Origin: an uncultured Verrucomicrobiae bacterium
GTDB lineage: Bacteria; Verrucomicrobiota; Verrucomicrobiia; Chthoniobacterales; Chthoniobacteraceae
Reading direction: 5' to 3'
Length of the DNA: 64,000 nucleotides
Assembly: GCA_963769025.1 (NCBI GenBank)
Contig: CAVYKI010000002.1
Location: forward strand, 64,001 to 128,000
This document shows, piece after piece, positions 1 to 64,000 of this stretch. The notes under the pieces are model-generated. The model made no database searches. It was not told the DNA's origin and saw only the letters and a program-made list of their open reading frames with translations. Numbering within the stretch: the first letter of the stretch is position 1; every line of letters begins with the position of its first letter. The translations under genes were made by a program, and so were the position numbers.

Positions 1-955
1 GCCGGCGCGCCATGAGGCATTTCGAGCCGAAGGAGCGCGTCTCATTTTGGTCGATGCCATACATCTCGCGCGTGGCGGCGGACTCGGTGCTGAAGTCCAC
101 GAGGTCGGTCGCCTCCGCCTGCATGCGATACGCGAGCTCGAAGCTCTGGATGCGCCCGAGCAATTCCGCCTCGCCGGGACGCTGCCTGCAGATGGCGCTC
201 GTTGAGCTTCGCCATGCAGGTCGAGCTGCGCGCGCTGGTCGTCGCGCGTGACATCGCGGGGCCGCGTGAGATTGATGACCGGCGTGTCGCCCGGGCCGGA
301 AGAGCGTGCCCTGATACGTGGTCGGCAGAAAGCCGGAGCTCCAGTTGAGGTTGCCGCCCTTCACGCCCTGATTGTTCCCGAGCACGACGTAGCCCGGCAG
401 GTTGCTGTTCTCCGAGCCGAGGCCGTAGGTGATCCACGAGCCCGCGCTGGGAAATCCGGGCCGCGGGATGCCGGTGTTGATTTGATAGAGCGCGGGGACA
501 TGGTCGTTCGACTCGCTGTAGAATGATTTCACGAACGCGAAGTCGTCCACGTGCTTCGCGACATTCGGGTAATGCTCGCAGACCCATGCGCCCGACTGGC
601 CGTATTGCTTGAACGAAAACGGCGACTTCATCAGCGGCCCGGGATTGCCGTTGAACACATCAATCTCGATGCGCTGGCCGTCGCGCTTGGTCAGTTCCGG
701 CTTCGGATCGAACATGTCCACCGCGCTCGGCGCGCCTTCCATGAACAGCCAGATGACCGACTTCGCCTTCGCCGGAAAATGCGCGACGCGCGGCGCCATC
801 GGATTGAGCGCATCCGGCGCGGCGGCGAGCAGGCCGTTCTTCGCGAAGAGGTCGGCGAGCGCGAGCATGCCGAAACCCGCGCCGGCCTTTTTCAGAAAAT
901 CGCGGCGAGTCGTGAAGGGCTCGAAGCGTCCGCAATGCTGCTGGGTCGGGTTCAT
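1..955 (-). CDS. DUF1501 family protein (Tat-like signal), partial, runs off window start
   Basis: Manual translation from ATG at 955: MNPTQQHCGRFEPFTTRRDFLKKAGAGFG...HFPAKAKSVIWLFMEGAPSAVDMFDPKP...PSAGSWITYGLGSEN. These are typical DUF1501 motifs. Not in the ORF track as a single ORF; probable frameshifts near 150-300. Confidence 0.85.
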   Translation of the reverse strand, partial: MNPTQQHCGRFEPFTTRRDFLKKAGAGFGMLALADLFAKNGLLAAAPDALNPMAPRVAHFPAKAKSVIWLFMEGAPSAVDMFDPKPELTKRDGQRIEIDVFNGNPGPLMKSPFSFKQYGQSGAWVCEHYPNVAKHVDDFAFVKSFYSESNDHVPALYQINTGIPRPGFPSAGSWITYGLGSENSNLPGYVVLGNNQGVKGGNLNWSSGFLPTTYQGTLFRPGRHAGHQSHAAPRCHARRPARAARPAWRSSTSAICRQRPGEAELLGRIQSFELAYRMQAEATDLVDFSTESAATREMYGIDQNETRSFGSKCLMARR

Positions 956-961
956 GGGGCG

Positions 962-3581
962 TCAGTCAATGTAGATGAATTCGTTCAGTCCGAAGAGCGA
1001 CTGGCAGAAGTCGGTGAGTGCGAGACGTTGCGCGGCGGCGAACGGTTCCTTCGCATCGCGCTGCGCGCGGGCGGCGGTCTGCGCTGCGATGAATGCGCGG
1101 GCGTCGGCGAGTTCGTCGGGAGCGGGTCCGCGGCTGAGGCAGAGTTGGAACGCAGCGCGAATCTGCGCGTCCACATCACCGCCGGCGTCGGCTCGCAGTC
1201 GCTTCGCGAGTTCCTCTGCGCGCATCCGCACGAACGGGTCATTCAGCAGCGCCAGCGCCTGCGGGGCCACGGTCGTGTTCATTCGGCGGCCGCAACTCTG
1301 CTGCGCATCCGGCGCGTCGAACGCCTGCATGAGCGGATACTGCACGACGCGCTTGTGAAACATGTAGATGGTCCGCCGCCGCGTCTCCGGCGTGTCCTTC
1401 GCATCGCGCGGATAAGGGTCCTTCACATTGCGCGCCTGCAGCGCTTCGGCGGGAATCGGCGGCTTGAAGCTCGGCCCGAACACCGCCGGGTTCAGCGTGC
1501 CCGCGACCGCGAGCATCGAGTCGCGCAGGATTTCCGATTCGAGCCGCAGCGGACGCCGACGCCAGAGCAGGCGGTTCTCGGGGTCGATCGCGCATTTCTT
1601 TTCGTCGAACGCCGACGCCTGCTGATAGGCCGCGCTGTTCACGATGAGCCGGTGCAGATGCTTCACGCTCCAGCCGCTGCGGATGAACTCGCCCGTGAGC
1701 CATTCGAGCAACTCGGGATGCGTGGGCAGCTCACCGCGCGTGCCGAAGTCGCTCGACCGTGCGCACGAGGCCTTCGCCGAAATGATGCTGCCAGACGCGG
1801 TTCACCATCACGCGCGCGAGCAACGCGCCCGCGCCGTGGTCGAGGTCGGTCATCCAGTCCGCCAGCGCGCGACGCTGCTGCGTGCTGTCGTCGCGGAGCT
1901 TCGATGCGCGCGCGGTCTTCCAGTAGTCGTCCGGCAGTCTTGCCCGTTCATCAGCACGGTGAGAAAACCGAGGTCCATCTTCTCATTGCGCGCCATGAAA
2001 TTCGCCGCGCTCGAAGAACCACGACTCCCGCGGCTCCGGCGCGAAGTCGGCGAACGCGAACGCTGTCGGCAGCGCGGCGGGTTTGCGCTTCGCGATGGCT
2101 TTCACGCGGCCATCGAGTTCCTCCCAGCGCGCCTTTTGCTTCGGTGGAAAACGCGCGACGTAATCCGCATCCTCGACCTTCAGTTCCTTCTTGAAACGAT
2201 TCGCCAGTTTCTTCCCCTCGGAACCGTCCGGCTTCTCCGTCAGCAGCTTCTTCTCGTCGTCCGAGAGCCGCAGCTTCGCAATCTTGGCCGCGCGCACGTG
2301 AATCCACAAACGGCTCGCGCGCCTTCTTCAGCCACGCATCGCGCTCCTTCACCGCCGCGTCGGATTCCGGCTGCCACTTCGCCAGTCGCGGCGCGTTGCG
2401 CCTTGACCTCGGCCTGCGATGCGAGCGGCACCTCGGCGCGGTCGCCGCTGTTGAAGACGCGCATGAGCCGGTAGTAGTCGCGCGTCGGCAGCGGGTCGTA
2501 TTTGTGGTCGTGACACCGCGCGCACGCCAGCGTGAGCCCGAGCATCGCCTGGCCCGTGGTCGAGACCATGTCGTCGAGTTCGTTGGCGCGGTTGCGGAGC
2601 TTTTCCTCCTCCATCTGCTTGTCGGGCAGGATGGAATTGACGCCCGCCAGCGATGAAGCCCGGTCGCCGCGATGGCATCCGGCTTGTCCGGCGCAATCTC
2701 ATCGCCCGCGAGCTGCCAGCGCACGAACTGGTCGAACGGCATGTCGTCATTCAGCGCGCGGATGACGAAGTCGCGGAAGCGATACGCATTGGGCCGGTCG
2801 TTGTCGCTCTCCATCCCGTTGCTGTCCGCGTAGCGCGCCACATCGAGCCAGTGCCGCGCCCAGCGCTCGCCGTGTGCGGACTCGCGAGCAACTCATCCAC
2901 GAGCGCGCGGACGGCGTCGCGCGATTCGCCGATGCGCGAACTCCAGCGCGTCATCTCCTCCGGCGTCGGCGGCAGACCGATGAGGTCGAAGTAAATCCGC
3001 CGCACGAGCGTGCGCGCATCCGCCGGGGCCGATGGGGAAATCTTCTTCGCCTCCTGCGCGTGCCGGATGAACTGGTCCACCGGAGTGCGCGCCCATGCTG
3101 TGTCCTTCACCATCGGCGGTTCAACCGCAGCCAGCGGGAGAAACGACCAGTGCTTCCGGTCCGCATCCGTCACCTTCATCTCCGCGCGGACTGTTTTGGC
3201 TGTCTCTTTGCCCGACTCCGGCCACTCAGCACCGGCATCAATCCACTGCTGGAGCAGTGCGATTTGTTTCGCTGTGAGCGGCTCCCCGCCGCCTTTGCGG
3301 GGCGGCATCCGCTCGTCTTCGTCCTTCGATGTCACCACCTGAAACACCCCGCTCTCACTCGCGTGCCGCGGCACGATGCCGCGCTCCCCAGAATCACCGC
3401 CCTTGAACGCCGACGCCTTTCAGTCCAGCCGCAGCCCGCCCTTCTGCTTCTCCAGCCCATGACACTTCACGCAGTGCTCGGTGAACAACGGCTCGATGTC
3501 CCGGCGAAACTCCACCACCGATGCTGTCACGGGAAACACCAGCGCGACGGCTGTCGCCAGAAATGTAAGAGGACGATTCAT
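962..3581 (-). CDS. Planctomycete cytochrome c / DUF1549 / DUF1553 (PSD1-type) protein, interrupted by frameshifts and one in-frame TGA
   Basis: Pieces across frames: signal peptide + HCVKCHG...[70 protein letters not shown]-terminal [11 protein letters not shown]. Confidence 0.85.
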
Positions 3582-3633
3582 GATGTAGCAGCCCAGAGCG
3601 GAAGGTGCTGCGGGGGCACGCAACCTCGCATCG

Positions 3634-5027
3634 CTAAACGAGGATGTCCTTCACCACGTTGCCGAACACATCGGTGAGCCGGTAGTCGCGGCCGCCGTGG
3701 CGGTAGGTGAGCTTCTCGTGGTCGATGCCGAGCAGGTGCAGGATCGTGGCGTGGAAGTCGTGCACGTGAACTTTGTTCTCCGCGACGGTCGCGCCGATCT
3801 CGTCGGTGGCGCCGTAGGCGATGCCGCCCTTCACGCCGCCGCCGGCCAGCCAGGAGGAGAAGCACGCGCTGTGATGGCCGCGGCCCTTCGTGCCGTCCAC
3901 GCCGGGCGTGCGGCCGAATTCGGTGGTCCAGACGACGAGCGTGTCGTCGAGCATGCCGCGCTGCTTCAGATCGCGGAGCAGGCCGGCGATGGGCTGGTCG
4001 ATGTTCTTCGCGTGCTTGGCGTGCTCGGCCATGTCGCCGTGCTGATCCCAGTTCTTGCTGCTGCTGCCGTCCACCAGTTCGATGAACCGCACGCCGCGCT
4101 CGGCCAGTCGGCGGGCGACGAGGCATTGCCAGCCGAAGCCTTCGCTCTCGCCGCGCTTCAGGCCGTAGAGCGCCAGCGTGTGCGTCGGTTTCCTTTTCCA
4201 GCGTCGAAGACCTCGCGCGCCTCGGTCTGCATGTGGAAGGCGGTCTCGAAGGTGCGGATGCGCGCGGCGAGATCGCGTGTCGCCGGCGCGCGCGTGCGAG
4301 GTGGCGGTTGTTGAGCACGTCGGCGAGGCCGAGTTCGAGTTCCTGCAGGCCGCGCTGCTGCGTGCGGCGGTCGAGATTGGCGATCGGCTCCTTGCCGCCG
4401 ATCGACGCGCACGCCCTGATGATACGCGGGCAGGAAGTCGTTGTTGAAAATCTGCGTGCCGGCGTAGGGCATCTGCGGCGCGAGCGCGACGAACGACGGC
4501 AGGTTCTGATTCATCGTGCCGAGGCCGTAGCTGACCCACGAGCCGATGCTCGGCCGCGAGAAGAAGAACGAGCCGGTGTGCATGCCGAGCGTGGCGTTGT
4601 AGTGCTCGTTGTCGTCGCCCTTCATCGAGCGGATGAGGCAGATGTCGTCCATGCACTCGCGCAGATGCGGGAAGAGATCGCTGACCATCGTGCCGCACTT
4701 GCCACCGGGCCGGAACTCCCAGCCGGGCTTGAGCAGGACGCGCTGCTGATTCGAGAGGCCGCCGCCGACGCCGGTCATCTTGCCATCGGCGGCGAAGAGC
4801 TCGGGCTTCGGATCGAACGTGTCCATGTGCGACACGCCGCCGTTGGAGAAGATGAAGATGACGCGCTTCGCCTTCGCGGGAAAATGCGGCTGCTTCGGCG
4901 CGAGCGGGTCGGCGGTTGCGGCGGCGGATTCCGCGAGCAGGCTCGAGAGGATGCCCGGCATCAGCAGCGAGCCGCCGACAAGCGAGCGGAGGATTTCGCG
5001 GCGATGGAAAAGGCGGGGTGAGTTCAT
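3634..5027 (-). CDS. DUF1501 family protein, frameshifted
   Basis: N-terminal part (ORF 4158..5027): [29 protein letters not shown]-terminal part (ORF ending 3634): [46 protein letters not shown]. Confidence 0.85.
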
Positions 5028-5039
5028 GGGTGGCGCGGG

Positions 5040-7988
5040 TCAGTCGAGGTAAACAAATTCGTTCAGGCGGAAGAGCACGCGGACGTAGGCGCGCCACGCT
5101 TCGGCTGTCCGCCTTGTCGGCGGGCAGGTCGTCGCTCGCGAAGTTGCGCGCGCGCGCTGGCGAGAAATTTCTCCGCGGCGGCGCGTTCGTCGGCGGCAGG
5201 CGGGCGGGCGAAGAGCAGCTCGTAGGCGCGCTGGATGCGGGCGGCGTCGTCGCTGGCGTGCGAAGTGATGCGCTCGGCGACGCGCTTGGATTGCTCGTGG
5301 ACGAACGGATCGTTGAGCAGGTAGAGCGCCTGCAGCGGCGTGGTGCTCGTCGGTGCGCGCGGGCGTGCTGGCGGACGGATCGGCGCCGTCGAAGATGGCG
5401 AGATACGGATGCCGCTGGATGCGCTGCGTCATCAGATACACGCTGCGGCGGTTGCTGTCGATAGACGGCCTTGAAGGGATTGTGCTGCGTGAAGTCCCAC
5501 TCGTGCGCGGCGGAAACGGATGCGGGCCGGCGGGCGTGAGGTCGAGGTTGCCGCCGAGCGCGAGCAGCGTGTCGCGGATGGCTTCGGCATCGAGCCGCCG
5601 GCGCGGAAAGCTCGCGAGCAGCTCGTTCGCCGGGTCGCTGCGCGATCGCGTCGGCGTCGCGCGCGCGTGGCGATGCTGATACGTGCGCGAGAGCATGATG
5701 AGCCGGTGCATCGCCTTCACCGACCAGCCGCCGTCGCGGAACTTCGCGGCGAGGTAATCGAGCAGTTCGGGATGCGTCGGCGGCTTGCCCTGTTTGCCGA
5801 AATCATTCGGCGTCGCGACGATGCCGCGGCCGAAGTGATGCAGCCAGATGCGATTGACCATCACGCGCGCGGGGAGCGGATTGTCGTTGGCCGAGAATCC
5901 AGTCGGCGAGCTGCGCGCGGCCGCTGGACTTCGTCGCCGGGCGGCAGTTCCGCGCCGCCCAGCACGGTGAGGAAATGGCGGCGGCACCATCGTCGCCGGG
6001 CTTGGCCGGATCGCCCTTCTGCTGGACCGGCACATCGGAAATTTTCGCGGCGTCGGCGACGGCGTACGCCATCTCGAAGGGCAGCGATTTTTTCTGCACC
6101 TTCGCGAGCGCCTGCTCGGCTTCCTTCAGCTTCGCCTGCGGCCGCCTCCTTCTTCTCGCCCTTCCCCTCCTTCACGGCATTCTTGAGCTTCGCCACCTCG
6201 CTGTCGAGCCGCGCGCGTTCCTTCTCGCGCTCGCGTTGCGTGGCCTCGGCCTCGGCGAGTTTTTCCGTCGGCACCAGCGGCACGAAGTCGCGCTGCTTCT
6301 TGTCCAGCTCGATGCCCGGCCACGGGTAGCGCGTGCTGTGGAAGATGCCGTAGAGCGCGTAGTAATCCTGCTGCGGTGATGGGATCGAACTTGTGGTCGT
6401 GGCAGCGCGCGCAGCTGACCGTGAGGCCGAGGAAGGCTGCGGCCCGAGGTTGTCGATCGTGTCCTCGATCGTGAGGTGCTGCGGGTAATCGTCCACGCGC
6501 GAGCCGAAGCGGCGCGCGTTCGCGATGTAGCCGGTGGCGATGATGCGCTCGTAGCGTTCCTCCTCGGTCGCGCCGCCGCGCAGATCGCCCGCGAGCTGCT
6601 CGCGCACGAACTGGTCGTAAGGCAGGTCGCGGTTGAACGCGGCGATGACCCAGTCGCGGTAGCGATGCATCTGCGGAATGGGATAGTCGGAATTGTCGCC
6701 CGCCGTGTCGGCGTAGCGCACGACATCGAGCCAGTGCCGGCCCCAGCGTTCGCCGTAGCGCGGCGAGGCGAGCAGGCGATCGACGACGCGCGCGAAGGCG
6801 TCCGGCGACGCGTCGGCGACGAACGCCGCGACTTCCTCCGGCGTCGGCGGCAGGCCGATGAGGTCGTAGGTGGCGCGGCGGATGAGCGCGCGCTTGTCGG
6901 CATCGGCGGCGGGCTTGAGCTTCGCTGCCTCGAGCTTCGCGAGGATGAAACGGTCCACGTCGTTCGCGGGCCACTTCGTGTTCTGCACCGCGGGCGGCTT
7001 CGGTGCAGCCAGCGGGCGGAACGACCACCACTCGCGCGCCTTGTTCCAGTCGATCGCCGATCCTTCGCCTTCACCGCGGCGACGGTGTCGTCGCGCGCGG
7101 ATCGGGCGCGCCCATCCGCACCCACGCCTCGAGCTCGGCGATGACGCTCGGGCGGCGAGCTTCTTCTTCGGCGGCATCGCGAGGTCTTCGTTCAGCGTGG
7201 CGCACGCGCCTGGATGAGCAGGCTCGCATCGGGATCGCCGGGCGTGATGGCCGGGCCGGTGTCGCCGCCCTTTTGCACGCCCGCGCGCGAGTCGAGCACG
7301 AGGCCGCCCTTGATTTTCTTCGCGCCCGCGCTGTGGCACTCGTAGCAGGTCTCCACGAGCACCGGGCGGATCTTGCTCTCGAAAAACGCGATCTGATCGG
7401 CAGTCGGCGCGGCGGCGAATTGCGCGCGCGTTCGCGCTCGGGAACCGCGCCGTCGCCCGACCAGACCTCGATGCCCGAAAGATTCGCCGCGCCGTGGCTG
7501 GCGCCCTGCGCGCCGAGACCGTCAGCCTGCCGTCCTTCACGCTCGCGCGCGCCACGGGCCGAGCCGTTTCCACATGCCCGCCTCGCCGCTGTAAAATCCT
7601 GGCACCACGACCTGGTCATTCACGAGCAGATCGAACTGCTCGTTGTGGTTGTCCTCCCACACGTAGAGGAAGACCTGATACGCGCCCGGCGGCGACGGCC
7701 GGTGAATTCGAGGCTCACCTTGCCGCCCCAGACGCTGCTGCGAATCATCTGCGCGCGCGCTCGGCGTCCGTCGGCCGGCTTGAGCACGACCTTCTGGTTC
7801 TCAAACGTCTTGCCGTTCGCCTTGAAATCCTTCGCATCCGCGCCCGCCTCCCACGCGTGCCCGTCGATCGTCACCGCCGGACCGTTGAGATTGATGCCGC
7901 GCAGAAACTTCGCATCCGCCGCATCGACGGAGGCGAGGCCGCTCATCCAGAGGAGCGAGAGGAGAAGGGTAGGGGAGGATCGTGGCAT
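5040..7988 (-). CDS. PSD1-type DUF1549/DUF1553 cytochrome c protein with extra N-terminal beta-rich domain, heavily frameshifted
   Basis: Signal peptide at 7988; CYECH heme motif near 7340-7350; [66 protein letters not shown]-terminal [11 protein letters not shown]. Confidence 0.8.
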
Positions 7989-8186
7989 GGCTACTGGCAG
8001 AACTCCGCCCGGCTTGAGGTCGGCTGGCGGAGATCCGATCGATGAATCCCGACTCTAGCCCATCCGACGCAGCCTGCTAGGACACGATTGCATGGACTTT
8101 GGACGATCCTGCCGCCCTTCGGGGAGCACCCGTCCGAAAGTGGTGCTGGCGTCCCACCGGTCGCCAGTTTGCCGCGGGGAGGTTTC

Positions 8187-9182
8187 CTACCCTCCCGTCG
8201 TGGTGCGGTCGGTGCGAAACTTCACGGGCGACATGCCGAATGCGCCTCTGAAGCGTTTGTTGAAATAGCTCTGGTCCGAGAAGCCCACCTCGCATGCGAT
8301 CTCCGCGACGGTGCGATCCGTCTCGCGAAGCAGGCGCGCTCCGTTGGCGAGTCGCACGTGGTTCACGTAGTTCACCAGCGTCATTCCGGCGACGCGCTTG
8401 AACTTCTTCATCAGCTGCGACGCGCTCATTCCCGCGATCCGTGCCGCGGCATCCACGCTCAGCTTCTCCGCGTGATGCTGCTGGATGTGATCAAAGAGCC
8501 TCTTGAGCTGAATCGAGCGCTGCTGCTGCTGCATGAACTCCCATTTCATCACCTCCGAAGCGCGGAAGCGTTTCGCCAGCACAAAGAGCAGTTCGAGCAG
8601 GAACGCCTTTGTGCCAGCCTGGAAAAACGCGCGCTCCTTTCCAAAGTAGCATCCCAGCAACTGCGCCAGCACACGCCACGCTTGCGGGGCCTCGGCGTCC
8701 GACGTCTTCATCACGTGGGCATGCGGTCCGGACCGCGAATAGAACGGCAGCAGGAACGCATAGTCGTGCGACGGCGAGCCGAGGCTGTAAACGAACTCGG
8801 GCATGAAGCTCACGACGATGACGCGCGTGTCGAAGCCGGGGAAATCGACAACGTGATGCAGCTTCAGATTGTCCACCACGAGCAGGTCGCCACGTTCCAG
8901 CGACACCTCCTGCTCCCCCATGCGAAAGCGAGCCGGTCCGTCCAGCGGGAGGAAGAGCTCGAGCCGTTCATGCCACGTCCCGCCGCGGGTGTGGCGGCGC
9001 GAGGTGAAGCGGAAGAGCTTGATTGAAAAAGGAAACTCCGTGTCCAGCGGCACCGTGTAACGCCCGCGTGCATCGAGTTGCGCCGCGATATCGTGCGGCT
9101 CAAACTTCAAGCTGCGGCAGACGGCGAGCAGCTTGCGCCGTGCCGCATTGGCTTTTGGAGTCGAGTGGGAGCTGGGCGGCAT
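8187..9182 (-). CDS. AraC family transcriptional regulator with N-terminal cupin domain
   Basis: WHERLEL cupin motif; C-terminal double HTH with IACEVGFSDQSYFNKRFRGAFGMSP signature. Confidence 0.92.
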   Translation of the reverse strand: MPPSSHSTPKANAARRKLLAVCRSLKFEPHDIAAQLDARGRYTVPLDTEFPFSIKLFRFTSRRHTRGGTWHERLELFLPLDGPARFRMGEQEVSLERGDLLVVDNLKLHHVVDFPGFDTRVIVVSFMPEFVYSLGSPSHDYAFLLPFYSRSGPHAHVMKTSDAEAPQAWRVLAQLLGCYFGKERAFFQAGTKAFLLELLFVLAKRFRASEVMKWEFMQQQQRSIQLKRLFDHIQQHHAEKLSVDAAARIAGMSASQLMKKFKRVAGMTLVNYVNHVRLANGARLLRETDRTVAEIACEVGFSDQSYFNKRFRGAFGMSPVKFRTDRTTTGG

Positions 9183-9306
9183 GCGGCAGCGACTCTAGGC
9201 ATTGCAGGCCGATCACGGCGAGCCGGTTCGCATAGGCGGGCGCATGCAGGGCTGGCGAGGCTCCATCTCGCGGGGTGATAAGACAGGTTTGAGCGCGATG
9301 GGATGC

Positions 9307-10965
9307 TCACGGCTTGCTGAGCGAGTGCAGGTATTCCTCGAGGTTCGTGTAGCCGTCGCCGTCACGGTCCTTGTTGCCGTCCGCCGCATCCTGCGGGTTG
9401 AGACCATGGGTGGTCTCCCACTCGTCGGGGATCCCGTCGTTGTCGGAGTCCTTCGGATGCGCTCCTCCGGCAAGTTTCGGATGACCGCCGACATCGCGCG
9501 GCGAATCGATGATGCGGCCTTTGCCGGTCCGGACGTCGCTGACGATCCGCGCATCCACCGCATCGCGGCGCGGGAGTGTCGCGCCCACACCGGCGAGCAT
9601 GGGCTCGAGATTTTCCGCCGCGGGCGTCCGTGTCACCGGCGCGGTCGGAAATGGCGCGGCGGCCTGCTGCGTCTTGGGAGCGGGTTTGCTGTCGTAGCCC
9701 ATGCCGACGATGTCCCACTCGTCCCCGTCCGCGGCCGTGCGGTGCGGAGTGATGTTGTCCGCGACGAAGAGCTTCTTCGAGCCCGCCTGCGCTACCTGGC
9801 CGAGGATGATTTCGCGTGATTGCGATTCGGTCGAAGGCCCGCGCAGGTAGCGGTTGCCGGCGAAATTCACGTGGGTTTCGAAGCCGTGCCGGTCCTGAAT
9901 CTCGACGGGAATCTTGCCCCAGTTGTAAACGACGTTGTTGATGAAATCGTGCGTACCTCCGCCGGAGATGAGCGGGTTCCGGAAATCGTGATGCGCGAGC
10001 AGGCAATGATGCACCGTCACGCGGTTGCTGCCGTCGCCGATGAGCAGCCCCGCGCTGTGCGTCTTCTTCGGATGCCGCGCGCGGTTGAGCGCCTCGCTGA
10101 TGATGCACCACGAGAGCGTGATGTCGCGCGGCGCATACCACGTCTGCACCGTCTCGTCCTCGCTCCAACTGAACGAGCAATGGTCCGCGACCACATTGTA
10201 AACCTCATCGCGCCCGCTGCCGGTGTTGAGGATGCCGAGCGCGTCGTTGTTTTCGGGATCGCCCTTGCCCTCGTCACCGGGCCGGATGCGGACGTGCTGG
10301 AGCAGGACATCGTGCGTCATCACCGCGAGTCCGGCATTCCTGATCGAGATGCCGTCGCCGGGCGCGGTCTGCCCTGCGACGGTGACGAAGGGATGCTGGA
10401 TGTACAGCTGATCCTTCAATTCAATGACGCCGCCGACGCGGAAAAGAATCGTTCGGGGAAACGGCTGGTTCAACGCCTCACGAAGCGTCCCCGGCCCGTC
10501 ATCTTCCAGCGAAGTGACGAACAGCACCTTGCCACCCCGCCCCGCAGCGGTGCGCGTGCCAAATCCCTCCGCACCGGGAAATACCGGACGCCCTCCGTCC
10601 GGCGGGAGCGGTCGCGGCCCCGCCGACTTGATGGCGGCCCGCTCGGATGCCTTCATCGCCATCGGGATGGCAATGACTCCCACGAACGCCACCACCATGA
10701 GTCCGCCACCGACGACCGCAATCCACGCGAGCCGCGTCCCCGCACCCGAGCGGAGCCGGCGAAGGCCGAGGACGAGCGCGAGCAGCGGCGCCACCAGCAT
10801 GACGACGTAGGTAGCCGGTCCGAGCACCTTCATGATTCCGTGAAAAAGGCGGCTGAACTTGAGCAGGTAGAGCGCGGCAAGAATCCAGAAGACCAAGGAA
10901 AGCCCCAGGGAAATCCCGAGCACCGTTGGGCGTTTGGCTGGCGCGGGGAGATGTGAATGGGGCAT
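9307..10965 (-). CDS. Pectate lyase-like (PL1-type) protein with N-terminal membrane anchor
   Basis: FPGAEGFG...GRGG.V..VTSL.D.GPGTLR, TVAGQTAPGDGI, DHCSFSWSEDE; C-terminal DSDNDGIPDEWE and DRDGDGYTNLEEYL; three hydrophobic N-terminal segments. Confidence 0.85.
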   Translation of the reverse strand: MPHSHLPAPAKRPTVLGISLGLSLVFWILAALYLLKFSRLFHGIMKVLGPATYVVMLVAPLLALVLGLRRLRSGAGTRLAWIAVVGGGLMVVAFVGVIAIPMAMKASERAAIKSAGPRPLPPDGGRPVFPGAEGFGTRTAAGRGGKVLFVTSLEDDGPGTLREALNQPFPRTILFRVGGVIELKDQLYIQHPFVTVAGQTAPGDGISIRNAGLAVMTHDVLLQHVRIRPGDEGKGDPENNDALGILNTGSGRDEVYNVVADHCSFSWSEDETVQTWYAPRDITLSWCIISEALNRARHPKKTHSAGLLIGDGSNRVTVHHCLLAHHDFRNPLISGGGTHDFINNVVYNWGKIPVEIQDRHGFETHVNFAGNRYLRGPSTESQSREIILGQVAQAGSKKLFVADNITPHRTAADGDEWDIVGMGYDSKPAPKTQQAAAPFPTAPVTRTPAAENLEPMLAGVGATLPRRDAVDARIVSDVRTGKGRIIDSPRDVGGHPKLAGGAHPKDSDNDGIPDEWETTHGLNPQDAADGNKDRDGDGYTNLEEYLHSLSKP

Positions 10966-11189
10966 CGGGTAGAGGGGAAACCGTCTGTGTGTGGAGACGT
11001 TTGGTCGCTGCCTCGGGTTTCATCGATTTCGGAATGCGCGCCTACGAATCAAACCCATGCGCAAGATCATCCCGATCGGAGTGGCATTCAGTCGAATCGG
11101 CCAAAGTTGTAACCGCAACCCCGGGGGCGGCGTCTCGCACCGTGCACAGGAAAGGCTCCAAACCCTCCCGACCCGTTGCCGCAGCTCCC

Positions 11190-11780
11190 ATGAAAAAACT
11201 GTTCACGTTGCTCACATTGTCCTGCTCACTCGGCGTCGCCACGGCTCAGGAGCTTCTATCCCCGGAGGAATTGCAGAAATTCGTACCGCGATTTGTCGAG
11301 CGTGCGGCTGACCAGGAAAATCCACCATTCAAGGCCGCGGTGGACGCGGCGAAATCGGTCGGGATGAAGGTCAAGGAATATGGTGCCGTCATCCTGCCCG
11401 CGAAGGATCTCTCGAGGGAGGCGCTGGCCAAGGCGGACAAACAAATCGTGCCGGTCGGACACCTGTGGATGAAGAAGCTTGCTCCGGCGGTAAGTCCCGA
11501 GAAATTGCGCGTCGTGTCGGTTCACCTGGACAATGCCGACCACTCGCTGGTGCTGTTCTATCTCGGCATGCGGACGACGGATGCCGGCAATGCTGAACTC
11601 GTGATTTTCGGCAAGGACAAGGATCCGATCGCCACGCTGCCTTTGACCAAAATCGAGCGCAGCCAGGACGCGCCGGTGGGGCTTCACATGCAGGCGGGCA
11701 CCGCTTCGCTCGGAGAAATCGAGATCAACATCCTCGGCCAATACCGTGCCCGGCTGGCGGTGGACGAGTTCGCGCCGTAA
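11190..11780 (+). CDS. Secreted hypothetical protein
   Basis: ATG at 11190 gives a signal peptide MKKLFTLLTLSCSLGVATAQE within ORF 10926..11780; natural amino-acid composition. Confidence 0.7.
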   Translation: MKKLFTLLTLSCSLGVATAQELLSPEELQKFVPRFVERAADQENPPFKAAVDAAKSVGMKVKEYGAVILPAKDLSREALAKADKQIVPVGHLWMKKLAPAVSPEKLRVVSVHLDNADHSLVLFYLGMRTTDAGNAELVIFGKDKDPIATLPLTKIERSQDAPVGLHMQAGTASLGEIEINILGQYRARLAVDEFAP

Positions 11781-11887
11781 CGGAGATGCAGCGCGAGGAA
11801 AGGCTCGCGATACGCTCCTGAACGCAGCATGAGACTGGTCCGCGACCCGGGGCGACGCTCCGTGGTCGCAGTGCAGCAAAGCCATCC

Positions 11888-12346
11888 ATGAGCGAACCCA
11901 CTCCCCCGGCGTGTCAGTTGCGCGTCCATTCCGACCACACGGAAAAGGCCACGGCCTACGTGCGCAAGCAACGGCTGGAGATCGGCAGACCGCACACGTT
12001 CGATGAGAAATACGAGGCCATCACGGCGCTGGAGGCGTTCGCGGGTGCGCTGGCGGCCGACATCATCAACGGCCTGCACCTGCGGGCGCGGCAGCGCAGG
12101 ATCGCGATTGAGCGCATCGAGGGCGTGGTGAAAGTCTGGCTCAGGAACGCGCTGACGTTTCTCGCCGTGGTCGGCGAAGAGGGCGATCCTTCGATTGAGA
12201 CGGTGACGGTGCAGCTCTATGTCAGCTCGCCGGAAACCGAGGAACTCGTGCGGTCGTTATTGGATGAAACGCTCAGGCGTTCACCGCTCCACCTGACGCT
12301 CTGCAAGGCGGCGAAGGTGACCGTAAACTTTCAAGTGACCATCTGA
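11888..12346 (+). CDS. OsmC-like protein lacking the catalytic cysteines
   Basis: OsmC-like pattern (ALEAFAGALAADI...RRIAIERIEG.V...RRSPLHLTL). The usual Cys positions are D and S. Confidence 0.65.
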   Translation: MSEPTPPACQLRVHSDHTEKATAYVRKQRLEIGRPHTFDEKYEAITALEAFAGALAADIINGLHLRARQRRIAIERIEGVVKVWLRNALTFLAVVGEEGDPSIETVTVQLYVSSPETEELVRSLLDETLRRSPLHLTLCKAAKVTVNFQVTI

Positions 12347-12396
12347 CGCGACGGCGAATATTCCCCATCCCCTGAACTCCATGAAACCCCAGCACC

Positions 12397-13557
12397 ATGT
12401 ACCGACTCACTGTTGAACAATCCGCCCTCGTCGCGCGGTCGCGCGACATCGCGGAGAACCAAGTTGCCCCGCACGCGGCCCGTGTGGATGAAACCTCAAC
12501 CTTCCCCGGCGAATCCGTGCAGGCACTCGCGAAGGCCGGCTTTCTCGGCCTGACGATTCCGCAGGAACATGGAGGCTTGGGACAGGGACCGCGCGTGGTG
12601 TGCGCGGTCGTGGAGGAGATCGCGCGGCGGTGCAGTTCCACGGCGATGATTTACATAATGCATCTCGCAGGCGTCGCCTGCTACCTCGCGGCACCGAGGA
12701 AACCGGAGGCGGCGCTCCGCGATGCGGCGGCAGGACGGCATCTCAGCACGCTGGCTTTCAGCGAAAAGGGTTCCCGCAGTCATTTCTGGGCGCCGGTGAG
12801 CAAGGCGTCGCGCCCGGCGCAAAACGGGTCGGTGAATGTCTCCGCGGAGAAGTCATGGGTCACTTCCGCCGGTCACGCGGACGCGATGGCGGTCTCGACG
12901 CGATGGGATCGCGGCACGGAGCCGATGCAGTCGATGATCTATCTCGTGATGCGGGACGATCCCGGCGTCAGCGTCAGCGGCACTTGGAATGCGCTCGGCA
13001 TGCGGGGCAATCAAAGCGCGCCGGTGCGGCTTGAAGATGTGGCGCTGGATGAACCGAGTCGTGCGCTGTGCGAGCCGGGCAAGGGATTTGAAATGATGCT
13101 CGGCGTGGTGCTGCCGCTCTTTCACGTGTGCCAGGCAGCCATCGCACTCGGCATCTGCGAAGCGGCAATCTCCGCCACGCAGGCGCATCTCACCGGCGCG
13201 AAGCTGGAGCATCTCGATTCGCGCTTGTGCGACCTGCCGAATCTCCGCGCGCAACTGGCGCGGATGCGACTGATGACCGATCGCGCGCGGGCGCACCTGG
13301 TCTGCACGCTCGACGCGATGGAAAGCGGCCGCGCAGACGCGCAGGTGCTCGTGCTGGAGATCAAGGCGTCGGCCAGCGAGACCGCGGTGGATGTCACCGA
13401 TCTCGCGATGCGCTGCTGCGGAGGCGCGGCGTTCAGCAAGCATCTCGGAATCGAGCGTGTCTTCCGCGATGCGCGTGCGGCCGTCGTGATGGCCCCCACC
13501 ACCGATCATGCGCACGAATTTCTCGGGCGCGCGCTCTGCGGCATGGAGCTCTTCTAA
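12397..13557 (+). CDS. Acyl-CoA dehydrogenase family flavoprotein
   Basis: GFLGLTIPQEHGGLG, LAFSEKGSRS, KSWVTSA, LGMRGNQS, GGAAFSKHLGIERVFRDARA. Confidence 0.9.
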   Translation: MYRLTVEQSALVARSRDIAENQVAPHAARVDETSTFPGESVQALAKAGFLGLTIPQEHGGLGQGPRVVCAVVEEIARRCSSTAMIYIMHLAGVACYLAAPRKPEAALRDAAAGRHLSTLAFSEKGSRSHFWAPVSKASRPAQNGSVNVSAEKSWVTSAGHADAMAVSTRWDRGTEPMQSMIYLVMRDDPGVSVSGTWNALGMRGNQSAPVRLEDVALDEPSRALCEPGKGFEMMLGVVLPLFHVCQAAIALGICEAAISATQAHLTGAKLEHLDSRLCDLPNLRAQLARMRLMTDRARAHLVCTLDAMESGRADAQVLVLEIKASASETAVDVTDLAMRCCGGAAFSKHLGIERVFRDARAAVVMAPTTDHAHEFLGRALCGMELF

Positions 13558-13569
13558 CATCACACCTCG

Positions 13570-14391
13570 ATGAATATACCCAAGCCCATCATCGTCGGCG
13601 CGGTCCTCTACGATCCGAAGGTCTCGGTCATCTGGGACATCATCCGCGATTTCTTCGAGGCGAGCGGCTGCCCGATGGATGTCGTCTTCTACACGAACTA
13701 CGAATTGCAGGTGAAGGCGCTGCTCGACGGCCATCTCGACATCGCGTGGAATTCCCCGCTCGCGTGGCTCGATGCCCAGCGGCAATCCGGCAACCGCTGC
13801 CGTGCGATTGCCATGCGCGACACGGATCGGGATCGCGTGTCGCATTTTGTCGTGCGCACCGATGGCGACGTCCGCGAACTGGCTGACCTCCGCGGCAGGA
13901 CGATCGCCTGTGGTGCGAAGGACTCACCGCAGGCGACATTGATCCCTCTTGGCTTGTTGCAGCGCGAAGGCATGGAGCCGGGACGCGATTTCATCGTGCG
14001 CCGCTTCGATGTGCTCGTCGGCAAACACGGCGACCATATCGGCGGCGAGGGCGACGCTTTTCAATGTCTCGCCAGCGGCGAAGCGGCGGCGTGCGCGATG
14101 CTGGATCTGAATTGGGACGCTTGGACGAGGGACGGTCGCATCGACAGCCAGCGGTTCCGCATTCTCGCCACGACGGATCGTTTCGATCACTGCGTCTTCG
14201 CGGTGCGCGAAGACTTCGATGCCGGTGCCGAGCAGCGCTGGCTGAAAGTGCTGTTCTCAATGGACTACGAGAATCCGAAGCATCGCGAGATGATGGACAT
14301 GGAAGGTCTCAAGGAGTGGCTGCCGGGGCGCACGAGCGGATTCGGTCCGCTCGGCGAAGCGGTGGAGCGGCAGCACTTTTTCTCCGCGTGA
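13570..14391 (+). CDS. PhnD/SsuA-type binding-fold protein without signal peptide
   Basis: YELQVKALLDGHLDIAWNSPLAW, LADLRGRTIACGAKDSPQATLIP; no hydrophobic leader. Confidence 0.75.
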   Translation: MNIPKPIIVGAVLYDPKVSVIWDIIRDFFEASGCPMDVVFYTNYELQVKALLDGHLDIAWNSPLAWLDAQRQSGNRCRAIAMRDTDRDRVSHFVVRTDGDVRELADLRGRTIACGAKDSPQATLIPLGLLQREGMEPGRDFIVRRFDVLVGKHGDHIGGEGDAFQCLASGEAAACAMLDLNWDAWTRDGRIDSQRFRILATTDRFDHCVFAVREDFDAGAEQRWLKVLFSMDYENPKHREMMDMEGLKEWLPGRTSGFGPLGEAVERQHFFSA

Positions 14392-15536
14392 ACGCGCTCC
14401 CGCTGTTTCCCGTCACCACGGTCGGGAGCTGGCCGCGCCCAGCGGAATTGCTGCGCGCGCAAAAGCTTTGTCGCGAGGGCCGCATGGCGAATGAGGAATT
14501 TCAGCGGCTCGCGGACGACGCGGTGCGCCACGCCGTGCAGCGGCAGGAGGAAGCGGGCGCGGACATCGTCACCGATGGCGAGCAGCGCCGGGATAATTTC
14601 GTCTCCTTCGTCGCGACGCGGTTAGACGGCACGCGGCTCATGACGCTCCTCGAAATGCTCGACATCATCGAGGACAAGGCGGGCTTTGAACGGCTGCTGC
14701 AGACGCTCGACGTGCCCGCATATTCCATCAGCAACGCCACATGCACCGGACGCGTCTCGCGCCGGCAATCGCTCGCCGCGGACGACGCGCGATTTTTACA
14801 AAGCGTGACGCGGAAGCCGATCAAAGTCGCGCTGCCCGGTCCCTACATCCTCACGCGCTCGATGTGGGTGAGGGAGGCCAGCGGCGCTGCCTATGCGAGC
14901 AAGGAGGAGCTCGGCGCGGATGTCGTGCGGGTGCTGCGCGAGGAGATTGCGGAACTTTTGCAAATGGGCGTGGACTTCATCCAGTTCGACGAGCCGGTGC
15001 TCACCGAACTGGTCTTCACGCAGGGACAGACGCGCACCTTCATGTGTGCCGCGCTCTCGTCGCGCAAGGATCCGGCGGCGGAACTCGACTTCGCCGTGCA
15101 ACTGCTGCGCCGTGTGGTCGAAGGTTTCAGCGGCACGCGGTTCGGGCTGCATGTGTGCCGCGGCAACTGGAGCCGCGACGAGTCCACGCTCTTGCGCGGC
15201 AGCTACGATGCGCTTGCGGCGACGCTGAACAAGATGCCCGTCCAGCAGCTGGTGCTCGAATATTCCACCGACCGCGCGGGCGATCTGATGCGGTTCGATG
15301 CGCCGGAACTCGGTCTCGGTGTGGCCAACCCGCGCTCGGATGAGATCGAGTGCTCCGACGAGATCGCGCGTCGCGTCGAGCGTGCGCTGAAGTTCTATCC
15401 GGCCGAGGCGATTTTTCTCAATCCGGACTGCGGCTTCTGCACGTTCGCAAACCGTCCCGTGGCGCACGATGACGTGGCAACGGCCAAGCTCAGCGCGATC
15501 GCGGAGGCCGCGCGAAAGCTGAGGGGAGAGCGTTGA
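14388..15536 (+). CDS. Cobalamin-independent methionine synthase II (MetE C-terminal-like) family protein
   Basis: GTG at 14388 overlaps the upstream stop (GTGA). Motifs TTVGSWPRP, DIVTDGEQRR, IQFDEP; Zn ligands HVCRGN, LEY, NPDCGF. Confidence 0.88.
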   Translation: MNALPLFPVTTVGSWPRPAELLRAQKLCREGRMANEEFQRLADDAVRHAVQRQEEAGADIVTDGEQRRDNFVSFVATRLDGTRLMTLLEMLDIIEDKAGFERLLQTLDVPAYSISNATCTGRVSRRQSLAADDARFLQSVTRKPIKVALPGPYILTRSMWVREASGAAYASKEELGADVVRVLREEIAELLQMGVDFIQFDEPVLTELVFTQGQTRTFMCAALSSRKDPAAELDFAVQLLRRVVEGFSGTRFGLHVCRGNWSRDESTLLRGSYDALAATLNKMPVQQLVLEYSTDRAGDLMRFDAPELGLGVANPRSDEIECSDEIARRVERALKFYPAEAIFLNPDCGFCTFANRPVAHDDVATAKLSAIAEAARKLRGER

Positions 15537-15638
15537 CGGGCGCGGCGGTCGCCGTCGAAAGCGGGAAACAATCTCAGGCAGGGCGTGTTTATTCCGTCAT
15601 ACAAAACGCCCGTGCACGCCACTAATCCCTAACGAGAC

Positions 15639-17235
15639 ATGAAATCACGCTTCTCCCGCTTCGCATTGCTTTCCCTTTCCGCACTACTCCTGCTCGGCCC
15701 TGTTGCGGGGCTTCGTTCGGCTTCTCCCGTGGAATCACCCGAGGCTCTGCGTCAGGAAATCGCCGCGATCCAGCCGCCAAAGCTCGTGTGGCGCGAGATC
15801 GACTGGAACTACTGCCTGCTCGACGGCATCGCGAAGGCGCGTGCGCAGAAGAAACCCATCCTGCTCTGGGCCTTCATCAATTCCGACCCTGCGGAAGAAC
15901 GCTGTTGAGTCTTCGCCGGTGCCGCCCGTGAGGCGGTCTTCTCCAACTCCGAAGTGATCCGCCGTGTACAAGACGGCTTCATCCCCGTCTCCGTCGCCGC
16001 TGGGCACATGACGCGCCCGGCTCCGGAACTCGAGAGGCAGCTCCTGAACGCGATCGGGAAATCCGGGCCCGCGCCGCAGGGCATCGCCGTGCTCAATTCC
16101 GACGGCCAAGTGCTCGACTGGGTGCTGACCTTCCGCGACGACCCCGCGGTGCTCGAAGTTTCTCGATCACGCGAACAAGCAATTCAGCGAGCATCCGGAT
16201 CGCAGCAAGCCGTTCCAGACCGAGCGGTATCAGCAGTTCCCCGAGCGGACGCGTGAGCCGATGGCGGCGCATGATCTCGTCGTCCCTGCCGGGGCAAAAC
16301 ACGGCCCGGACGATCGCTGCCCCGCCGATTCCGTCTATTCGGCGGGGACTGTGATTGCGAAGGTCGTAGGACGTCGCATCAACCCTGACGGAACGGTGAT
16401 GACGGGAGCCGTCAACCAGGAGGACTACGCGCAGGATCGTTTCATCATCGACCCCGCCCAGCAGGAGGAACTTGCCGACGCGCTCGCGAAGGCGAATGGC
16501 AAGCGCGCCATCGTGCCGAATGCAATCGCCACCGCGTGGACCACCTACGCCTACATGGGAATGCTCGATGTGCGTCCCGTGAAAAATCCCGCCGGGCTCA
16601 AGACGGAGCGCAGCGAGATCGAATTTTGGGCGGAGCCCGATGCGAAAAATCCCGGCTGGATTCGCATCGGCGGCCGCACCGATGTGCTCGTCGGCGACCC
16701 GGACAAGGGAGCGAGCCGCGCGAAGATGGGTAACAGCGTCAAGCTCGAGTGGACCGGCTTTGCGAAGCTCGAAAACCGTCGCATCACCAACCTGCTCCTC
16801 ACTGCGGATGGCGAGGAATCGCTGCGCTGGGGCACGACTGCGCCGATGGGGCAGTCCCAGCCGCAAGTCGGCAACCGCCCGCCAGAGGTCGCCGCCCTGC
16901 TCGGCGGACGCCCCATCCTGTGGAGCGGTCGCGTGCGTTACGGCATCATTGGCGAGCCTGCGAAGGCGGAGCAAATTTCCGCCACGGCCGTATCGTCGGC
17001 CAGCGGCGCGGGGGCCGGCGGGCAGGCTGCCATCCGAGACAAGATGCCGCGGCTCATGCAGCTCATGCAACGCGGCGGCGGGGCAGCGAGGGAGACCATC
17101 GGACCGATGATGCAGGAGTTTCAGAAACTGATGCGCGAACAGAAATTCGACGAAGCCTCGAAGCACCTGGACAAACTCCTCTCGCAACTCGATGCCGCCG
17201 CGGAAGCGCCTGCGAAGGAACCGGGGCCCCGTTGA
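15639..17235 (+). CDS. Predicted secreted selenoprotein, thioredoxin fold with vicinal Cys-Sec (SelN-like); Sec UGA at 15906..15908; one probable indel near 16157
   Basis: Signal peptide, then W...IAKARAQKKPILLW...EERC-TGA-VFAGAAREAVFSNSEVIRRVQDGFIPVSV, in frame with ORF 15954. A +1 shift near 16157 joins ORF 16261..17235 (FLDHANKQF...REPMAAHD). Hairpin follows the UGA. Confidence 0.78.
15921..15937 (+). promoter_or_regulatory. Candidate bacterial SECIS
   Basis: GCCGCC-CGUGA-GGCGGU, 6-bp stem with GU in the loop, starting 12 nt after the UGA. Confidence 0.6.
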
Positions 17236-17321
17236 ATCGCGAAGGGGATATGCTCCGTGTCCATCGCGCTGACGAAGTTTCCTGTGCGCCGACGCTGTAT
17301 GTGCATCCCACCACTGCCAGC

Positions 17322-18524
17322 TCATTTCGATCCGTCGCCCGGCGGGCGGGTGAGTGATTCATCGAGCGGCGCGCCCGTGAGTGTCCGGAGGAATGCCTCC
17401 AGGTCCGCCTTTTCCTCCTCGGTGAAATGCCCCGTCTGGAGCGTTTCCTCGCGATGCCCGAAGACCGGCAGGCCCGGCAGGTCCGAGTAAAAATCGAGCA
17501 CATCGCGCAGCGTGGCGAAGCGGCCGTCGTGCATGTAGGGCGCGGTCTGTGCGACATTGCGCAGCGTGGGGGTCTTGAATTCGCCGAGATGGTTCGGCTT
17601 CACGACGAGGTAGCGGAGCTTGATGTTGGTCTCCGGGCTCCGGTCGTCGCTGAGCGTTCCGAGGCCGTTGAAGCGGTCATCGCGGACTTCGAGGATTCCT
17701 TCGAACCGTCCCTGATCGAATGCGGCAGGGAGACCGATGTTGTGGAATTCGCCGTCGGAAAAATTCGGCCCGGAATGGCACAGTACGCATCGACCGCGGC
17801 CGGTGAAGAGCGTGAGGCCACGTAGCGCCGCTTCGCTGATCCGCGCGGATGAGTCCGGCGCTTTCCCTTGCCGCAGTGCAGCGACGAACCGATCGAACAC
17901 CGAGCCCGTACTGATGATGCGGCGCTGATAGGCCTCGATCGCCTTGCCGAAGTTGGAGAGCAAACGATCCGCTGCGGGAGTGCGGGCTTTTGCATCCGCG
18001 GGCAGCGGGCCGAAGATCGCCTCGTATCCGGATTTCAACGCGCCGTCGCCGGAGAGGACTGCGAGAAGGTGTTCCGGCGAGGAGCCCATTTCCGCAGGGT
18101 GGAGCAGCGGATGCACGGCCTGCGCCCAGAGGGAATCCGCGCGCCCGTTCCAGAAAAACCAGCGCTGATGCGCGACGTTCCAGAGCGGCATCGCGTGGCG
18201 TTCGGTCACTCCAAGTCCGACGGAGAGCGGCTTCGGATCGGCGAAGCCGTGCGCGGGATTGTGGCAGGTGGCGCAGGAGATTTTGCCGTTCGCCGAGACG
18301 CGCGGGTCGAAGAAGAGGCGTTGGCCCAGCAGCGCCGCGGCGGGGTTGTCGGCGACGGCGTTGGTCGGGCTCGGAGGAGTGGCGGGCAGCGGTGAGAGCT
18401 TGAGGATCTCGCGCATCGCACCGGCGCTGAACTGCACGGGGACAACCTCCGGCTTCCGGTCGCATCCCGCACCGGAAGACACCGCCAGCCCGATGGCGAC
18501 GATTGCCAGGCTGCGCCCGGTCAT
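17322..18524 (-). CDS. Di-heme cytochrome c peroxidase / MauG family lipoprotein
   Basis: Two heme motifs (CATCH, CVLCH); LGQRLFFDPR, FKTPTLRNVAQTAPYMHDG. ATG at 18524 overlaps the upstream TGA; lipobox-like GAGC. Confidence 0.9.
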   Translation of the reverse strand: MTGRSLAIVAIGLAVSSGAGCDRKPEVVPVQFSAGAMREILKLSPLPATPPSPTNAVADNPAAALLGQRLFFDPRVSANGKISCATCHNPAHGFADPKPLSVGLGVTERHAMPLWNVAHQRWFFWNGRADSLWAQAVHPLLHPAEMGSSPEHLLAVLSGDGALKSGYEAIFGPLPADAKARTPAADRLLSNFGKAIEAYQRRIISTGSVFDRFVAALRQGKAPDSSARISEAALRGLTLFTGRGRCVLCHSGPNFSDGEFHNIGLPAAFDQGRFEGILEVRDDRFNGLGTLSDDRSPETNIKLRYLVVKPNHLGEFKTPTLRNVAQTAPYMHDGRFATLRDVLDFYSDLPGLPVFGHREETLQTGHFTEEEKADLEAFLRTLTGAPLDESLTRPPGDGSK

Positions 18525-18982
18525 TCGATCGAGACCGGAAAGAACGCCCGCTCCTTTGTGGTTCCCGCTGAAACCTCGACCATAATCGACCACTCGCCTG
18601 CCATGTGGAAGAGCATGCCGTTTGCGCGGTAGCGGTTTCCTCCCTCGTGGATGGTTTCCGGTTTGGTGTTCATCCCGTGGCCGTGGCTCGGCATGTCGGC
18701 GTCCACCGCGACGCTGTTCGGAGCGCCTGCACCGGCGCCCGCTTCGAGGACGACGCCGATCGAAAAATGTTTGTTCGTCGTGATGCCGCCGCCCTCGGGC
18801 TGGATCGTCACGGTGAAATTCCCGCCGTCAGTCTTGCGCTTGGCAGGCCAGATCGCGGGAGCGTTGGGAGCGCCCGGCGGTGGGAGTTGTGCCGTTTCGG
18901 AGGTTTTCTTGCAGCCTGCGCCAGTCGCTGCAATCAGGATGCTGAGGAAAGCCGGAAGGCAGGCGCGAAAGGTGGTTCTCAC
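18521..18982 (-). CDS. YtkA/FixH-like lipoprotein
   Basis: Lipobox GAGC; DADMPSHGHGMNTKP and GMLFHMAGEW motifs. Confidence 0.75.
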   Translation of the reverse strand: MRTTFRACLPAFLSILIAATGAGCKKTSETAQLPPPGAPNAPAIWPAKRKTDGGNFTVTIQPEGGGITTNKHFSIGVVLEAGAGAGAPNSVAVDADMPSHGHGMNTKPETIHEGGNRYRANGMLFHMAGEWSIMVEVSAGTTKERAFFPVSIE

Positions 18983-19045
18983 GGTGTTGGAGAGGGACTG
19001 TTCGCAGGTATTGCCCGATGTCCAGACTCAGTGTTCCTCAGCAAT

Positions 19046-20573
19046 TCAGGATTTCTTGCCGGGGACTTTGCGCTGCGTGCGCTTCGCCCATTCCTCGTAG
19101 GCGGTCTTCAAGGTGCTGACCATTTCCGGATGCGCGGCTGCCACGTCCTTCATCTCGGTGCGATCACTTCCGAGATCGAAAAGATGCCATTCCTTCGCGC
19201 GGTTCAGCTTGTCCCACACCAGCTTCCAGTTTCCGCGACGGATGGCTGCGTTGCCGGACCATTCCCAGCATAGATCGCCCTCGCGTTCCGCAGCAGCGGT
19301 CCCGCGCAGCAGCGGCATCAGCGTGCGTCCTTCGAGCGGACGCGCGGTCTTTCCTTCGACCTTCAATTCGCCCTTCGCCCCGGCGAGTTCCAGGCACGTC
19401 GGCATTACATCGAGAATGTGCGCGACCACATCGCAGCGGCTGCCGGGGGCGATCTTGCCGGGCCAGCGCGCGATCATCGGCGTGCGAGATGCCGCCCTCG
19501 TTCACCCAGCTCTTGTAGCGGCGGAACGGCGTGTTCTGCGCCCAGCCCCACGACGGTCCGACGGCGGTGTAGGTGCTCGCAATTCCCGGCTGCTGCGACG
19601 GATCGCGCCCGCCGGGTTCCTCGGTGCAGCCGCCGTTGTCGGAGAAAAAGAGAATCAGCGTGTTGTCCGCCACGCCCGCTTCATCGAGCGCCTTCAGCAG
19701 CCGGCCGATGTTCTGGTCCATGCGATCCACCATCGCCGCATACGTCGCCATGCGCAGGTCCTCCCATTCCTGGTTCGCACCGCCCCACGCGTACGCCTGC
19801 GAATCCGTCTCCGAGAGCGCGGGCTGCGCGCTGAACAGATGCAAGTCCTGCTGCCGCTGGTAACGCTGCTTCCGCATTTCCTCCCAGCCCATGCGATACT
19901 TGCCGCGATACTTCGCGATGTCCTCCGGCGGCGCGTGCAGCGGATAGTGCGGGGCGGTGTAGGCGAGATGGAGAAAGAACGGCGTCTTCGCCTGCGCGGA
20001 ATCCTTCACCGCACTGATGGCGCGATCCGTGAACGCGTCGGTCGTGTAGAACCCCTCGGGGAATTCCGTGATCAGCCGGTCGTCCTCGCCGAAGACGCGC
20101 ACCTTGTTTCCCTTCGCTTCCGGGTCCGGTTGCGCGGGGTTGAAGAAATTGCAGCAGCCATCCATCAGCCCGTAGTAGAAATCGAAACCGCGATCGTGCG
20201 GGCGCTGCGGCGCCTTCGATCCGAGATGCCACTTGCCGCACAGCGCCGTCCGGTAGCCCTGCGCCCTCATCGCCTCGCCGATGGTCGGCATGTCCAGCGG
20301 GATGGACGATCCATTCCCGCGCGGATACATGCCGGAGAGCAGCGCCGCGCGCGTCGTCGTGCATTTGGCGTTGTTGTAGAATTGCGTGAACCGCATCCCT
20401 TCCTTCGCCATTCGGTCGAGATTCGGCGTGTGGATTTCGCCGCCGTAGCAGCCGATGTCGGAGAAGCCCATGTCATCCGCCATGATGACGATGACATTCG
20501 GCCTCGCCGCATCCGCGAGCGCAGGCAGCGCGCTGAGACCCAGCGCGAGGACGGTCAGGAAGTTGGTGATCAT
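19046..20573 (-). CDS. Arylsulfatase (frameshift near 19490)
   Basis: Signal peptide, RPNVIVIMADDMGFSDIGCYG, CTTTRAALLSG, GKWHLG, FFSDNG. The C-terminus (ARWPGKI, AIRRGNWKLV) is in ORF 19046..19477. Confidence 0.9.
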
Positions 20574-20663
20574 GGGGGTGATGTTAGTACCTCCCTGCAA
20601 AAGGACGAATACGTTTTCGGCGATGTTTCCGCATGGCCGTGTTGAAACTATCGCGAGCAGGGG

Positions 20664-20727
20664 TCACGCAAAGGCGCGAAGGCGCGAAGAGTCCGGCATT
20701 CCTTTGCGCCTTCGCGCCTTTGCGTGA
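20664..20727. repeat. Long intergenic inverted repeat (REP-like palindrome)
   Basis: TCACGCAAAGGCGCGAAGGCGCGAAG ... CTTTGCGCCTTCGCGCCTTTGCGTGA: 26-nt arms with one G-T position and an internal tandem AAGGCGCG unit. Confidence 0.8.
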
Positions 20728-20802
20728 TCCAAAAACTGCAACCCGGAGCGAAGCTCGGCATCATTTTGAGAAAGGAAAAAACCTTCTTCAGTCCGTCCGG
20801 TC

Positions 20803-21885
20803 CTACTTTTTGGCCTGGAGCTTTTGGATGAGGAACTCGCGCAGTCCGCCCTCGCCGTCCTGCGTCACCGTGCATTCCAAGCCGAACTTGGTCATCGCTT
20901 CCTTGAGCTTCTGCCCGAGCCGGATGTGATGCACCCACACGCCTGCATTCGTGGAGGCATCCACGGGCACATCGCCTTTGCCATAGACCATGAAGACCGG
21001 CACGTCGTCCGCCGTGAGATGAGTGATCGGCGAGGCGTCGTGCATCAGCTTCAGCACGCGCTCGGACTTCCAGTCCTCGGGCGATTTCACGGCGTAGAAA
21101 TCCGTGAGCGCCGGGTGCGGTTCGAGATTCGGCACGCCGAACCATTCGCTGAACGTCCGCATGTCGTAGGTGGACTGCCCGTTCGTCGTGCCCGCCGCGA
21201 CGAGGCGCGTGGACTGCCGCGCCATGGGATCGCTCGCATCCGGCTTCGCGAGGTCGTCGTGAAACGCGAGCCACAGCGAGATGCCCGCGCCCGCCGAGCC
21301 GCCGTAGCTCGCGACGCGCGTCGCATCGAGGTTCCACTCGCCGGCCTTGCTGCGGATCGTTTGCAGCGCGCGTGCGCAGTCCATCATTGCGATGGGATAC
21401 GGATTCTTGCCGCCCTGCGTGAGCCGGTAATTGAGCGAGGCAAATGAGATGCCCGCATCGAGGAACGGCTGCGCCGCCGACGCGGAAATATTCTTGTCGC
21501 CGCCGCGAAAACCGCCGCCATGGATGTGCAGGCACAAGGGCGTCGGCATGCCGTCCTTCGACTTGGCGAGCCAGATGTCGAAGACCTGCTGCGGGTCATC
21601 GCCGTAGGCGAAGTTCGCGTGCGTGGGCGCGAGTCTTCCGGCGTTGCCGCGCTTCGGCGCATCCGTCCGCTCGGGCCGTTTGCCATCCTGCTTCTGGCGA
21701 AATTCGCGCGCCTCCTCTGCCGTGAGTTTTCCATCCTTGTTCGCGTCGCTCCCGGGAAAGCGCTTGAGGAGCATCTCAAGCCGCTCTGCGCCCGGCTCGC
21801 GCGTGCGCCTTTCCTGCGCGGCGCCCCAGTCGGCGGAGAGAAGGGTGAGTGAAATGGCGAATGCAATTCGGGCGGGAGTCTTCAT
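20803..21885 (-). CDS. Secreted alpha/beta hydrolase (HSL-like esterase) with N-terminal EF-hand-like motif
   Basis: Signal peptide, DANKDGKLTAEE, HIHGGGF, NYRL, GGSAG nucleophile elbow. Confidence 0.88.
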   Translation of the reverse strand: MKTPARIAFAISLTLLSADWGAAQERRTREPGAERLEMLLKRFPGSDANKDGKLTAEEAREFRQKQDGKRPERTDAPKRGNAGRLAPTHANFAYGDDPQQVFDIWLAKSKDGMPTPLCLHIHGGGFRGGDKNISASAAQPFLDAGISFASLNYRLTQGGKNPYPIAMMDCARALQTIRSKAGEWNLDATRVASYGGSAGAGISLWLAFHDDLAKPDASDPMARQSTRLVAAGTTNGQSTYDMRTFSEWFGVPNLEPHPALTDFYAVKSPEDWKSERVLKLMHDASPITHLTADDVPVFMVYGKGDVPVDASTNAGVWVHHIRLGQKLKEAMTKFGLECTVTQDGEGGLREFLIQKLQAKK

Positions 21886-22004
21886 GGAGTGGAGGTCTGG
21901 AGGGTGTTATTGAAAAGCACCGGGGCGAGATTACGAAACCCCCTGGCGGGTCAAACGTCGCAACCATTTTGCGAAGCGAATGGCATGCGGCGAAAACAGC
22001 GACG

Positions 22005-23963
22005 TCATTCCTGACCTGATCCAACCAACGCTCCGACCTGCGCAGCCACGGCTTCGTCGAAGTTTTTCAGGGCCTCGCGGAGCTTCGCGGGATCGCTGCC
22101 AAGCCGCTTGAACAGGTCCTGCGCATAGGCGAAAGCCGACTGAAAACAACCGTCGCCATCGGCATCCAGCCAGATGGGATTCGTCGAGCCGATGACGCGC
22201 GGCACAAACGCTTTGCTGCTCGGCTGGTAGGGTCGCGGGATTTCCCAGAACGGCTCGGTGACGCCGGGGCCGGTCGCGATGACGACGAGATGGACATCGT
22301 GCGCGGGCTTCGGGATCTGCCAGGCGATGCGCGCTTTTTCACCGGCACGGTGGTCGTCCTGGATCTTCTGTTCGCGGATCATGATGCCATTGGCATAAAG
22401 CGCGACGTGATCCGCCTTCACCCACGAAGGACCGAGCACGGTGGCTTCCACTTTGATCGTATCGCCGAGGTCCGTGGCCAGATCGCCGACGGTGAAGCGA
22501 TCGTTCACGCGCAACTGCGCCAGCAGTCCGAGGCTGACGAGCAGGCGCCCCTCGCGATAGCTGCGCCACACTTCGTCGAGATCGAGATTCGCGGGATCGG
22601 CATCCTTCGCCGCCACGTAGGTGCGGCCCTGTCCGAGGATGAAACGGTTCACGTCATGGCTGTCGCTGGACGCGATGGCGGCGATGCGGTGGCCACGATT
22701 CAGCAGGGCAAACCAGTCGCGGTACAGCAGGTGAATGTCGGACTGCATCGCCGCGGAGGTGACGACCTCCATCGCATCGATGTCCAGCGCGGCGGCCTGG
22801 CGATGCTCGCCGGTCTTCGGTTTGAATTGCGTGCCGCCGAGCGGAATGAACCCGCTGTGCATGTCCCGCGGATGATTCAGCGTGATCACTTTCACGCCCG
22901 GCGTCGCGCGGATCGCCGGCAGCAGCTTCGTCCAGTCGTCGTCCATCTGGTTCACGACCTTCGCGCCGGGCTGGATGGGAAACGCATTGAAGTGGCCGTG
23001 CTTCGTCGTGACTTCGTTGCCGATGACCGGCGTGAATCGATCCGCCACGCCCGCGCTGGATGCGAACGGCGCGTAATCGGTGTGATGATTGTGATCGGTG
23101 GCGACGGCCAGCTCGATACCCTCGCCCGCAATCGTCAGCATGCGTTCCTCGATCTTCGCGTCGCCATGGCCGCTGTGGGTAAGCGTGTGGATGTGGCTGT
23201 CCGCCGCGATCCAGCCGTCCGTCGGTACTTCGCGGCGAAGCTTGAGCGCCACCGGCTTCGTTTCGCCGGCGGCGACATGGAGCGCCGTGCGCTCGACGCT
23301 CCACTCAAAACCGCGACCTGCGTGCAGGATGTAGTCTCCAGCGGGCAGTGACAACTGCGCCCTGCCATCGCGGGTGTAAACGACGCCGACACGCACTGCG
23401 ACATCGTGCACAGGTTCGGCGCGGAGCGGTTGCAAGGTGCCGTCCGTTCGGGTCAGCGTCAGACGGCATGGCATCGCCCTTCCAGTCGCGGCGTCCGACA
23501 CCGTCACTTCGATTTTCGCGCCGCTCAGCACTGCGCTCACCGGCTTCGCGGCAATGGCGATCGGCCCGATTTCGATGTCATCCAAGACGAGCGGCGGCTC
23601 GATGCTCAGCACATTTTCACCGTCGAGCAAAAGGCCCGGCGCGATCGGCAGGAGAATCTCCATCGCTGCTTCGGCTGTCACGAGCGTTCCGAGTTTCCGC
23701 CCGTTGAGCATCACCGGCCACGACAGTTTCACATCCCGCTGCCAGATGCTCAGCGTGTGCTCCACCGCATTCCGCTTCGCCTGAAACCGCAGCTCGATCC
23801 GCTCCGCATCCACGGCGCGATCCTTGAACGATTCCCATTCCCACTGTCCGGGTTTTCCAAGATGCAGACGGTTCGATTCCAGCACGGTCGCGGTGCCGGG
23901 GTCATCCGCGTGCAACGGCATTGCTGCGAGGACAAGCAGGCAGGGGAGGATCAGAAAATTCAT
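22005..23963 (-). CDS. Secreted PHP-domain metallohydrolase (CehA/McbA-like)
   Basis: Signal peptide from ATG 23963; DSHIHTLTHSGHGD, ATDHN, GNEVTTKHGHFN, LNHP, SSDSH. Confidence 0.82.
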   Translation of the reverse strand: MNFLILPCLLVLAAMPLHADDPGTATVLESNRLHLGKPGQWEWESFKDRAVDAERIELRFQAKRNAVEHTLSIWQRDVKLSWPVMLNGRKLGTLVTAEAAMEILLPIAPGLLLDGENVLSIEPPLVLDDIEIGPIAIAAKPVSAVLSGAKIEVTVSDAATGRAMPCRLTLTRTDGTLQPLRAEPVHDVAVRVGVVYTRDGRAQLSLPAGDYILHAGRGFEWSVERTALHVAAGETKPVALKLRREVPTDGWIAADSHIHTLTHSGHGDAKIEERMLTIAGEGIELAVATDHNHHTDYAPFASSAGVADRFTPVIGNEVTTKHGHFNAFPIQPGAKVVNQMDDDWTKLLPAIRATPGVKVITLNHPRDMHSGFIPLGGTQFKPKTGEHRQAAALDIDAMEVVTSAAMQSDIHLLYRDWFALLNRGHRIAAIASSDSHDVNRFILGQGRTYVAAKDADPANLDLDEVWRSYREGRLLVSLGLLAQLRVNDRFTVGDLATDLGDTIKVEATVLGPSWVKADHVALYANGIMIREQKIQDDHRAGEKARIAWQIPKPAHDVHLVVIATGPGVTEPFWEIPRPYQPSSKAFVPRVIGSTNPIWLDADGDGCFQSAFAYAQDLFKRLGSDPAKLREALKNFDEAVAAQVGALVGSGQE

Positions 23964-24114
23964 CTCGCGTCCATGTTCCGCCACCGCGGCGGGAGCGTCG
24001 AGGTCTCAGTCGGGGCTTCGGGATTCCGGCAGTAGAGCGACTGTGGCCGCAACTCGCTCGTTCCCGTCCGGAATCCAGCTTGATGCGCTTCATTCCCGGT
24101 GCGACCACGGTCCG

Positions 24115-25179
24115 ATGCACGAGTCTTCCCCAGACCGCCCCTGCCCGCCGTCCCCGAATCCCATCGAGCCGCCTCCGCGGAGCGCTGTGAACCGCCGCGA
24201 AGCGCTGCGCACCGCTTTCGTCGCAGCCGCCGGTGCAGCCGCGATCGGGACATCGCACGCCCAGCCAGTTTCCACGGGCAAGCCTGATGCGCGGCGCGGC
24301 GCGCTGAGACGCTACGACATGAAAAAGTCGATCAACCTCTGGGCGTTCCCGTATCCGGAGCGCATGACGCTCGAGGAATGCCTCCGGCTCGCGAAGGACG
24401 CGGGCTTTGACGGCATCGAGCTCAACTACGACCTCGACAACGATCTCTCGCCGAAATCCGGAACCGCCGAGTATCACGCGATTCGGCGGATGGCGGACAA
24501 GATCGGGATCGAGATCAGCGGCCTTTGTTCGTTCCTGTTCTGGCCGTATCCGCTCACGAGCAACGACGCCGCGAAGCGCGCGCGCGGCATCGAACTCGCC
24601 GGCAAGATCGCGCAGGCCGCCCACGATCTCGGTGTCGAGAATGTGCTCGTCGTCCCCGGAGCCGTGCACATCCCGTGGCGCACCGATCACGAGCCGGTCC
24701 CGAACGACGTGTGCGACCGGCGCGCCCGCGAAGCCGTTGCGCAGCTCGTGAAACAGGCCGCGAAACTGAAGGTGTGCCTGAACATCGAGAACATCTTCTT
24801 CAACGGCTATCTCATGACGCCGATGGAGATGAACGCGTTCGTGGATCACTTTGGCAGCGAGCACGTCCGCGTGCATTTCGACACGGGCAATATCTCGATG
24901 TTCCAGTTTCCGGATCACTGGGTGCCGATCCTCGGCAAGCGGACGAAGAACGTGCATCTCAAGGAATTCACGAAGAAGGGCACCGACTTCTCGCTGGAGA
25001 CTTTTCGTCCGCTGCTCGATGGCACCACCAACTGGCCGGCCGTCACCGAGGCGCTCGATCAGACCGGCTACCGCGGCTTTCTCACCTTCGAATATTTCCA
25101 TCCATACCCGCACTACCCCGAGGCGCTGATCTACCAGACCAGCGATTCGCTCGACCGCATCCTCGGGCGCAAGTCGTGA
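24115..25179 (+). CDS. Sugar phosphate isomerase/epimerase (AP endonuclease 2 TIM barrel), Tat-exported
   Basis: NRREAL twin-arginine motif; AKDAGFDGIEL, LNIEN, HFDTGN, VHLKE, LTFE. Confidence 0.85.
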   Translation: MHESSPDRPCPPSPNPIEPPPRSAVNRREALRTAFVAAAGAAAIGTSHAQPVSTGKPDARRGALRRYDMKKSINLWAFPYPERMTLEECLRLAKDAGFDGIELNYDLDNDLSPKSGTAEYHAIRRMADKIGIEISGLCSFLFWPYPLTSNDAAKRARGIELAGKIAQAAHDLGVENVLVVPGAVHIPWRTDHEPVPNDVCDRRAREAVAQLVKQAAKLKVCLNIENIFFNGYLMTPMEMNAFVDHFGSEHVRVHFDTGNISMFQFPDHWVPILGKRTKNVHLKEFTKKGTDFSLETFRPLLDGTTNWPAVTEALDQTGYRGFLTFEYFHPYPHYPEALIYQTSDSLDRILGRKS

Positions 25180-25258
25180 GGCAGGAGCAGACGAGGCAGC
25201 ACGGGTCCGGTGAGCGGAACCTTGAAGTCAGCACGCGACGGCTTAGGTTTTCACAGAC

Positions 25259-25495
25259 ATGGCACCTCAAATCGTCATCGAATACTGCGCTGTTTGAAAT
25301 TATGAGCCGAAAGCCGTCAGTTTGGCGGAGCGACTCGGGCAGTTCAAAGAGCGGCTGGGCGGAATTAAACTGCTTCCGTCGAGCGGCGGCGTGTTCGAGA
25401 TCAGTGTCGGCGGAGAGAAAATCTACTCGAAACGCGAGACGGGAGAGTTCCCCGACTTCGACGCCATCGTCGCTGCGGTCAAAGCGAAGCTCTAG
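25259..25495 (+). CDS. SelW/SelT/SelH (Rdx family) selenoprotein, 78 aa, CxxU; Sec UGA at 25295..25297
   Basis: Absent from ORF track. Manual translation: MAPQIVIEYCAV-U-NYEPKAVSLAERLGQFKERLGGIKLLPSSGGVFEISVGGEKIYSKRETGEFPDFDAIVAAVKAKL. This has the Rdx motifs IEYCxxU.Y and GG.FEI...I.SK...FP. Directly upstream of selC. Confidence 0.93.
25314..25328 (+). promoter_or_regulatory. Candidate bacterial SECIS
   Basis: CCGUCA-GUU-UGGCGG hairpin starting 16 nt after the UGA. Confidence 0.65.
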
Positions 25496-25536
25496 CGCCG
25501 CGGAGTCGGCGGCAGGGGAGTCGGTCCATTTTCCAC

Positions 25537-25633
25537 GGAGAGTGAAGGGTGCCTGGTGGCCCTCGCGGTCTTCAAAACCGTTGTCGGTCCGTTCTGCGGG
25601 CCGAGGTGGGTTCGATTCCTACCCTCTCCGCCA
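25537..25633 (+). tRNA. selC: tRNA-Sec (anticodon UCA)
   Basis: 97 nt. Anticodon loop CU-UCA-AA (UCA at 25572..25574), UGGU D loop, 8-bp variable arm, GUUCGAUUC T loop, G discriminator and encoded CCA. Directly upstream of selA. Confidence 0.95.
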
Positions 25634-25645
25634 CTCGCCACGCGC

Positions 25646-27001
25646 ATGAGCGGAAACACAAAGCTCCGCGCCATCCCGTCGATCGAGAAGCTCGTGCAGG
25701 CGCTCGGCCCGCTCGATGTACCGCGGCCTCTGGCAGTCGCTGCCGCGCGGAGGGAAGTCGCGGCACTGCGCAAGGAAAAGGAGGTGCCGGATTTTGCAGA
25801 CGTGGTGCAGCGGCTGGCGGCGGCTGTGGAAAGTCTGCGCCGGTCGCGGATCCAGCCGGTGATCAATGGCACGGGCATCCTCCTTCACACGAATTTCGGC
25901 CGCGCGCCGCTCGGCCCGGCGGTGGTCGCGGCAATCTCGGCGGTCGCGGCTGACTACAACAATCTCGAATACGACACCGCCACGGGCGCGCGCGGCGATC
26001 GCGCGGCGTACCTGGAGCAATGCCTCGCGGCGCTCTGCGGCGCGGAGGCGGCGACAGTGGTAAACAACTGCGCGGCGGCGCTGGTGCTGGCGCTGCGGCA
26101 TTTCACGAAGAAGAAGCCCGAGGTGATCATCTCGCGCGGTGAATTGATCCAGATCGGCGGCGGCTTCCGCATCCCGGAAATCCTCGAGGCGAGCGGTGCG
26201 CGCTTGCGCGAGATTGGCACGACGAACAAAACGACGCTGGCGGACTACCAAAAGGCGATCGGCCCGGAGACCGGGATGATTTTGAAAGTCCACCGGAGCA
26301 ATTTTTTCATGGGCGGATTCGTAGAGGCGCCCGATTCCGACGGGATTGCCGCGCTGGCGAAGAAGCGGCGTGTTCCTTTCGTCGAGGATCTCGGCAGCGG
26401 CGCGATTGCCGCGACGGAGAAGCTGGCACCAATCGCGCACGAGGCGACCCCCTTGGAAGTGCTCAGGCACGGCGCGGATCTGGTGATGTTCAGCGGCGAC
26501 AAGCTGCTCGGCGGGCCGCAGGCGGGCATCCTTGCCGGTCGCGCGCGACATATCGCGGCGCTGAAACGCGAGCCATTCTATCGCGCGCTGCGCTGCGACA
26601 AGCTCATCCTCACGGCGCTGCAAACGACCGCGGAACTGTATCTCACCGGCGCTCACGACGCGATGCCGATGCTCGCGATGCTGCGCGTTTCCAATGACGA
26701 CCTTCGCGCGCGTGGCGAAAGACTCGTCGCGGCACTCGCAGGCCTGCCGCTCTCGGCGCGCGTCGGCGAAGGCATGGCGCAGGTCGGTGGCGGCACCCTG
26801 CCGCAGGCGGAGATTCCGTCCGTCACGCTCGATCTCGCACCTGCGAAGATGCCGCTCGATGAATTTGCCGCGCGCCTCCGCGCAGGCGCGCCGCCGGTCA
26901 TAGGCTACATCTCGGGACGGCGGCTGAAGCTCGACCTGCGCACGATTTTCCCGCGGCACGATCCGACGCTCGTCGAGGCCATCCGCAAGGCATCCGCGTG
27001 A
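25646..27001 (+). CDS. selA: L-seryl-tRNA(Sec) selenium transferase
   Basis: VINGTGILLHTNFGRAPL, VVNNCAAA, SRGELIQIGGGFRIP, ILKVHRSNF, FSGDKLLGGPQAG (PLP lysine). ATG at 25646 lies just after the tRNA. Confidence 0.96.
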   Translation: MSGNTKLRAIPSIEKLVQALGPLDVPRPLAVAAARREVAALRKEKEVPDFADVVQRLAAAVESLRRSRIQPVINGTGILLHTNFGRAPLGPAVVAAISAVAADYNNLEYDTATGARGDRAAYLEQCLAALCGAEAATVVNNCAAALVLALRHFTKKKPEVIISRGELIQIGGGFRIPEILEASGARLREIGTTNKTTLADYQKAIGPETGMILKVHRSNFFMGGFVEAPDSDGIAALAKKRRVPFVEDLGSGAIAATEKLAPIAHEATPLEVLRHGADLVMFSGDKLLGGPQAGILAGRARHIAALKREPFYRALRCDKLILTALQTTAELYLTGAHDAMPMLAMLRVSNDDLRARGERLVAALAGLPLSARVGEGMAQVGGGTLPQAEIPSVTLDLAPAKMPLDEFAARLRAGAPPVIGYISGRRLKLDLRTIFPRHDPTLVEAIRKASA

Positions 27002-28923
27002 TGGAGGTGCGGCACTTCATCGTCGCCACCGCGGGTCACGTCGATCACGGCAAGAGCGCGCTGGTCACGGCGCTCACCGGGGTGGATCCGGACCGGTTGC
27101 CGGAGGAAAAGGCGCGCGGCATCACGATCGAACTCGGCTTCGGACATCTTCGGCTTGGCGACTTCGAGATCGGGATTATTGACGTGCCGGGGCACGAGGA
27201 TTTCGTGAAGAACATGGTCGCGGGCATGGGCGCGGTGGATGCCGCTCTTTTTGTCGTGGCGGCTGACGATGGGTGGATGCCGCAGACGGAGGAACATCTG
27301 CACATCCTCGGCTACCAGGGCGTGCGGCACGCGGTCGTCGCGCTGACGAAGATCGATCTTTGCGCGGATGAGAAGACGGCCATCGCCGCCATCCGGGAAA
27401 GGCTGCGCGGCACGCCCTTCTCCACCGCGCCGATCGTGCCGACCTCCATCGTCACGGGGCGGGGGATTGACGAGTTAAAGGGCGCACTCGCGAACGTGCT
27501 TTCACACACGCCTCCGTCGCGCGACATCGGCAAGCCGCGCCTTTCCGTGGACCGGGCGTTCACGTTGCGCGGGATCGGCACCGTGGTGACGGGCACGCTG
27601 AGCGGCGGCGAACTGAAACGCGGACAGGCCGTCGTCATCCAGCCTGTGGGCCTGAAGGCGCGCATCCGCGGAATCCAGAGCCACAGCCGCGAAGTCGAGA
27701 CCGCCGGGCCGGGGACGCGCACTGCGCTCAACCTTTCCGACATCGCGCTCGCCGCGCATGGCCAGCAGGGCGTCGAGCGGGGCAATGTGATTACGCTCGA
27801 AGCGCTCGGTGCGCCGGTCGCGCGGATGGATGCGGTCCTCTCGCGTTCTGCTCGCTGCGAGACCGGCAAGGGCAAGCCTGCGCTGAAAAATGGCGCTCGC
27901 GTCCGCGTCCATCACGGGAGCGGCAATGTGGCGGCACGCGTCGCGTTGTTCCGCGTGCCGGCCGTGGCGCCGGGCGGGAATGTGCTTGCGCGGCTGAAGC
28001 TCGAGCAGCCGTGGTTTGTGTGCGAGGGCGATCGTTTCATCCTGCGCGACTGGTCGGAGACCGTGACGCTCGCGGGGGGGATCGTTCTGGAGACTGCTGC
28101 GCCGGTCCGCTTCCACGCGCCGCCGCACCAGCGATTGCTGGCGCAGCGCGCGGCGGCGCCGGCGGATGTGGAGGTGTTTGTCGCCACGCAGGTCGAGCGG
28201 GATGGAATGGTGCGTGCCGCTTCGCTCCTTGCGGACTCGATCTTCAGCGCGCGTGAAATCGCCGCCGCCGCGGCACGCCTCGTGGAAGGCGGGCGGGCGA
28301 TCCAAGCCGGGGAATTCATCGCGTACGGGGATTGGTGGAAGGCCGTGGTCAAGCGCGCCGCGGACGCGATCGACGCCTGCCATGCTGAGCATCCTGAGCA
28401 CGCGGGGCTGCCGGTGAACGAACTCCGCACATTGCTCAAACGCGAACTTCCGGAGTCCGGCACGTTCGATGCCTTCGTGCGCGATCTCTGCCGCGCCGGC
28501 TTTTCGCAGAGCGGCCCCACGATTGCCCGCGCGTCGCACCGCGCGTCGCTCCCGCCGCATCTCGAGTCGGCAGGCGCGCGCATCCGTGCCGCGCTCGCCG
28601 TCAAGCCATTCGACCCGCCGCCGCGCCGCGAACTGGCCACGGATTCGCTGTCGCAGCAGGCGTTCCGTTTTCTGCTGGAGAAAGGCGAGGTCATCGAGTT
28701 GCCCGGCGAGGTCATTCTCACGAGCGCGGGTTTTGCGCGGATCAAGGAAGTGATCGCACAGTTCATCCGGAAGAACGGCCCCGCGACGGTGAGCCAGTTG
28801 CGCCAGGAACTCGGGACCACGCGCCGCGTGATGATGCCCGTGCTCGAGCGTCTCGACCGTGAGGGTTTCACCGTGCGAGCAGGCGACCTGCGATCGCTGA
28901 AGGCTGCGAAACCGACGGCATAG
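26998..28923 (+). CDS. selB: Selenocysteine-specific elongation factor
   Basis: TAGHVDHGKS, DRLPEEKARGITIELGF, DVPGHEDF, VDRAFTLRGIGTVVTGT; C-terminal winged helix LGTTRR...LERLD.EG.T.R.GDLR. Start GTG 26998 or ATG 27001, overlapping the selA stop. Confidence 0.96.
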   Translation: MMEVRHFIVATAGHVDHGKSALVTALTGVDPDRLPEEKARGITIELGFGHLRLGDFEIGIIDVPGHEDFVKNMVAGMGAVDAALFVVAADDGWMPQTEEHLHILGYQGVRHAVVALTKIDLCADEKTAIAAIRERLRGTPFSTAPIVPTSIVTGRGIDELKGALANVLSHTPPSRDIGKPRLSVDRAFTLRGIGTVVTGTLSGGELKRGQAVVIQPVGLKARIRGIQSHSREVETAGPGTRTALNLSDIALAAHGQQGVERGNVITLEALGAPVARMDAVLSRSARCETGKGKPALKNGARVRVHHGSGNVAARVALFRVPAVAPGGNVLARLKLEQPWFVCEGDRFILRDWSETVTLAGGIVLETAAPVRFHAPPHQRLLAQRAAAPADVEVFVATQVERDGMVRAASLLADSIFSAREIAAAAARLVEGGRAIQAGEFIAYGDWWKAVVKRAADAIDACHAEHPEHAGLPVNELRTLLKRELPESGTFDAFVRDLCRAGFSQSGPTIARASHRASLPPHLESAGARIRAALAVKPFDPPPRRELATDSLSQQAFRFLLEKGEVIELPGEVILTSAGFARIKEVIAQFIRKNGPATVSQLRQELGTTRRVMMPVLERLDREGFTVRAGDLRSLKAAKPTA

Positions 28924-28975
28924 TCGCGCCGTTCGCCGCCTTGACGGCAGCCGGCTTCTGGCGTTGCCTTGACTC

Positions 28976-29632
28976 ATGAAAGCGTTCCTCCCTCTCGCTC
29001 TCGCCGCGGTTTTTGTCGCCGCTGCTTTTCCCGCTTCTGCGCAGCAACGGCCGAGGAAGGGCGACCTTCGCATGCCGGACACCGTGCGCGTGGGCGACGC
29101 GGCACCGGACTTCAAACTGAAAACACTCGATGGTTCGCGTGAAGTGCAGCTCTCCAGCTTCCGCGGCAAGCGGCCGGTGGTCCTTGTCTTCGGGAGTTAC
29201 ACCTGACCCCCTTTCCGGAGTCAGGTTGGCTCCATCGAGCAGCTCTACGCGGACTACAAGGACAAGGCCGAGTTCTTCATGGTCTATATCAAGGAGGCTC
29301 ATCCCACCGACGGCAGAGTGTCGCCAGGCAATGCGCGCGGCGGGATCTCCATTCCCGATCCGAAGACGTATGCCGAGCGGGCCGATGTCGCGCACAAGGC
29401 ATGCACGGAACTGAAAATCACCCTCCCGTGTCTCGTGGACGGGATGAACGATGCCGCGAACAAGGCCTACGCCGCGTGGCCGGATCGGATCTACGTCGTG
29501 GATGCCACCGGGAAGATCGCGGTGAGAGGCGGGCCGGGGCCGTCCGGTTTTGCGCCTTCGATCACCGAGACGCGGGTGTGGCTCGGCAAGATGTTTGGGC
29601 CGAAAGGCGCGGCGTCTCCCGGTTCCCGCTGA
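28976..29632 (+). CDS. Secreted iodothyronine deiodinase-like (thioredoxin/peroxiredoxin fold) selenoprotein, 218 aa; Sec UGA at 29204..29206
   Basis: ORFs 28976..29206 and 29279..29632 are in one frame: VGDAAPDFKL...RPVVLVFGSYT-U-PPFRSQ...VYIKEAHPTDG...VDGMNDAANKAYAAWPDRIYVV...GGPGPSGF, matching deiodinase motifs. Confidence 0.93.
29217..29233 (+). promoter_or_regulatory. Candidate bacterial SECIS
   Basis: GGAGUCA-GGU-UGGCUCC, 7-bp stem starting 10 nt after the UGA. The apical CAGGU resembles the E. coli fdhF SECIS tip. Confidence 0.8.
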
Positions 29633-29649
29633 CGCACTTTCCGCGGCGG

Positions 29650-30714
29650 TCAGTCTTTGCCGGAATAGCGGACCGAGATCACCGAGGGGCCGCTGCGGAC
29701 GATCTTGCCGATAACCGCAGCGCAGGGAGTGAGATGTTTTTTCAAGAGCGCCAGCACGGCGGAGAAATTCTTCTGCGCGACGCAGAGAAGGAGGCCGCCG
29801 CTGGTCTGCGCATCGGTAAGCAGCGAACGGAAACGCTCCGGCGTGCGATCCCAATCGGTGATCGCGTTGGCCGTTTCTTCATTCTGCCTGCTGCCGCCGG
29901 GCACGCATCCTTCGGCGATGAGCGAAAAGATTTCCGCGCTGATCGCCGGGACGGATTCGGCGGTGATCTCCGCACTCACGCCGCTCGCGCGACACATCGA
30001 GGCGAGATGCCCGAGCAGGCCGAAGCCCGTCACATCCACCGCCGCGCGGACGAGTTCCTTTTCCGCAAGCACCGCGCCGCTGGAATTGAGCTGCGACATC
30101 AGCGTGATCACCTTTTTGCCCAGCGCTGCGGAAGCGATCTGCCGTTTGATTCCCGTCGTGGCGATGCCGGTGCCGAGCGGCTTTGTGAGCACGAGCAGAT
30201 CGCCTATGCGGGCGCGGGCATTTGTCAGCATCCGCCTGGGCGAAACGAGCCCGGTGACTGCGAGGCCATAGATCGGCTCGGGATTCCGGATCGTGTGGCC
30301 GCCGACGATCGTGCAGCCCGCCTCGCGTGCCTTCATTGCGCCTCCGCGCAGGATGGCGGCGATGGCATTCGGCGGGACGAGATCCGGCGGGATGCCCATG
30401 ATGTTCAGCGCGGTCAGCGGACGCCCGCCCATCGCATACACATCGGAGAGCGCATTGGCCGCCGCGATTTGCCCGTACTGCCGCGGGTCGTCCACGACGG
30501 GCGTAAAGAAGTCCACCGTCTGCACCAGCGCGATGTCGCGGGTGAGACGCCAGACGCCTGCATCATCGGCCGTGGAGGAGCCGACGAGCAGCCTGGGATC
30601 GTCGATGCGTGGAAGCTGGCGCAAGACTTGCGCCAGGGCCTGTTGGCTCAGCTTGGAAGCTCAACCGGCACAGGACGACAACTCGGTCAGACGGAGAATT
30701 GGTTTGCGGGACAA
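29650..30714 (-). CDS. selD: Selenide, water dikinase (selenophosphate synthetase), Sec-containing; UGA at 30661..30663
   Basis: TTG at 30714: MSRKPILRLTELSSCAG-U-ASKLSQQALAQVLRQLP, in frame with ORF 29650..30624 (DDAGV, QTVDFFTPVVDDP, AANALSDVYAMGG, DVTGFGLLGH, DAQTSGGLL). Confidence 0.95.
30632..30647 (-). promoter_or_regulatory. Candidate SECIS of selD (weaker)
   Basis: GCCAA-CAG-GCC-CUG-GC bulged hairpin starting 13 nt after the UGA. Confidence 0.45.
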
Positions 30715-30716
30715 AT

Positions 30717-30731
30717 GGATCACCTCCTTTC
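30717..30731 (-). promoter_or_regulatory. Extended Shine-Dalgarno of selD
   Basis: Minus strand GAAAGGAGGTGATCC just before the TTG start; complementary to the canonical 16S rRNA 3' tail GGAUCACCUCCUUUC. Confidence 0.8.
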
Positions 30732-30830
30732 GATTTCCAAAAGACCGCTGGTCCGCCGAAAGCCAAGGAGAAACCTCGGCCCGGAGAATTCCCGTTTGAC
30801 GGCCCCGTGGGACGAATCGACCGTGGAGCC

Positions 30831-32000
30831 ATGAAAGCAGCCATCGCCCTCACGTTGTTCGCCGCTCTCGCATGGACGCACGCCAACGGCGCGACGCTGA
30901 ACGAGGAATTGTCCGGTTTTTCCAAGCGCTTCGAAGCCGCCCAGCCGTCCGAAAGCCAGCAGGCGATCTGGAAGCTCGACTGGGAGGATCACCTTTCCAC
31001 CGCCCTCGCGCGCGCGAAAACCGAGCGCCGGCCGATCCTTTTCATCCACGTCACCAACATCTCCGGCCCGTCCTACTTCGGTGCCGGGCATTGTTGAGCA
31101 AATGCCGACCACGTGAGAGGCAGTTGCCTCTCCCACAGTGACGCGATCGAGGCACTCAGAGGATTCATTGTCACGTCTTGGAGCGGTCACACCGACATGC
31201 GCGATCCGAAGGACATGCCGCCTGAAGTTGCGCGTGTGCATGCCACGGCCGCGGGCACGCGTGTGAAAGGCAACATCAAGTGCTTCATCCTCGCACCCGA
31301 CGGCGAGGTCGAGGCGGTGTTCAATGCGTTCCCAAACAACGATGTCACCTCCTTCGGCTTCGACGCGGACGAAGCCGGTCGCTACTTTGCGAAGAGCATC
31401 CGGCATTTCTCGAGCGGACTGAAAATCCCCGATCCCGCGAAGAAGGATTCGCGACTTGCGCTGCCGAAGACCCTCCAGGACGGCACGCCGGCAGACGCGC
31501 GGCTCGTGCTTCATGTTTCGCCAAAATCGCAGCCGTCCCAATACCGCGCCGCCGTGGCCGAACCGTTGCGGCTCGGAATCGAGGCCCGTTCCGCGCTGAG
31601 TGGAGGGGGGAAGCCGGTGAAGGAATCGGGCACGGTCGCGGCCAGTTCGCTCGCGACCGTGCTGAAGCTTTTCTACCCGCCGGCGATCATGCAGGAGACC
31701 GGCGAGATCAGCGCGGTCGCAGGGACGCTCAATCTGAGTCCCATCGGCGCCAACAGCGACGGCGCTTGGGCAAAACTCACCGGTTCCGCGACGCTCACGC
31801 TGGACGATGGTGCGGACACGAAGTTCCCCGTGGAAGTGGACGCGCTGGTGCTCACGGATCCGGCCAGCGGCGCGTTCAAATCCGTGCGCGGCATTCTCAA
31901 TGGCGTTTGTCCGAAAGTGGCTGGCAAAAGCGGACCCGGACGGACGCATCAACTGGAAATGACCGGCACTTTCACGAGCCTCGACGCGGATTCGAAGTGA
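30831..32000 (+). CDS. Predicted secreted selenoprotein, thioredoxin fold with vicinal Cys-Sec (SelN-like), 389 aa; Sec UGA at 31095..31097
   Basis: Signal peptide MKAAIALTLFAALAWTHANGA, then LDWEDHLSTALARAKTERRPILF...GAGHC-TGA-ANADHVRGSCLSHSDAIEALRGFIVTSWS, in frame with ORF 31113..32000. Divergent from selD. Confidence 0.85.
31113..31136 (+). promoter_or_regulatory. Candidate bacterial SECIS
   Basis: Perfect inverted repeat GAGAGGC-AGUU-GCCUCUC (31115..31132), extendable with GUG/CAC, starting 15-17 nt after the UGA. Confidence 0.78.
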
Positions 32001-32127
32001 TCGGTCTTGGTTCCGGACGTCCGGTCGCGGTGAGCAGTTCTGTTCAGCTCCCGAGGAGGCTTGAGGCGTTTTCCAGAACGTGTGCACCGGAGCGCCAAAG
32101 TATTCATGGCCGGTGTCTCAACCCCGG

Positions 32128-32156
32128 TTGACATGCAGAGGCGGTCTCCGTAGACA
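32128..32156 (+). promoter_or_regulatory. Possible sigma70 promoter upstream of the polysaccharide genes
   Basis: TTGACA-17 nt-TAGACA; the -10 box is imperfect. Confidence 0.3.
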
Positions 32157-32408
32157 AAATCCCATGGGCAACAAACCGAACCCGTTCCTGATCGCCGATG
32201 GCGGGACGTTGATGGGGCGGTTCCTTCGGGCGAGTGCGGGTGTCCGTTTGGTCGAGGGCGCGTGCGGATCATTGGTGGGCGTTTATCCATTCAACACCAA
32301 GCCGCCGAGCACCCGGGCAATCGCCGGGTTCGTCGTCCGCCTTCCGCTTTGATGCGCACCCCGGCGCTTCCACGCGGCGTGTTTCCGAGGCTTTCCCGGT
32401 AGCAAAGC

Positions 32409-33332
32409 ATGAACTCCACAGACGGCATCCTCTTCAGTCTGATCGTTCCGACGCTGAACAGGCACGACGACGTGGAGCGGTTGCTGGTGTCGATTGCCGG
32501 GCAGTCGTGCCGGGATTTCGAGGTCATCATCGTCGATCAAAACGCGGACGATCGCCTCGGCGACCTATGCCGCGAGTTTGCGCGCCGCATGCCGCTGCTG
32601 CACCTGAAGGTGGAGTCGAAGGGGGCAGCGCGCGCGCGCAACCACGGGCTTGGATTTGCAAAAGGTGGCATCATCAATTTTCCGGATGACGATTGCCAGC
32701 TCACGCCGGGATTGCTGGAAACCGTGGCCGCGCTCCTGAAGCAGAATCCTGACTGGGATGCGGTTTTCGGCCGCGCGATCGATCCGGTTTCAAAGGAAAG
32801 CTCAGTCACCAAGTTTGACTCGCGGGCGCAGTGGGTGACGCCAGGAAACGTCTATCAGACCACCGTGGAATTCACGATGTTCGCCAGACGATCGCTTTTC
32901 GACGAAGTCGGCCTGCTGGACGAAAATCTCGGCGTCGGGACGTTTTTTGGTGCGGAAGAGGGCGCGGATTTTGTGTTGCGCGCGCTCTACAGGAAGAAGC
33001 GACTTTTCTACGACCCCTCGTTGCTGTTCTACCACGTGGAAAAAGTGGTCCGGTACGACGAGAAGGATCACGTGCGGGCGTACGAATATGGAAAGGGTTT
33101 CGGCCGCCTGTCGGTGAAGCATGCCCGGCTTTACCGGCAGCCGAGGGCTGCGCTGCGGTTCCTGTATCGGCTGGTGCGGGCCGCGATGGCGGTGGCGCTT
33201 TACCTCTGTCTGCTGAAGCCGAACCAGAGCAAATACTATCGCGAACTCATCCGCGGAAGGATGGTGGGAGTCTTCCGCTCCTGGAGCGAATTTGGGCGAA
33301 ACGGCGCGGCCACGCTGCAGAAGAAATGCTGA
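32409..33332 (+). CDS. Glycosyltransferase family 2
   Basis: FSLIVPTLNR, FEVIIVDQN, GAARARNHGL, FPDDDC. Confidence 0.92.
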   Translation: MNSTDGILFSLIVPTLNRHDDVERLLVSIAGQSCRDFEVIIVDQNADDRLGDLCREFARRMPLLHLKVESKGAARARNHGLGFAKGGIINFPDDDCQLTPGLLETVAALLKQNPDWDAVFGRAIDPVSKESSVTKFDSRAQWVTPGNVYQTTVEFTMFARRSLFDEVGLLDENLGVGTFFGAEEGADFVLRALYRKKRLFYDPSLLFYHVEKVVRYDEKDHVRAYEYGKGFGRLSVKHARLYRQPRAALRFLYRLVRAAMAVALYLCLLKPNQSKYYRELIRGRMVGVFRSWSEFGRNGAATLQKKC

Positions 33333-33399
33333 ACGATCGCTGCCGGGAGGTTTGCGCGCGCCGGCCTTGCAACTTCAAAGCGAATAGACTTATGACTCC

Positions 33400-34593
33400 G
33401 TGAGCGCCAGTCCCCCGATGAGAATCACCCTGAACGGCTACTACGGCTTCGCCAATTACGGCGACGAGTTGTTCAATTTGACGACGGTCCTCGCCGCGCA
33501 GCGCTGGTGGGGAGGGCATCACGTGGACATCCTCGGTCCGCCGGTCCCGGGCATCGCGGCGGAATACCGGGTGCCGGCGTGGTTTCCCACGGCCCTCTAC
33601 ACTGGGCCGGGAGCGGTCGGGAAGGCGATCCGGCTGGCATTCTGTGCGGATGCGATGCTGCGGCGCGACTTACTCCTGTACGCAGGCGGTTCCACACTTT
33701 CATACGGCAGTATCCTCAAAAAAATCCAGAGGATCGCCGCGGAACGGAACTGCATCAAATTTGCCGGCATCGGCGTTTCCATAGGCCCGTTTGCAGATGC
33801 AGCGGACGAAGCGGAGGCCGCGCGTTTCCTTCGCAAGTTCACCTGCATTTCCGTGCGCGACAGACGCTCGATGGACCATCTCCGGAAAATGGACATCCCG
33901 GTGAAGGCGTTGCTGGCGCGGGATCTCGTGGGTGCCCTGCCGCTCTTGCTGCCAGAGGGCGAAACCATGCAATCCGCCGGTGCAGGGAGCGCGCGCAAAC
34001 CGCTGGGGATTTCACTCCGCGACTACGAGTGGCCCGATGCCGGAGACACGGCAGCCGCAGCTCGGAAGGAGGCGTTGTTCAAAGGCGTGGAGCGATTCGT
34101 AAAGCGCGAGCGGGTGCCGGTCCGCATTTTCTGCCTGAACACCCACCCGCGTTCGGGGGATCAGGCGATGTCATCCCAGCTTGCGGAGCGCCTGACCCGG
34201 CAGGGCGCGGAGGTCGAGGTGATCAGCGCAAAGGACAACCTCCTCGGTTGCTGGCACGGGCTGGCATCTTGCTCCGCGGTATTCACCGTCCGTCTTCACG
34301 GTGCCATCACCGCGTACCTATGCGGTGTACCACTGGTCCAGATCGAGTATCACGACAAGTGCACCGATCTGATGGATGACATCGGCCAGCACGCATCCTT
34401 GCGCATCGGCGGAGGCCATACCGATCCCGCGGCGATCGAGCAGGTCCTCGACCGGCTGTACCGTAACCCGCCGCCGCCGGCCTTGCCGCGAGAGACTTAC
34501 ATGGCCGAGGCCGCGTTGAACTTCACGCAGGTGCCATGGGCCACCGACCACGGAACGAAGGCGGCGGAGCATCCGGCGCAGCCCGCCCGGTGA
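33400..34593 (+). CDS. Polysaccharide pyruvyl transferase family protein
   Basis: GYYGFANYGDE, GVSIGPF, ISVRDRRS, VRLHGAI. Alternative ATG at 33418. Confidence 0.88.
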   Translation: MSASPPMRITLNGYYGFANYGDELFNLTTVLAAQRWWGGHHVDILGPPVPGIAAEYRVPAWFPTALYTGPGAVGKAIRLAFCADAMLRRDLLLYAGGSTLSYGSILKKIQRIAAERNCIKFAGIGVSIGPFADAADEAEAARFLRKFTCISVRDRRSMDHLRKMDIPVKALLARDLVGALPLLLPEGETMQSAGAGSARKPLGISLRDYEWPDAGDTAAAARKEALFKGVERFVKRERVPVRIFCLNTHPRSGDQAMSSQLAERLTRQGAEVEVISAKDNLLGCWHGLASCSAVFTVRLHGAITAYLCGVPLVQIEYHDKCTDLMDDIGQHASLRIGGGHTDPAAIEQVLDRLYRNPPPPALPRETYMAEAALNFTQVPWATDHGTKAAEHPAQPAR

Positions 34594-34748
34594 AACGGAC
34601 AATTTCGACAATGTGGTTTGCTGCACTCACCACCCCGCAGACCGCATCGGAATATTTCTGATCGCGGCGATTTCCACACCGAACCGATCGTGTCGCAAAA
34701 ACTGAGTTTGAAGCCGGGAAACAAGGACGATGGAGGGATGTTAAACGG

Positions 34749-35873
34749 ATGAAACCAAATCTCGCCGAAGCAAGGGTAGCGTGGATCACCAGGCGCGAAG
34801 TGCTGGATGCCGATGCGCTCCCTGCCAATCATGCATGGGGAACTGACGCCATTTTCTCGGCGGGAGCCAGGCGAGTGCAGCCGACGCGAATCCGGTGGAT
34901 TGACGCGGTAGGAGCAAGGTTGCGCCTGGGGCCCAACCTCTCGGAACAGCTATGGCTCTTCTTTAACCAGAGAAAGTACGACTTCGTCATCGCCAAAGAC
35001 ACCGACCTGGTCTGCGTCCTCTGCGTCCTCCTCTGGTTGTTCCGGCAGAGCAAGGGGATATTCGCATTCCTCCACTTTCCGCTCCGGGTCTTCATCAAGG
35101 ATTTTTTTCTGACGAAGCGTTGCAGCGTTCTCATGGCGCTCAGTGAAGAAATACACCGGCTTTCGCTCATCAGCTACCCCCGGGCAGCCCAACTTCTCAA
35201 AACCTTCGAATGGGCCGTCGATATTGAATTCTATGACCGGATTCGCGCGGAACTGGATGCCGGTGGGCAGATCGAATCCGCAGGTGCTCCGGTGCCTGAC
35301 GGCAAACTCCGCATTCTCCTCGTTGGGATCACCGGCAGGAAGTTCGCCTCATTCCTGGAGGCGACCGTTGCAGATCGGGATGTCGAAGTCCGGGTCGTGA
35401 CCGATTCACCCGATGTGCTGCTTCAGATCCAGAGCCTCCCAAACTACACCCCGGTGCGGACGGAGCCGGATAAACCGGTAACCTATCGCCAACTTGTCGC
35501 GCAGTATCTCGCATGCGATGTCGTCGCCATTCCGCTGGAGATCAAGGATGCTCCCGACGACGAACTTATCAGGCACCGGGCGACGCTTTGGGGAATCACC
35601 ACCCTACTCGAAGCATCGGCCCTCGCGAGACCGGTCGTGATGACCTTTAATCCGGTTCTAGGCTTCGACGTTGGCAGCCTGGAATGTGGCCTATGCCTCC
35701 GTGAGGACGACGCCCTCCATTGGAAAAAAGCGATCCAGTGGTGTCGCGGGCACAAGGCGTCGCTCAAGGCCATGGGTGAGCAGGCCAGGCGTAACGTCGA
35801 CGAGTACTACAATTTGCGTTGCTTCCGGGAGCGGCTGAAGACGACAATTGAAACTTACTATGCCAGTCAGTGA
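34749..35873 (+). CDS. Glycosyltransferase, GT4-like (GT-B)
   Basis: C-terminal CDVVAIPL...GITTLLEASALARPVV...MGEQARRNV pattern. Confidence 0.75.
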   Translation: MKPNLAEARVAWITRREVLDADALPANHAWGTDAIFSAGARRVQPTRIRWIDAVGARLRLGPNLSEQLWLFFNQRKYDFVIAKDTDLVCVLCVLLWLFRQSKGIFAFLHFPLRVFIKDFFLTKRCSVLMALSEEIHRLSLISYPRAAQLLKTFEWAVDIEFYDRIRAELDAGGQIESAGAPVPDGKLRILLVGITGRKFASFLEATVADRDVEVRVVTDSPDVLLQIQSLPNYTPVRTEPDKPVTYRQLVAQYLACDVVAIPLEIKDAPDDELIRHRATLWGITTLLEASALARPVVMTFNPVLGFDVGSLECGLCLREDDALHWKKAIQWCRGHKASLKAMGEQARRNVDEYYNLRCFRERLKTTIETYYASQ

Positions 35874-35960
35874 CGCAACCTGGAATGGCCGGAACGAACC
35901 TCGCATCCACGCCAAGTTGGCCAGTCCGAAGGCTGCCGATGCGTTTGGATAAGGAGAAAC

Positions 35961-37322
35961 ATGCAGTTGCTTTTGCTTAGTTTGTTCTTTCTGGCGACTG
36001 TTACGTCCTCGTGGGACTTAATCGGAGTGCTCGACGTTGCCGGAGGAAATCTGCGCATTTGTTCCTTCTTCATGGTGAGTTTCATCGCGGCATCCATGAT
36101 TTGCTTCAAGCCGAGTCGCGTACCCCGCGTCCGCGGATTTGTTCTTCTGCTGATTTGGTTTGGGTTCAACTTGGTTGGCGCCACGAATGCGCCTCAAGTT
36201 TTTCGAACGTATGCGTATCTCGTCTGGCTGACTCTTGACGTCGCCCTGGTCTTTGCGTGTGCAGCGGCCTTCAGGACTCCGCGAGACCTAGCCACCCTTG
36301 CGCGTTGGAACTACTACAGCTTCATCCCAATCTCGTTGTTTGGGTTGATCCAGTTTGCTGCCTATCCGCTTGGCATCAATTTGCTGGTAAAACAAACTTG
36401 GGTCTCGGTTCTGGCGCGGATTAACGGATTCTCCTACGAGCCTTCCTACTACTCGACATACATGATTGTCGGTTGGGCCATGTCCTTTGTGCTCCTCGTG
36501 CGGGGTGTACATTTTGTCCGTCCGGCGTTGAGTTGGGCTGTCTTTGGAATGCATACGGCCGTTCTTGTCCTTTGCAGCTCGCGGATTGGCTACCTCGGCA
36601 TGGGAGTAATGGGCTTGGTCATGGCCCCGACAATCCTGAAATCCTTCCGAACCTCCCGGACGAGCAGGATTTTGACATCTGTAGCGGCTCTTGGCGCGGT
36701 GGTTTTGATTGGCGGCGGGGCGGTTCTCCTCATGAGTGTCAAAGATACGCCACTTCTGCTCGAGGGGACCGGCTTGGGTGGGACAGCGGCACACTCCGTG
36801 GATCAGCGTATGGCTGGAGTCGAACTATACGAGGAATTGTTCATGGCCAACCCGTTGAAAGGCTACAGTGTGGGCGGCATCGCGGCGCAAATCGCGGGGG
36901 CGGACGGGTCCATGTCCATCGATTACGAGGCCATGCGACAAAGCCAGGGGTGCAACGTTTCGCTCGAAATCCTGCTGGCTACGGGCATCGTTGGGGCGCC
37001 GTTTTTTTTCTGGTACTTTTTCAAGCTCACCTTTGCCTCGCTCAGTCGAATCCGCACCGTTGCCGATGCGCGCATGCGTGCAATATGTGCCGCCAATATC
37101 TGGGGCCTTATCATGCAGTTTTTCCTGCTGCAATTTAACCAAAATATCTTGCGTAACTATTTTTGGATCCAAATCGCGGTGGTGTCTTGTCTTGTGACTC
37201 ACGCCTTGCGCCAAAGGCGTGGAGAGCATGCACTCCCGGTCCATCATTCGCGGTCATTCCAGGCGGAGCGCGAGCACGCACCGCTTCCGGAGGCGGCCAA
37301 TCTTTCCATTCCGCGAGCATGA
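35961..37322 (+). CDS. O-antigen polymerase/ligase (Wzy-like) membrane protein
   Basis: About 11-12 hydrophobic segments; RINGFSYEPSY, SSRIG, LEILLATGIVG; located in the polysaccharide locus. Confidence 0.78.
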   Translation: MQLLLLSLFFLATVTSSWDLIGVLDVAGGNLRICSFFMVSFIAASMICFKPSRVPRVRGFVLLLIWFGFNLVGATNAPQVFRTYAYLVWLTLDVALVFACAAAFRTPRDLATLARWNYYSFIPISLFGLIQFAAYPLGINLLVKQTWVSVLARINGFSYEPSYYSTYMIVGWAMSFVLLVRGVHFVRPALSWAVFGMHTAVLVLCSSRIGYLGMGVMGLVMAPTILKSFRTSRTSRILTSVAALGAVVLIGGGAVLLMSVKDTPLLLEGTGLGGTAAHSVDQRMAGVELYEELFMANPLKGYSVGGIAAQIAGADGSMSIDYEAMRQSQGCNVSLEILLATGIVGAPFFFWYFFKLTFASLSRIRTVADARMRAICAANIWGLIMQFFLLQFNQNILRNYFWIQIAVVSCLVTHALRQRRGEHALPVHHSRSFQAEREHAPLPEAANLSIPRA

Positions 37323-38404
37323 AGATTTTGTTTGATGCCCGTTGCCTCATGCAGCCTACGACCGGCATCCAGGTCGTCGCTCGCAATCTGCTCGCCGAGT
37401 TGTCGCGCTCGGACATGGTTGACGAACTTGTTGTCCTCGCAGGGCCGGAAGTCGACATCGGCGACGGAGCGTCGGATTGCGAGTGCGTTCGCACAGGGAT
37501 CGGCCCATATGATTTTTTCCGGCAGCGAGAGGTGGCGCGGTTGATCAATCAGACGGAGGCGGATATCCTGCTCTCGCCAACCTATTTCATTCCGTATGGC
37601 GTGAAGAAGCCTTACATCATGATGGTCCATGATTTGATCCCCCGGAAGATATGGCTCGGGCGGCAGTCAATTTATTACCGCTGCCTGCTTGGGGAACGCA
37701 TGCGTTCTGCGCTTGGGATATGGACGGTTTCGAATTACTCGCGCCGGGAAATCCTCTCCACCAATGCGAATTTGGATGCGCGGGTCCAGGTATTGCCGTC
37801 TGGTTATACGAGCGCTCCAGGCAGTGCGGCGCCTTTGTGCAAGCGGCGCGAGCTTCTGGTCTTCGCGAGCCGGTTTCGCCACAAGAACATCTCGTTTGCC
37901 ATCCGCGCGTTCGAAGCCCTGCAGGCGATTTCAGGCAAGGCTTGGAAGCTGCATGTGGTCGGCAACCTTTCGCACATGCAGGACGCTGCGTTTCCGGAAG
38001 GCGTTTCCCTTCGGGGCCGTGTGACGGACAGCGAACTCACCGAGCTTTACCGGCAGTGCTGGGGTGTGTTGCTTCCGTCTATGGAGGAAGGGTTCAGCCT
38101 GCCGTTGATCGAGGGCATGAGCCATGGCTGCGTAGTCTTTTACCATCGTCATACGGCGATGAGCGAAACTGCCGGCGAGGCGGGGGTCGGGCTTGATTTG
38201 GGGCGACCCGAAGAATGGGCGCAAGCGATCATCGCAACTGCGGCGGGTGACGGCGAGGCGGAGGCGCACCGGGATCGGGCACGGAAGCGCGCTGCGGAAT
38301 TTTCAAGGGAGCGCTTTGTCTCCGCATTTCACGGGGCGCTCAGCCGGACTTTGGAGGGTTTGCCGTTCGGAACCGGAGCAACGCGGAAACATCATTCAAA
38401 ATGA
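37319..38404 (+). CDS. Glycosyltransferase family 4
   Basis: ATG 37319 overlaps the upstream TGA; MKILFDAR, MVHDLIP, HKN, LPSMEEGFSLPLIEGM. Confidence 0.88.
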   Translation: MKILFDARCLMQPTTGIQVVARNLLAELSRSDMVDELVVLAGPEVDIGDGASDCECVRTGIGPYDFFRQREVARLINQTEADILLSPTYFIPYGVKKPYIMMVHDLIPRKIWLGRQSIYYRCLLGERMRSALGIWTVSNYSRREILSTNANLDARVQVLPSGYTSAPGSAAPLCKRRELLVFASRFRHKNISFAIRAFEALQAISGKAWKLHVVGNLSHMQDAAFPEGVSLRGRVTDSELTELYRQCWGVLLPSMEEGFSLPLIEGMSHGCVVFYHRHTAMSETAGEAGVGLDLGRPEEWAQAIIATAAGDGEAEAHRDRARKRAAEFSRERFVSAFHGALSRTLEGLPFGTGATRKHHSK

Positions 38405-39540
38405 GCAACGTCGCGCTGGCTCATCATTGGCTCATCAGCATGCGTGGAGGTGAACGCGTGCTGGAAGAGATGTGCGCGCTTTTTCCCGACGCACCCGTCC
38501 ACACTCTCGTCGCGCAGGTCGATCGGCTCAGTGCCCGGATTGCGGCGCATCGCATCGTTCCTTCGCTGCTCCAGCGGCTGCCCGGGGCGACGCGGCACTA
38601 TAAAAAACTGCTGCCGCTTTTCAAATTCGCGATCCCGCGGATGCGCGTGGCGGCGGAGACGCAGTTGGTTTTCAGCTCCGACGCGAGCATGATCAAAGGG
38701 CTGAACGTGCCGCCGGGAGTGCCCCATGTCTGCTATTGCCACTCGCCTCCGCGTTACCTCTGGGATCTGCACGAAACGTACATGAAAGGCAGTGCGGAGA
38801 TCGGCGCGTTCGGGCGTTTTGTGTTCCGGCACGTGCTGGCTTCCGCGCGCGCCTTTGACCTTGCGGGCGCGAAGAAGGTTACGCACTTCATCGCCAATTC
38901 CGCCTTCGTCCGGGAGCGCATCCGGCGGATTTACGGCCGTGAATCGGTGGTGATTCATCCGCCGGTTTCGGTGGATGATTTTTCGGCGGAGCGCCCGCGG
39001 AAGGACTTTTTCCTGCTCGTCTCCGAAATCACGCCCTACAAGCGCGTGGACCTGGCGGTCGAGGCGTTCCGGCGGAATGGCCGGCAGTTGGTGGTAATCG
39101 GAGACGGTTCCGAGATGGCCGCGTTGCGGGGGAGCGCCCCTTCCAACGTGACTTTCCTCGGGCGCCAGTCCTTCGCCGTGCTCAAGGAGCACCTGGAGAC
39201 TTGCCGGGCATTCGTCTTTCCGGGGATTGAAGATTTCGGCATTGCGCCGTGCGAAGCGCAGGCGTCTGGCGCGCCGGTGATCGCCTTTGCCGAGGGTGGC
39301 GCGCTGGAGACGGTGAAGGACGGGGTGACTGGCGTTTACTTCGCCGAGCAGACGCCGGATGCGCTCGTCGCGGCGCTGGAACGGTTTGAAGCACTCCCGC
39401 CTTTTAGCCCCGAGGTCTGCCGCGTCAATGTCGAGCGGTTTCGCCCGGAGCAGTTCCGCCGCGCCATTCGCGAATATATGGCTTCGGAATTTCCGCGGTT
39501 TTTCGCCAGCTACCCGTGGCCTGAGGAGGGGAAACCGTAG
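38401..39540 (+). CDS. Glycosyltransferase family 4 (mannosyltransferase-like)
   Basis: HHWLISMRGGERVL, YCHSPPRYLWD, YKRVDLAV, EDFGIAPCEAQASG. Confidence 0.92.
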   Translation: MSNVALAHHWLISMRGGERVLEEMCALFPDAPVHTLVAQVDRLSARIAAHRIVPSLLQRLPGATRHYKKLLPLFKFAIPRMRVAAETQLVFSSDASMIKGLNVPPGVPHVCYCHSPPRYLWDLHETYMKGSAEIGAFGRFVFRHVLASARAFDLAGAKKVTHFIANSAFVRERIRRIYGRESVVIHPPVSVDDFSAERPRKDFFLLVSEITPYKRVDLAVEAFRRNGRQLVVIGDGSEMAALRGSAPSNVTFLGRQSFAVLKEHLETCRAFVFPGIEDFGIAPCEAQASGAPVIAFAEGGALETVKDGVTGVYFAEQTPDALVAALERFEALPPFSPEVCRVNVERFRPEQFRRAIREYMASEFPRFFASYPWPEEGKP

Positions 39541-39576
39541 CGCCAGAGCGGGGAGCATTCCGCGGCGGGGGCGGGC

Positions 39577-40872
39577 TTAGGAGGCGGCAGGTTGTGCGAG
39601 GGGGAGTTTCTGGAAGGGATTGAGCCGCATTTTCCAGAGGGTAATAAATACGGCGATGGTGATGGCAATCTCCGTCGCGAGAAGTGCGATTGCTGCGCCG
39701 AGTTCCATGAGCCATGGGGTCAGCGCGAGGACGAGGATCACATCGAGTGCGGCTCCGGCCCCGACGATCCGGTTGTAGGAACGCTCGTGGCCGAGCGGGA
39801 ACATCCACCGGATTCCAAGCACGCCATTGAGCGCGGAGAACGGGCACACCAGCCCCAGCACGCGCAGGACCGGGATGGCACGCTCATAGCCGGGGCCGAA
39901 CAAAAGGTGGACCAGCCATGGCGCTCCGAGTGTGAGCGTCAGCCCGAGGAGCAGGCCTATTGCGCCGAGCGCGAGCGTGCCGCGCCGGACGGTGTTGCGC
40001 GCCTGATGGATGTCGTGTTTCACCAAGTGTGCGAGGTGCGGGTAGAGGACTTGGTTGATCGGGCCGGTAAAGGTGAGGAAACCGCGCATCAGCCGTTCGG
40101 GTCCGCCGTAGAAACTGACGACGGCCGGGGTGATCAGGATGCCGAGCATGAAGCCATTGGCCTTTGCATAGAGGGTGATGACTGCGACGAAGAGGAAGAA
40201 GTGCCATGCATCCCGCATCGTCCGTGCTGCGCGGGCGAGACTGCACATGGCAAAGCGGACGGTACGGTACATGAGGCGGAATCCTATTCCAAGCGACAGC
40301 GTGAAGCTGATGGCCTGGTAGAATATCACCTTGGTCGCATCCTCGGGGGCCTTGATCAGGAAAAAGACGCTGATGGTGAAGAGCAGCCGGCACGCGACTT
40401 CAACGGACGCGGCGAGGCGCATGCGCTGGATGCCTTGAAAGTACCACATGGGACTGAACCCCTGTGCGATGGCGATCCACATTGCACCGATAAGGATGAG
40501 GGGATTCTCCCGAAATGTCGGAACTCCCAGCCAGAACACGATGCCGGTCGCCAAGCCGAGGATGCTGAGGCCGACCTTGCAGGCCATTACGTCACTTACG
40601 ATTTTGCGCAGCTTTTCCGGATTGCCGGAATGGCGGGCGACCTCACGCGTGGCAGAATAGACAAATCCAAATTCCACGAGGATCGTGGGCCAGACCGCGA
40701 CGGCCTGGGCGAAGAGGACCATTCCCCACGCGTCGGGCCCGAGTACGCGCGCGAGGTACGGCACGGTGACCAGAGGGAGGAGCGAATTGGCAATCGTGAC
40801 TGCGTAAAGTGCGAAGGCATTTTGCGCGAGACTCCCGCGGCAGAGGGTGGAGATTTTTTGGAAAAGCGTCAC
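39577..40872 (-). CDS. wzx: Wzx-type polysaccharide flippase
   Basis: NSLLPLVTVPYLARVLGP, EFGF..SATREVA, WYFQGIQRM; about 12 TM segments. Confidence 0.88.
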   Translation of the reverse strand: MTLFQKISTLCRGSLAQNAFALYAVTIANSLLPLVTVPYLARVLGPDAWGMVLFAQAVAVWPTILVEFGFVYSATREVARHSGNPEKLRKIVSDVMACKVGLSILGLATGIVFWLGVPTFRENPLILIGAMWIAIAQGFSPMWYFQGIQRMRLAASVEVACRLLFTISVFFLIKAPEDATKVIFYQAISFTLSLGIGFRLMYRTVRFAMCSLARAARTMRDAWHFFLFVAVITLYAKANGFMLGILITPAVVSFYGGPERLMRGFLTFTGPINQVLYPHLAHLVKHDIHQARNTVRRGTLALGAIGLLLGLTLTLGAPWLVHLLFGPGYERAIPVLRVLGLVCPFSALNGVLGIRWMFPLGHERSYNRIVGAGAALDVILVLALTPWLMELGAAIALLATEIAITIAVFITLWKMRLNPFQKLPLAQPAAS

Positions 40873-41347
40873 TGCGCTTGCGGGTGATTTTCGATCCTGC
40901 CAAGAACCGCCGGCGAAGCACTGAACGTCAGGCGCTTGCGGGATGTTCCGCTTTGAGTGCCGCGTGGGAGGGACATGACTTCGAGAGCGGAATTTGGGCG
41001 ATCCGAGTTGGGAGCTTGGTCACTATCCCCATCTGGATACAGGGTCAATGGCGGTTTGAAGCCGGAGTTCCGTGAAGGTTCCCGTCGTCGGCGTTTTGGA
41101 TGGCGGACGATCCTCAATGTCTCACGGGAGAGCGGTGAGAGCGCTGTGAAACACCCCGTACCTTTCCCGACAGTACTCACGTGAGGTTTTATCAATTTTG
41201 CGCCAATCCATGAGTTCTGAAACTCGTTGGAAATGCTCCGAACTCGGTCACACAAAAGGCTTGATGTTCTAAATGATGGCTCGTTGACTGGCGTCTCCCT
41301 CTACGCCCGCTGTCGCTACACCGGGCCTCTCCCGTCCAAAAATTATT

Positions 41348-42826
41348 ATGAGTCGTCTGACCGATGAACTGTTGGAGTTATCGCGTGCCCGCCAAACGAC
41401 GGATACCGCCGAGGTCAATCGCGCAATCGCGTGGCGCTTCCGGTTTCTCAGTGTGCTGGGTGACGCCGCGATCATCGTCGCGGCCTTGCTCTTCGCGTTT
41501 TGGGTGCGGTTCCGGACCGATTTCCTCAGTGGCGGCACGGTCAGCCCCCACGTACCTTTTCAAGGCTATCTGGTATTCGTCGGCATCGGGGCGTTGGTGC
41601 TCTTGTTGTTGCTCGCACATTACGGAATGTATCAGGCAGCCCAGCTCCTTCGCTACCGGCAGGTTTCTTTTTTGATCATCAAGGGGTGCTTCCTATGGTT
41701 CGTCGGTGTGCTTTTTGTCACCAGGGTGCTGAATGCCCCGCTCTCGCTTCCGGTGACATATGTGGGCCTCTCCTCCGCCTGTTTGCTGGTGTCCCTGCTG
41801 GCTTGGCGGGCAGTCCTCCACCGCATCTCTGCGATGGACGCATTTTCCAGGCATCTCCGCGAACGGATTCTCTTCGTCGGCTGGAACGACATGGCAGAAC
41901 GACTCACGAAATACGTGATGAGCGACCCATCTCATGCCTACGCCGTGGTGGGATGCATTCCGCCGGTCAGCGGAAACTACGAGAAGCAGCCCCCCGCTGA
42001 AATCCCGCACATCGCGGCCTTCCAGGATATCGTCAATATGCTCCGGTCGAAGTGCATCGACATCGTCTTGTTGGCCGACCGGACCGCGTCGATGACTGAA
42101 ATCGATGAGCTGGCGGCCATTTGCGAAAAGGAGCTCGTGCAGCTGAAAGTGATCCCGTCGTACTTCCAGATATTGGTAACCGGGCTCAGCCTGCAGACGA
42201 TCAGTGGCGTTCCCATCCTCGGCATCTCGCAATTGCCGCTGGATCGCCCCGTGAATCAAATCCTCAAGCGAATCGTGGACATCGTCGGCTCGATCGTCGG
42301 CCTGATCCTCTCGGCGCCCATCATCGCGGTATTTGGGACATTGGTGTATCTGGAATCGCCCGGACCGATATTTTACCGGCAGCCCCGGGTAAGGCGGGGA
42401 GGGATCCCGTTTGGCATGTTCAAAATTCGCAGCATGCGGCTGGATGCGGACAAGAGTGACAACCTCCAGCAGTCCACGCCAAAGGATGATCCGCGATTGC
42501 TGAAAGTTGGCGGGTTCATGCGCCGTTGGAACATCGACGAGACCCCGCAGTTCTGGAACGTGCTCAAGGGCGAGATGAGCCTCGTCGGACCGCGTCCCGA
42601 GCGGCTCTACCATTCGGAGAAACTGAGCGATGAGATCCCGCACTACAGCGCCCGCTATTGGAGCAAGCCGGGGATGACGGGGTGGGCGGCGGTGAACGGA
42701 CTTCGCGGGGAAAGCGACTTGGTCGAGCGTATCCGGTGCGATTTGTATTACCTCGAAAACTGGAATCTTTGGCTCGATTTCCAGATCATGTTCCTCACAT
42801 TCCTCCGCCGGAAAGGCGCGGCCTGA
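41348..42826 (+). CDS. Undecaprenyl-phosphate sugar phosphotransferase (WcaJ/WbaP family)
   Basis: N-terminal TM helices; KRIVDI, SPGPIFYRQ.R, FKIRSM, DETPQFWNVLKGEMSLVGPRPE, KPGMTGWA, DLYYLENW. Confidence 0.94.
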   Translation: MSRLTDELLELSRARQTTDTAEVNRAIAWRFRFLSVLGDAAIIVAALLFAFWVRFRTDFLSGGTVSPHVPFQGYLVFVGIGALVLLLLLAHYGMYQAAQLLRYRQVSFLIIKGCFLWFVGVLFVTRVLNAPLSLPVTYVGLSSACLLVSLLAWRAVLHRISAMDAFSRHLRERILFVGWNDMAERLTKYVMSDPSHAYAVVGCIPPVSGNYEKQPPAEIPHIAAFQDIVNMLRSKCIDIVLLADRTASMTEIDELAAICEKELVQLKVIPSYFQILVTGLSLQTISGVPILGISQLPLDRPVNQILKRIVDIVGSIVGLILSAPIIAVFGTLVYLESPGPIFYRQPRVRRGGIPFGMFKIRSMRLDADKSDNLQQSTPKDDPRLLKVGGFMRRWNIDETPQFWNVLKGEMSLVGPRPERLYHSEKLSDEIPHYSARYWSKPGMTGWAAVNGLRGESDLVERIRCDLYYLENWNLWLDFQIMFLTFLRRKGAA

Positions 42827-42985
42827 GCGGATCGTGATACCGGCTTTTTCCGTCGCCGAAGCGGAGGTTGACATGCGGGCTCCGCTTTCCGTATTGAAAG
42901 CCGTGTTAATCCGCTGGAAAGCCCGATTCCCCTCCAGTGTGTCCCTGCGTCGGCCGTACTCACTGACAGGGCACGCAGTCGTCGC

Positions 42986-45070
42986 ATGAAGCCCAACAGC
43001 AACCAATCACCCGAGGGAGACGCGGAGCAATATGCGGACTTCGATCTGCAGTCACTTTATGAGGCCGTGCGGCGGAGAATATGGCGGATTGCTGCCTGCA
43101 GCCTCGCCGGACTGCTAGTCGGCGGCGTGTGGGCCGCCATGCGCCCGGATGTCTTTGAGGCCACCGCGACTGTACGCGTGGAGGAGCAGAATCCCTCCGT
43201 CATCGCCATTCAGGAAATCAACAAAGAGGATTTCCGGCAGCCTGAGGACTTGAAGACAGTCGAGCAGCAGTTGCTGACTGACGATCTGATCTGGCGGGTG
43301 ATCCGGAAGATCAAGCTCGACGTGACCCCGGGGTACTTCAAACCGGGTCTGCGTCACCGGCTAACGGGGCAGCCGGTCTCAAAGGCTAATATGATCGATG
43401 CGATCCGGAACAGCTTCAGCGTGAGATTGCGAAAGGGAACCCGGCTGATCGACATCACCATCCAGCAAGGAAAACCGGAAATGGCGCAGGCCCTCGTGCG
43501 TTCCTTGATCGATGAGTACGTGAGCCAGATCGCCGAGTGGCGCCTGAACCCGTCCAAGGAAGCGACCAAAATCCTCGTGGACGAATCCGAACGCCTCAAG
43601 CGCAAGCTGGAAGAGGCCGAGCAGGCCCTGCAGGATTACCGGGAAAAGAACCACGCCGTTTCGCTCGAAGACAAACAGAACATCGTCGTCGAGCGCCTGA
43701 AGGACCTGAACATGCGCGTGGCGAAGGCGCAAAACGACACCCTCGCGCTGGAGTCCGATCTCGCGCAACTCGACAAAATCGGGCGCCAGCCGGAGAAGTT
43801 GCTCGCGATCGGAAGCATCGCCAATGCGCAGTCCGTCCTGGATGTGCAGCGCGTTCTTACGGAGAAGGAGTCGGCATTTGCGGTGCTCCGGCAGCGCTAC
43901 GGGCCGGAAAACCCCCTTTACACGCAGGCCGAACGGCAAGTGCAGCAGGTCCGCGCAACTTTCGAGGTCACGGTCCAGAATGCGGCCGACTCGCTCCGTG
44001 CGAAGCATGAGGCGGCGAAGTTCGCCCAGCAGATGTCGGAGAAGATGTTGCTCGAACAGGAAAAGCAGGCTCTCGACCTGAACAAGAAGGCGACCCAGTA
44101 CGACGTGCTCAGCCGCGAGGTCGAATCTGATCGTGCGCTCTTCGCGGCGGTCCTCAAGCGGCTCAAGGAGACCGGCGTCATTCAGAACACCGGCCAGACC
44201 AATCTTCGCGTCGTGGATCCTCCGATGCTGCCCGAGTCACCAAAATGGCGGACGAAACTGCTCATCGTCGCATTTGGAATGTTCGGGGGCGTTGCGTTGG
44301 GATTTGGCGGTGTCGTTGGCGCGTACGTCGTCCGGCCCACGTTGCAGTTGTTGGATCAGGGCGAACGCATGCTGGGACTCCCGGGTCTGGGCGCGATTCC
44401 ATACGCGTCCGGGTTGAAAGGCGACGCCAGCCAGGTTCCGTGCGTCAAGCATCCGCGCTCGCAGGCGGCCGAGGCATTTCGATTCCTCGTCGCCTCCGCA
44501 TCGGCGGCGCTCGGCGGGGCAGGGAAGGGGAGCTTCCTGTTTACCGGCGCGGCGAAGGGCGATGGCAACACCTCGTGCGCCGCATCGTATGCCGTCGCAC
44601 TCGCCCAGAGTGGCGTGCGCACGCTTTTGATCGATGCCGATCTGAGGAACCCCGTGATCGGCAGGCTGTTTTCCATCCCGAAGGAAACCAGCGGACTTGC
44701 AGAATGCCTCGCAGGTCGCAGTACGCTGGAGGCGTGCGTCGTCCCAACAAAGGTGGAGAACCTTTTCGTGCTCGTCGCGGGAGCCGCGCCGCCTGATGTT
44801 TCCGCGCTCTTTTCGCCCACGGCGCTTGGATCCCTGCTCGGCAAGGCGGCGGAAGAATACGGACAGGTCGTCATCGACTCGGCGCCCGTCAACGTCGCGA
44901 GTGAGACATTGTCCATCGCCCGTCACGCGAGCGCGGCCTGCATCGTCGTCCGTTCCGGAAGGACGGCAATCCGTGCGGCTTCCCGCGCGGCCCGGTTGCT
45001 TGGCCAGGCGGGGCGCAAGCCGGTCGGATTCATCCTGAATTCCGTCCCACGTCGGACGCTGGCGCAGTAG
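42986..45070 (+). CDS. Wzc/GumC polysaccharide co-polymerase with degenerate tyrosine-kinase domain
   Basis: Two TM helices flanking a coiled coil; AEAFR, LLIDADLR.P, VVIDSAPV. Walker A reads GDGNT and there is no C-terminal Tyr cluster. Confidence 0.88.
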   Translation: MKPNSNQSPEGDAEQYADFDLQSLYEAVRRRIWRIAACSLAGLLVGGVWAAMRPDVFEATATVRVEEQNPSVIAIQEINKEDFRQPEDLKTVEQQLLTDDLIWRVIRKIKLDVTPGYFKPGLRHRLTGQPVSKANMIDAIRNSFSVRLRKGTRLIDITIQQGKPEMAQALVRSLIDEYVSQIAEWRLNPSKEATKILVDESERLKRKLEEAEQALQDYREKNHAVSLEDKQNIVVERLKDLNMRVAKAQNDTLALESDLAQLDKIGRQPEKLLAIGSIANAQSVLDVQRVLTEKESAFAVLRQRYGPENPLYTQAERQVQQVRATFEVTVQNAADSLRAKHEAAKFAQQMSEKMLLEQEKQALDLNKKATQYDVLSREVESDRALFAAVLKRLKETGVIQNTGQTNLRVVDPPMLPESPKWRTKLLIVAFGMFGGVALGFGGVVGAYVVRPTLQLLDQGERMLGLPGLGAIPYASGLKGDASQVPCVKHPRSQAAEAFRFLVASASAALGGAGKGSFLFTGAAKGDGNTSCAASYAVALAQSGVRTLLIDADLRNPVIGRLFSIPKETSGLAECLAGRSTLEACVVPTKVENLFVLVAGAAPPDVSALFSPTALGSLLGKAAEEYGQVVIDSAPVNVASETLSIARHASAACIVVRSGRTAIRAASRAARLLGQAGRKPVGFILNSVPRRTLAQ

Positions 45071-45102
45071 CCCGTCAGCGAGGAGTTCCTCGTGCGGCAG
45101 GG

Positions 45103-45750
45103 TCAGAACAGGCGTTCGGTGACGGTAATCACATCACCGGGGATGACCATGAAGCCGGGGGTGCCGGACTCCGTGGCGAGCTTTCGCAGGTCCACTTTGT
45201 AAACTTTGGCCCCGCGTTTCACCAAGACCTCCGACTGACGCGCGAGCCGCGTGTAGCCGCCTCCGAGTGCGATCGCATCCAGCAGCCCCAACCGCGGCTG
45301 CTGGCCGCGGGGAAATGCATAGCGGCCCGGCTGCGTCACCTGCCCGAGCAGCACGAAGGTCTGGCCGGAATATTCGGCCACCAAGACCTGCACCTTGGGA
45401 TTGACGAGGACTTGGTTCTCCTTTGCGTAAGCCGTGATCTTGCCGGCCAATGCGGAAACGGTCATCCCCGCGGCCTGCATCTCCGAGCGCCCGCCGTGAG
45501 TCAGGTAGGCGAGGCTGATCCGCCCGTCCCAGTCCACCCGGACCTGCTGGTTGTAATCCGGCTCGCCCGCAAAGGTGAGCGTCAGGAGATCGCCCGGCTG
45601 AAGTTTGTATTGCGAACTGCGGACGGGAGGCTGCGCGACGGGCAATCCCGGCTCCTCGGCATGGCGTGACGAACATCCCACGGCCATCAAAGCAACGCAT
45701 GCGAGCAGCGCGCTGCGAATGAAGTATTGAATCGTTCCCACGAAGCCCAC
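45103..45750 (-). CDS. Polysaccharide export lipoprotein (Wza/Poly_export + SLBB)
   Basis: Lipobox AVGC; YKLQPGDLL, RVDWDGRISL, LGQVTQPGRY, AIALGGG.T.LA, PGDVITV. Confidence 0.88.
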   Translation of the reverse strand: MGFVGTIQYFIRSALLACVALMAVGCSSRHAEEPGLPVAQPPVRSSQYKLQPGDLLTLTFAGEPDYNQQVRVDWDGRISLAYLTHGGRSEMQAAGMTVSALAGKITAYAKENQVLVNPKVQVLVAEYSGQTFVLLGQVTQPGRYAFPRGQQPRLGLLDAIALGGGYTRLARQSEVLVKRGAKVYKVDLRKLATESGTPGFMVIPGDVITVTERLF

Positions 45751-45860
45751 TGGTTGCGAGCGTCCGCTGGGGTGTCAAACCAAAAGGCTCGGTACTCCAA
45801 GGGCTTGCTTGCGGCGGGGGTGCCGGCTCCCACTCAGCAGTTGACTCCAGATGGCGGAGA

Positions 45861-47414
45861 TTGAATGAAGCCCCGGTGCCGTTTCGATCCAAGGCCGGTC
45901 CTCCCGATTGCATCGCCAGTCTGATGCTGGCGCTCGGCTCCATCACGTTCGCATCGGCACAGACCGCCCCGGCATTCCGTTCCGGCGCGCAGCTTCAGCT
46001 CATCGAATCGAGCGGCGCGGAGACGGTCCCGCCCGCCGGTACGCAGAGCGAATTGTTCGGCAACGTGCCCGCATTCCGGACGGATGTGAACCGGATGCCC
46101 AAGGTCCCCCGCACCGTTCAGCCAATGCCGGGCACCGTGCAGCCGCTCCCCGCCCCCGAGGTATCAGTCCAGGTGAAGGGCGCGGCGGCGGCGCGGGCGG
46201 CGGCCGGGACATCGGCGCGGGCGAGGGAAACGCCCATCGCCTTTCAACGCCACCCGAGCCGCAACCTCGTTTCTCCCGATGACGATGCTGCCTTCACGTT
46301 TCGCACGACGACCGCTGCCGGAGTGCTGGGCCAGATCCGAGTGGGAGTCCAGACCGACGTCTTGCACACGGATAACCTCAGCAACACGGCGCGCAACCGC
46401 GCCATCGACGAAGTCGTCATGGACTTGAGGCCCATCATAAAGCTCAACCTCGGCAGCCTGCCCGCAGGTTCGGCGGATGAGACCCCGCGCAGCGAATATT
46501 ACCTCGAGCTCCTTTACACACCCACCCAGCAAACGCTGGTGGACCGCGGAACATCGAGGATGCTGCAACGCCTCTCAGGCGAAGTCGGACGGGCCAGCCC
46601 CGTATTCCTGTCGGCGGTGAGGTTCGAGTACGACGAAAACATTTCCTCCATCAGCGGAGACGGCACGGTCGAGGACGTTGGCACGCTGACGGAAATTTCC
46701 CCGGTGTTCGAATACAGCCTCAGCGCCAAGACCACGCTCCATCTCAGGGCGATCGGGCGCCGTATCGCTTCGCAGGGATCGAGCACCAACCGCACGGATT
46801 ACATTTTCCAGACTGGAATGGCCGTCGAGCAGACCGCCAAGACCACGATTGGCGCGGGATTGGAATTCGGCCACATCCCCTTTGATCAGGCGCAGTTTGG
46901 CGAGCAGAACTACCAGCAAGCCTACGCCTCCATGGTGTGGAAAGCGTCGCCGAAACTGCGCTTCCAGACCCGCGCCGGGGTCGAGTTGCGGGAGTTCGAC
47001 CGCCCGCTGCCAAAGGCCGCCCGCGTCACGCCGGTCGCGAGCATGGTGGTCAACTGGACCCCAAATCCGGGCACGCTGATCAACGCCGGCTTCCGCGTGC
47101 GCAACGAGCCATCCGTCTCCAAGGTCGGCGCGACCTTTCAGGAGATCCGTTTCGGGACTGATGCCACGTATCGCGTCGGCCAGAATTGGTATGTCAAAGG
47201 CGAGGCGGCGCTGATCCAGCGCAACTACGACTCCGGGACGAAGGAACTTGAATCCTACGTCCGTCCGGCATTTGGCTTTCGCAGCGAAAAGGGCCGGCTT
47301 TTCGACAGCCTGAATGTCGAAATCTACTATCAGTTCAGGCGTCTGGATTCGAACCAGCGCGGGGCGGATCGGGACAGGAATCTGTTCGGGATCGAATCGA
47401 CGCTGTATTTTTGA
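45861..47414 (+). CDS. Outer-membrane beta-barrel protein associated with EPS export (start uncertain; ATG 45924 possible)
   Basis: Signal-like segment, low-complexity linker, alternating beta-strand pattern, C-terminal ...STLYF; divergent from the wza-like gene. Confidence 0.68.
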   Translation: MNEAPVPFRSKAGPPDCIASLMLALGSITFASAQTAPAFRSGAQLQLIESSGAETVPPAGTQSELFGNVPAFRTDVNRMPKVPRTVQPMPGTVQPLPAPEVSVQVKGAAAARAAAGTSARARETPIAFQRHPSRNLVSPDDDAAFTFRTTTAAGVLGQIRVGVQTDVLHTDNLSNTARNRAIDEVVMDLRPIIKLNLGSLPAGSADETPRSEYYLELLYTPTQQTLVDRGTSRMLQRLSGEVGRASPVFLSAVRFEYDENISSISGDGTVEDVGTLTEISPVFEYSLSAKTTLHLRAIGRRIASQGSSTNRTDYIFQTGMAVEQTAKTTIGAGLEFGHIPFDQAQFGEQNYQQAYASMVWKASPKLRFQTRAGVELREFDRPLPKAARVTPVASMVVNWTPNPGTLINAGFRVRNEPSVSKVGATFQEIRFGTDATYRVGQNWYVKGEAALIQRNYDSGTKELESYVRPAFGFRSEKGRLFDSLNVEIYYQFRRLDSNQRGADRDRNLFGIESTLYF

Positions 47415-47442
47415 TTCGCGGCACCACGCCCGCGCGGGCCGC

Positions 47443-49156
47443 TCATTCCGAACTGAGTTTTGTGAGCTGCGTGCCGAGGTCGTTTAGCTGGCGCGCGGCC
47501 TGCGCCGTTCCCTGAATCGCCAGCAGTGCCTGCCGCGCGACATGGTCGATGTTTTTCATCGCGTCATTGATGTGCATCATCCCGCCGGCTTCCTGCTCGG
47601 CGGACCCGACGATTTGCGCGGACGTCTGAGCGACTTCCGAAAGTGCCACTGCCAGTTCGTTGATGGTCTTGCTGCTCTGGTCGCCCACTGCGATGGCGCC
47701 GGACACGCCCGTGGTCACTCCTTCCATCGATGCGACCGCGGCGCTGGTGGCCTTCAGGATTTGGCCGAGGATCTGCCGGACTTGTGCGGTGCCGTTTCGG
47801 GATTGTTCGGCCATGGCCTTGATCTCCCTGGCGATGACGGTGAACTCCTTTCCGCCCTCGCCCGCCTTTGCGGCTTCGATGGCGGCATTCACGGCCAGCA
47901 AGTGAGATTGCCGCGCGATGTCGTCCACGGTGGTGATGATGTCGGAGATGGCCTTCGTCTGCTGCACGAGCGCCATCATGTTCCGCGCCGTGTGCTCGAC
48001 CTGCTGCTTCACGCCGTTGAGCGCGGAAACGGATTCATCCACGGCCTTGCGTCCGGCGTTTCCGATTTCGATCGTCCGCTGGACGGTCTTGCCAACGCCT
48101 GCCGCGCGCATGGCCGCATCGCGCGCCGTCTGCGTGACTTCCTCCACGGTCGCGACGACACGGGTGACTGCCGCGGCCTGCTTCTCGGCGCCGGCGGCCT
48201 GTTCCCGCGTGCTGTCGAGCAACTGCGCGCTCGTGCCGCCGAGCTGGCTGACTGCGGCGCGGGTGCTGCCGAGGATTTCATCCAGCCGTGCACGCGACCG
48301 CTTTTCCGCGATCAGCGTTTCGTCGAGGCGCGCGCGCGACTGGGTTTCCGTCTGGATGGTGCTGCGCAGCGTGCCGACCATGCGCCAGAAGTCGCGGGCG
48401 AGCTGGCCGACTTCACCGCCGCTGTCGAGGACCGCCGTGAGCCTTTTCTCGGCTTCGGTGTCGTCCACTTTGTCGGCGATGCGCGAGGCCGTATCGGTAA
48501 GGACGCTGATGGGCCCGGCAATCGTGCGCACGATGAAAAAGCCAAAGATGCCGACGATGAGCGCGACCAGAATCGTCACGAGGATCGATGTCCGGACGAC
48601 CCGGTTAAAGTGCGCATCGGCCTCGCGGTACGCTGCGCGAGCACTCGTCGATTTTCGCTTTTTGCCAGGTGTCGAGTTGGGCGATGACTGCATCAAACTG
48701 TGCGCGTCCCGCGCCGACGGCGTTGATGAACGCCTCCTCGCGAAATCCATTGATGGCGCGGTCGATGGTGAAGTCCTTGAGCTTCTTGTAGCGCTCCCAC
48801 TCCGCCTGCAGTTTCTCAAATTCAATGCGCTCGGGCGTCGTCCCGCGATCACTTTGCCATCCTCGGAAGGCTTCGTCGATTTCGCGGCTCTTCTCCTTCT
48901 GCGCCGAGTTCAGCATCTCCCGGGCTTCACTGTCGGGAGCCAGCACGATCGAGAGCGCCGACTCGCGCACCCGATGCACCGGGTCGCTGATCTCCTTGCT
49001 GCTCCGTTGGAAGTCCTGCGCCGTGGCGTCCACTGCCTTGACCCATTCGAAAGTCGAACGGGTATTCGAGATGCCGTAGAGCGCCATGCCGACAAACGTG
49101 ATGATCGCAATGGCCACCAGGCAAAGCAGCTTGCGGGAGATGCTCCAATTGTTCAT
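47443..49156 (-). CDS. Methyl-accepting chemotaxis protein (4-helix sensor, HAMP), frameshift near 48640
   Basis: N-terminal TM and periplasmic helices in ORF 48605..49156; second TM, HAMP and QSHLLAVNAAIEAAKAGE hairpin in ORF ending 47443. Confidence 0.88.
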
Positions 49157-49195
49157 CGGTGATTCGAGTCGGAGAAATTCGGGTGGCTGGGCATT

Positions 49196-50875
49196 TCAGT
49201 GAAGGCGGGTGATCTGGACTGGCTTCTTCAGCGAGTCGGGATACGGCCCCTTCCGGACGGACCAGTGCTGGTCCGTGATCTGGATTTTCCACAAGGGCAT
49301 GCACGCCATTTTGTAGGGACGAATGACGACCTCCTTGTTCACGGCAAAGACATTGTTCGGCGTGGGAACCGCCAGCAGGTAGCCGTTTTCATAGGCCCGC
49401 CGCATGATCTTTTCGCAGACCGGGACGAATCCGGGTTCGACCACCGCGGTGCGAAACATTTCCTCAATGTAGCCATCCATGACCGGGTCCGGGGAAACGG
49501 TGCTCCAGACATCGGTCGTGCGATAGACGAAGAAGGCCGTGAACGGATGATTGAAATACCAGTCGTCATTCCCCCAGACGAGGAGATCCCATTGCGTCTT
49601 GTTTTTGCGCGCATTCGTGGTGAGGAGCGTGCCAAAAATTTCCGCCTCACTCGGCGCCACGTCGATTTTCAGCGTCACGCCGACCTTGGACAGTTGCGAC
49701 TGGATGCCGCGCCAGAGCGGAAGGAACCGATCCTGCGTGAATACGCGCAGCTCCAGACCATCGAGGATATTCTTCAGCCTCTCCCGCGTCTCCGGAGCAT
49801 AGGGATCTTCGACTTCCGAATACGGCTTCAGCGATTGCGAAACCGTGCGCACTCCGGGAAAATTGGACGACGCGCCGACCGCCGAGAGGTCGCCTTCGCT
49901 TTCATAGACGAAATGCAGCAGGTTCGCCTGGTTGATGGCCTGGTTCAGCGCGACGCGGACGTCCTTTTCCAGCAGGCGCGGATTCCCGTTCCGCATGTTG
50001 ATGTGGATGGTGATGTTATTCGTCGAAGGCGAAGTCAGCAGCTTCGCGAACGGGGACAGGATGGTCGCGACTTTGTCCACCGGGGAGATGGTCGTGATGT
50101 CCAGTGCGCCTTCCTCGTTCAAGACCATGTCGCGGGCCTTGTCGCTGTCGAGTTCGGTGTAGATGGTGATCTTCTCCACCTTGGGATAGCGCTTGTCCCA
50201 ATAGTGGGGGTTTGCCTCCAGAACGACCTCCTTGGTATGGCGGTCGCCTTCCACATAGCCTTCCTTGAGAACGTAAGGCCCCAGCCCGTACGGCCCCGGC
50301 TCCGCGAGATTCGGGCAGTTGGATTTGCCGTTCCAGCCAAACTTCCTGAGATACGGTTCCGTGTAGAATTGCATCCAGATCACGTCGTTGAGAAAGCTCC
50401 CGTATTTCTCCGTGAGGTGAAATCGGACCGTATAGTCATCCACCTTCTCGGCGCGGTCGAAGACGAGGTGGATCTTGCTGTAGAGCGTGGGCTTCTTCTT
50501 GAAGTAACCCATGTTCAATACGACCGCGTCGGCATTGAACGGGCTGCCGTCCTGGAATTGCACACCTTCGCGCAATTTGAACTCGTAAGTCTTCTCGTCG
50601 ATCTGGCGATAAGCTGTCGCCATGTCATACTCCCAGCCCTGCTCGTTATCCGAGGGCCGGAGGAGGGCCGCGTTGATCGAATGGGAAGTATAGAGGTACG
50701 GAAGGCTGGGGATGAAAACCTTCACGTGCGAGCCTTTCACCAGTGCCGGCTGCGCGCGCTGCGCAGCGTCGTCTTCCCGCAAGACGAGCGGCTCGAAGGC
50801 AGGCAGGCCGCTGGTGACGGGCAGCAATGCCGCGAGAATTCGGCAGAAGGTTCGGATGAGGAGATCGGATTTCAT
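49196..50875 (-). CDS. ABC-type substrate-binding protein, family 5 (DppA/OppA-like), orphan
   Basis: YEFKLREGVQFQDGSPFNADAV, VDDYTVRFHL, GLGPY, VRVALNQAIN; no permease nearby. Confidence 0.85.
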   Translation of the reverse strand: MKSDLLIRTFCRILAALLPVTSGLPAFEPLVLREDDAAQRAQPALVKGSHVKVFIPSLPYLYTSHSINAALLRPSDNEQGWEYDMATAYRQIDEKTYEFKLREGVQFQDGSPFNADAVVLNMGYFKKKPTLYSKIHLVFDRAEKVDDYTVRFHLTEKYGSFLNDVIWMQFYTEPYLRKFGWNGKSNCPNLAEPGPYGLGPYVLKEGYVEGDRHTKEVVLEANPHYWDKRYPKVEKITIYTELDSDKARDMVLNEEGALDITTISPVDKVATILSPFAKLLTSPSTNNITIHINMRNGNPRLLEKDVRVALNQAINQANLLHFVYESEGDLSAVGASSNFPGVRTVSQSLKPYSEVEDPYAPETRERLKNILDGLELRVFTQDRFLPLWRGIQSQLSKVGVTLKIDVAPSEAEIFGTLLTTNARKNKTQWDLLVWGNDDWYFNHPFTAFFVYRTTDVWSTVSPDPVMDGYIEEMFRTAVVEPGFVPVCEKIMRRAYENGYLLAVPTPNNVFAVNKEVVIRPYKMACMPLWKIQITDQHWSVRKGPYPDSLKKPVQITRLH

Positions 50876-51187
50876 TTCAGCGCCGTCCCGCTCAGTGGGT
50901 CAAACCTCGCCGGGGACCGGCGGCTTGACGTTCATGAGCGCGATTTTCGCTCAGGTGCGATTACTGGTGGCAGACTATGCACGCGGAATTTCGCGACAAG
51001 CCCAAAGCACGGCGCCGCACCGCGGGCGGGAATCATTCGTAAGCAACCGTTCAACGGCGATTCGCGAGAGTGCGGTTCTTTCGCCCGCAGTCGTCCCGAT
51101 TTGCCGTCCAGCCCACTTCTTTCGCGTGGTAAAGGATGCCCCGTCGCCCGGTTCGGAAGGAGCGCTCTCACTGCAGATCCGGTGGCA

Positions 51188-52666
51188 TCAGGCTGCCATT
51201 ACCGTCTTGGTAAAGATGATGGTCACGACTGCTCCGCCTTCGTCGGCGTTGCGGATGCCGAGGATGGCGCTGTGCATTTCCAGGATTTGCTTCGTGACGG
51301 TCAGGCCTAGCCCCGTGCCCTGCCCGACCGGCTTGGTCGTGAAGAACGGGTCGAAAAGCCTCTTCAAGTGTTCCTCCGGGATTCCGGTCCCGGTGTCGCG
51401 GATTTCGACGACCACCACGGTGTCACCTGCGACGTAGCGGGGCCCGGAGGCGCCGTTGGCCGCATAGTCGGCATCGTCCGTTTCCATCGTCCGTTGCGAG
51501 GTCTGGATGGTGAGCGTTCCTCCCGCCGACATGGCCTGCGACGCATTCACGAAGACGTTGATGAAGACCTGCAGGATCTTATTTGGATCGACCCTGCATT
51601 TTGGAAGGCCTGGCGTCAGCGTTTTGGCGACCCGCACCTTCGCAATCGTCAGGTCATGCTTTACGAACCGCAGCGTCTTTTCGATCAGCGAATTCATGCA
51701 TGCCGTCCCGATTTCGAGACTGCGCGGTGCCGCCAGGCTCAGCAGGTCGCTGATGACCAGGCTCGCTCGCTCCACGGCATCCTTCATGTCGCCGAGGACG
51801 CCGTCGGTCTGCCCGGGATTGTGCGTCAGCGGCACCTGGGCGAGCCACTCGATGCCGATTTGCAGAATGCCGAGGGGGTTCTTCACTTCATGGGCGATGG
51901 CGGCGGCGAGGCGGCCGACGCACTGGAGCTTCTCGGCTTCGATCAATTGCATCTGCGCCTCCTTGAGACGCTCGTTGGACTCATTCGCAGCCGCGAGCGC
52001 CCGCCGGAGGTCGTCGGCCTGCTGTTCGAGCTGCTGCTTGGCATCCTCGAGCTGGCGGTTTTTCTGAACGGCGACTTCGTAAGTCGAAAGGAGGAGCTCG
52101 ACCGAATGTGCGCGCTCGGTGTCGATGGAGTAGCTCTGACCGTCGTAAACGAGCTCGGTCACAACCGGCCTTTCGCCGGATCTCCGGAACGGCATGCTCG
52201 CGAGCAGGTGCTCGATCCGTGAGATCAGTACATCTTCGTCGTAGGGCTTGATCACGAAACTGTCGGCGCCGCACTGGATGCCCTTGAGGACATCCTTGGG
52301 CTCGGAGAGTGTCGTCAGCAGGATGACCGGCAGATCCCGGAGCGTGTCATCGCTCTTGATCCGGTCGCACAAATCGTAGCCGTTCATCTCGGGCATGTTG
52401 ACGTCCGTGATCACCAAAGTGGGGCGGCGCCGGAGCAGATGGTCGAGCGCTTCCCTCCCGTTTTCGGTCAGGATCACCTCAAAGTGATGTTGCTGCAGCA
52501 TGTAGGAGAGCGCCATCGCCTGCGTGCGGCTGTCTTCGGCGATCAGGATGCTGACGAGCCGGGTACGCCCAGAGGTTTCACCATCACGCGAGCCATTGCC
52601 GAGGTCGGTGGCGATCTCGCCCCCCCGATTCCCATCCCCTCCCGGTGGTGTGATCCAGTTTTCCAT
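51188..52666 (-). CDS. Hybrid receiver-histidine kinase
   Basis: ILIAEDS...TDVNMPEMNG...KPY receiver; H-box AHEVKNPL; DTGTGI, FDPFFTTKPVGQGTGLGL. Confidence 0.92.
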   Translation of the reverse strand: MENWITPPGGDGNRGGEIATDLGNGSRDGETSGRTRLVSILIAEDSRTQAMALSYMLQQHHFEVILTENGREALDHLLRRRPTLVITDVNMPEMNGYDLCDRIKSDDTLRDLPVILLTTLSEPKDVLKGIQCGADSFVIKPYDEDVLISRIEHLLASMPFRRSGERPVVTELVYDGQSYSIDTERAHSVELLLSTYEVAVQKNRQLEDAKQQLEQQADDLRRALAAANESNERLKEAQMQLIEAEKLQCVGRLAAAIAHEVKNPLGILQIGIEWLAQVPLTHNPGQTDGVLGDMKDAVERASLVISDLLSLAAPRSLEIGTACMNSLIEKTLRFVKHDLTIAKVRVAKTLTPGLPKCRVDPNKILQVFINVFVNASQAMSAGGTLTIQTSQRTMETDDADYAANGASGPRYVAGDTVVVVEIRDTGTGIPEEHLKRLFDPFFTTKPVGQGTGLGLTVTKQILEMHSAILGIRNADEGGAVVTIIFTKTVMAA

Positions 52667-52801
52667 GGTCGTGTCCCTCAGTACACCCAGTTTCCTCACT
52701 TTCGTTACAGCGAAGCAAGCAAAGAATGCCCCGATAACATCTGTATGGATTGCTTATCCACAGGCTTGCATTTCATCGGCACGGCTGGCACCAAGGGCGC
52801 G

Positions 52802-53263
52802 ATGACACGACCGGTTTCTGAGTCCGTGGTACTGCTTGTGGTGGAGGAGTTAAATCTCGCCTTGCACCTCGAAGCCGTGGAGTGCGTCATCCGGTCCGTT
52901 GAGATTTCCGCGCTGCCGGATGCGCCGCACGGCGTCCTGGGTGTGATCAACCTGAAGGGCCGGATCATTCCCGTGTTCGATCTGCGGGCGCGTTTCGGGC
53001 TGCCGCCGCGCGAAGTCCGCGCGAGCGATTACCTCGTCATCTCCCGCCTGCGCTCTCGCTCGGTGGCCTTGTTGGTGGACACGGTCGTGGGCGTGGTGCC
53101 GGCCGGCCAGATGCAGTTGATCCAGTCTGCGGAAATCCTGCCGGAAATGGAATCCATCTCCGGTGTCCTGAAACTTGGGGGCAACCTGGTTTTTGTGCAT
53201 GATTTGGAAAAATTCCTTTCGACAGAGGGTTACGGCGCGCTCGAGGCGGCGCTGGAACGTTAG
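52802..53263 (+). CDS. cheW: CheW (WspB-like)
   Basis: LPDAPHGVLGVINLKGRIIPVFDLRARFG, VALLVDTV. Confidence 0.9.
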   Translation: MTRPVSESVVLLVVEELNLALHLEAVECVIRSVEISALPDAPHGVLGVINLKGRIIPVFDLRARFGLPPREVRASDYLVISRLRSRSVALLVDTVVGVVPAGQMQLIQSAEILPEMESISGVLKLGGNLVFVHDLEKFLSTEGYGALEAALER

Positions 53264-53275
53264 CCGCCACACGCC

Positions 53276-54652
53276 GTGAATCTTCCCCCTGAACTCCTCG
53301 ATGCGGTGAGCCGGCTCGTGGAGTCGCAGCTCGGCCTGCATTTCCCGCGCGAGCGGCTGGGCGACCTGGAACGTGGACTGCGGAACGCCGCCAAGGAGCT
53401 GGGGTTCCGCAGCGTGGAGGAATATGCGCGGGAGCTGGTAGGGGGAGGGAAGGGGATGGCGCAGGTCGAGTCCCTCGCCGCACACCTTACGATCGGGGAG
53501 ACGTATTTCTGCCGCGATCCCAAGTCGTTCGAGGCCCTTGAGACAAGCATTCTCCCCGCCTTTGTCCGCGAGCGGAAAGGTGACGCGAGGCGGCTGCGCA
53601 TCTGGAGCGCAGGCTGTTGCACCGGGGAGGAGGCGTATTCCATCGCGATGTCGCTCCGCCGTGCCATCCCCGACATTCGCGAGTGGCAGGTGACGATCTT
53701 GGCGACGGACATCAATCCCAAGTTCCTCCACAAGGCTGCAGAGGGCGTTTACGGGCCGTGGTCGTTCCGCGGCGTGCCCGATGAAGTAAAGCAGGCGTTC
53801 TTCCGTGAGCTTCCCGAGGCGCGACTGGAGGTGGTGCCATCCATCCGCAAGATGGTGACCTTTGGCTGCCTGAACCTCGCGGAGGACGTCTATCCGTCGC
53901 TCGCCACCAATACGACGGCGATGGACATCATCTTTTGCCGCAACGTGATGATCTATTTCTCGCAGGAACAACTGCGCAAGGTCGTGGCCAACCTCCATCG
54001 ATCGCTGAGTGAAGGAGGGTGGCTTTTCGTGAGCGCTTCGGAAGCCTCGCCGCAAGCCTTTGCCAGTTTTTCGCCCGCGGGATTCGAGGGGACCGCAGTC
54101 TATCGGAAGAATCCTCCGCTGCCGCTGGAACGGAAGCAGGTGTCGCCGGTGGCCCCAATCCTCCATGCGACCCTGGACAGGTTGCGCGCGAAGCCCAGCG
54201 CGCCGCCACAGAAGCGGGAGCAGCCTGCCGTCCCGCCCGCACAGCACAGCTTCTTGGCGGCACATCCTGCCGCCGAGGCGCGGCGGCTGGCGAATGAAGG
54301 GCGCCTCGGCGACGCGCTCGCCGCTTGCGAGCGGGCGATCCAGGCGGAGAAAGTCGTCGCGGCGCACTACTATCTGCGCGGCGCCATTCTTCAGGAGCAG
54401 AACGCGATCGAGGAGGCGACAGCCGATTTCAGAAAGGCGCTGTACCTCGACCACTCGTTCGTGGTCGCGCACTTCGCACTCGGCAACGCAATGCTCCGCC
54501 GCGGACGGAATCGCGACGCCCGCCGGTGCTTTGAAAATGTGCGGTCGTTGCTGGAGAATTATGCGCCGGAGGCCGAGCTGCCCGAGTCCGACGGGATCAC
54601 CGCCGGCCGCATGTTGGAAATCATCACATCCATGCAGGAGATCGCTGTGTGA
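53276..54652 (+). CDS. cheR: CheR methyltransferase with C-terminal TPR (WspC-like)
   Basis: LTIGETYF.RD, IWSAGCCTGEEAYSIA, ATDIN, DIIFCRNVMIYF; TPR motif FRKALYLD. Confidence 0.93.
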   Translation: MNLPPELLDAVSRLVESQLGLHFPRERLGDLERGLRNAAKELGFRSVEEYARELVGGGKGMAQVESLAAHLTIGETYFCRDPKSFEALETSILPAFVRERKGDARRLRIWSAGCCTGEEAYSIAMSLRRAIPDIREWQVTILATDINPKFLHKAAEGVYGPWSFRGVPDEVKQAFFRELPEARLEVVPSIRKMVTFGCLNLAEDVYPSLATNTTAMDIIFCRNVMIYFSQEQLRKVVANLHRSLSEGGWLFVSASEASPQAFASFSPAGFEGTAVYRKNPPLPLERKQVSPVAPILHATLDRLRAKPSAPPQKREQPAVPPAQHSFLAAHPAAEARRLANEGRLGDALAACERAIQAEKVVAAHYYLRGAILQEQNAIEEATADFRKALYLDHSFVVAHFALGNAMLRRGRNRDARRCFENVRSLLENYAPEAELPESDGITAGRMLEIITSMQEIAV

Positions 54653-54853
54653 TGCGCCCAGCCCGTTTGAAACGCCAACCCCGGCCCCGCAACGCAGCAC
54701 TCACCCCAGCTGAAATGTCGAACACCACCGCTCATCGCCAGACGCCGCGCTTCGCGCCAGTGCGGGATTATCGGACAACGGGCATTGATTTTATCGTTAC
54801 CGCGGACCTGCGGGTCTGATTTAACTGCCATTCACCTTTCCCTTCCAACTGCG

Positions 54854-55429
54854 ATGACAACACCCGACGCCCTGCCTCCGAATTGGTGCCGCAGACATTT
54901 TCAGATGGGGGCCCTGCTGACTTTGCTCGGCGTCCTTTCGTCGGTGATTCCCCGCCCGGCTCATGCGGCTTTCGACGAGCATCAGGTCAAGGCGGTCTGG
55001 ATCTACAATTTCACCCAGTTTGTCCGATGGAGTCCCAATTCGTTTCCCGACAGCGAGTCGCCCTTCACCATCGGTGTGCTGGGCGATGATCCGTTTGGCG
55101 GGGCATTGGCGGCGGCGGTAAAAGGCGAAACAATCCAGGGGCGAAAATTCGCGATCAAGCGCAGCCGCAACGTCGGTGCGCTGAAAGGCTGCCAGATTAT
55201 CTTCGTCAGCAAATCGGAGAGCTCGCGGCTCGGGGAAATTCTGGGTGCGGTGGCGAGACAGGGCATTCTCACCGTCGGCGAAAGCCCGGGATTTTGCGCG
55301 CAGGGAGGCGTGTTTAATTTCACGCTCGCGGGCGGCACCGTCGGGGTCGAGGTCTCCATCGGCGCCGCGGCGCGCGAGGGGCTGAAGATCAACGCCCAAC
55401 TCCTCCAGAAGTGCAAACGGCTCCCGTAG
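54854..55429 (+). CDS. YfiR family periplasmic protein (DUF4154)
   Basis: EHQVKAVWIYNFTQFVRW, IGVLGDDPFG, CQIIFVS, ILTVGE, GLKINAQLL. Confidence 0.87.
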   Translation: MTTPDALPPNWCRRHFQMGALLTLLGVLSSVIPRPAHAAFDEHQVKAVWIYNFTQFVRWSPNSFPDSESPFTIGVLGDDPFGGALAAAVKGETIQGRKFAIKRSRNVGALKGCQIIFVSKSESSRLGEILGAVARQGILTVGESPGFCAQGGVFNFTLAGGTVGVEVSIGAAAREGLKINAQLLQKCKRLP

Positions 55430-55456
55430 CGAATTTCACCAGGAATCACCAAACCC

Positions 55457-57112
55457 ATGTTTCAAGACCTGCCAATCAAACGGAAGCTCACCCTTGGTGT
55501 GCTGCTGACAAGCACCGCGTCGCTGCTGCTCGCGAGCGTCGCCTATTTTGTCTACGAGCGATCGACTTACCGTGGCGACAGGGCGCGGACACTCACCATT
55601 CTCGCCGATGTGCTCGGGACAAACAGCACCGCCGCCCTTTCCCTTTCCGAAGCCTCGGACACGAAAAGCGACGCGGAGGAGATCCTGAAGGCCCTCAACG
55701 CCGAGCCGGATATTCTCTCCGCCTCGCTTTACCATTATCCGGAGGGGAAGTTCTTCGCGAGCTTCACGCGCAACGAAGGGGAGAAAGTCCTCGCCTCGGC
55801 GCCGGAGGATGAGGGGCCGCGCATCACCGATGACCGCTTCACGGTCGTCCGGCCGGTCATGCTCAGCGAAAAACGGATCGGCACCATCGTGCTGATATCC
55901 AGCATGGAGCGGATCAACGCCCAGCTGCGGCGGTACATGGAGATCGGTGTGATGGTGATTCTCGCGTCCGTGCTGGTGGCGGCGCTGCTCGCCAACGCCT
56001 TTCAACGGGCCATCTCGCGACCGATTCTCGCGCTGTTCAGCGCGGCGCAGCTCGTCGCCGAGAAGAAGGACTACTCCGTGCGGGCGGAGCGCTTCGGCAG
56101 CGATGAGCTGGGGCGGCTGACGGACGCCTTCAACCAGATGCTCGCGGCGATCGAGGAGCAAAGCGGAGCGCTGAAGAAAGCCATCGCCGAGAATGAGGAA
56201 AAGAGCGCGGCGCTCGGCGCTGCGAATGTCTCGATGACCGCACAGACGGCGCAGATCATCGAGAGCGTGGAAGTTCTCGGCTCATCCGCGCGGGAGATTT
56301 TGAACTTCACCACGCAATCCACCGCAGCGGCCACGGAGACGGCCACCGCGATCACGGAGACCACGGCCACGGTGGAAGAGGTGAGGCAGACGGTGCATGC
56401 CTCCAGCGACAAGGCGCGGCACGTGGCCGAGAGCTCGGAGCGCTCCGCGCAGATTTCCGAGACGGGCCGAAAGTCCGCCGAGGCGAGCATCGAAGGCATG
56501 AAACACATCCGCGAGCAGATGGCGGCCATCGCGGACAGCATGATCCGCCTCACGGAGCAGACCCAGGACATCGGCCAGATCGTCGCGGCAGTGGAGGACC
56601 TCTCGGCGCAGTCGCACCTGCTGGCGGTGAATGCCGCCGTCGAGGCGGCCAAGGCCGGCGAGCAGGGCAAGGGATTCGCCGTCGTGGCGCAGGAAGTCCG
56701 CAGCCTCGCGCAACAGTCCAAGCAGGCGACCACGCAGGTGCGCGCGATCCTCAAGGAAATCCAGAAGGCCACCGGCGCAGCCGTGATGGCCACCGAGCAG
56801 GGCGCGAAGGCGGTCGATACCGGCGTGGCGCAATCCACGCACGCGGGCGAATCCATCCGTGCGCTCGCGGAGAGCGTCCACCAGGCCGCGCAGGCGGCGG
56901 CGCAGATTTCCGCCTCCAGCCACCAGCAGCTCGTGGGGATGGACCATGTCGCCACGGCGATGGAGAGCGTGCGGCAGGCGGGCACTCAGAATGTGGACAG
57001 CGCGCGGCACCTCGAGGCCGCGGCGCGCCGGCTTAGCGACCTGGGTGAAAAGCTGCGGCAGCTTTTGAACGAGTCGAAGAAGGCCGCAAACGGGAACAAG
57101 ACCGCCGCATGA
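55457..57112 (+). CDS. Methyl-accepting chemotaxis protein with YfiN-like periplasmic sensor and HAMP
   Basis: IKRKL-TM, LADVLGTNSTAAL...AEEILKAL, TM2, HAMP (DYSVRA..DELGRLTDAFNQML), QSHLLAVNAAVEAAKAGEQGKGFAVVAQEVRSLA. Confidence 0.92.
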   Translation: MFQDLPIKRKLTLGVLLTSTASLLLASVAYFVYERSTYRGDRARTLTILADVLGTNSTAALSLSEASDTKSDAEEILKALNAEPDILSASLYHYPEGKFFASFTRNEGEKVLASAPEDEGPRITDDRFTVVRPVMLSEKRIGTIVLISSMERINAQLRRYMEIGVMVILASVLVAALLANAFQRAISRPILALFSAAQLVAEKKDYSVRAERFGSDELGRLTDAFNQMLAAIEEQSGALKKAIAENEEKSAALGAANVSMTAQTAQIIESVEVLGSSAREILNFTTQSTAAATETATAITETTATVEEVRQTVHASSDKARHVAESSERSAQISETGRKSAEASIEGMKHIREQMAAIADSMIRLTEQTQDIGQIVAAVEDLSAQSHLLAVNAAVEAAKAGEQGKGFAVVAQEVRSLAQQSKQATTQVRAILKEIQKATGAAVMATEQGAKAVDTGVAQSTHAGESIRALAESVHQAAQAAAQISASSHQQLVGMDHVATAMESVRQAGTQNVDSARHLEAAARRLSDLGEKLRQLLNESKKAANGNKTAA

Positions 57113-57720
57113 ACGGGTCCGAGCCCATCCAGTGGACGGAAGCCCGCGCGCGAATCGACGCCGTGGAGGCTGCGATCGAGGAAGGCTTCGCGCCGAGTCC
57201 CGAGCAGGAGCGGGAGATCCTGAAAGCGCGGGCGAAGGAATTTGCGAAGGAACCGGAGGCCGCGGAGGTGGAGTCGGACTGGCTCGAGGTGATCGAGTTT
57301 GAGCTCGCCGGCGAAGCGTACGCGCTGCCGCTCGCGCAGGTGCAGACCGTGAGCGCCCTCAAGGAGCTCACGCCGGTTCCATGCACGCCGGCGTTTGTGC
57401 TGGGAATCATCAACCTGCGCGGCGAAATCCGCGCCGTGATCGATCTGAAGAAGTTTTTCGATCTTCCGGAAAAGGGGATCACCGACCTGAACAAGATCAT
57501 CCTGGTCCAGAATGACGAGATGCAGCTGGGCATCCTCGCGGATTCCATTCGCGGGGTGCGGCGCATCCGGCTCGACGACTTGCAGCCGCCTCTCCCGACG
57601 CTGACGAAGATCGGTTCCGACTATTTGCGCGGGGTGACCAGCGAGCGGATCGTGGTCCTGGATGCCGGCAAGATCCTTTCCGATCCGGGAATTCTCGTGG
57701 ACGACAAAGTCCGGACGTAA
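57109..57720 (+). CDS. cheW: CheW (WspD-like)
   Basis: EILKARAKEFA, FELAGEAYALPL, TPVPCTPAFVLGIINLRGEI. Confidence 0.9.
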   Translation: MNGSEPIQWTEARARIDAVEAAIEEGFAPSPEQEREILKARAKEFAKEPEAAEVESDWLEVIEFELAGEAYALPLAQVQTVSALKELTPVPCTPAFVLGIINLRGEIRAVIDLKKFFDLPEKGITDLNKIILVQNDEMQLGILADSIRGVRRIRLDDLQPPLPTLTKIGSDYLRGVTSERIVVLDAGKILSDPGILVDDKVRT

Positions 57721-57745
57721 CCGCCATCTCCCGCAGGAGCACCTC

Positions 57746-57889
57746 ATGAAACTATCCGTCGGCACAAAAATCGGCGCGGGGGCTTTCATGGGTGGCGCGG
57801 TCACGGCCCGGATCGCTCGCCGAGCGGTTCAAGGTATGACCCCGACGCATGCCTTCCGTACGAATGCGCCAGCCATCCTGAGACCATGA
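57746..57889 (+). pseudogene. Probable remnant of an MCP gene (N-terminal stub)
   Basis: AGGAG RBS, then MKLSVGTKIGAG (typical MCP start) followed by unrelated sequence; its stop overlaps the cheA ATG. Confidence 0.45.
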
Positions 57890-60237
57890 AAGATCCGGAG
57901 TTTCTCAAACGACTTCGCGAGGCATTTGCCATCGAGGCTGCCGAGCACGTGCAGGAGATCACGGCCGGGCTGATCGAGCTGGAAAAGGCATCGGATCCGG
58001 CGCGGAGGAAGGAGCTGGTCGAGACGATTTTCCGGGATGCCCACAGCCTCAAGGGCGCCGCCGGGGCGGTGGACCACACGCACATCCAGAGCGTGTGCCA
58101 GGCTCTGGAGAGCGTCTTTTCCTCGTGGAAGAAAAAATCGTGCGATGTCTCGGCAGACGGGTTCGACGTGCTGAATCGCGCGGTGGATTTCGTGGTGACG
58201 TTGCTCCGGGGATCGGAGCCGGGGGACCATTCGGCGGATGCGCATGCCGTGGCTGCGATGGTCGCGCAGATCGCCGCGGTCGGCAGCGGTGCGCCATCGG
58301 ACGCCGGGAAGCGGCCGACCGCAGCCGCCGTGCCCGTCGTCCCCGCGCAGCCAGCCGTCCCGCAGGGGAAAGAACGCAGCGCGAGCGGGGCGGGACCGGC
58401 CGCTGCCGCAGCTGCCACGCCGCCGGTCCCTGCGGGAGGGGAGGCCGCGTTGCCCGTGGAAATGCCGTCCCCGCACATTGCCGACACGGTGCGCATCCCG
58501 ATGGCGAAGATGGACGCATTGCTGCGGCAGGCGGAGGAAATGATCTCCGCGAAACTCGCCGCGCACCAGCATCTCATGGAACTGCGCGAGATCGGGGATC
58601 GGCTCGCGGAATGGCACAAGGAATGGGCGAAGGTCCGCGACCTCACCCGCGGCGACCTCGCGAGCCAGAGCGCGGCGTCGCAGAAAAAAGTGGGGGAATT
58701 CCTGCACTGGAACCAGGACCACATCCGCACGATGGAAAAGCAGCTCGCCGCGCTGGAACGAACCGCGGCGCACGACGAGCGCAGCGTCGCCGCGCTCGTG
58801 GACCGGCTCCTCGACGACGCCAAGCGGCTCGTGATGCTGCCCTTCGCCACGCTGCTCGATCTTTTCCCAAAGATGGTCCGCGACATCTCGCGGGATCTGG
58901 GCAAGCAGGTGGACCTCCTCGTGCACGGCCGCGAGGTCGAGATCGACAAGCGCATCCTCCAGGAAATGAAGGACCCGCTCATCCATCTCGTGCGCAATTC
59001 CATCGATCACGGAATCGAGACGGCCGCGATCCGGGCGACGCGCGGCAAGCCTCCGGTGGGCACCATCTCCATCGTCGTCGTCGCAGCGCGACGGCAGCAA
59101 GGTGGAGATCGTCGTGGCTGACGACGGAGGCGGGCATCCCGGTGGACAAGCTCAAGGCGACCGCGATCCGCGGCGGCTTGCTCTCCGAACCGGACGCGCG
59201 GGCGCTCGACGAGCAGGCCGCGTTCGCGCTGATTTACCAGTCCGGCCTTTCCACGAGCCCCATCGTCACGGAGATCTCCGGGCGCGGGCTCGGCATGGCG
59301 ATCGTGCGGGAGAAAGTGGAGAAGCTGGGCGGGAACATCACCATCGAGTCCAATCCTGCGAGGGGGACCACCTTCCGCATCCTGCTGCCCGTCACGCTCG
59401 CGACGTTCAAGGGCATCGTGGTTTCCGTCGGCGGGCAGTCGTTCGTCATCCCCACGGCGAGCGTGGAACGCATCGACCGCATCCGGCGCAGCGAAATCCA
59501 GACGGTGGAGAACAAGGAAACGATCCTGCTCGAGGGGCGCCCGTGTCTCTCGTGCGACTCGCCGCGGTGCTCGAGCTGCCGTTCCGCGAAGTCCGCGAGC
59601 CCGGCGGAATTCACCGAGGTGGTGGTGCTCGGCCTGGGGGACAAGCGCATCGCCTTCGCGGTGGATGCCATCCTCAACGAGCAGGAGGTCCTGGTGAAAT
59701 CGATCGGCAAACCGCTCGTGCGCGTCCGCAATGTCGCCGGGGCGACCGTCCTCGGCTCCGGCGCGCCGGCGGTCATCCTGAACACGGCCGATCTGCTCCA
59801 TTCCGCCGTGCATCTCGTCGCCGGCAGGCAGGCCGTCCGAGCCGGGAGATCAGGCCGGCGCCGGGGAAACCGCGGCCCGGAACATCCTCGTGACGGACGA
59901 CTCGGTCACCTCGCGCATGCTCTTGAAGAACATCCTCGAATCCGCCGGCTACACGGTGACGACGGCGGTCGATGGCGTGGACGCGCTGACGCTTTTGAAA
60001 ACGCACGACTTTGACCTTCTCGTCTCCGACGTGGAAATGCCGCGCATGGACGGATTCGATCTCACGGCGAAAATCCGCGCGGACAAGAGGCTCTCCGAGC
60101 TGCCGGTCGTGCTCGTCACCGCGCTCGGCTCGCCGGAGCACGTGGAGCGCGGGGTGGATGTCGGCGCGAACGCCTACGTCGTGAAGAGCAAGTTCGACCA
60201 GAGGAACCTGCTCGAAGTCATCCGCAAACTCATCTGA
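57886..60237 (+). CDS. cheA: CheA-receiver hybrid (WspE-like), several frameshifts
   Basis: Hpt IFRDAHSLKGAA, DPLIHLVRNSIDHGIE, EISGRGLGM, CheW domain, C-terminal receiver DLLVSDVEMPRMDG. Frame breaks near 59090-59130, 59550-59580 and 59840-59870. Confidence 0.9.
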
Positions 60238-60239
60238 CC

Positions 60240-61314
60240 ATGCCGGACCGCAAAATCAAAGTGCTCGTGGTGGACGACTCCGCGGTGAGCCGCGCGGCGC
60301 TCACGCACGAGCTGGAATCCGACCCGGCTTTCGAGGTGGTGGGCAGCGCGAACAGCGGGGCGCAGGCCATCGAGGCACTCGAGAGCCAGCATCCCGACGT
60401 CGTGACGATGGACATCCACATGCCCGGGATGGACGGCTTTGAAGCGACGCGGAAGATCATGGAGACGCAGCCGCTGCCGATCGTGATCGTCAGCGCGAGC
60501 TTCGACGCGAGCGATGTGGCGAGGACCTTTCTCGCCATGGAGGCCGGTGCCGTCGCGGCCGTTGAAAAGCCGCCCGGCTTCAATCACCCGGATCACGCGA
60601 CCTGCGCGCGCAGATTCCTGAACACCGTGAAGGCGATGTCCGAGGTCCGGGTCATCAAGCGCTGGGCGAAAAAGGAATCCACGGTGAGGCCGCCACCGCC
60701 CGCGGTGATTCTGCCGGCGAAGGGCAATGCCCGGCTGGTGGCCATCGGTGCATCCACGGGCGGACCGCCGGCGCTGCACAAGGTTCTCGCGGGTCTGGTG
60801 AAGCCCTTTCCCGTCCCGATCCTCATCGTGCAGCACATCACCGCGGGCTTCGTGCAGGGACTTGCCGACTGGCTCGGGTCCAGCTCGGGCCTGCCGGTGC
60901 GCATCGCCCGCCACGGTGAAATCGCCCAGCCGGGCACCGCCTACATCGCGCCGGATGGGACGCACATGGGAGTGGACAGGGAGTGCCGGATCGTGTGCGC
61001 GGATGGGCCCGCCGGAGCACGGGCTGCGGCCCTCGGTTTCCCACCTTTTCCGCTCGGTGGCCGGCAGCCATGGCGCGCAGGCGGTCGGCGTTTTGCTCAC
61101 CGGCATGGGGCGCGATGGCGCGGAGGAACTCAAGGCGATGCGCGACAAGGGCGCGGTGACCATCGCGCAGGACAAGGAGAGCTCCATCGTCCACGGCATG
61201 CCCGGCGAGGCCATCCGTCTCGGCGCTGCGATGCACGTCGCGGATCCCGACAATATTTCGCTCCTCCTCCGCTCGCTCGTCGGCGGGGAAACTGCTTCCA
61301 CTCGCACCTCATGA
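60240..61314 (+). CDS. cheB: CheB methylesterase (WspF-like), frameshift near 61010
   Basis: Receiver VLVVDDS...MDIHMPGMDG; GASTGGP, VQHI; C-terminus RPSV..LF.SVA, LLTGMGRDGA, AQDKESSIVHGMP in ORF 60862..61314. Confidence 0.92.
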
Positions 61315-62639
61315 CTCCTTCACCCGCAGTCGCGCCCGATTACTCGACCCTGAAGGGAGTGGAAATCCTCGTCGCCGAGGACAGCCCGACGCAGGCGATG
61401 AAGCTCCTCTACGTTCTCGAGCAGCAGGGCTGCCGCGCCACGCACGCGCAGAACGGCAGGAAAGCCCTCGCCTCGCTCGAAACGCACGTCCCGACGCTCG
61501 TCATCACCGACGTGAACATGCCGGAGATGGACGGCTTCGAGCTCTGCGAGCGGATCAAGAGCGACCCGAAGCTCAAGGACGTTCCCGTCATCCTCCTCAC
61601 TTCGCTCTCGGCGCCGCAGGACATCATCCGCGGGCTCGAGTGCGGTGCGGACAACTTTGTCGTGAAGCCGTATGAGGCGGATTTCCTCCTCTCGCGCCTG
61701 GTCACCGTGCTGGCGAACCGCAACCTCGGCCTGGCGGACGATGCGCGCGAGATTCCCATCCATTTTGCCGGCCAGCGTTACGTCATCACTTCCCGGCGGC
61801 GGCAGATTTTGAACCTGCTGCTCTCCACATACGAGACGGCGCTGAAGACGAACGATGCGCTGCTCAAGGCGCAGGAGGATCTCAAGACCGCGCAGCAGCA
61901 GTTGATCGAGGCCGAGAAAATCCAATCCGTCGGCCGGCTGGCCGCGGGCGTCGCGCACGAGGTGAAGAATCCGCTGGCGATCATCGAAATGGGCGTGGAC
62001 CTCCTCAGCGCGAAGCCCGACGCGGAGACCGTCGAGATGCTCGTCGGGGAGATGAAGGAATCCGTCAAACGCGCGAACCACGTCATCGCCGGGCTCATGG
62101 ATGTTTCATCGGCCGACGAGTCGGGAATGAAGGACGTCACCCTCGATTTCGTCATGGATCGCGTGCTGACCAATCTCGAACCGGCGATCACGCGCGCGAA
62201 GGTCGGGGTGTCGAAGGACTACGCCGGATCCCTCCCGATGTGCCGGGTCGATGTCACGAAGATCGAGCAGGTCTTCTCCAACGTCGTCACCAACGCACTG
62301 CAGGAAATGCCCGACGGGGGAAAGCTGGCCGTCAGCGTCTTGCCGAAGGTCCTCCGCGCGGAGGATGTGAACTTTGAGGCCGGGGACCGCAGCGGCTTCC
62401 GGTTCCGCGTCGGGGACACGGCGGTCATCGTGGAGGTGCGCGACACCGGCGGAGGAATCCTCCCGGAGAATCTCACCAAGGTCTTCGAGCCGTTCTTCAG
62501 CACGAGGCCGACTGGAAAGGGAATGGGCCTCGGCCTCACCGTCGCGCGGAAATTCATGGAGCTGCACGGCGGGCGGATCGCGCTGGCAAATGCACCGGAG
62601 GGCGGCACGGTGGTGACAATGATTTTCAAAACCTCATGA
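61311..62639 (+). CDS. Hybrid receiver-histidine kinase
   Basis: ATG 61311 overlaps the cheB stop; ILVAEDSPTQ, TDVNMPEMDG, AHEVKNPL, DTGGGI, FEPFFSTRPTGKGMGLGL. Confidence 0.92.
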   Translation: MTPSPAVAPDYSTLKGVEILVAEDSPTQAMKLLYVLEQQGCRATHAQNGRKALASLETHVPTLVITDVNMPEMDGFELCERIKSDPKLKDVPVILLTSLSAPQDIIRGLECGADNFVVKPYEADFLLSRLVTVLANRNLGLADDAREIPIHFAGQRYVITSRRRQILNLLLSTYETALKTNDALLKAQEDLKTAQQQLIEAEKIQSVGRLAAGVAHEVKNPLAIIEMGVDLLSAKPDAETVEMLVGEMKESVKRANHVIAGLMDVSSADESGMKDVTLDFVMDRVLTNLEPAITRAKVGVSKDYAGSLPMCRVDVTKIEQVFSNVVTNALQEMPDGGKLAVSVLPKVLRAEDVNFEAGDRSGFRFRVGDTAVIVEVRDTGGGILPENLTKVFEPFFSTRPTGKGMGLGLTVARKFMELHGGRIALANAPEGGTVVTMIFKTS

Positions 62640-64000
62640 ACGACACCCTCGCCACACCCAACGGTGAAGTGACCGTCCTCGTCGTCGAAGACAGCCTGAC
62701 CCAGGCGCTGAAGCTCCAGCACCTGCTCGAGCAGCATCAGCTCAAGGTGATCATCGCATCGAACGGCAAGGAGGCGCTTCTCAAGCTCGCCGCGAGCATT
62801 CCCACGCTCGTGGTCACGGACATCAACATGCCGGAGATGGACGGCTACGAGCTTTGCCAGCGCATCAAGCAGGATGCGCAGAGCAAGGAACTGCCGGTGA
62901 TTCTGCTCACCTCGCTCTCGGACCCGGAGGACATCCTCAAGGGCCTGGAGTGCGGCGCGGACAACTTCATCGTGAAACCGTACGACGAGGATTTCCTGCT
63001 CTCGCGGATCCGTCACGTCATGGAAAATCTCGAACTGCGCAAACAGGCGCGGCGGCGAGGAGCCGAGCGAGATTTTCTTTGCCGGCCGCAAGTACAAGCT
63101 CACCGCCGACCGGATTCACTCGATCGATCTCCTTCTCTCGACCTACGAGACCGCCGTTCACAAGAACCTCGAACTCACCCGGGCCAAGGAGAAGCTCGAA
63201 ATGCAGGCGGAACAGCTCCGGGAAACGAACGCGCAGATGACCGAGGAACTCGAGATGGCGCGCGACCTCCAGAACGCGTTCCTCCCGCTGGACTATCCCG
63301 CATTCCCGGCGGGTGCGGCGGAAGGGAAAAGCACGCATCCGTTTTTCCCACCGCTACCATGCCACGAAGGAGCTTGGCGGTGACTTCTTCGACATCCTGC
63401 AGCTCTCGGATACCGTGGCCGGGATCTTCATTTGCGACGTGATGGGACACGGCGTCCGCGCGGCGCTCGTCACCGCCATCGTGCGCGGTCTGGTCGAGGA
63501 ACTGCGCCCGAAGGCCGGGGACGCCGGGGCCTTCCTCACGGAGATCAATCGCGCCCTCTGCCGCATCCTCAAGCAGACGACGACACCGCTTTTTGCCTCG
63601 GCATTTTACGCGATCGCGGATGTGGAAAAGGGCGAGGTGCGTTTTGCCAATGCCGGGCATCCGCCTGCGTTTCATGTGCGCCGCACCGCCGCCGTCGTCG
63701 AGCTGCTCAAGCGGCACGACGTCAAGCCCAGTCCTGCGCTCGGCATCCTTGAAGATGCCACGTATCCCGCGGCCGCATGCCCGTTCGACCCGGGCGACAT
63801 GATCCTGCTTTTCACCGATGGCCTCTACGAAATCGAGAATGCCGCCGGGGACTACTTTGACCCGGAACTGCTGCGGGTGGCCGTCGAGCGACGGCTGGCA
63901 ACGCCGACCCCGCAACTGCTGGACGACCTGCTCGTCGAGTTGAAGGACTTCGGCGGGAAGGAAAGCTTCGAGGACGACATCTGCGTCGTCGGCGTCGATA
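62636..64000 (+). CDS. Receiver + SpoIIE/PP2C phosphatase (RsbU-like), frameshifted, runs off window end
   Basis: Receiver VLVVEDS; ELEMARDLQNAFLP, GGDFFD, ICDVMGHGVRAAL, ANAGHP, LFTDGLYE, DDICVV. Confidence 0.88.

Follow-up and report, generated by a model that had tools for sequence, protein, structure and literature searches.

Three apparent gene fragments at 15639–17235 of the window (the whole stretch of 64,000 nucleotides that was analyzed, from an uncultured Verrucomicrobiae bacterium) are one gene on the plus strand, and this gene belongs to a family that is widespread in bacteria and uncatalogued. Comparison of related sequences indicates that an in-frame UGA within it is very likely translated as selenocysteine (Sec). 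The product is probably an exported three-part protein. It would reduce or isomerize disulfides in the periplasm by selenol chemistry, with adjacent Cys and Sec residues of a predicted thioredoxin (Trx) fold as its active pair.

The open reading frames of the window place the start ATG at 15639 and the final stop TGA at 17233–17235. The N-terminus is basic and hydrophobic and is followed by WREIDW...IAKARAQKKPILLW...EERC, the TGA, and then the open frame VFAGAAREAVFS; the TGT-TGA at 15903–15908 corresponds to Cys89 and Sec90, with the TGA itself at 15906–15908. Near 16157 the frame shifts by one base, after which 358 codons run up to the final stop. With the UGA read as Sec and the extra base passed, the gene has 531 codons (531 aa when the extra base is read through as X). 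A sequence-only reading of this DNA had described the signal peptide, the EERC-U motif, a hairpin and the frame break, and had proposed one gene of about 530 codons. We confirmed this design at 15639–17235, and the single gene was borne out by intact orthologous genes (L002 and L003) and by full-length homologs that join both sides. The likely signal peptide spans about 28 aa (15639–15722), judged by its basic N-terminus and hydrophobic core; by the same kind of heuristic, 96 of 109 loci among the matches listed have a hydrophobic 10-mer ahead of the domain.

To examine the UGA, metagenomes were scanned for the pattern VFAGAAREAVF with the preceding codon left free, which gave at least 120 loci (about 160 estimated). 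Together with the window gene, L002 and L003 these make a set of 123 among the matches listed, with duplicates reducing it to 108 distinct 63-nt segments. TGA stood directly before the pattern in 122 of the 123, with coding conserved on both sides, and a Cys codon preceded it in 121/121 readable cases; because the loci are related, these counts, which apply to the matches listed, overstate the number of independent events. The sole match with another codon, L014, lay in unrelated DNA that had no family context. A contig of 249 nt from another study, 99.6% identical with one difference, also spans the UGA and the hairpin. The claim that Sec is encoded here was thus upheld by the scan, by a covarying hairpin (see below) and by full-length homologs that have no stop at the site.

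A profile search of the full library returned 320 proteins, and nearly all of the best 150 end before the UGA or begin past it. The two that span the site are P0091, a natural full-length homolog with Cys-Cys and the one such Cys-pair homolog, and P0094, which has His-Gly. That so few proteins cross the site would fit two coupled genes, with the TGA as a true stop between a short exported peptide whose last residue is Cys and a separate protein that starts from the next residue, Val, as would a GTG in the next position at 89 of the 122 loci listed, where gene callers place their starts. We regard this two-gene arrangement as close to refuted. The codon after the TGA is GTC, GTA or GTT, none of them a start codon, in 33 of the 122 loci listed (GTC in the window gene), and the site is never TAA or TAG, although 21 of the 41 complete members among the matches listed use those for their true stops (20 TGA, 15 TAG, 6 TAA). 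Two genes would also cut one Trx domain between a strand and the active-site helix, as placed by the structure model, and both the unsplit natural homologs and the covarying hairpin speak against them. Translation through the UGA would leave one gene hidden from automated annotation, as the sequence-only reading had expected: every one of the 54 homologs begins no earlier than the first residue past the UGA.

The hairpin that had been noted 12 nt after the UGA was found at 15921–15937 (plus strand), with a stem of 15921–15926 paired to 15932–15937 and the loop CGUGA. The bacterial SECIS consensus, as given in the accessible part of PMC13188914, has a loop of 3–9 nt with G within its first two positions, a stem of 4–16 bp, a spacing of 16–37 nt and a minimum free energy of −7.5 or lower. 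Our hairpin fits it, with a 5-nt loop, 6 bp, 18 nt between UGA and loop, and −10.2 kcal/mol. Among the matches listed, 600 of 600 pair cells were paired over 100 distinct rows (10 through a double change), and the covariation score was above all slid controls, with 0/500 shuffles as high; only third codon positions are informative in this comparison, as the search pattern fixes the first and second positions, and the relatives are not independent. At a synonymous hairpin position GCC was used in 107 of 108 cases, against a background of 41% from the codon use of the same genes, and the Arg codon in the hairpin was CGU or CGG alone, never CGC, the commonest. Folding energy by itself does not single the region out (z = −0.21 against shuffles for the 45 nt from the UGA).

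The machinery for Sec insertion is encoded in the same window, with selA, selB, selD and tRNA-Sec 8–15 kb from the gene. The tRNA-Sec (anticodon UCA) lies at 25537–25633 and the selA and selB reading frames at 25556–28923, all on the plus strand; selA scored above the TIGR00474 cut-off and selB was named from its sequence. On the minus strand, selD has its own in-frame TGA at 30663–30661. The whole Sec cluster (25537–32000) also holds a deiodinase-like gene with a TGA (28976–29632; PF00837, E = 2e-34) and a second member of the family, gene B. selA was present in 4/4 genomes carrying the family (3/3 besides the source genome) vs. 22 of 400 genomes sampled from the phylum, and tRNA-Sec scored above its cut-off in 3/4 carriers. 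selA was not found in any of the 29 congeners searched, so the cluster may have been acquired or selectively kept.

Upstream of the gene lies an operon (11888–15536) with OsmC-like, acyl-CoA dehydrogenase, phosphonate-binding-like and MetE-like genes, and downstream, on the minus strand (17322–18982), a di-haem cytochrome c peroxidase of the MauG type and a YtkA-like gene. These neighbors were not seen to recur at other loci, and no conserved gene neighborhood pointing to a substrate was found among the 49 loci long enough to test. An ECF sigma gene with a likely anti-sigma gene precedes six of these 49 (L012, L019, L031, L051, L055 and L083), where the members carry an N-terminal Spy/Metal_resist-like extension, and a TetR gene precedes four (L045, L050, L052 and L063).

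The second break in the gene, one extra base that the sequence-only reading had set near 16157, was located at 16156–16157. A contig with 92% identity bridges the site and has no such base at 16156, a second contig from the same study as this relative continues likewise, and 54/54 homologs read through the position, none being split there. Judged from these sequences, the base is very probably an assembly error. Frameshifts were present in 4/4 essential genes tested in this assembly (rpoB, in 9 pieces, rpoC, dnaE and valS). Paralog comparison over the assembly counted 295 apparent frameshifts in 1.44 Mb of coding DNA that could be tested, or 139 in 0.80 Mb where two queries gave support, a rate of about one per 5–6 kb. 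If the base were real, the copy would be a recent pseudogene, or subject to programmed frameshifting, and would yield a truncated Trx fragment, with the Sec assignment unaffected. The bridging contig does belong to a relative and not to this strain, which leaves some room for this explanation. We consider it improbable given the frameshift rate, the 358 downstream codons with no stop or second lesion, the lack of a slippery run at the site and the unbroken homologs. Frameshift findings elsewhere in this genome are likewise to be read in the light of assembly indels: a sulfatase gene (19046–20600) is split near 19480, and the stretch at 2600–7200 is similarly concerned.

Protein structure was modeled for the intact homolog L002 with Cys replacing Sec (pLDDT 91). 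The model predicts a Trx7/DsbH-type domain, a beta-sheet domain and a short movable helical module, and its first domain matched thioredoxin-fold structures, in agreement with the Trx fold proposed earlier. In the window gene this predicted domain, of Trx7/DsbH/AGR/UAS type, covers residues ~47–186 (15777–16197) and spans the indel. As in Trx topology, the redox residue opens the helix that follows the core strand, and alignment with CxxC proteins, checked together with the model, put Sec90 in register with the first, attacking Cys of CxxC. The motif itself is neither CxxC nor UxxC: it reads C-U-V-F-A, with Ala at +3 in all aligned members. An invariant Pro146 precedes the strand at which the cis-Pro of Trx folds is found. 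Cys59 (15813–15815) and Cys227 (16318–16320, in a conserved CP of the linker) were both present in 55 of 58 sequences, jointly lost in two, with one of them lost in a single garbled locus; from this co-occurrence they likely form a structural disulfide.

From 16345 to 16959 a domain is predicted that consists of a long antiparallel beta sheet with two helices packed on it; this domain is shared with a CxU sister family and had no clear match in the PDB. The Met/Gln-rich helical domain that had been described for the C-terminal region is present as a three-helix module (17023–17193), but makes up just the last ~60 aa, most of the region being the beta-sheet domain. In relatives the module may stand at either terminus, occur in repeats or be missing, or Spy/CpxP-like helices may take its place, and the N-terminal helical extension of some members matches Pfam Metal_resist (E = 2e-8). 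Both domains persist in P0094, which has no C-U pair, so some role of the fold does not depend on redox chemistry.

These features suggest the following mechanism. SelB and Sec-tRNA would bind the hairpin after the UGA so that Sec90 is inserted, and the signal peptide would export the chain. Sec90, at the start of the active-site helix, would then attack a disulfide or an oxidized thiol. The usual resolving position is Ala; the mixed intermediate would be resolved by the invariant Cys89, which would form a vicinal selenenylsulfide with Sec90, as the C-U pair of selenoprotein N (SelN) may also do. In mammalian thioredoxin reductase, a C-U pair forms such a vicinal selenenylsulfide. We hold this chemistry to be reasonably probable. 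Covariation suggests that the Cys59-Cys227 disulfide would serve to stabilize structure, the beta domain may recognize the substrate or partner, and unfolded envelope proteins may be held by the helical module, which in many relatives is Spy/CpxP-like; the step assigned to the beta and helical parts is the weakest.

Two other functions have to be weighed. As with the CU motifs of HgcA, SaoL and MbdU, soft metals or metalloids might be what the Cys-Sec pair binds or processes in the periplasm, an idea that gains from the Metal_resist match and from the mostly metal-related nature of catalogued bacterial CU families (PMC13188914, in its accessible part). We consider it unlikely, as Sec occupies the catalytic position in a Trx fold that retains the conserved Pro, the sister families have the typical redox motifs CxU and CxxU at the same place, metal-resistance genes do not recur beside the gene, and Metal_resist itself groups with Spy/LTXXQ helical proteins. 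Marginally less doubtful is a protein that senses redox state or acts as a redox switch, or one that reduces peroxide or small molecules, in which C-U oxidation would alter binding by the beta domain with no protein repair. P0094, with its whole architecture but no C-U, the regulators before some loci and the deiodinase-like selenoprotein in the same Sec cluster would all suit such a protein. Against it, a signaling output domain is absent, the regulators occur at fewer than half of the loci and may do no more than control the gene, and the closest folds are oxidoreductases of the DsbD-gamma/DsbH/ERp18 type. A disulfide reductase or isomerase thus remains our preferred function.

Gene B (30831–32000, plus strand) is a distant paralog with Cys88-Sec89 and its own SECIS-like hairpin. 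The kinship that had been seen between the two genes was verified in their Trx-like N-terminal domains (29% identity over 139 aa, E = 8e-7). Homology was not detected between their C-terminal domains, the gene B profile being shallow. Arg at +7 and Phe at +11 after the Sec had been reported together with the shared design; the 15639 gene has both residues, and gene B keeps the Arg but has Leu at +11. An expanded family in this genome was not supported: searches with family and broad profiles in six frames, with TGA open, found just these two members in an assembly that is 83% complete and rich in indels. The earlier interpretation therefore stands for the single gene, its Sec, the indel, the Trx fold, the concealment from annotation and the kinship with gene B, but not for the expansion. 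Expansion was seen elsewhere, in a genome (G437) with five matches, four of them with one TGA. The variable C-terminal domains that had been proposed hold for the helical module, which moves or grows, but the beta domain is nearly constant within the family.

Named database members belong to Planctomycetota and Verrucomicrobiota. With the queries used, the family was not found in 40 relatives or in 400 genomes of the phylum, so it is patchy in Verrucomicrobiota. A large sister family with DGHPLGCTU (CxU) and CxxU motifs has both domains in common (L134–L137 in G435 and G437; P0253–P0337); its CxU branch includes a Cys form, P0236, and the gene call of P0230 has Trp where the TGA stands. Other architectures were also observed. 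On the minus strand near 2998 of its contig, L073 is a natural fusion of two C-U thioredoxin-like domains, each with its own SECIS-like hairpin, and directly downstream lies a small gene with an in-frame TGA (CxxU-like, with an AhpD/CMD look). In L030 the beta domain is swapped for repeats resembling a TolB-type propeller, and P0034 is fused to a CotH domain.

The core domains reached no cut-off in Pfam or NCBIfam release 20, the nearest models being VPGUxxT, DUF255 and Thioredoxin_7. VPGUxxT proteins (NF041382/NF041383, OS_HP5) have the same type of domain (Trx7/DUF255) and place Sec where CxxC has its first Cys; weak profile matches came from 16 of 24 family members (best E = 0.00096), and the Cys forms (VPGCxxC) align in register. 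However, these matches are far under the curated cut-off, the window member had no hit, and our family lacks the VPG motif, places a Cys directly in front of Sec, has Ala at +3, and includes a beta domain and a helical module as additional parts. Thioredoxin_7 (PF13899) and Thioredox_DsbH/DUF255 (PF03190) scored 13–14 bits against a cut-off of 27, and differ in having WCxxC in place of C-U-x-x-A and a shorter active-site loop. The structures compared were 3f9u, 2lst, 2ju5 (DsbH), 3ira, 3ph9 (AGR3) and 2dlx (UAS). For the Trx7/PDZ selenoprotein (NF041199; CxxU, PDZ) there was no model hit and no PDZ domain was found. The catalogued CU selenoproteins HgcA, SaoL, SaoC, MbdU, KCU-star and Csac_0668 share the vicinal Cys-Sec and the annotation truncated at the UGA, but have other folds, and their NCBIfam models gave no match. 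Judged on sequence, the gene would work like a vicinal C-U thioredoxin-fold reductase, and it falls outside the definition of every catalogued family tried.

The 2026 catalogue of 119 families has, in its accessible part, no Trx-fold CU family and no SelN-like entry (PMC13188914). Nor was any account of the family, or of relatives of SelN in bacteria, found in the accessible parts of the literature searched, from which subscription papers were mostly absent (deep-Sep, PMC12013277; BSepDB, PMC13326102; PMC12839072; PMC7474598; PMC3316567; PMC3473315; PMC10298544; PMC7539508). One 'hypothetical' candidate, given with no sequence in Table S9 of a planctomycete genome paper (PMC4807772, seen in part), may be the same family.

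The family may be distantly related to selenoprotein N, the human muscle-disease protein. In the ESM Atlas, the second-ranked cluster for both natural homologs, P0091 and P0094, was one named 'Selenoprotein N', with scores of 0.84 and 0.90 (181 and 192 of 256 features); P0094 has no C-U. As no alignment is given and shuffled proteins reach 0.9 in 4–10 of 100 cases, the match is a lead and does not establish membership. No SelN-named row appeared among the 120 hits listed or among the structure matches of the model. SelN, according to the accessible parts of PMC12839072 and PMC7474598, has a vicinal Cys-Sec (SCUG) within a Trx-like domain, in an oxidizing extracytoplasmic compartment. Our protein shares the vicinal Cys-Sec within a Trx-like domain, but its motif is RCUV, its Trx domain is N-terminal whereas the Sec of SelN is near residue 460, and its N-terminus looks, by heuristic, like a cleavable signal peptide, unlike the membrane anchor of SelN. 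No EF-hand family was found at E ≤ 1 in the Pfam search, and a membrane anchor was not detected. A thesis reportedly deals with a SelN-like protein of Poribacteria, which could reduce the novelty of this link. It is an even question whether these proteins make up a large bacterial superfamily (CU, CxU and CxxU on one Trx-plus-beta-domain architecture) that is sister to animal SelN; in the same reading, it would consist of soluble periplasmic reductases, mostly from Planctomycetota and Verrucomicrobiota, with the vicinal Cys-Sec kept almost exclusively as Sec.

The work adds a selenoprotein family of wide distribution whose genes are split into two by gene callers. Its Cys form is rare (one Cys-Cys protein in the best 150 hits, and TGA in all 122 true matches listed), so searches based on Cys homologs would tend to miss it. 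A vicinal Cys-Sec at the attacking position of an exported Trx fold is not in the bacterial catalogue of PMC13188914, as far as its accessible part goes, and the structure of SelN was unsolved as of PMC7474598, also seen in part. If the sister relationship to SelN is true, the catalysis of SelN could be studied in a tractable model, and a eukaryotic selenoprotein family would have its root in bacteria. If the link holds, the human myopathy protein would gain soluble bacterial relatives, including an easily expressed natural Cys-Cys version.

Follow-up and report, generated by a model that had tools for sequence, protein, structure and literature searches.

The whole stretch of DNA analysed here, 64,000 nucleotides from an uncultured Verrucomicrobiae bacterium and hereafter called the window, contains a 389-codon reading frame with an internal in-frame TGA, next to genes for the synthesis and decoding of selenocysteine (Sec). 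The features that matter for its interpretation are as follows:

25537..28923, plus strand: Sec-decoding machinery block (tRNA-Sec, selA, selB)
25537-25633, plus strand: tRNA-Sec (Rfam 63.7 bits; ARAGORN tRNA-SeC, anticodon tca)
within 25556-27001, plus strand: selA (Pfam SelA 1.7e-115)
26998-28923, plus strand: selB (Pfam GTP_EFTU, Beta-barrel_SelB, SelB-wing_3)
28976..29632, plus strand: deiodinase-like selenoprotein, U77 in the motif FGSYT-U-PPF (Pfam T4_deiodinase 1.7e-34; NCBIfam deiodinase_rel 1.6e-61)
29650..30714, minus strand: selD, selenophosphate synthetase, by translation itself a selenoprotein with its own in-frame TGA (SSCAGU-ASK; Pfam AIRS 2.4e-28, AIRS_C 2.2e-21)
30831..32000, plus strand: whole selenoprotein gene, 389 codons, of which codon 89 is Sec, and a TGA stop (translation; the related loci L001 and L002 alike)
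30831..30887, plus strand: signal-peptide-like N-terminus, about residues 1-19 (sequence inspection)
30951..31409, plus strand: modelled thioredoxin-like domain, about residues 41-193, across the TGA (AlphaFold2, Foldseek)
31092..31097, plus strand: Cys88 (TGT) and Sec89 (TGA), the vicinal centre in the family motif G-H-C-U (translation, N-terminal alignment)
31095-31097, plus strand: Sec codon TGA
31115..31132, plus strand: SECIS-like hairpin, 7-bp stem and AGUU loop, starting 17 nt past the UGA (folding)
31443..31997, plus strand: modelled C-terminal domain, residues 205-389, rich in beta-strands and of unrecognised fold (domain modelled by itself)
31998-32000, plus strand: terminating TGA of the frame

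When 30831-31997 on the plus strand is translated with TGA read as U, the 389-residue product contains a single U, at residue 89, in the context GHC-U-ANADHVRG, and the residues quoted in an earlier, sequence-only reading of this DNA, ALARAKTERRPILF and GHC-U-ANADHVRGSCLSHSDAIEALRGFIVTSWS, are matched to the letter. That reading had described the gene as divergent from selD, which is correct, as selD lies on the minus strand between 29650 and about 30714 (with a putative TTG start at 30714). It had also anticipated that standard annotation would divide the gene at the internal TGA, and in the protein database this very gene is indeed stored as two entries, P0105 with 88 aa and P0006 with 267 aa.

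Comparison at the DNA level covered three loci, namely the window, L001, and L002; the remaining relatives are represented by protein pieces, and the identity of the stop after the terminal Cys as TGA rests on these three. The TGA is in frame at codon 89 in all of them, and third-position changes dominate the substitutions on both of its sides. In codons 90-94, which separate the TGA from the earliest possible restart, every difference is synonymous (two of two changed codons relative to L001 and three of three relative to L002), and no Shine-Dalgarno-like sequence precedes the first candidate restart, a GTG. The shared position of the TGA, together with the third-position and synonymous bias, places the Sec reading beyond chance: UGA codon 89 is read through as selenocysteine. 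The proposal of a read-through selenoprotein with a vicinal Cys-Sec pair is thereby supported, and the suspicion that the two halves might never occur as one protein is countered by the single frame found at all three loci with DNA. The Sec-decoding apparatus is complete within the window, with tRNA-Sec, selA, selB, and selD all located at 25537-30714.

An exhaustive phmmer search against a library of 1.84 billion protein representatives returned 81 relatives, comprising 20 N-terminal and 61 C-terminal pieces. The N-terminal matches end at or before query residue 88, with 18 of the 20 reaching their own last residue, while all 61 C-terminal matches begin at residue 93 or later (35 of them at residues 93-96); in every one of the 81 cluster representatives, the break falls at the Sec site. 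Neither these matches nor the 12 and 34 obtained in word-indexed searches bridge that site, so that no Cys form was seen among the 81 representatives and the family is apparently Sec-only. Longer or fused forms were likewise not found in a dedicated search, which is weak evidence. Members with a named source belong to Verrucomicrobiota and Planctomycetota, and seven pairs of N- and C-terminal pieces agree in the size of their longest contig, which, like the positions of the breaks, speaks for halves of a single protein.

The hairpin downstream of the UGA had been described as perfect and SECIS-like. Its arms, GAGAGGC (31115-31121) and GCCUCUC (31126-31132), do form seven perfect pairs around an AGUU loop at a distance of 17 nt from the UGA, but its folding energy is unexceptional (z = -1.93), with 7 of 200 shuffled sequences being at least as stable. 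A 28-nt block that includes the hairpin is invariant across the three loci, with no covariation visible. No Rfam family matches at the hairpin even at E <= 10, and none of SECIS type was detected over 28900-31400. Criteria of the bSECISearch type ask for a hairpin a short way past the UGA whose apical loop carries G or GU.

A non-significant hairpin energy would also suit a true stop at this TGA, in which case the locus would comprise two small genes, of 88 and about 295 aa, or a pseudogene, and public gene calls do split the gene in this way. Such an explanation is nevertheless very improbable, as it must contend with an identical in-frame TGA at three of three loci, purely synonymous change in the five codons before a GTG that has no Shine-Dalgarno-like sequence, a split at the same residue over 81 cluster representatives, complete Sec machinery in the window, and a single confidently modelled fold that crosses the break.

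The existence of the family and the conservation of its motif are evident from the alignments. In the N-terminal alignment, D50, W51, A58, E65, R67, P68, and G86 do not vary, H87 and C88 reach at least 90% conservation, and the last residue is Cys in 22 of 23 sequences; GHC forms the end of 17 of the 20 N-terminal fragments. Conservation continues past the Sec at G97, L100, L109, and W117. Cys99 (RGSCLSH) was considered as a resolving cysteine and rejected, since distant relatives carry Ser at that position (RGSSLS).

Database searches place the protein in no described group. It matches no Pfam domain at E <= 1 and nothing relevant in NCBIfam at E <= 1, and none of the 91 alignment members matches a Pfam thioredoxin family at E <= 0.01. 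A search of PDB sequences with the single protein gave no match at E <= 10, and the family profile gave one, to an NHL repeat at E 1.7, which is meaningless. The family is absent from Pfam and from NCBIfam release 20.0; Table 1 of PMC13188914, which covers 119 families, contains no GHCU motif and no family named SelN-like; Table S9 of PMC4807772, on Planctomycetes selenoprotein candidates, contains nothing recognisably alike; and a literature search found no description of a bacterial SelN-like protein or of a GHCU motif. The protein is thus best placed in a previously undescribed family, so far seen in Verrucomicrobiota and Planctomycetota, and this placement shares the fairly good probability of the overall explanation to which it belongs.

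The N-terminus consists of MK, a 13-residue hydrophobic run, and THA/NG, a start that recurs in most of the N-terminal fragments from relatives (20 in all). This signal-peptide-like start, recognised by inspection, agrees with the signal peptide claimed previously and suggests that the protein is probably exported to the periplasm.

An AlphaFold2 model of the full read-through protein has two domains and high overall confidence (pLDDT 88.2, pTM 0.87). Its first domain comprises the elements H55-65, E69-74, H103-108, E113-118, H131-140, E149-154, E160-165, and H179-193, which correspond to the thioredoxin-type topology beta-alpha-beta-alpha-beta-beta-alpha, with the TGA falling inside this one modelled fold, between beta-1 (69-74) and alpha-1/beta-2 (103-118). 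The GHCU site is predicted to occupy a flexible loop between beta-1 and alpha-1, the place where thioredoxins have CxxC. Residues 80-94 of this loop are the sole low-confidence part of the model (pLDDT < 50), and the geometry of the Sec loop relative to the fold is therefore not fixed by it. In a Foldseek comparison with the PDB, the best matches are 7tkv_A, Thioredox_DsbH (7.9e-4), and DsbH 2ju5 (2e-3), followed by DsbD-gamma, AGR2, ERp19, and the UAS domain of UBXD7 (2dlx, rank 43, E 3.3e-2); probabilities to DsbH, DsbD-gamma, AGR2, ERp19, and thioredoxins are 0.95-1.00, with weak E-values, from 7.9e-4 to 3e-2. Thioredoxin folds usually have a cis-proline just before strand beta-3; here, Asn148 directly precedes that strand in 63 of 68 sequences. 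On the basis of this model and its structural matches, the domain that carries the Sec belongs to the thioredoxin-like fold class, as had been supposed.

The C-terminal domain, described beforehand as uncharacterised, retains that status. Modelled alone, it is predicted with a pLDDT of 91.5, and Foldseek against the PDB yields no match at E <= 1e-3 (best 1.5e-2, TM-scores <= 0.32), that is, no solved relative. Its conserved positions include LP211-212, R224, YPP282-284, G298, and G318.

Among known systems, the group formed by DsbH, Thioredoxin_7, DsbD-gamma, AGR2, ERp19, and UAS domains provides the best structural matches over residues of about 41-193 (PDB entries 7tkv_A, 2ju5, 1vrs_D, 9i3u_B, 1sen, and 2dlx). 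This group has in common with the window's protein a helix that precedes beta-1 and carries a basic/acidic motif, as well as a setting that is exported or luminal. The latter differs in carrying C-U on a long loop instead of CxxC, in its extra C-terminal domain, in having Asn at the position usual for the cis-proline, and in that none of the 91 members is caught by a Pfam thioredoxin HMM. The sole curated selenoprotein model touched by members is the VPGUxxT family thioredoxin-like selenoprotein, type 2 (NF041383), which matches 2 of the 20 N-terminal fragments (P0091, 7.2e-4; P0049, 5.2e-3), the first being the only one of the 91 members to reach it at E <= 1e-3. These matches are short, spanning positions 4-30 of the profile, where the helix and strand beta-1 precede the active site, and far under the 275-bit cut-off; the full protein is unmatched, and both motif and length differ from the 287-position profile. 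The rare Cys-Sec dipeptide, and truncation in databases at that point, are shared with SaoL, SaoB, SaoC, HgcA, MbdU, and KCU-star (available text of Haft and Gwadz; Table 1 of PMC13188914), but these proteins show no homology by NCBIfam models, have other folds, and belong to an anaerobe/organometallic context. In the mammalian thioredoxin reductase motif GCUG (available text of PMC12839072), the Cys-Sec pair is adjacent and lies on a flexible segment, as here, which makes it the closest mechanistic model. Thioredoxin reductase is not a homologue: the window's protein has no flavoprotein domain, and its pair lies within the thioredoxin fold rather than at the C-terminus.

The sequence-only reading had gone further and assigned the protein to the clade of selenoprotein N (SelN), which would make its thioredoxin-like module a true bacterial SelN homologue with the same Cys-Sec centre and other accessory domains. 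This assignment is not supported so far. No sequence-level link to SelN emerged from phmmer against the 1.84 billion representatives, from word-indexed searches, or from PDB sequence and profile searches, the last of which returned nothing SelN-like; no match of SelN length or bridging the Sec site occurs among the 81, 12, and 34 found, and Pfam and NCBIfam add none. No SELENON structure is among the Foldseek PDB matches, whose leading entries (DsbH, DsbD-gamma, AGR2) are not SelN-specific, and with a best E-value of 7.9e-4 to this generic group, the SelN claim is so far unconfirmed. Architecture differs as well. The thioredoxin module of SelN lies near the C-terminus, that of the window's protein is N-terminal, and the motif flanks are S-C-U-G and G-H-C-U-A, respectively. 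The loop from beta-1 to the CU pair would be longer here than in the human sequence as given in the sequence-only reading. SelN is set apart as a glycoprotein anchored in the membrane in type II orientation, facing the lumen and carrying an EF-hand (available text of PMC12839072), whereas the window's protein has a signal-peptide-like start, no transmembrane anchor, no EF-hand (Pfam E <= 1), no further hydrophobic helix in the model, and an unrelated beta-rich domain.

On the other side of the argument, both proteins combine a vicinal Cys-Sec pair with a thioredoxin-like domain facing an extracytoplasmic, oxidising compartment (for SelN, available text of PMC12839072), and SelN and the window's protein probably both operate by means of a selenenylsulfide redox centre. 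The CU dipeptide is rare among bacterial selenoproteins (available text of Haft and Gwadz, 10.1101/2022.07.06.499078), and the positions previously, and tentatively, matched to SelN, namely the RAKxE..RP helix before beta-1 and the four conserved residues past the Sec, are conserved in the family. The UAS domain is among the fold matches, and the SelN substitution R466Q, four residues past Sec462, is listed as pathogenic (available text of PMC12839072), which fits the human segment U-GSGR as given in the sequence-only reading. Taken together, homology to SelN is doubtful. It is accordingly a tentative suggestion that bacteria of the PVC group carry a counterpart, possibly the evolutionary source, of the SelN redox module, and an equally tentative one that this counterpart keeps the scaffold, the Cys-Sec pair, and the spacing to beta-2 while using another substrate-binding domain.

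A different reading starts from the argument that bacterial CU motifs signify heavy-metal ligation rather than redox chemistry, made for SaoL, SaoB, SaoC, and HgcA (available text of Haft and Gwadz, 10.1101/2022.07.06.499078). The window's protein might accordingly handle metals, metalloids, or selenium as a chaperone or binding protein instead of a redox catalyst, with His87, Cys88, and Sec89 as ligands; it might either coordinate a soft metal (Cu, Hg, or Ni) or serve as a periplasmic carrier of a selenium or sulfur species. The conservation of G-H-C directly before the Sec accords with this reading, as does the position of the gene in the window, where it adjoins selD and the sel operon. Sco-type copper chaperones, which have a thioredoxin fold, are a precedent. 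The conserved His87 next to C-U would suit a metal site and, to that extent, counts against a redox role. Gene context speaks mostly the other way: selD, selB, or a deiodinase-like gene occurs within 6 kb at neither of the two related loci, no two of L001, L002, and the window have a neighbouring gene in common, and in the window no gene for metal transport lies alongside. The gene that follows at L001 codes for a protein with a cupredoxin domain, a point in favour of metal handling. As the neighbourhood is not conserved, context offers no functional clue, and adjacency to selD is not a trait of the family. Considering also that no CU-motif NCBIfam model matches the protein, a metal- or selenium-handling function in either version is improbable.

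The explanation that we regard as reasonably probable is an exported, 389-residue periplasmic redox selenoprotein of a new family, with a vicinal Cys-Sec centre and a UGA read by SelB. Counting against it are the low confidence of the Sec loop in the model, the weak Foldseek E-values, the silence of the thioredoxin HMMs in Pfam and NCBIfam, Asn148 in place of the usual cis-proline, the ordinary folding energy of the hairpin, and the case made for heavy-metal ligation by CU motifs. The SelB/tRNA-Sec system encoded a few kb upstream would read UGA codon 89 as selenocysteine, guided by the hairpin 17 nt downstream. Once exported, Cys88 and Sec89 may alternate between two states, one a pair of selenolate and thiol, the other closed into an eight-membered selenenylsulfide ring. 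The C-terminal GCUG of mammalian thioredoxin reductase works in this way, and so presumably does the SCUG of SelN (redox motifs in the available text of PMC12839072). The protein would thus act as a periplasmic thiol/selenol oxidoreductase, either a reductase or a peroxidase, in which the C-terminal beta-rich domain may hold the substrate or a partner and His87 may have a part next to the redox pair.

Thioredoxin-fold selenoproteins are common in bacteria, and what distinguishes this family is that a vicinal Cys-Sec pair takes the place of UxxC or CxxU. Most bacterial selenoprotein families have Cys forms; it is unusual that no Cys homologue appears among the 81 representatives drawn from the library. 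Equally unusual are a confidently modelled C-terminal domain without a solved relative and the absence of the family from Pfam, NCBIfam release 20.0, and the 119-family inventory of PMC13188914. All database copies seen carry a wrong annotation, as a pair of hypothetical proteins, which recognition of the family puts right. If the doubtful link to SelN were true, the family would moreover provide a simple, soluble bacterial model for the catalytic centre, still poorly understood, of a protein involved in human myopathy.

The target gene comprises 389 codons in one frame (window 30831-32000, +) when the TGA at 31095-31097 is translated as selenocysteine (Sec), and the residues quoted in the sequence-only reading are present, namely MKAAIALTLFAALAWTHANG at the signal-peptide-like start, ALARAKTERRPILF, and GHC-U-ANADHVRGSCLSHSDAIEALRGFIVTSWS. 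Under translation table 11, the same frame is reduced to an 88-codon ORF with a terminal Cys and a downstream ORF with a possible restart at GTG 31113. This split, which had been anticipated, is what the protein database holds, as two pieces of 88 aa (P0105) and 267 aa (P0006). The earlier observation of a single frame through the TGA is confirmed. A scan with one genome per species provided two related loci: L001, from a Chthoniobacteraceae MAG, and L002, from a Verrucomicrobiota MAG. Both carry an in-frame TGA at codon 89 with nearly identical flanks. When the window is compared with each locus, third-position changes dominate on either side of the TGA, with synonymous/non-synonymous counts of 21/8 and 20/14 in codons 27-88 before it and 29/19 and 33/18 in codons 95-200 after it. 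In the five codons from the TGA to the earliest candidate restart, all changes are synonymous (2/2 and 3/3 changed codons), and no Shine-Dalgarno-like sequence was found upstream of GTG 31113. Judged from these sequence patterns, read-through at the TGA is real, and the gene is best regarded as encoding a true selenoprotein, which represents a new family.

Folding places a hairpin at 31115-31132, 17 nt downstream of the UGA, with seven perfect pairs and an AGUU loop. A 28-nt block around it is invariant in 3/3 loci, and adjacent third positions are variable. The structure had been described as a perfect SECIS-like hairpin; the perfect stem holds, whereas the folding energy is not exceptional (z = -1.93; 7/200 shuffles fold as well or better). 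Because of this unremarkable energy and the lack of any matching Rfam model, the hairpin is consistent with a bacterial SECIS element but falls short of proof.

The host decodes Sec, as indicated by the following genes in the window, given with those of a polysaccharide-biosynthesis cluster (32409-40872) that lies downstream of the target gene and is unrelated to the selenoprotein finding:

25537-25633, +, tRNA-Sec (Rfam 63.7 bits; ARAGORN anticodon tca)
within 25556-27001, +, selA (Pfam SelA 1.7e-115)
26998-28923, +, selB (Pfam GTP_EFTU, Beta-barrel_SelB, SelB-wing_3)
28976-29632, +, deiodinase-like selenoprotein, U77 (Pfam, NCBIfam, translation)
29650 to about 30714, -, selD with in-frame TGA (translation, Pfam)
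32409-33332, family 2 glycosyltransferase, polysaccharide cluster
33400-34593, polysaccharide pyruvyl transferase, polysaccharide cluster
39577-40872, -, Polysacc_synt flippase, polysaccharide cluster

The tRNA-Sec, selA and selB genes form a compact arrangement (25537-28923, +); the longest selA ORF (25556-27001) runs over the tRNA-Sec gene, and the true selA start must therefore be downstream of 25633. The selD gene, likely starting at TTG 30714, is divergent from the target gene as claimed, with about 116 nt between them. It encodes a selenoprotein itself (SSCAGU-ASKLS motif), and a stable 9-bp hairpin lies about 27 nt downstream of its UGA. The deiodinase-like protein, whose gene adjoins selB, is a second, probably exported selenoprotein, with U77 in FGSYT-U-PPF and a signal-peptide-like start. 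It matches Pfam T4_deiodinase (1.7e-34) and NCBIfam deiodinase_rel (1.6e-61, under the cut-off and over profile positions 177-337 of 347 only). Downstream of the UGA in this gene, the hairpin is a weak one (z = 0.07).

An exhaustive phmmer search against 1.84 billion cluster representatives (E <= 1e-3) returned 81 matches, comprising 20 N-terminal and 61 C-terminal pieces. All 20 N-terminal matches stop at query residue 88 or earlier, with 18 reaching the protein's own last residue; that residue is Cys in 19/20, and 17/20 end in GHC. All 61 C-terminal pieces start at query residue 93 or later, 35 of them at residues 93-96, typically with (M/V)RGSSLS. No match bridges the Sec site in this search (0/81), in a second protein search (0/12) or in a profile search (0/34), and therefore no Cys-containing full-length homologue was seen. 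Among the 34 profile-search matches, N- and C-terminal pieces with a longest contig of equal size occurred seven times. A search of proteins longer than 681 residues found no longer or fused forms, a result of limited weight. Named members come from Chthoniobacteraceae/Verrucomicrobiota and Planctomycetota MAGs, so far as seen restricting the family to the PVC group. The aligned signature runs through LDW, RAKKExRP, a beta-strand and TNISGP..F.SGHC-U, continues after Sec with HVRGSSLS.P.V.E.L.PFIVT.W.G, and includes LP211-212, R224, YPP282-284, M287, G298 and G318 in the C-terminal half. Two N-terminal relatives, both in public collections, have misleading features. P0034 (80 aa) opens on a TtuA LIM-like stretch (Pfam PF22082, 2.9e-12), for which an erroneous start call or overlapping genes are the probable cause, and P0049 (89 aa) is named 'predicted component of type VI protein secretion system' in one source, a name for which the present analysis found no support. 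The distant C-terminal fragment P0088 (311 aa) matches the query over residues 95-224 only; in it, an OmpL47-type beta-barrel domain (NCBIfam NF047446, 8.5e-6, residues 180-238) seems to take the place of the usual C-terminal domain or to come after it, and this member may be a domain-swapped variant.

The AlphaFold2 model of the read-through protein, built from a 91-sequence family alignment (mean pLDDT 88.2, pTM 0.87), falls below pLDDT 50 only in the Sec loop (residues 80-94). It bears out the proposed thioredoxin-like domain at residues about 41-193, at the level of fold class, with the Cys-Sec pair between strand beta-1 (69-74) and helix alpha-1 (103-108), topologically equivalent to the thioredoxin CxxC site. 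The best Foldseek match in the PDB is a Brucella Thioredox_DsbH-domain protein (7tkv_A, E 7.9e-4), with further top matches to DsbH (2ju5), Xylella disulphide isomerase (3fk8), AGR2, DsbD-gamma (1vrs_D, 1uc7, 2fwe) and ERp19 (1sen), and the UBXD7 UAS domain (2dlx) lower, at rank 43; since a single match reaches E <= 1e-3, this assigns a fold class and does not point to any close relative. Modelled alone (residues 205-389, pLDDT 91.5), the C-terminal domain matched nothing in the PDB at E <= 1e-3; PYL receptors, EspG3, PsbO and YceI-like proteins scored best (TM-scores <= 0.32). It thus remains, as had been suggested, uncharacterised and without a solved relative in the PDB and, as modelled, appears to be novel. 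Compared with Pfam and NCBIfam, the full-length protein had no match at E <= 1, and no relevant Pfam family was found among the 91 members. NCBIfam NF041383, the VPGUxxT thioredoxin-like selenoprotein family, type 2, was matched over profile positions 4-30 only, by the family members P0091 (7.2e-4, within E <= 1e-3) and P0049 (5.2e-3, looser threshold). Among the 119 families of prokaryotic selenoproteins inventoried in 2026 (PMC13188914), Table 1 lists none with a GHC-U motif and none that is SelN-like.

Kinship with SelN, as proposed in the sequence-only reading, is an attractive lead but is rated less likely than not. According to PMC12839072, SelN is a type II glycoprotein of the ER membrane; it carries an EF-hand on the luminal side, and the Sec of its thioredoxin-like domain lies in SCUG, likened to GCUG of thioredoxin reductase. 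R466Q, four residues past Sec462, is listed there as a pathogenic variant. In common with SelN, the bacterial protein has the vicinal Cys-Sec pair, the fold class and a probably extracytoplasmic setting. The positions proposed earlier to match the human protein are conserved in the bacterial family, which keeps the kinship in contention. Neither the membrane anchor nor the EF-hand is present in the bacterial protein, and its motif flanks and domain order are different. No sequence link to any SelN-length protein emerged from PDB sequence and profile, phmmer or protein profile searches.

Most likely, and with somewhat better than even confidence, the target protein is a periplasmic selenenylsulfide oxidoreductase, in which the Cys88-Sec89 pair on a mobile loop would cycle through a selenenylsulfide and the new C-terminal domain would supply substrate or partner binding. 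The main rival besides SelN homology holds that the conserved H-C-U triad binds metal or selenium, in line with the metal-binding reading of CU motifs by Haft and Gwadz (preprint 10.1101/2022.07.06.499078). Gene context does not discriminate between these mechanisms, because sel-operon adjacency occurs in 0/2 related loci and the neighbours of L001 and L002 differ. In L001, the gene adjoining the homologue lies at 7111-11037 (-), and its 1308-aa product has DUF7133, HEAT-repeat and C-terminal cupredoxin/plastocyanin domains; this neighbour is relevant to the metal-binding alternative only and is conserved in neither the window nor L002. The new family joins a thioredoxin fold to a Cys-Sec centre of a rare kind and to a second domain that is novel.
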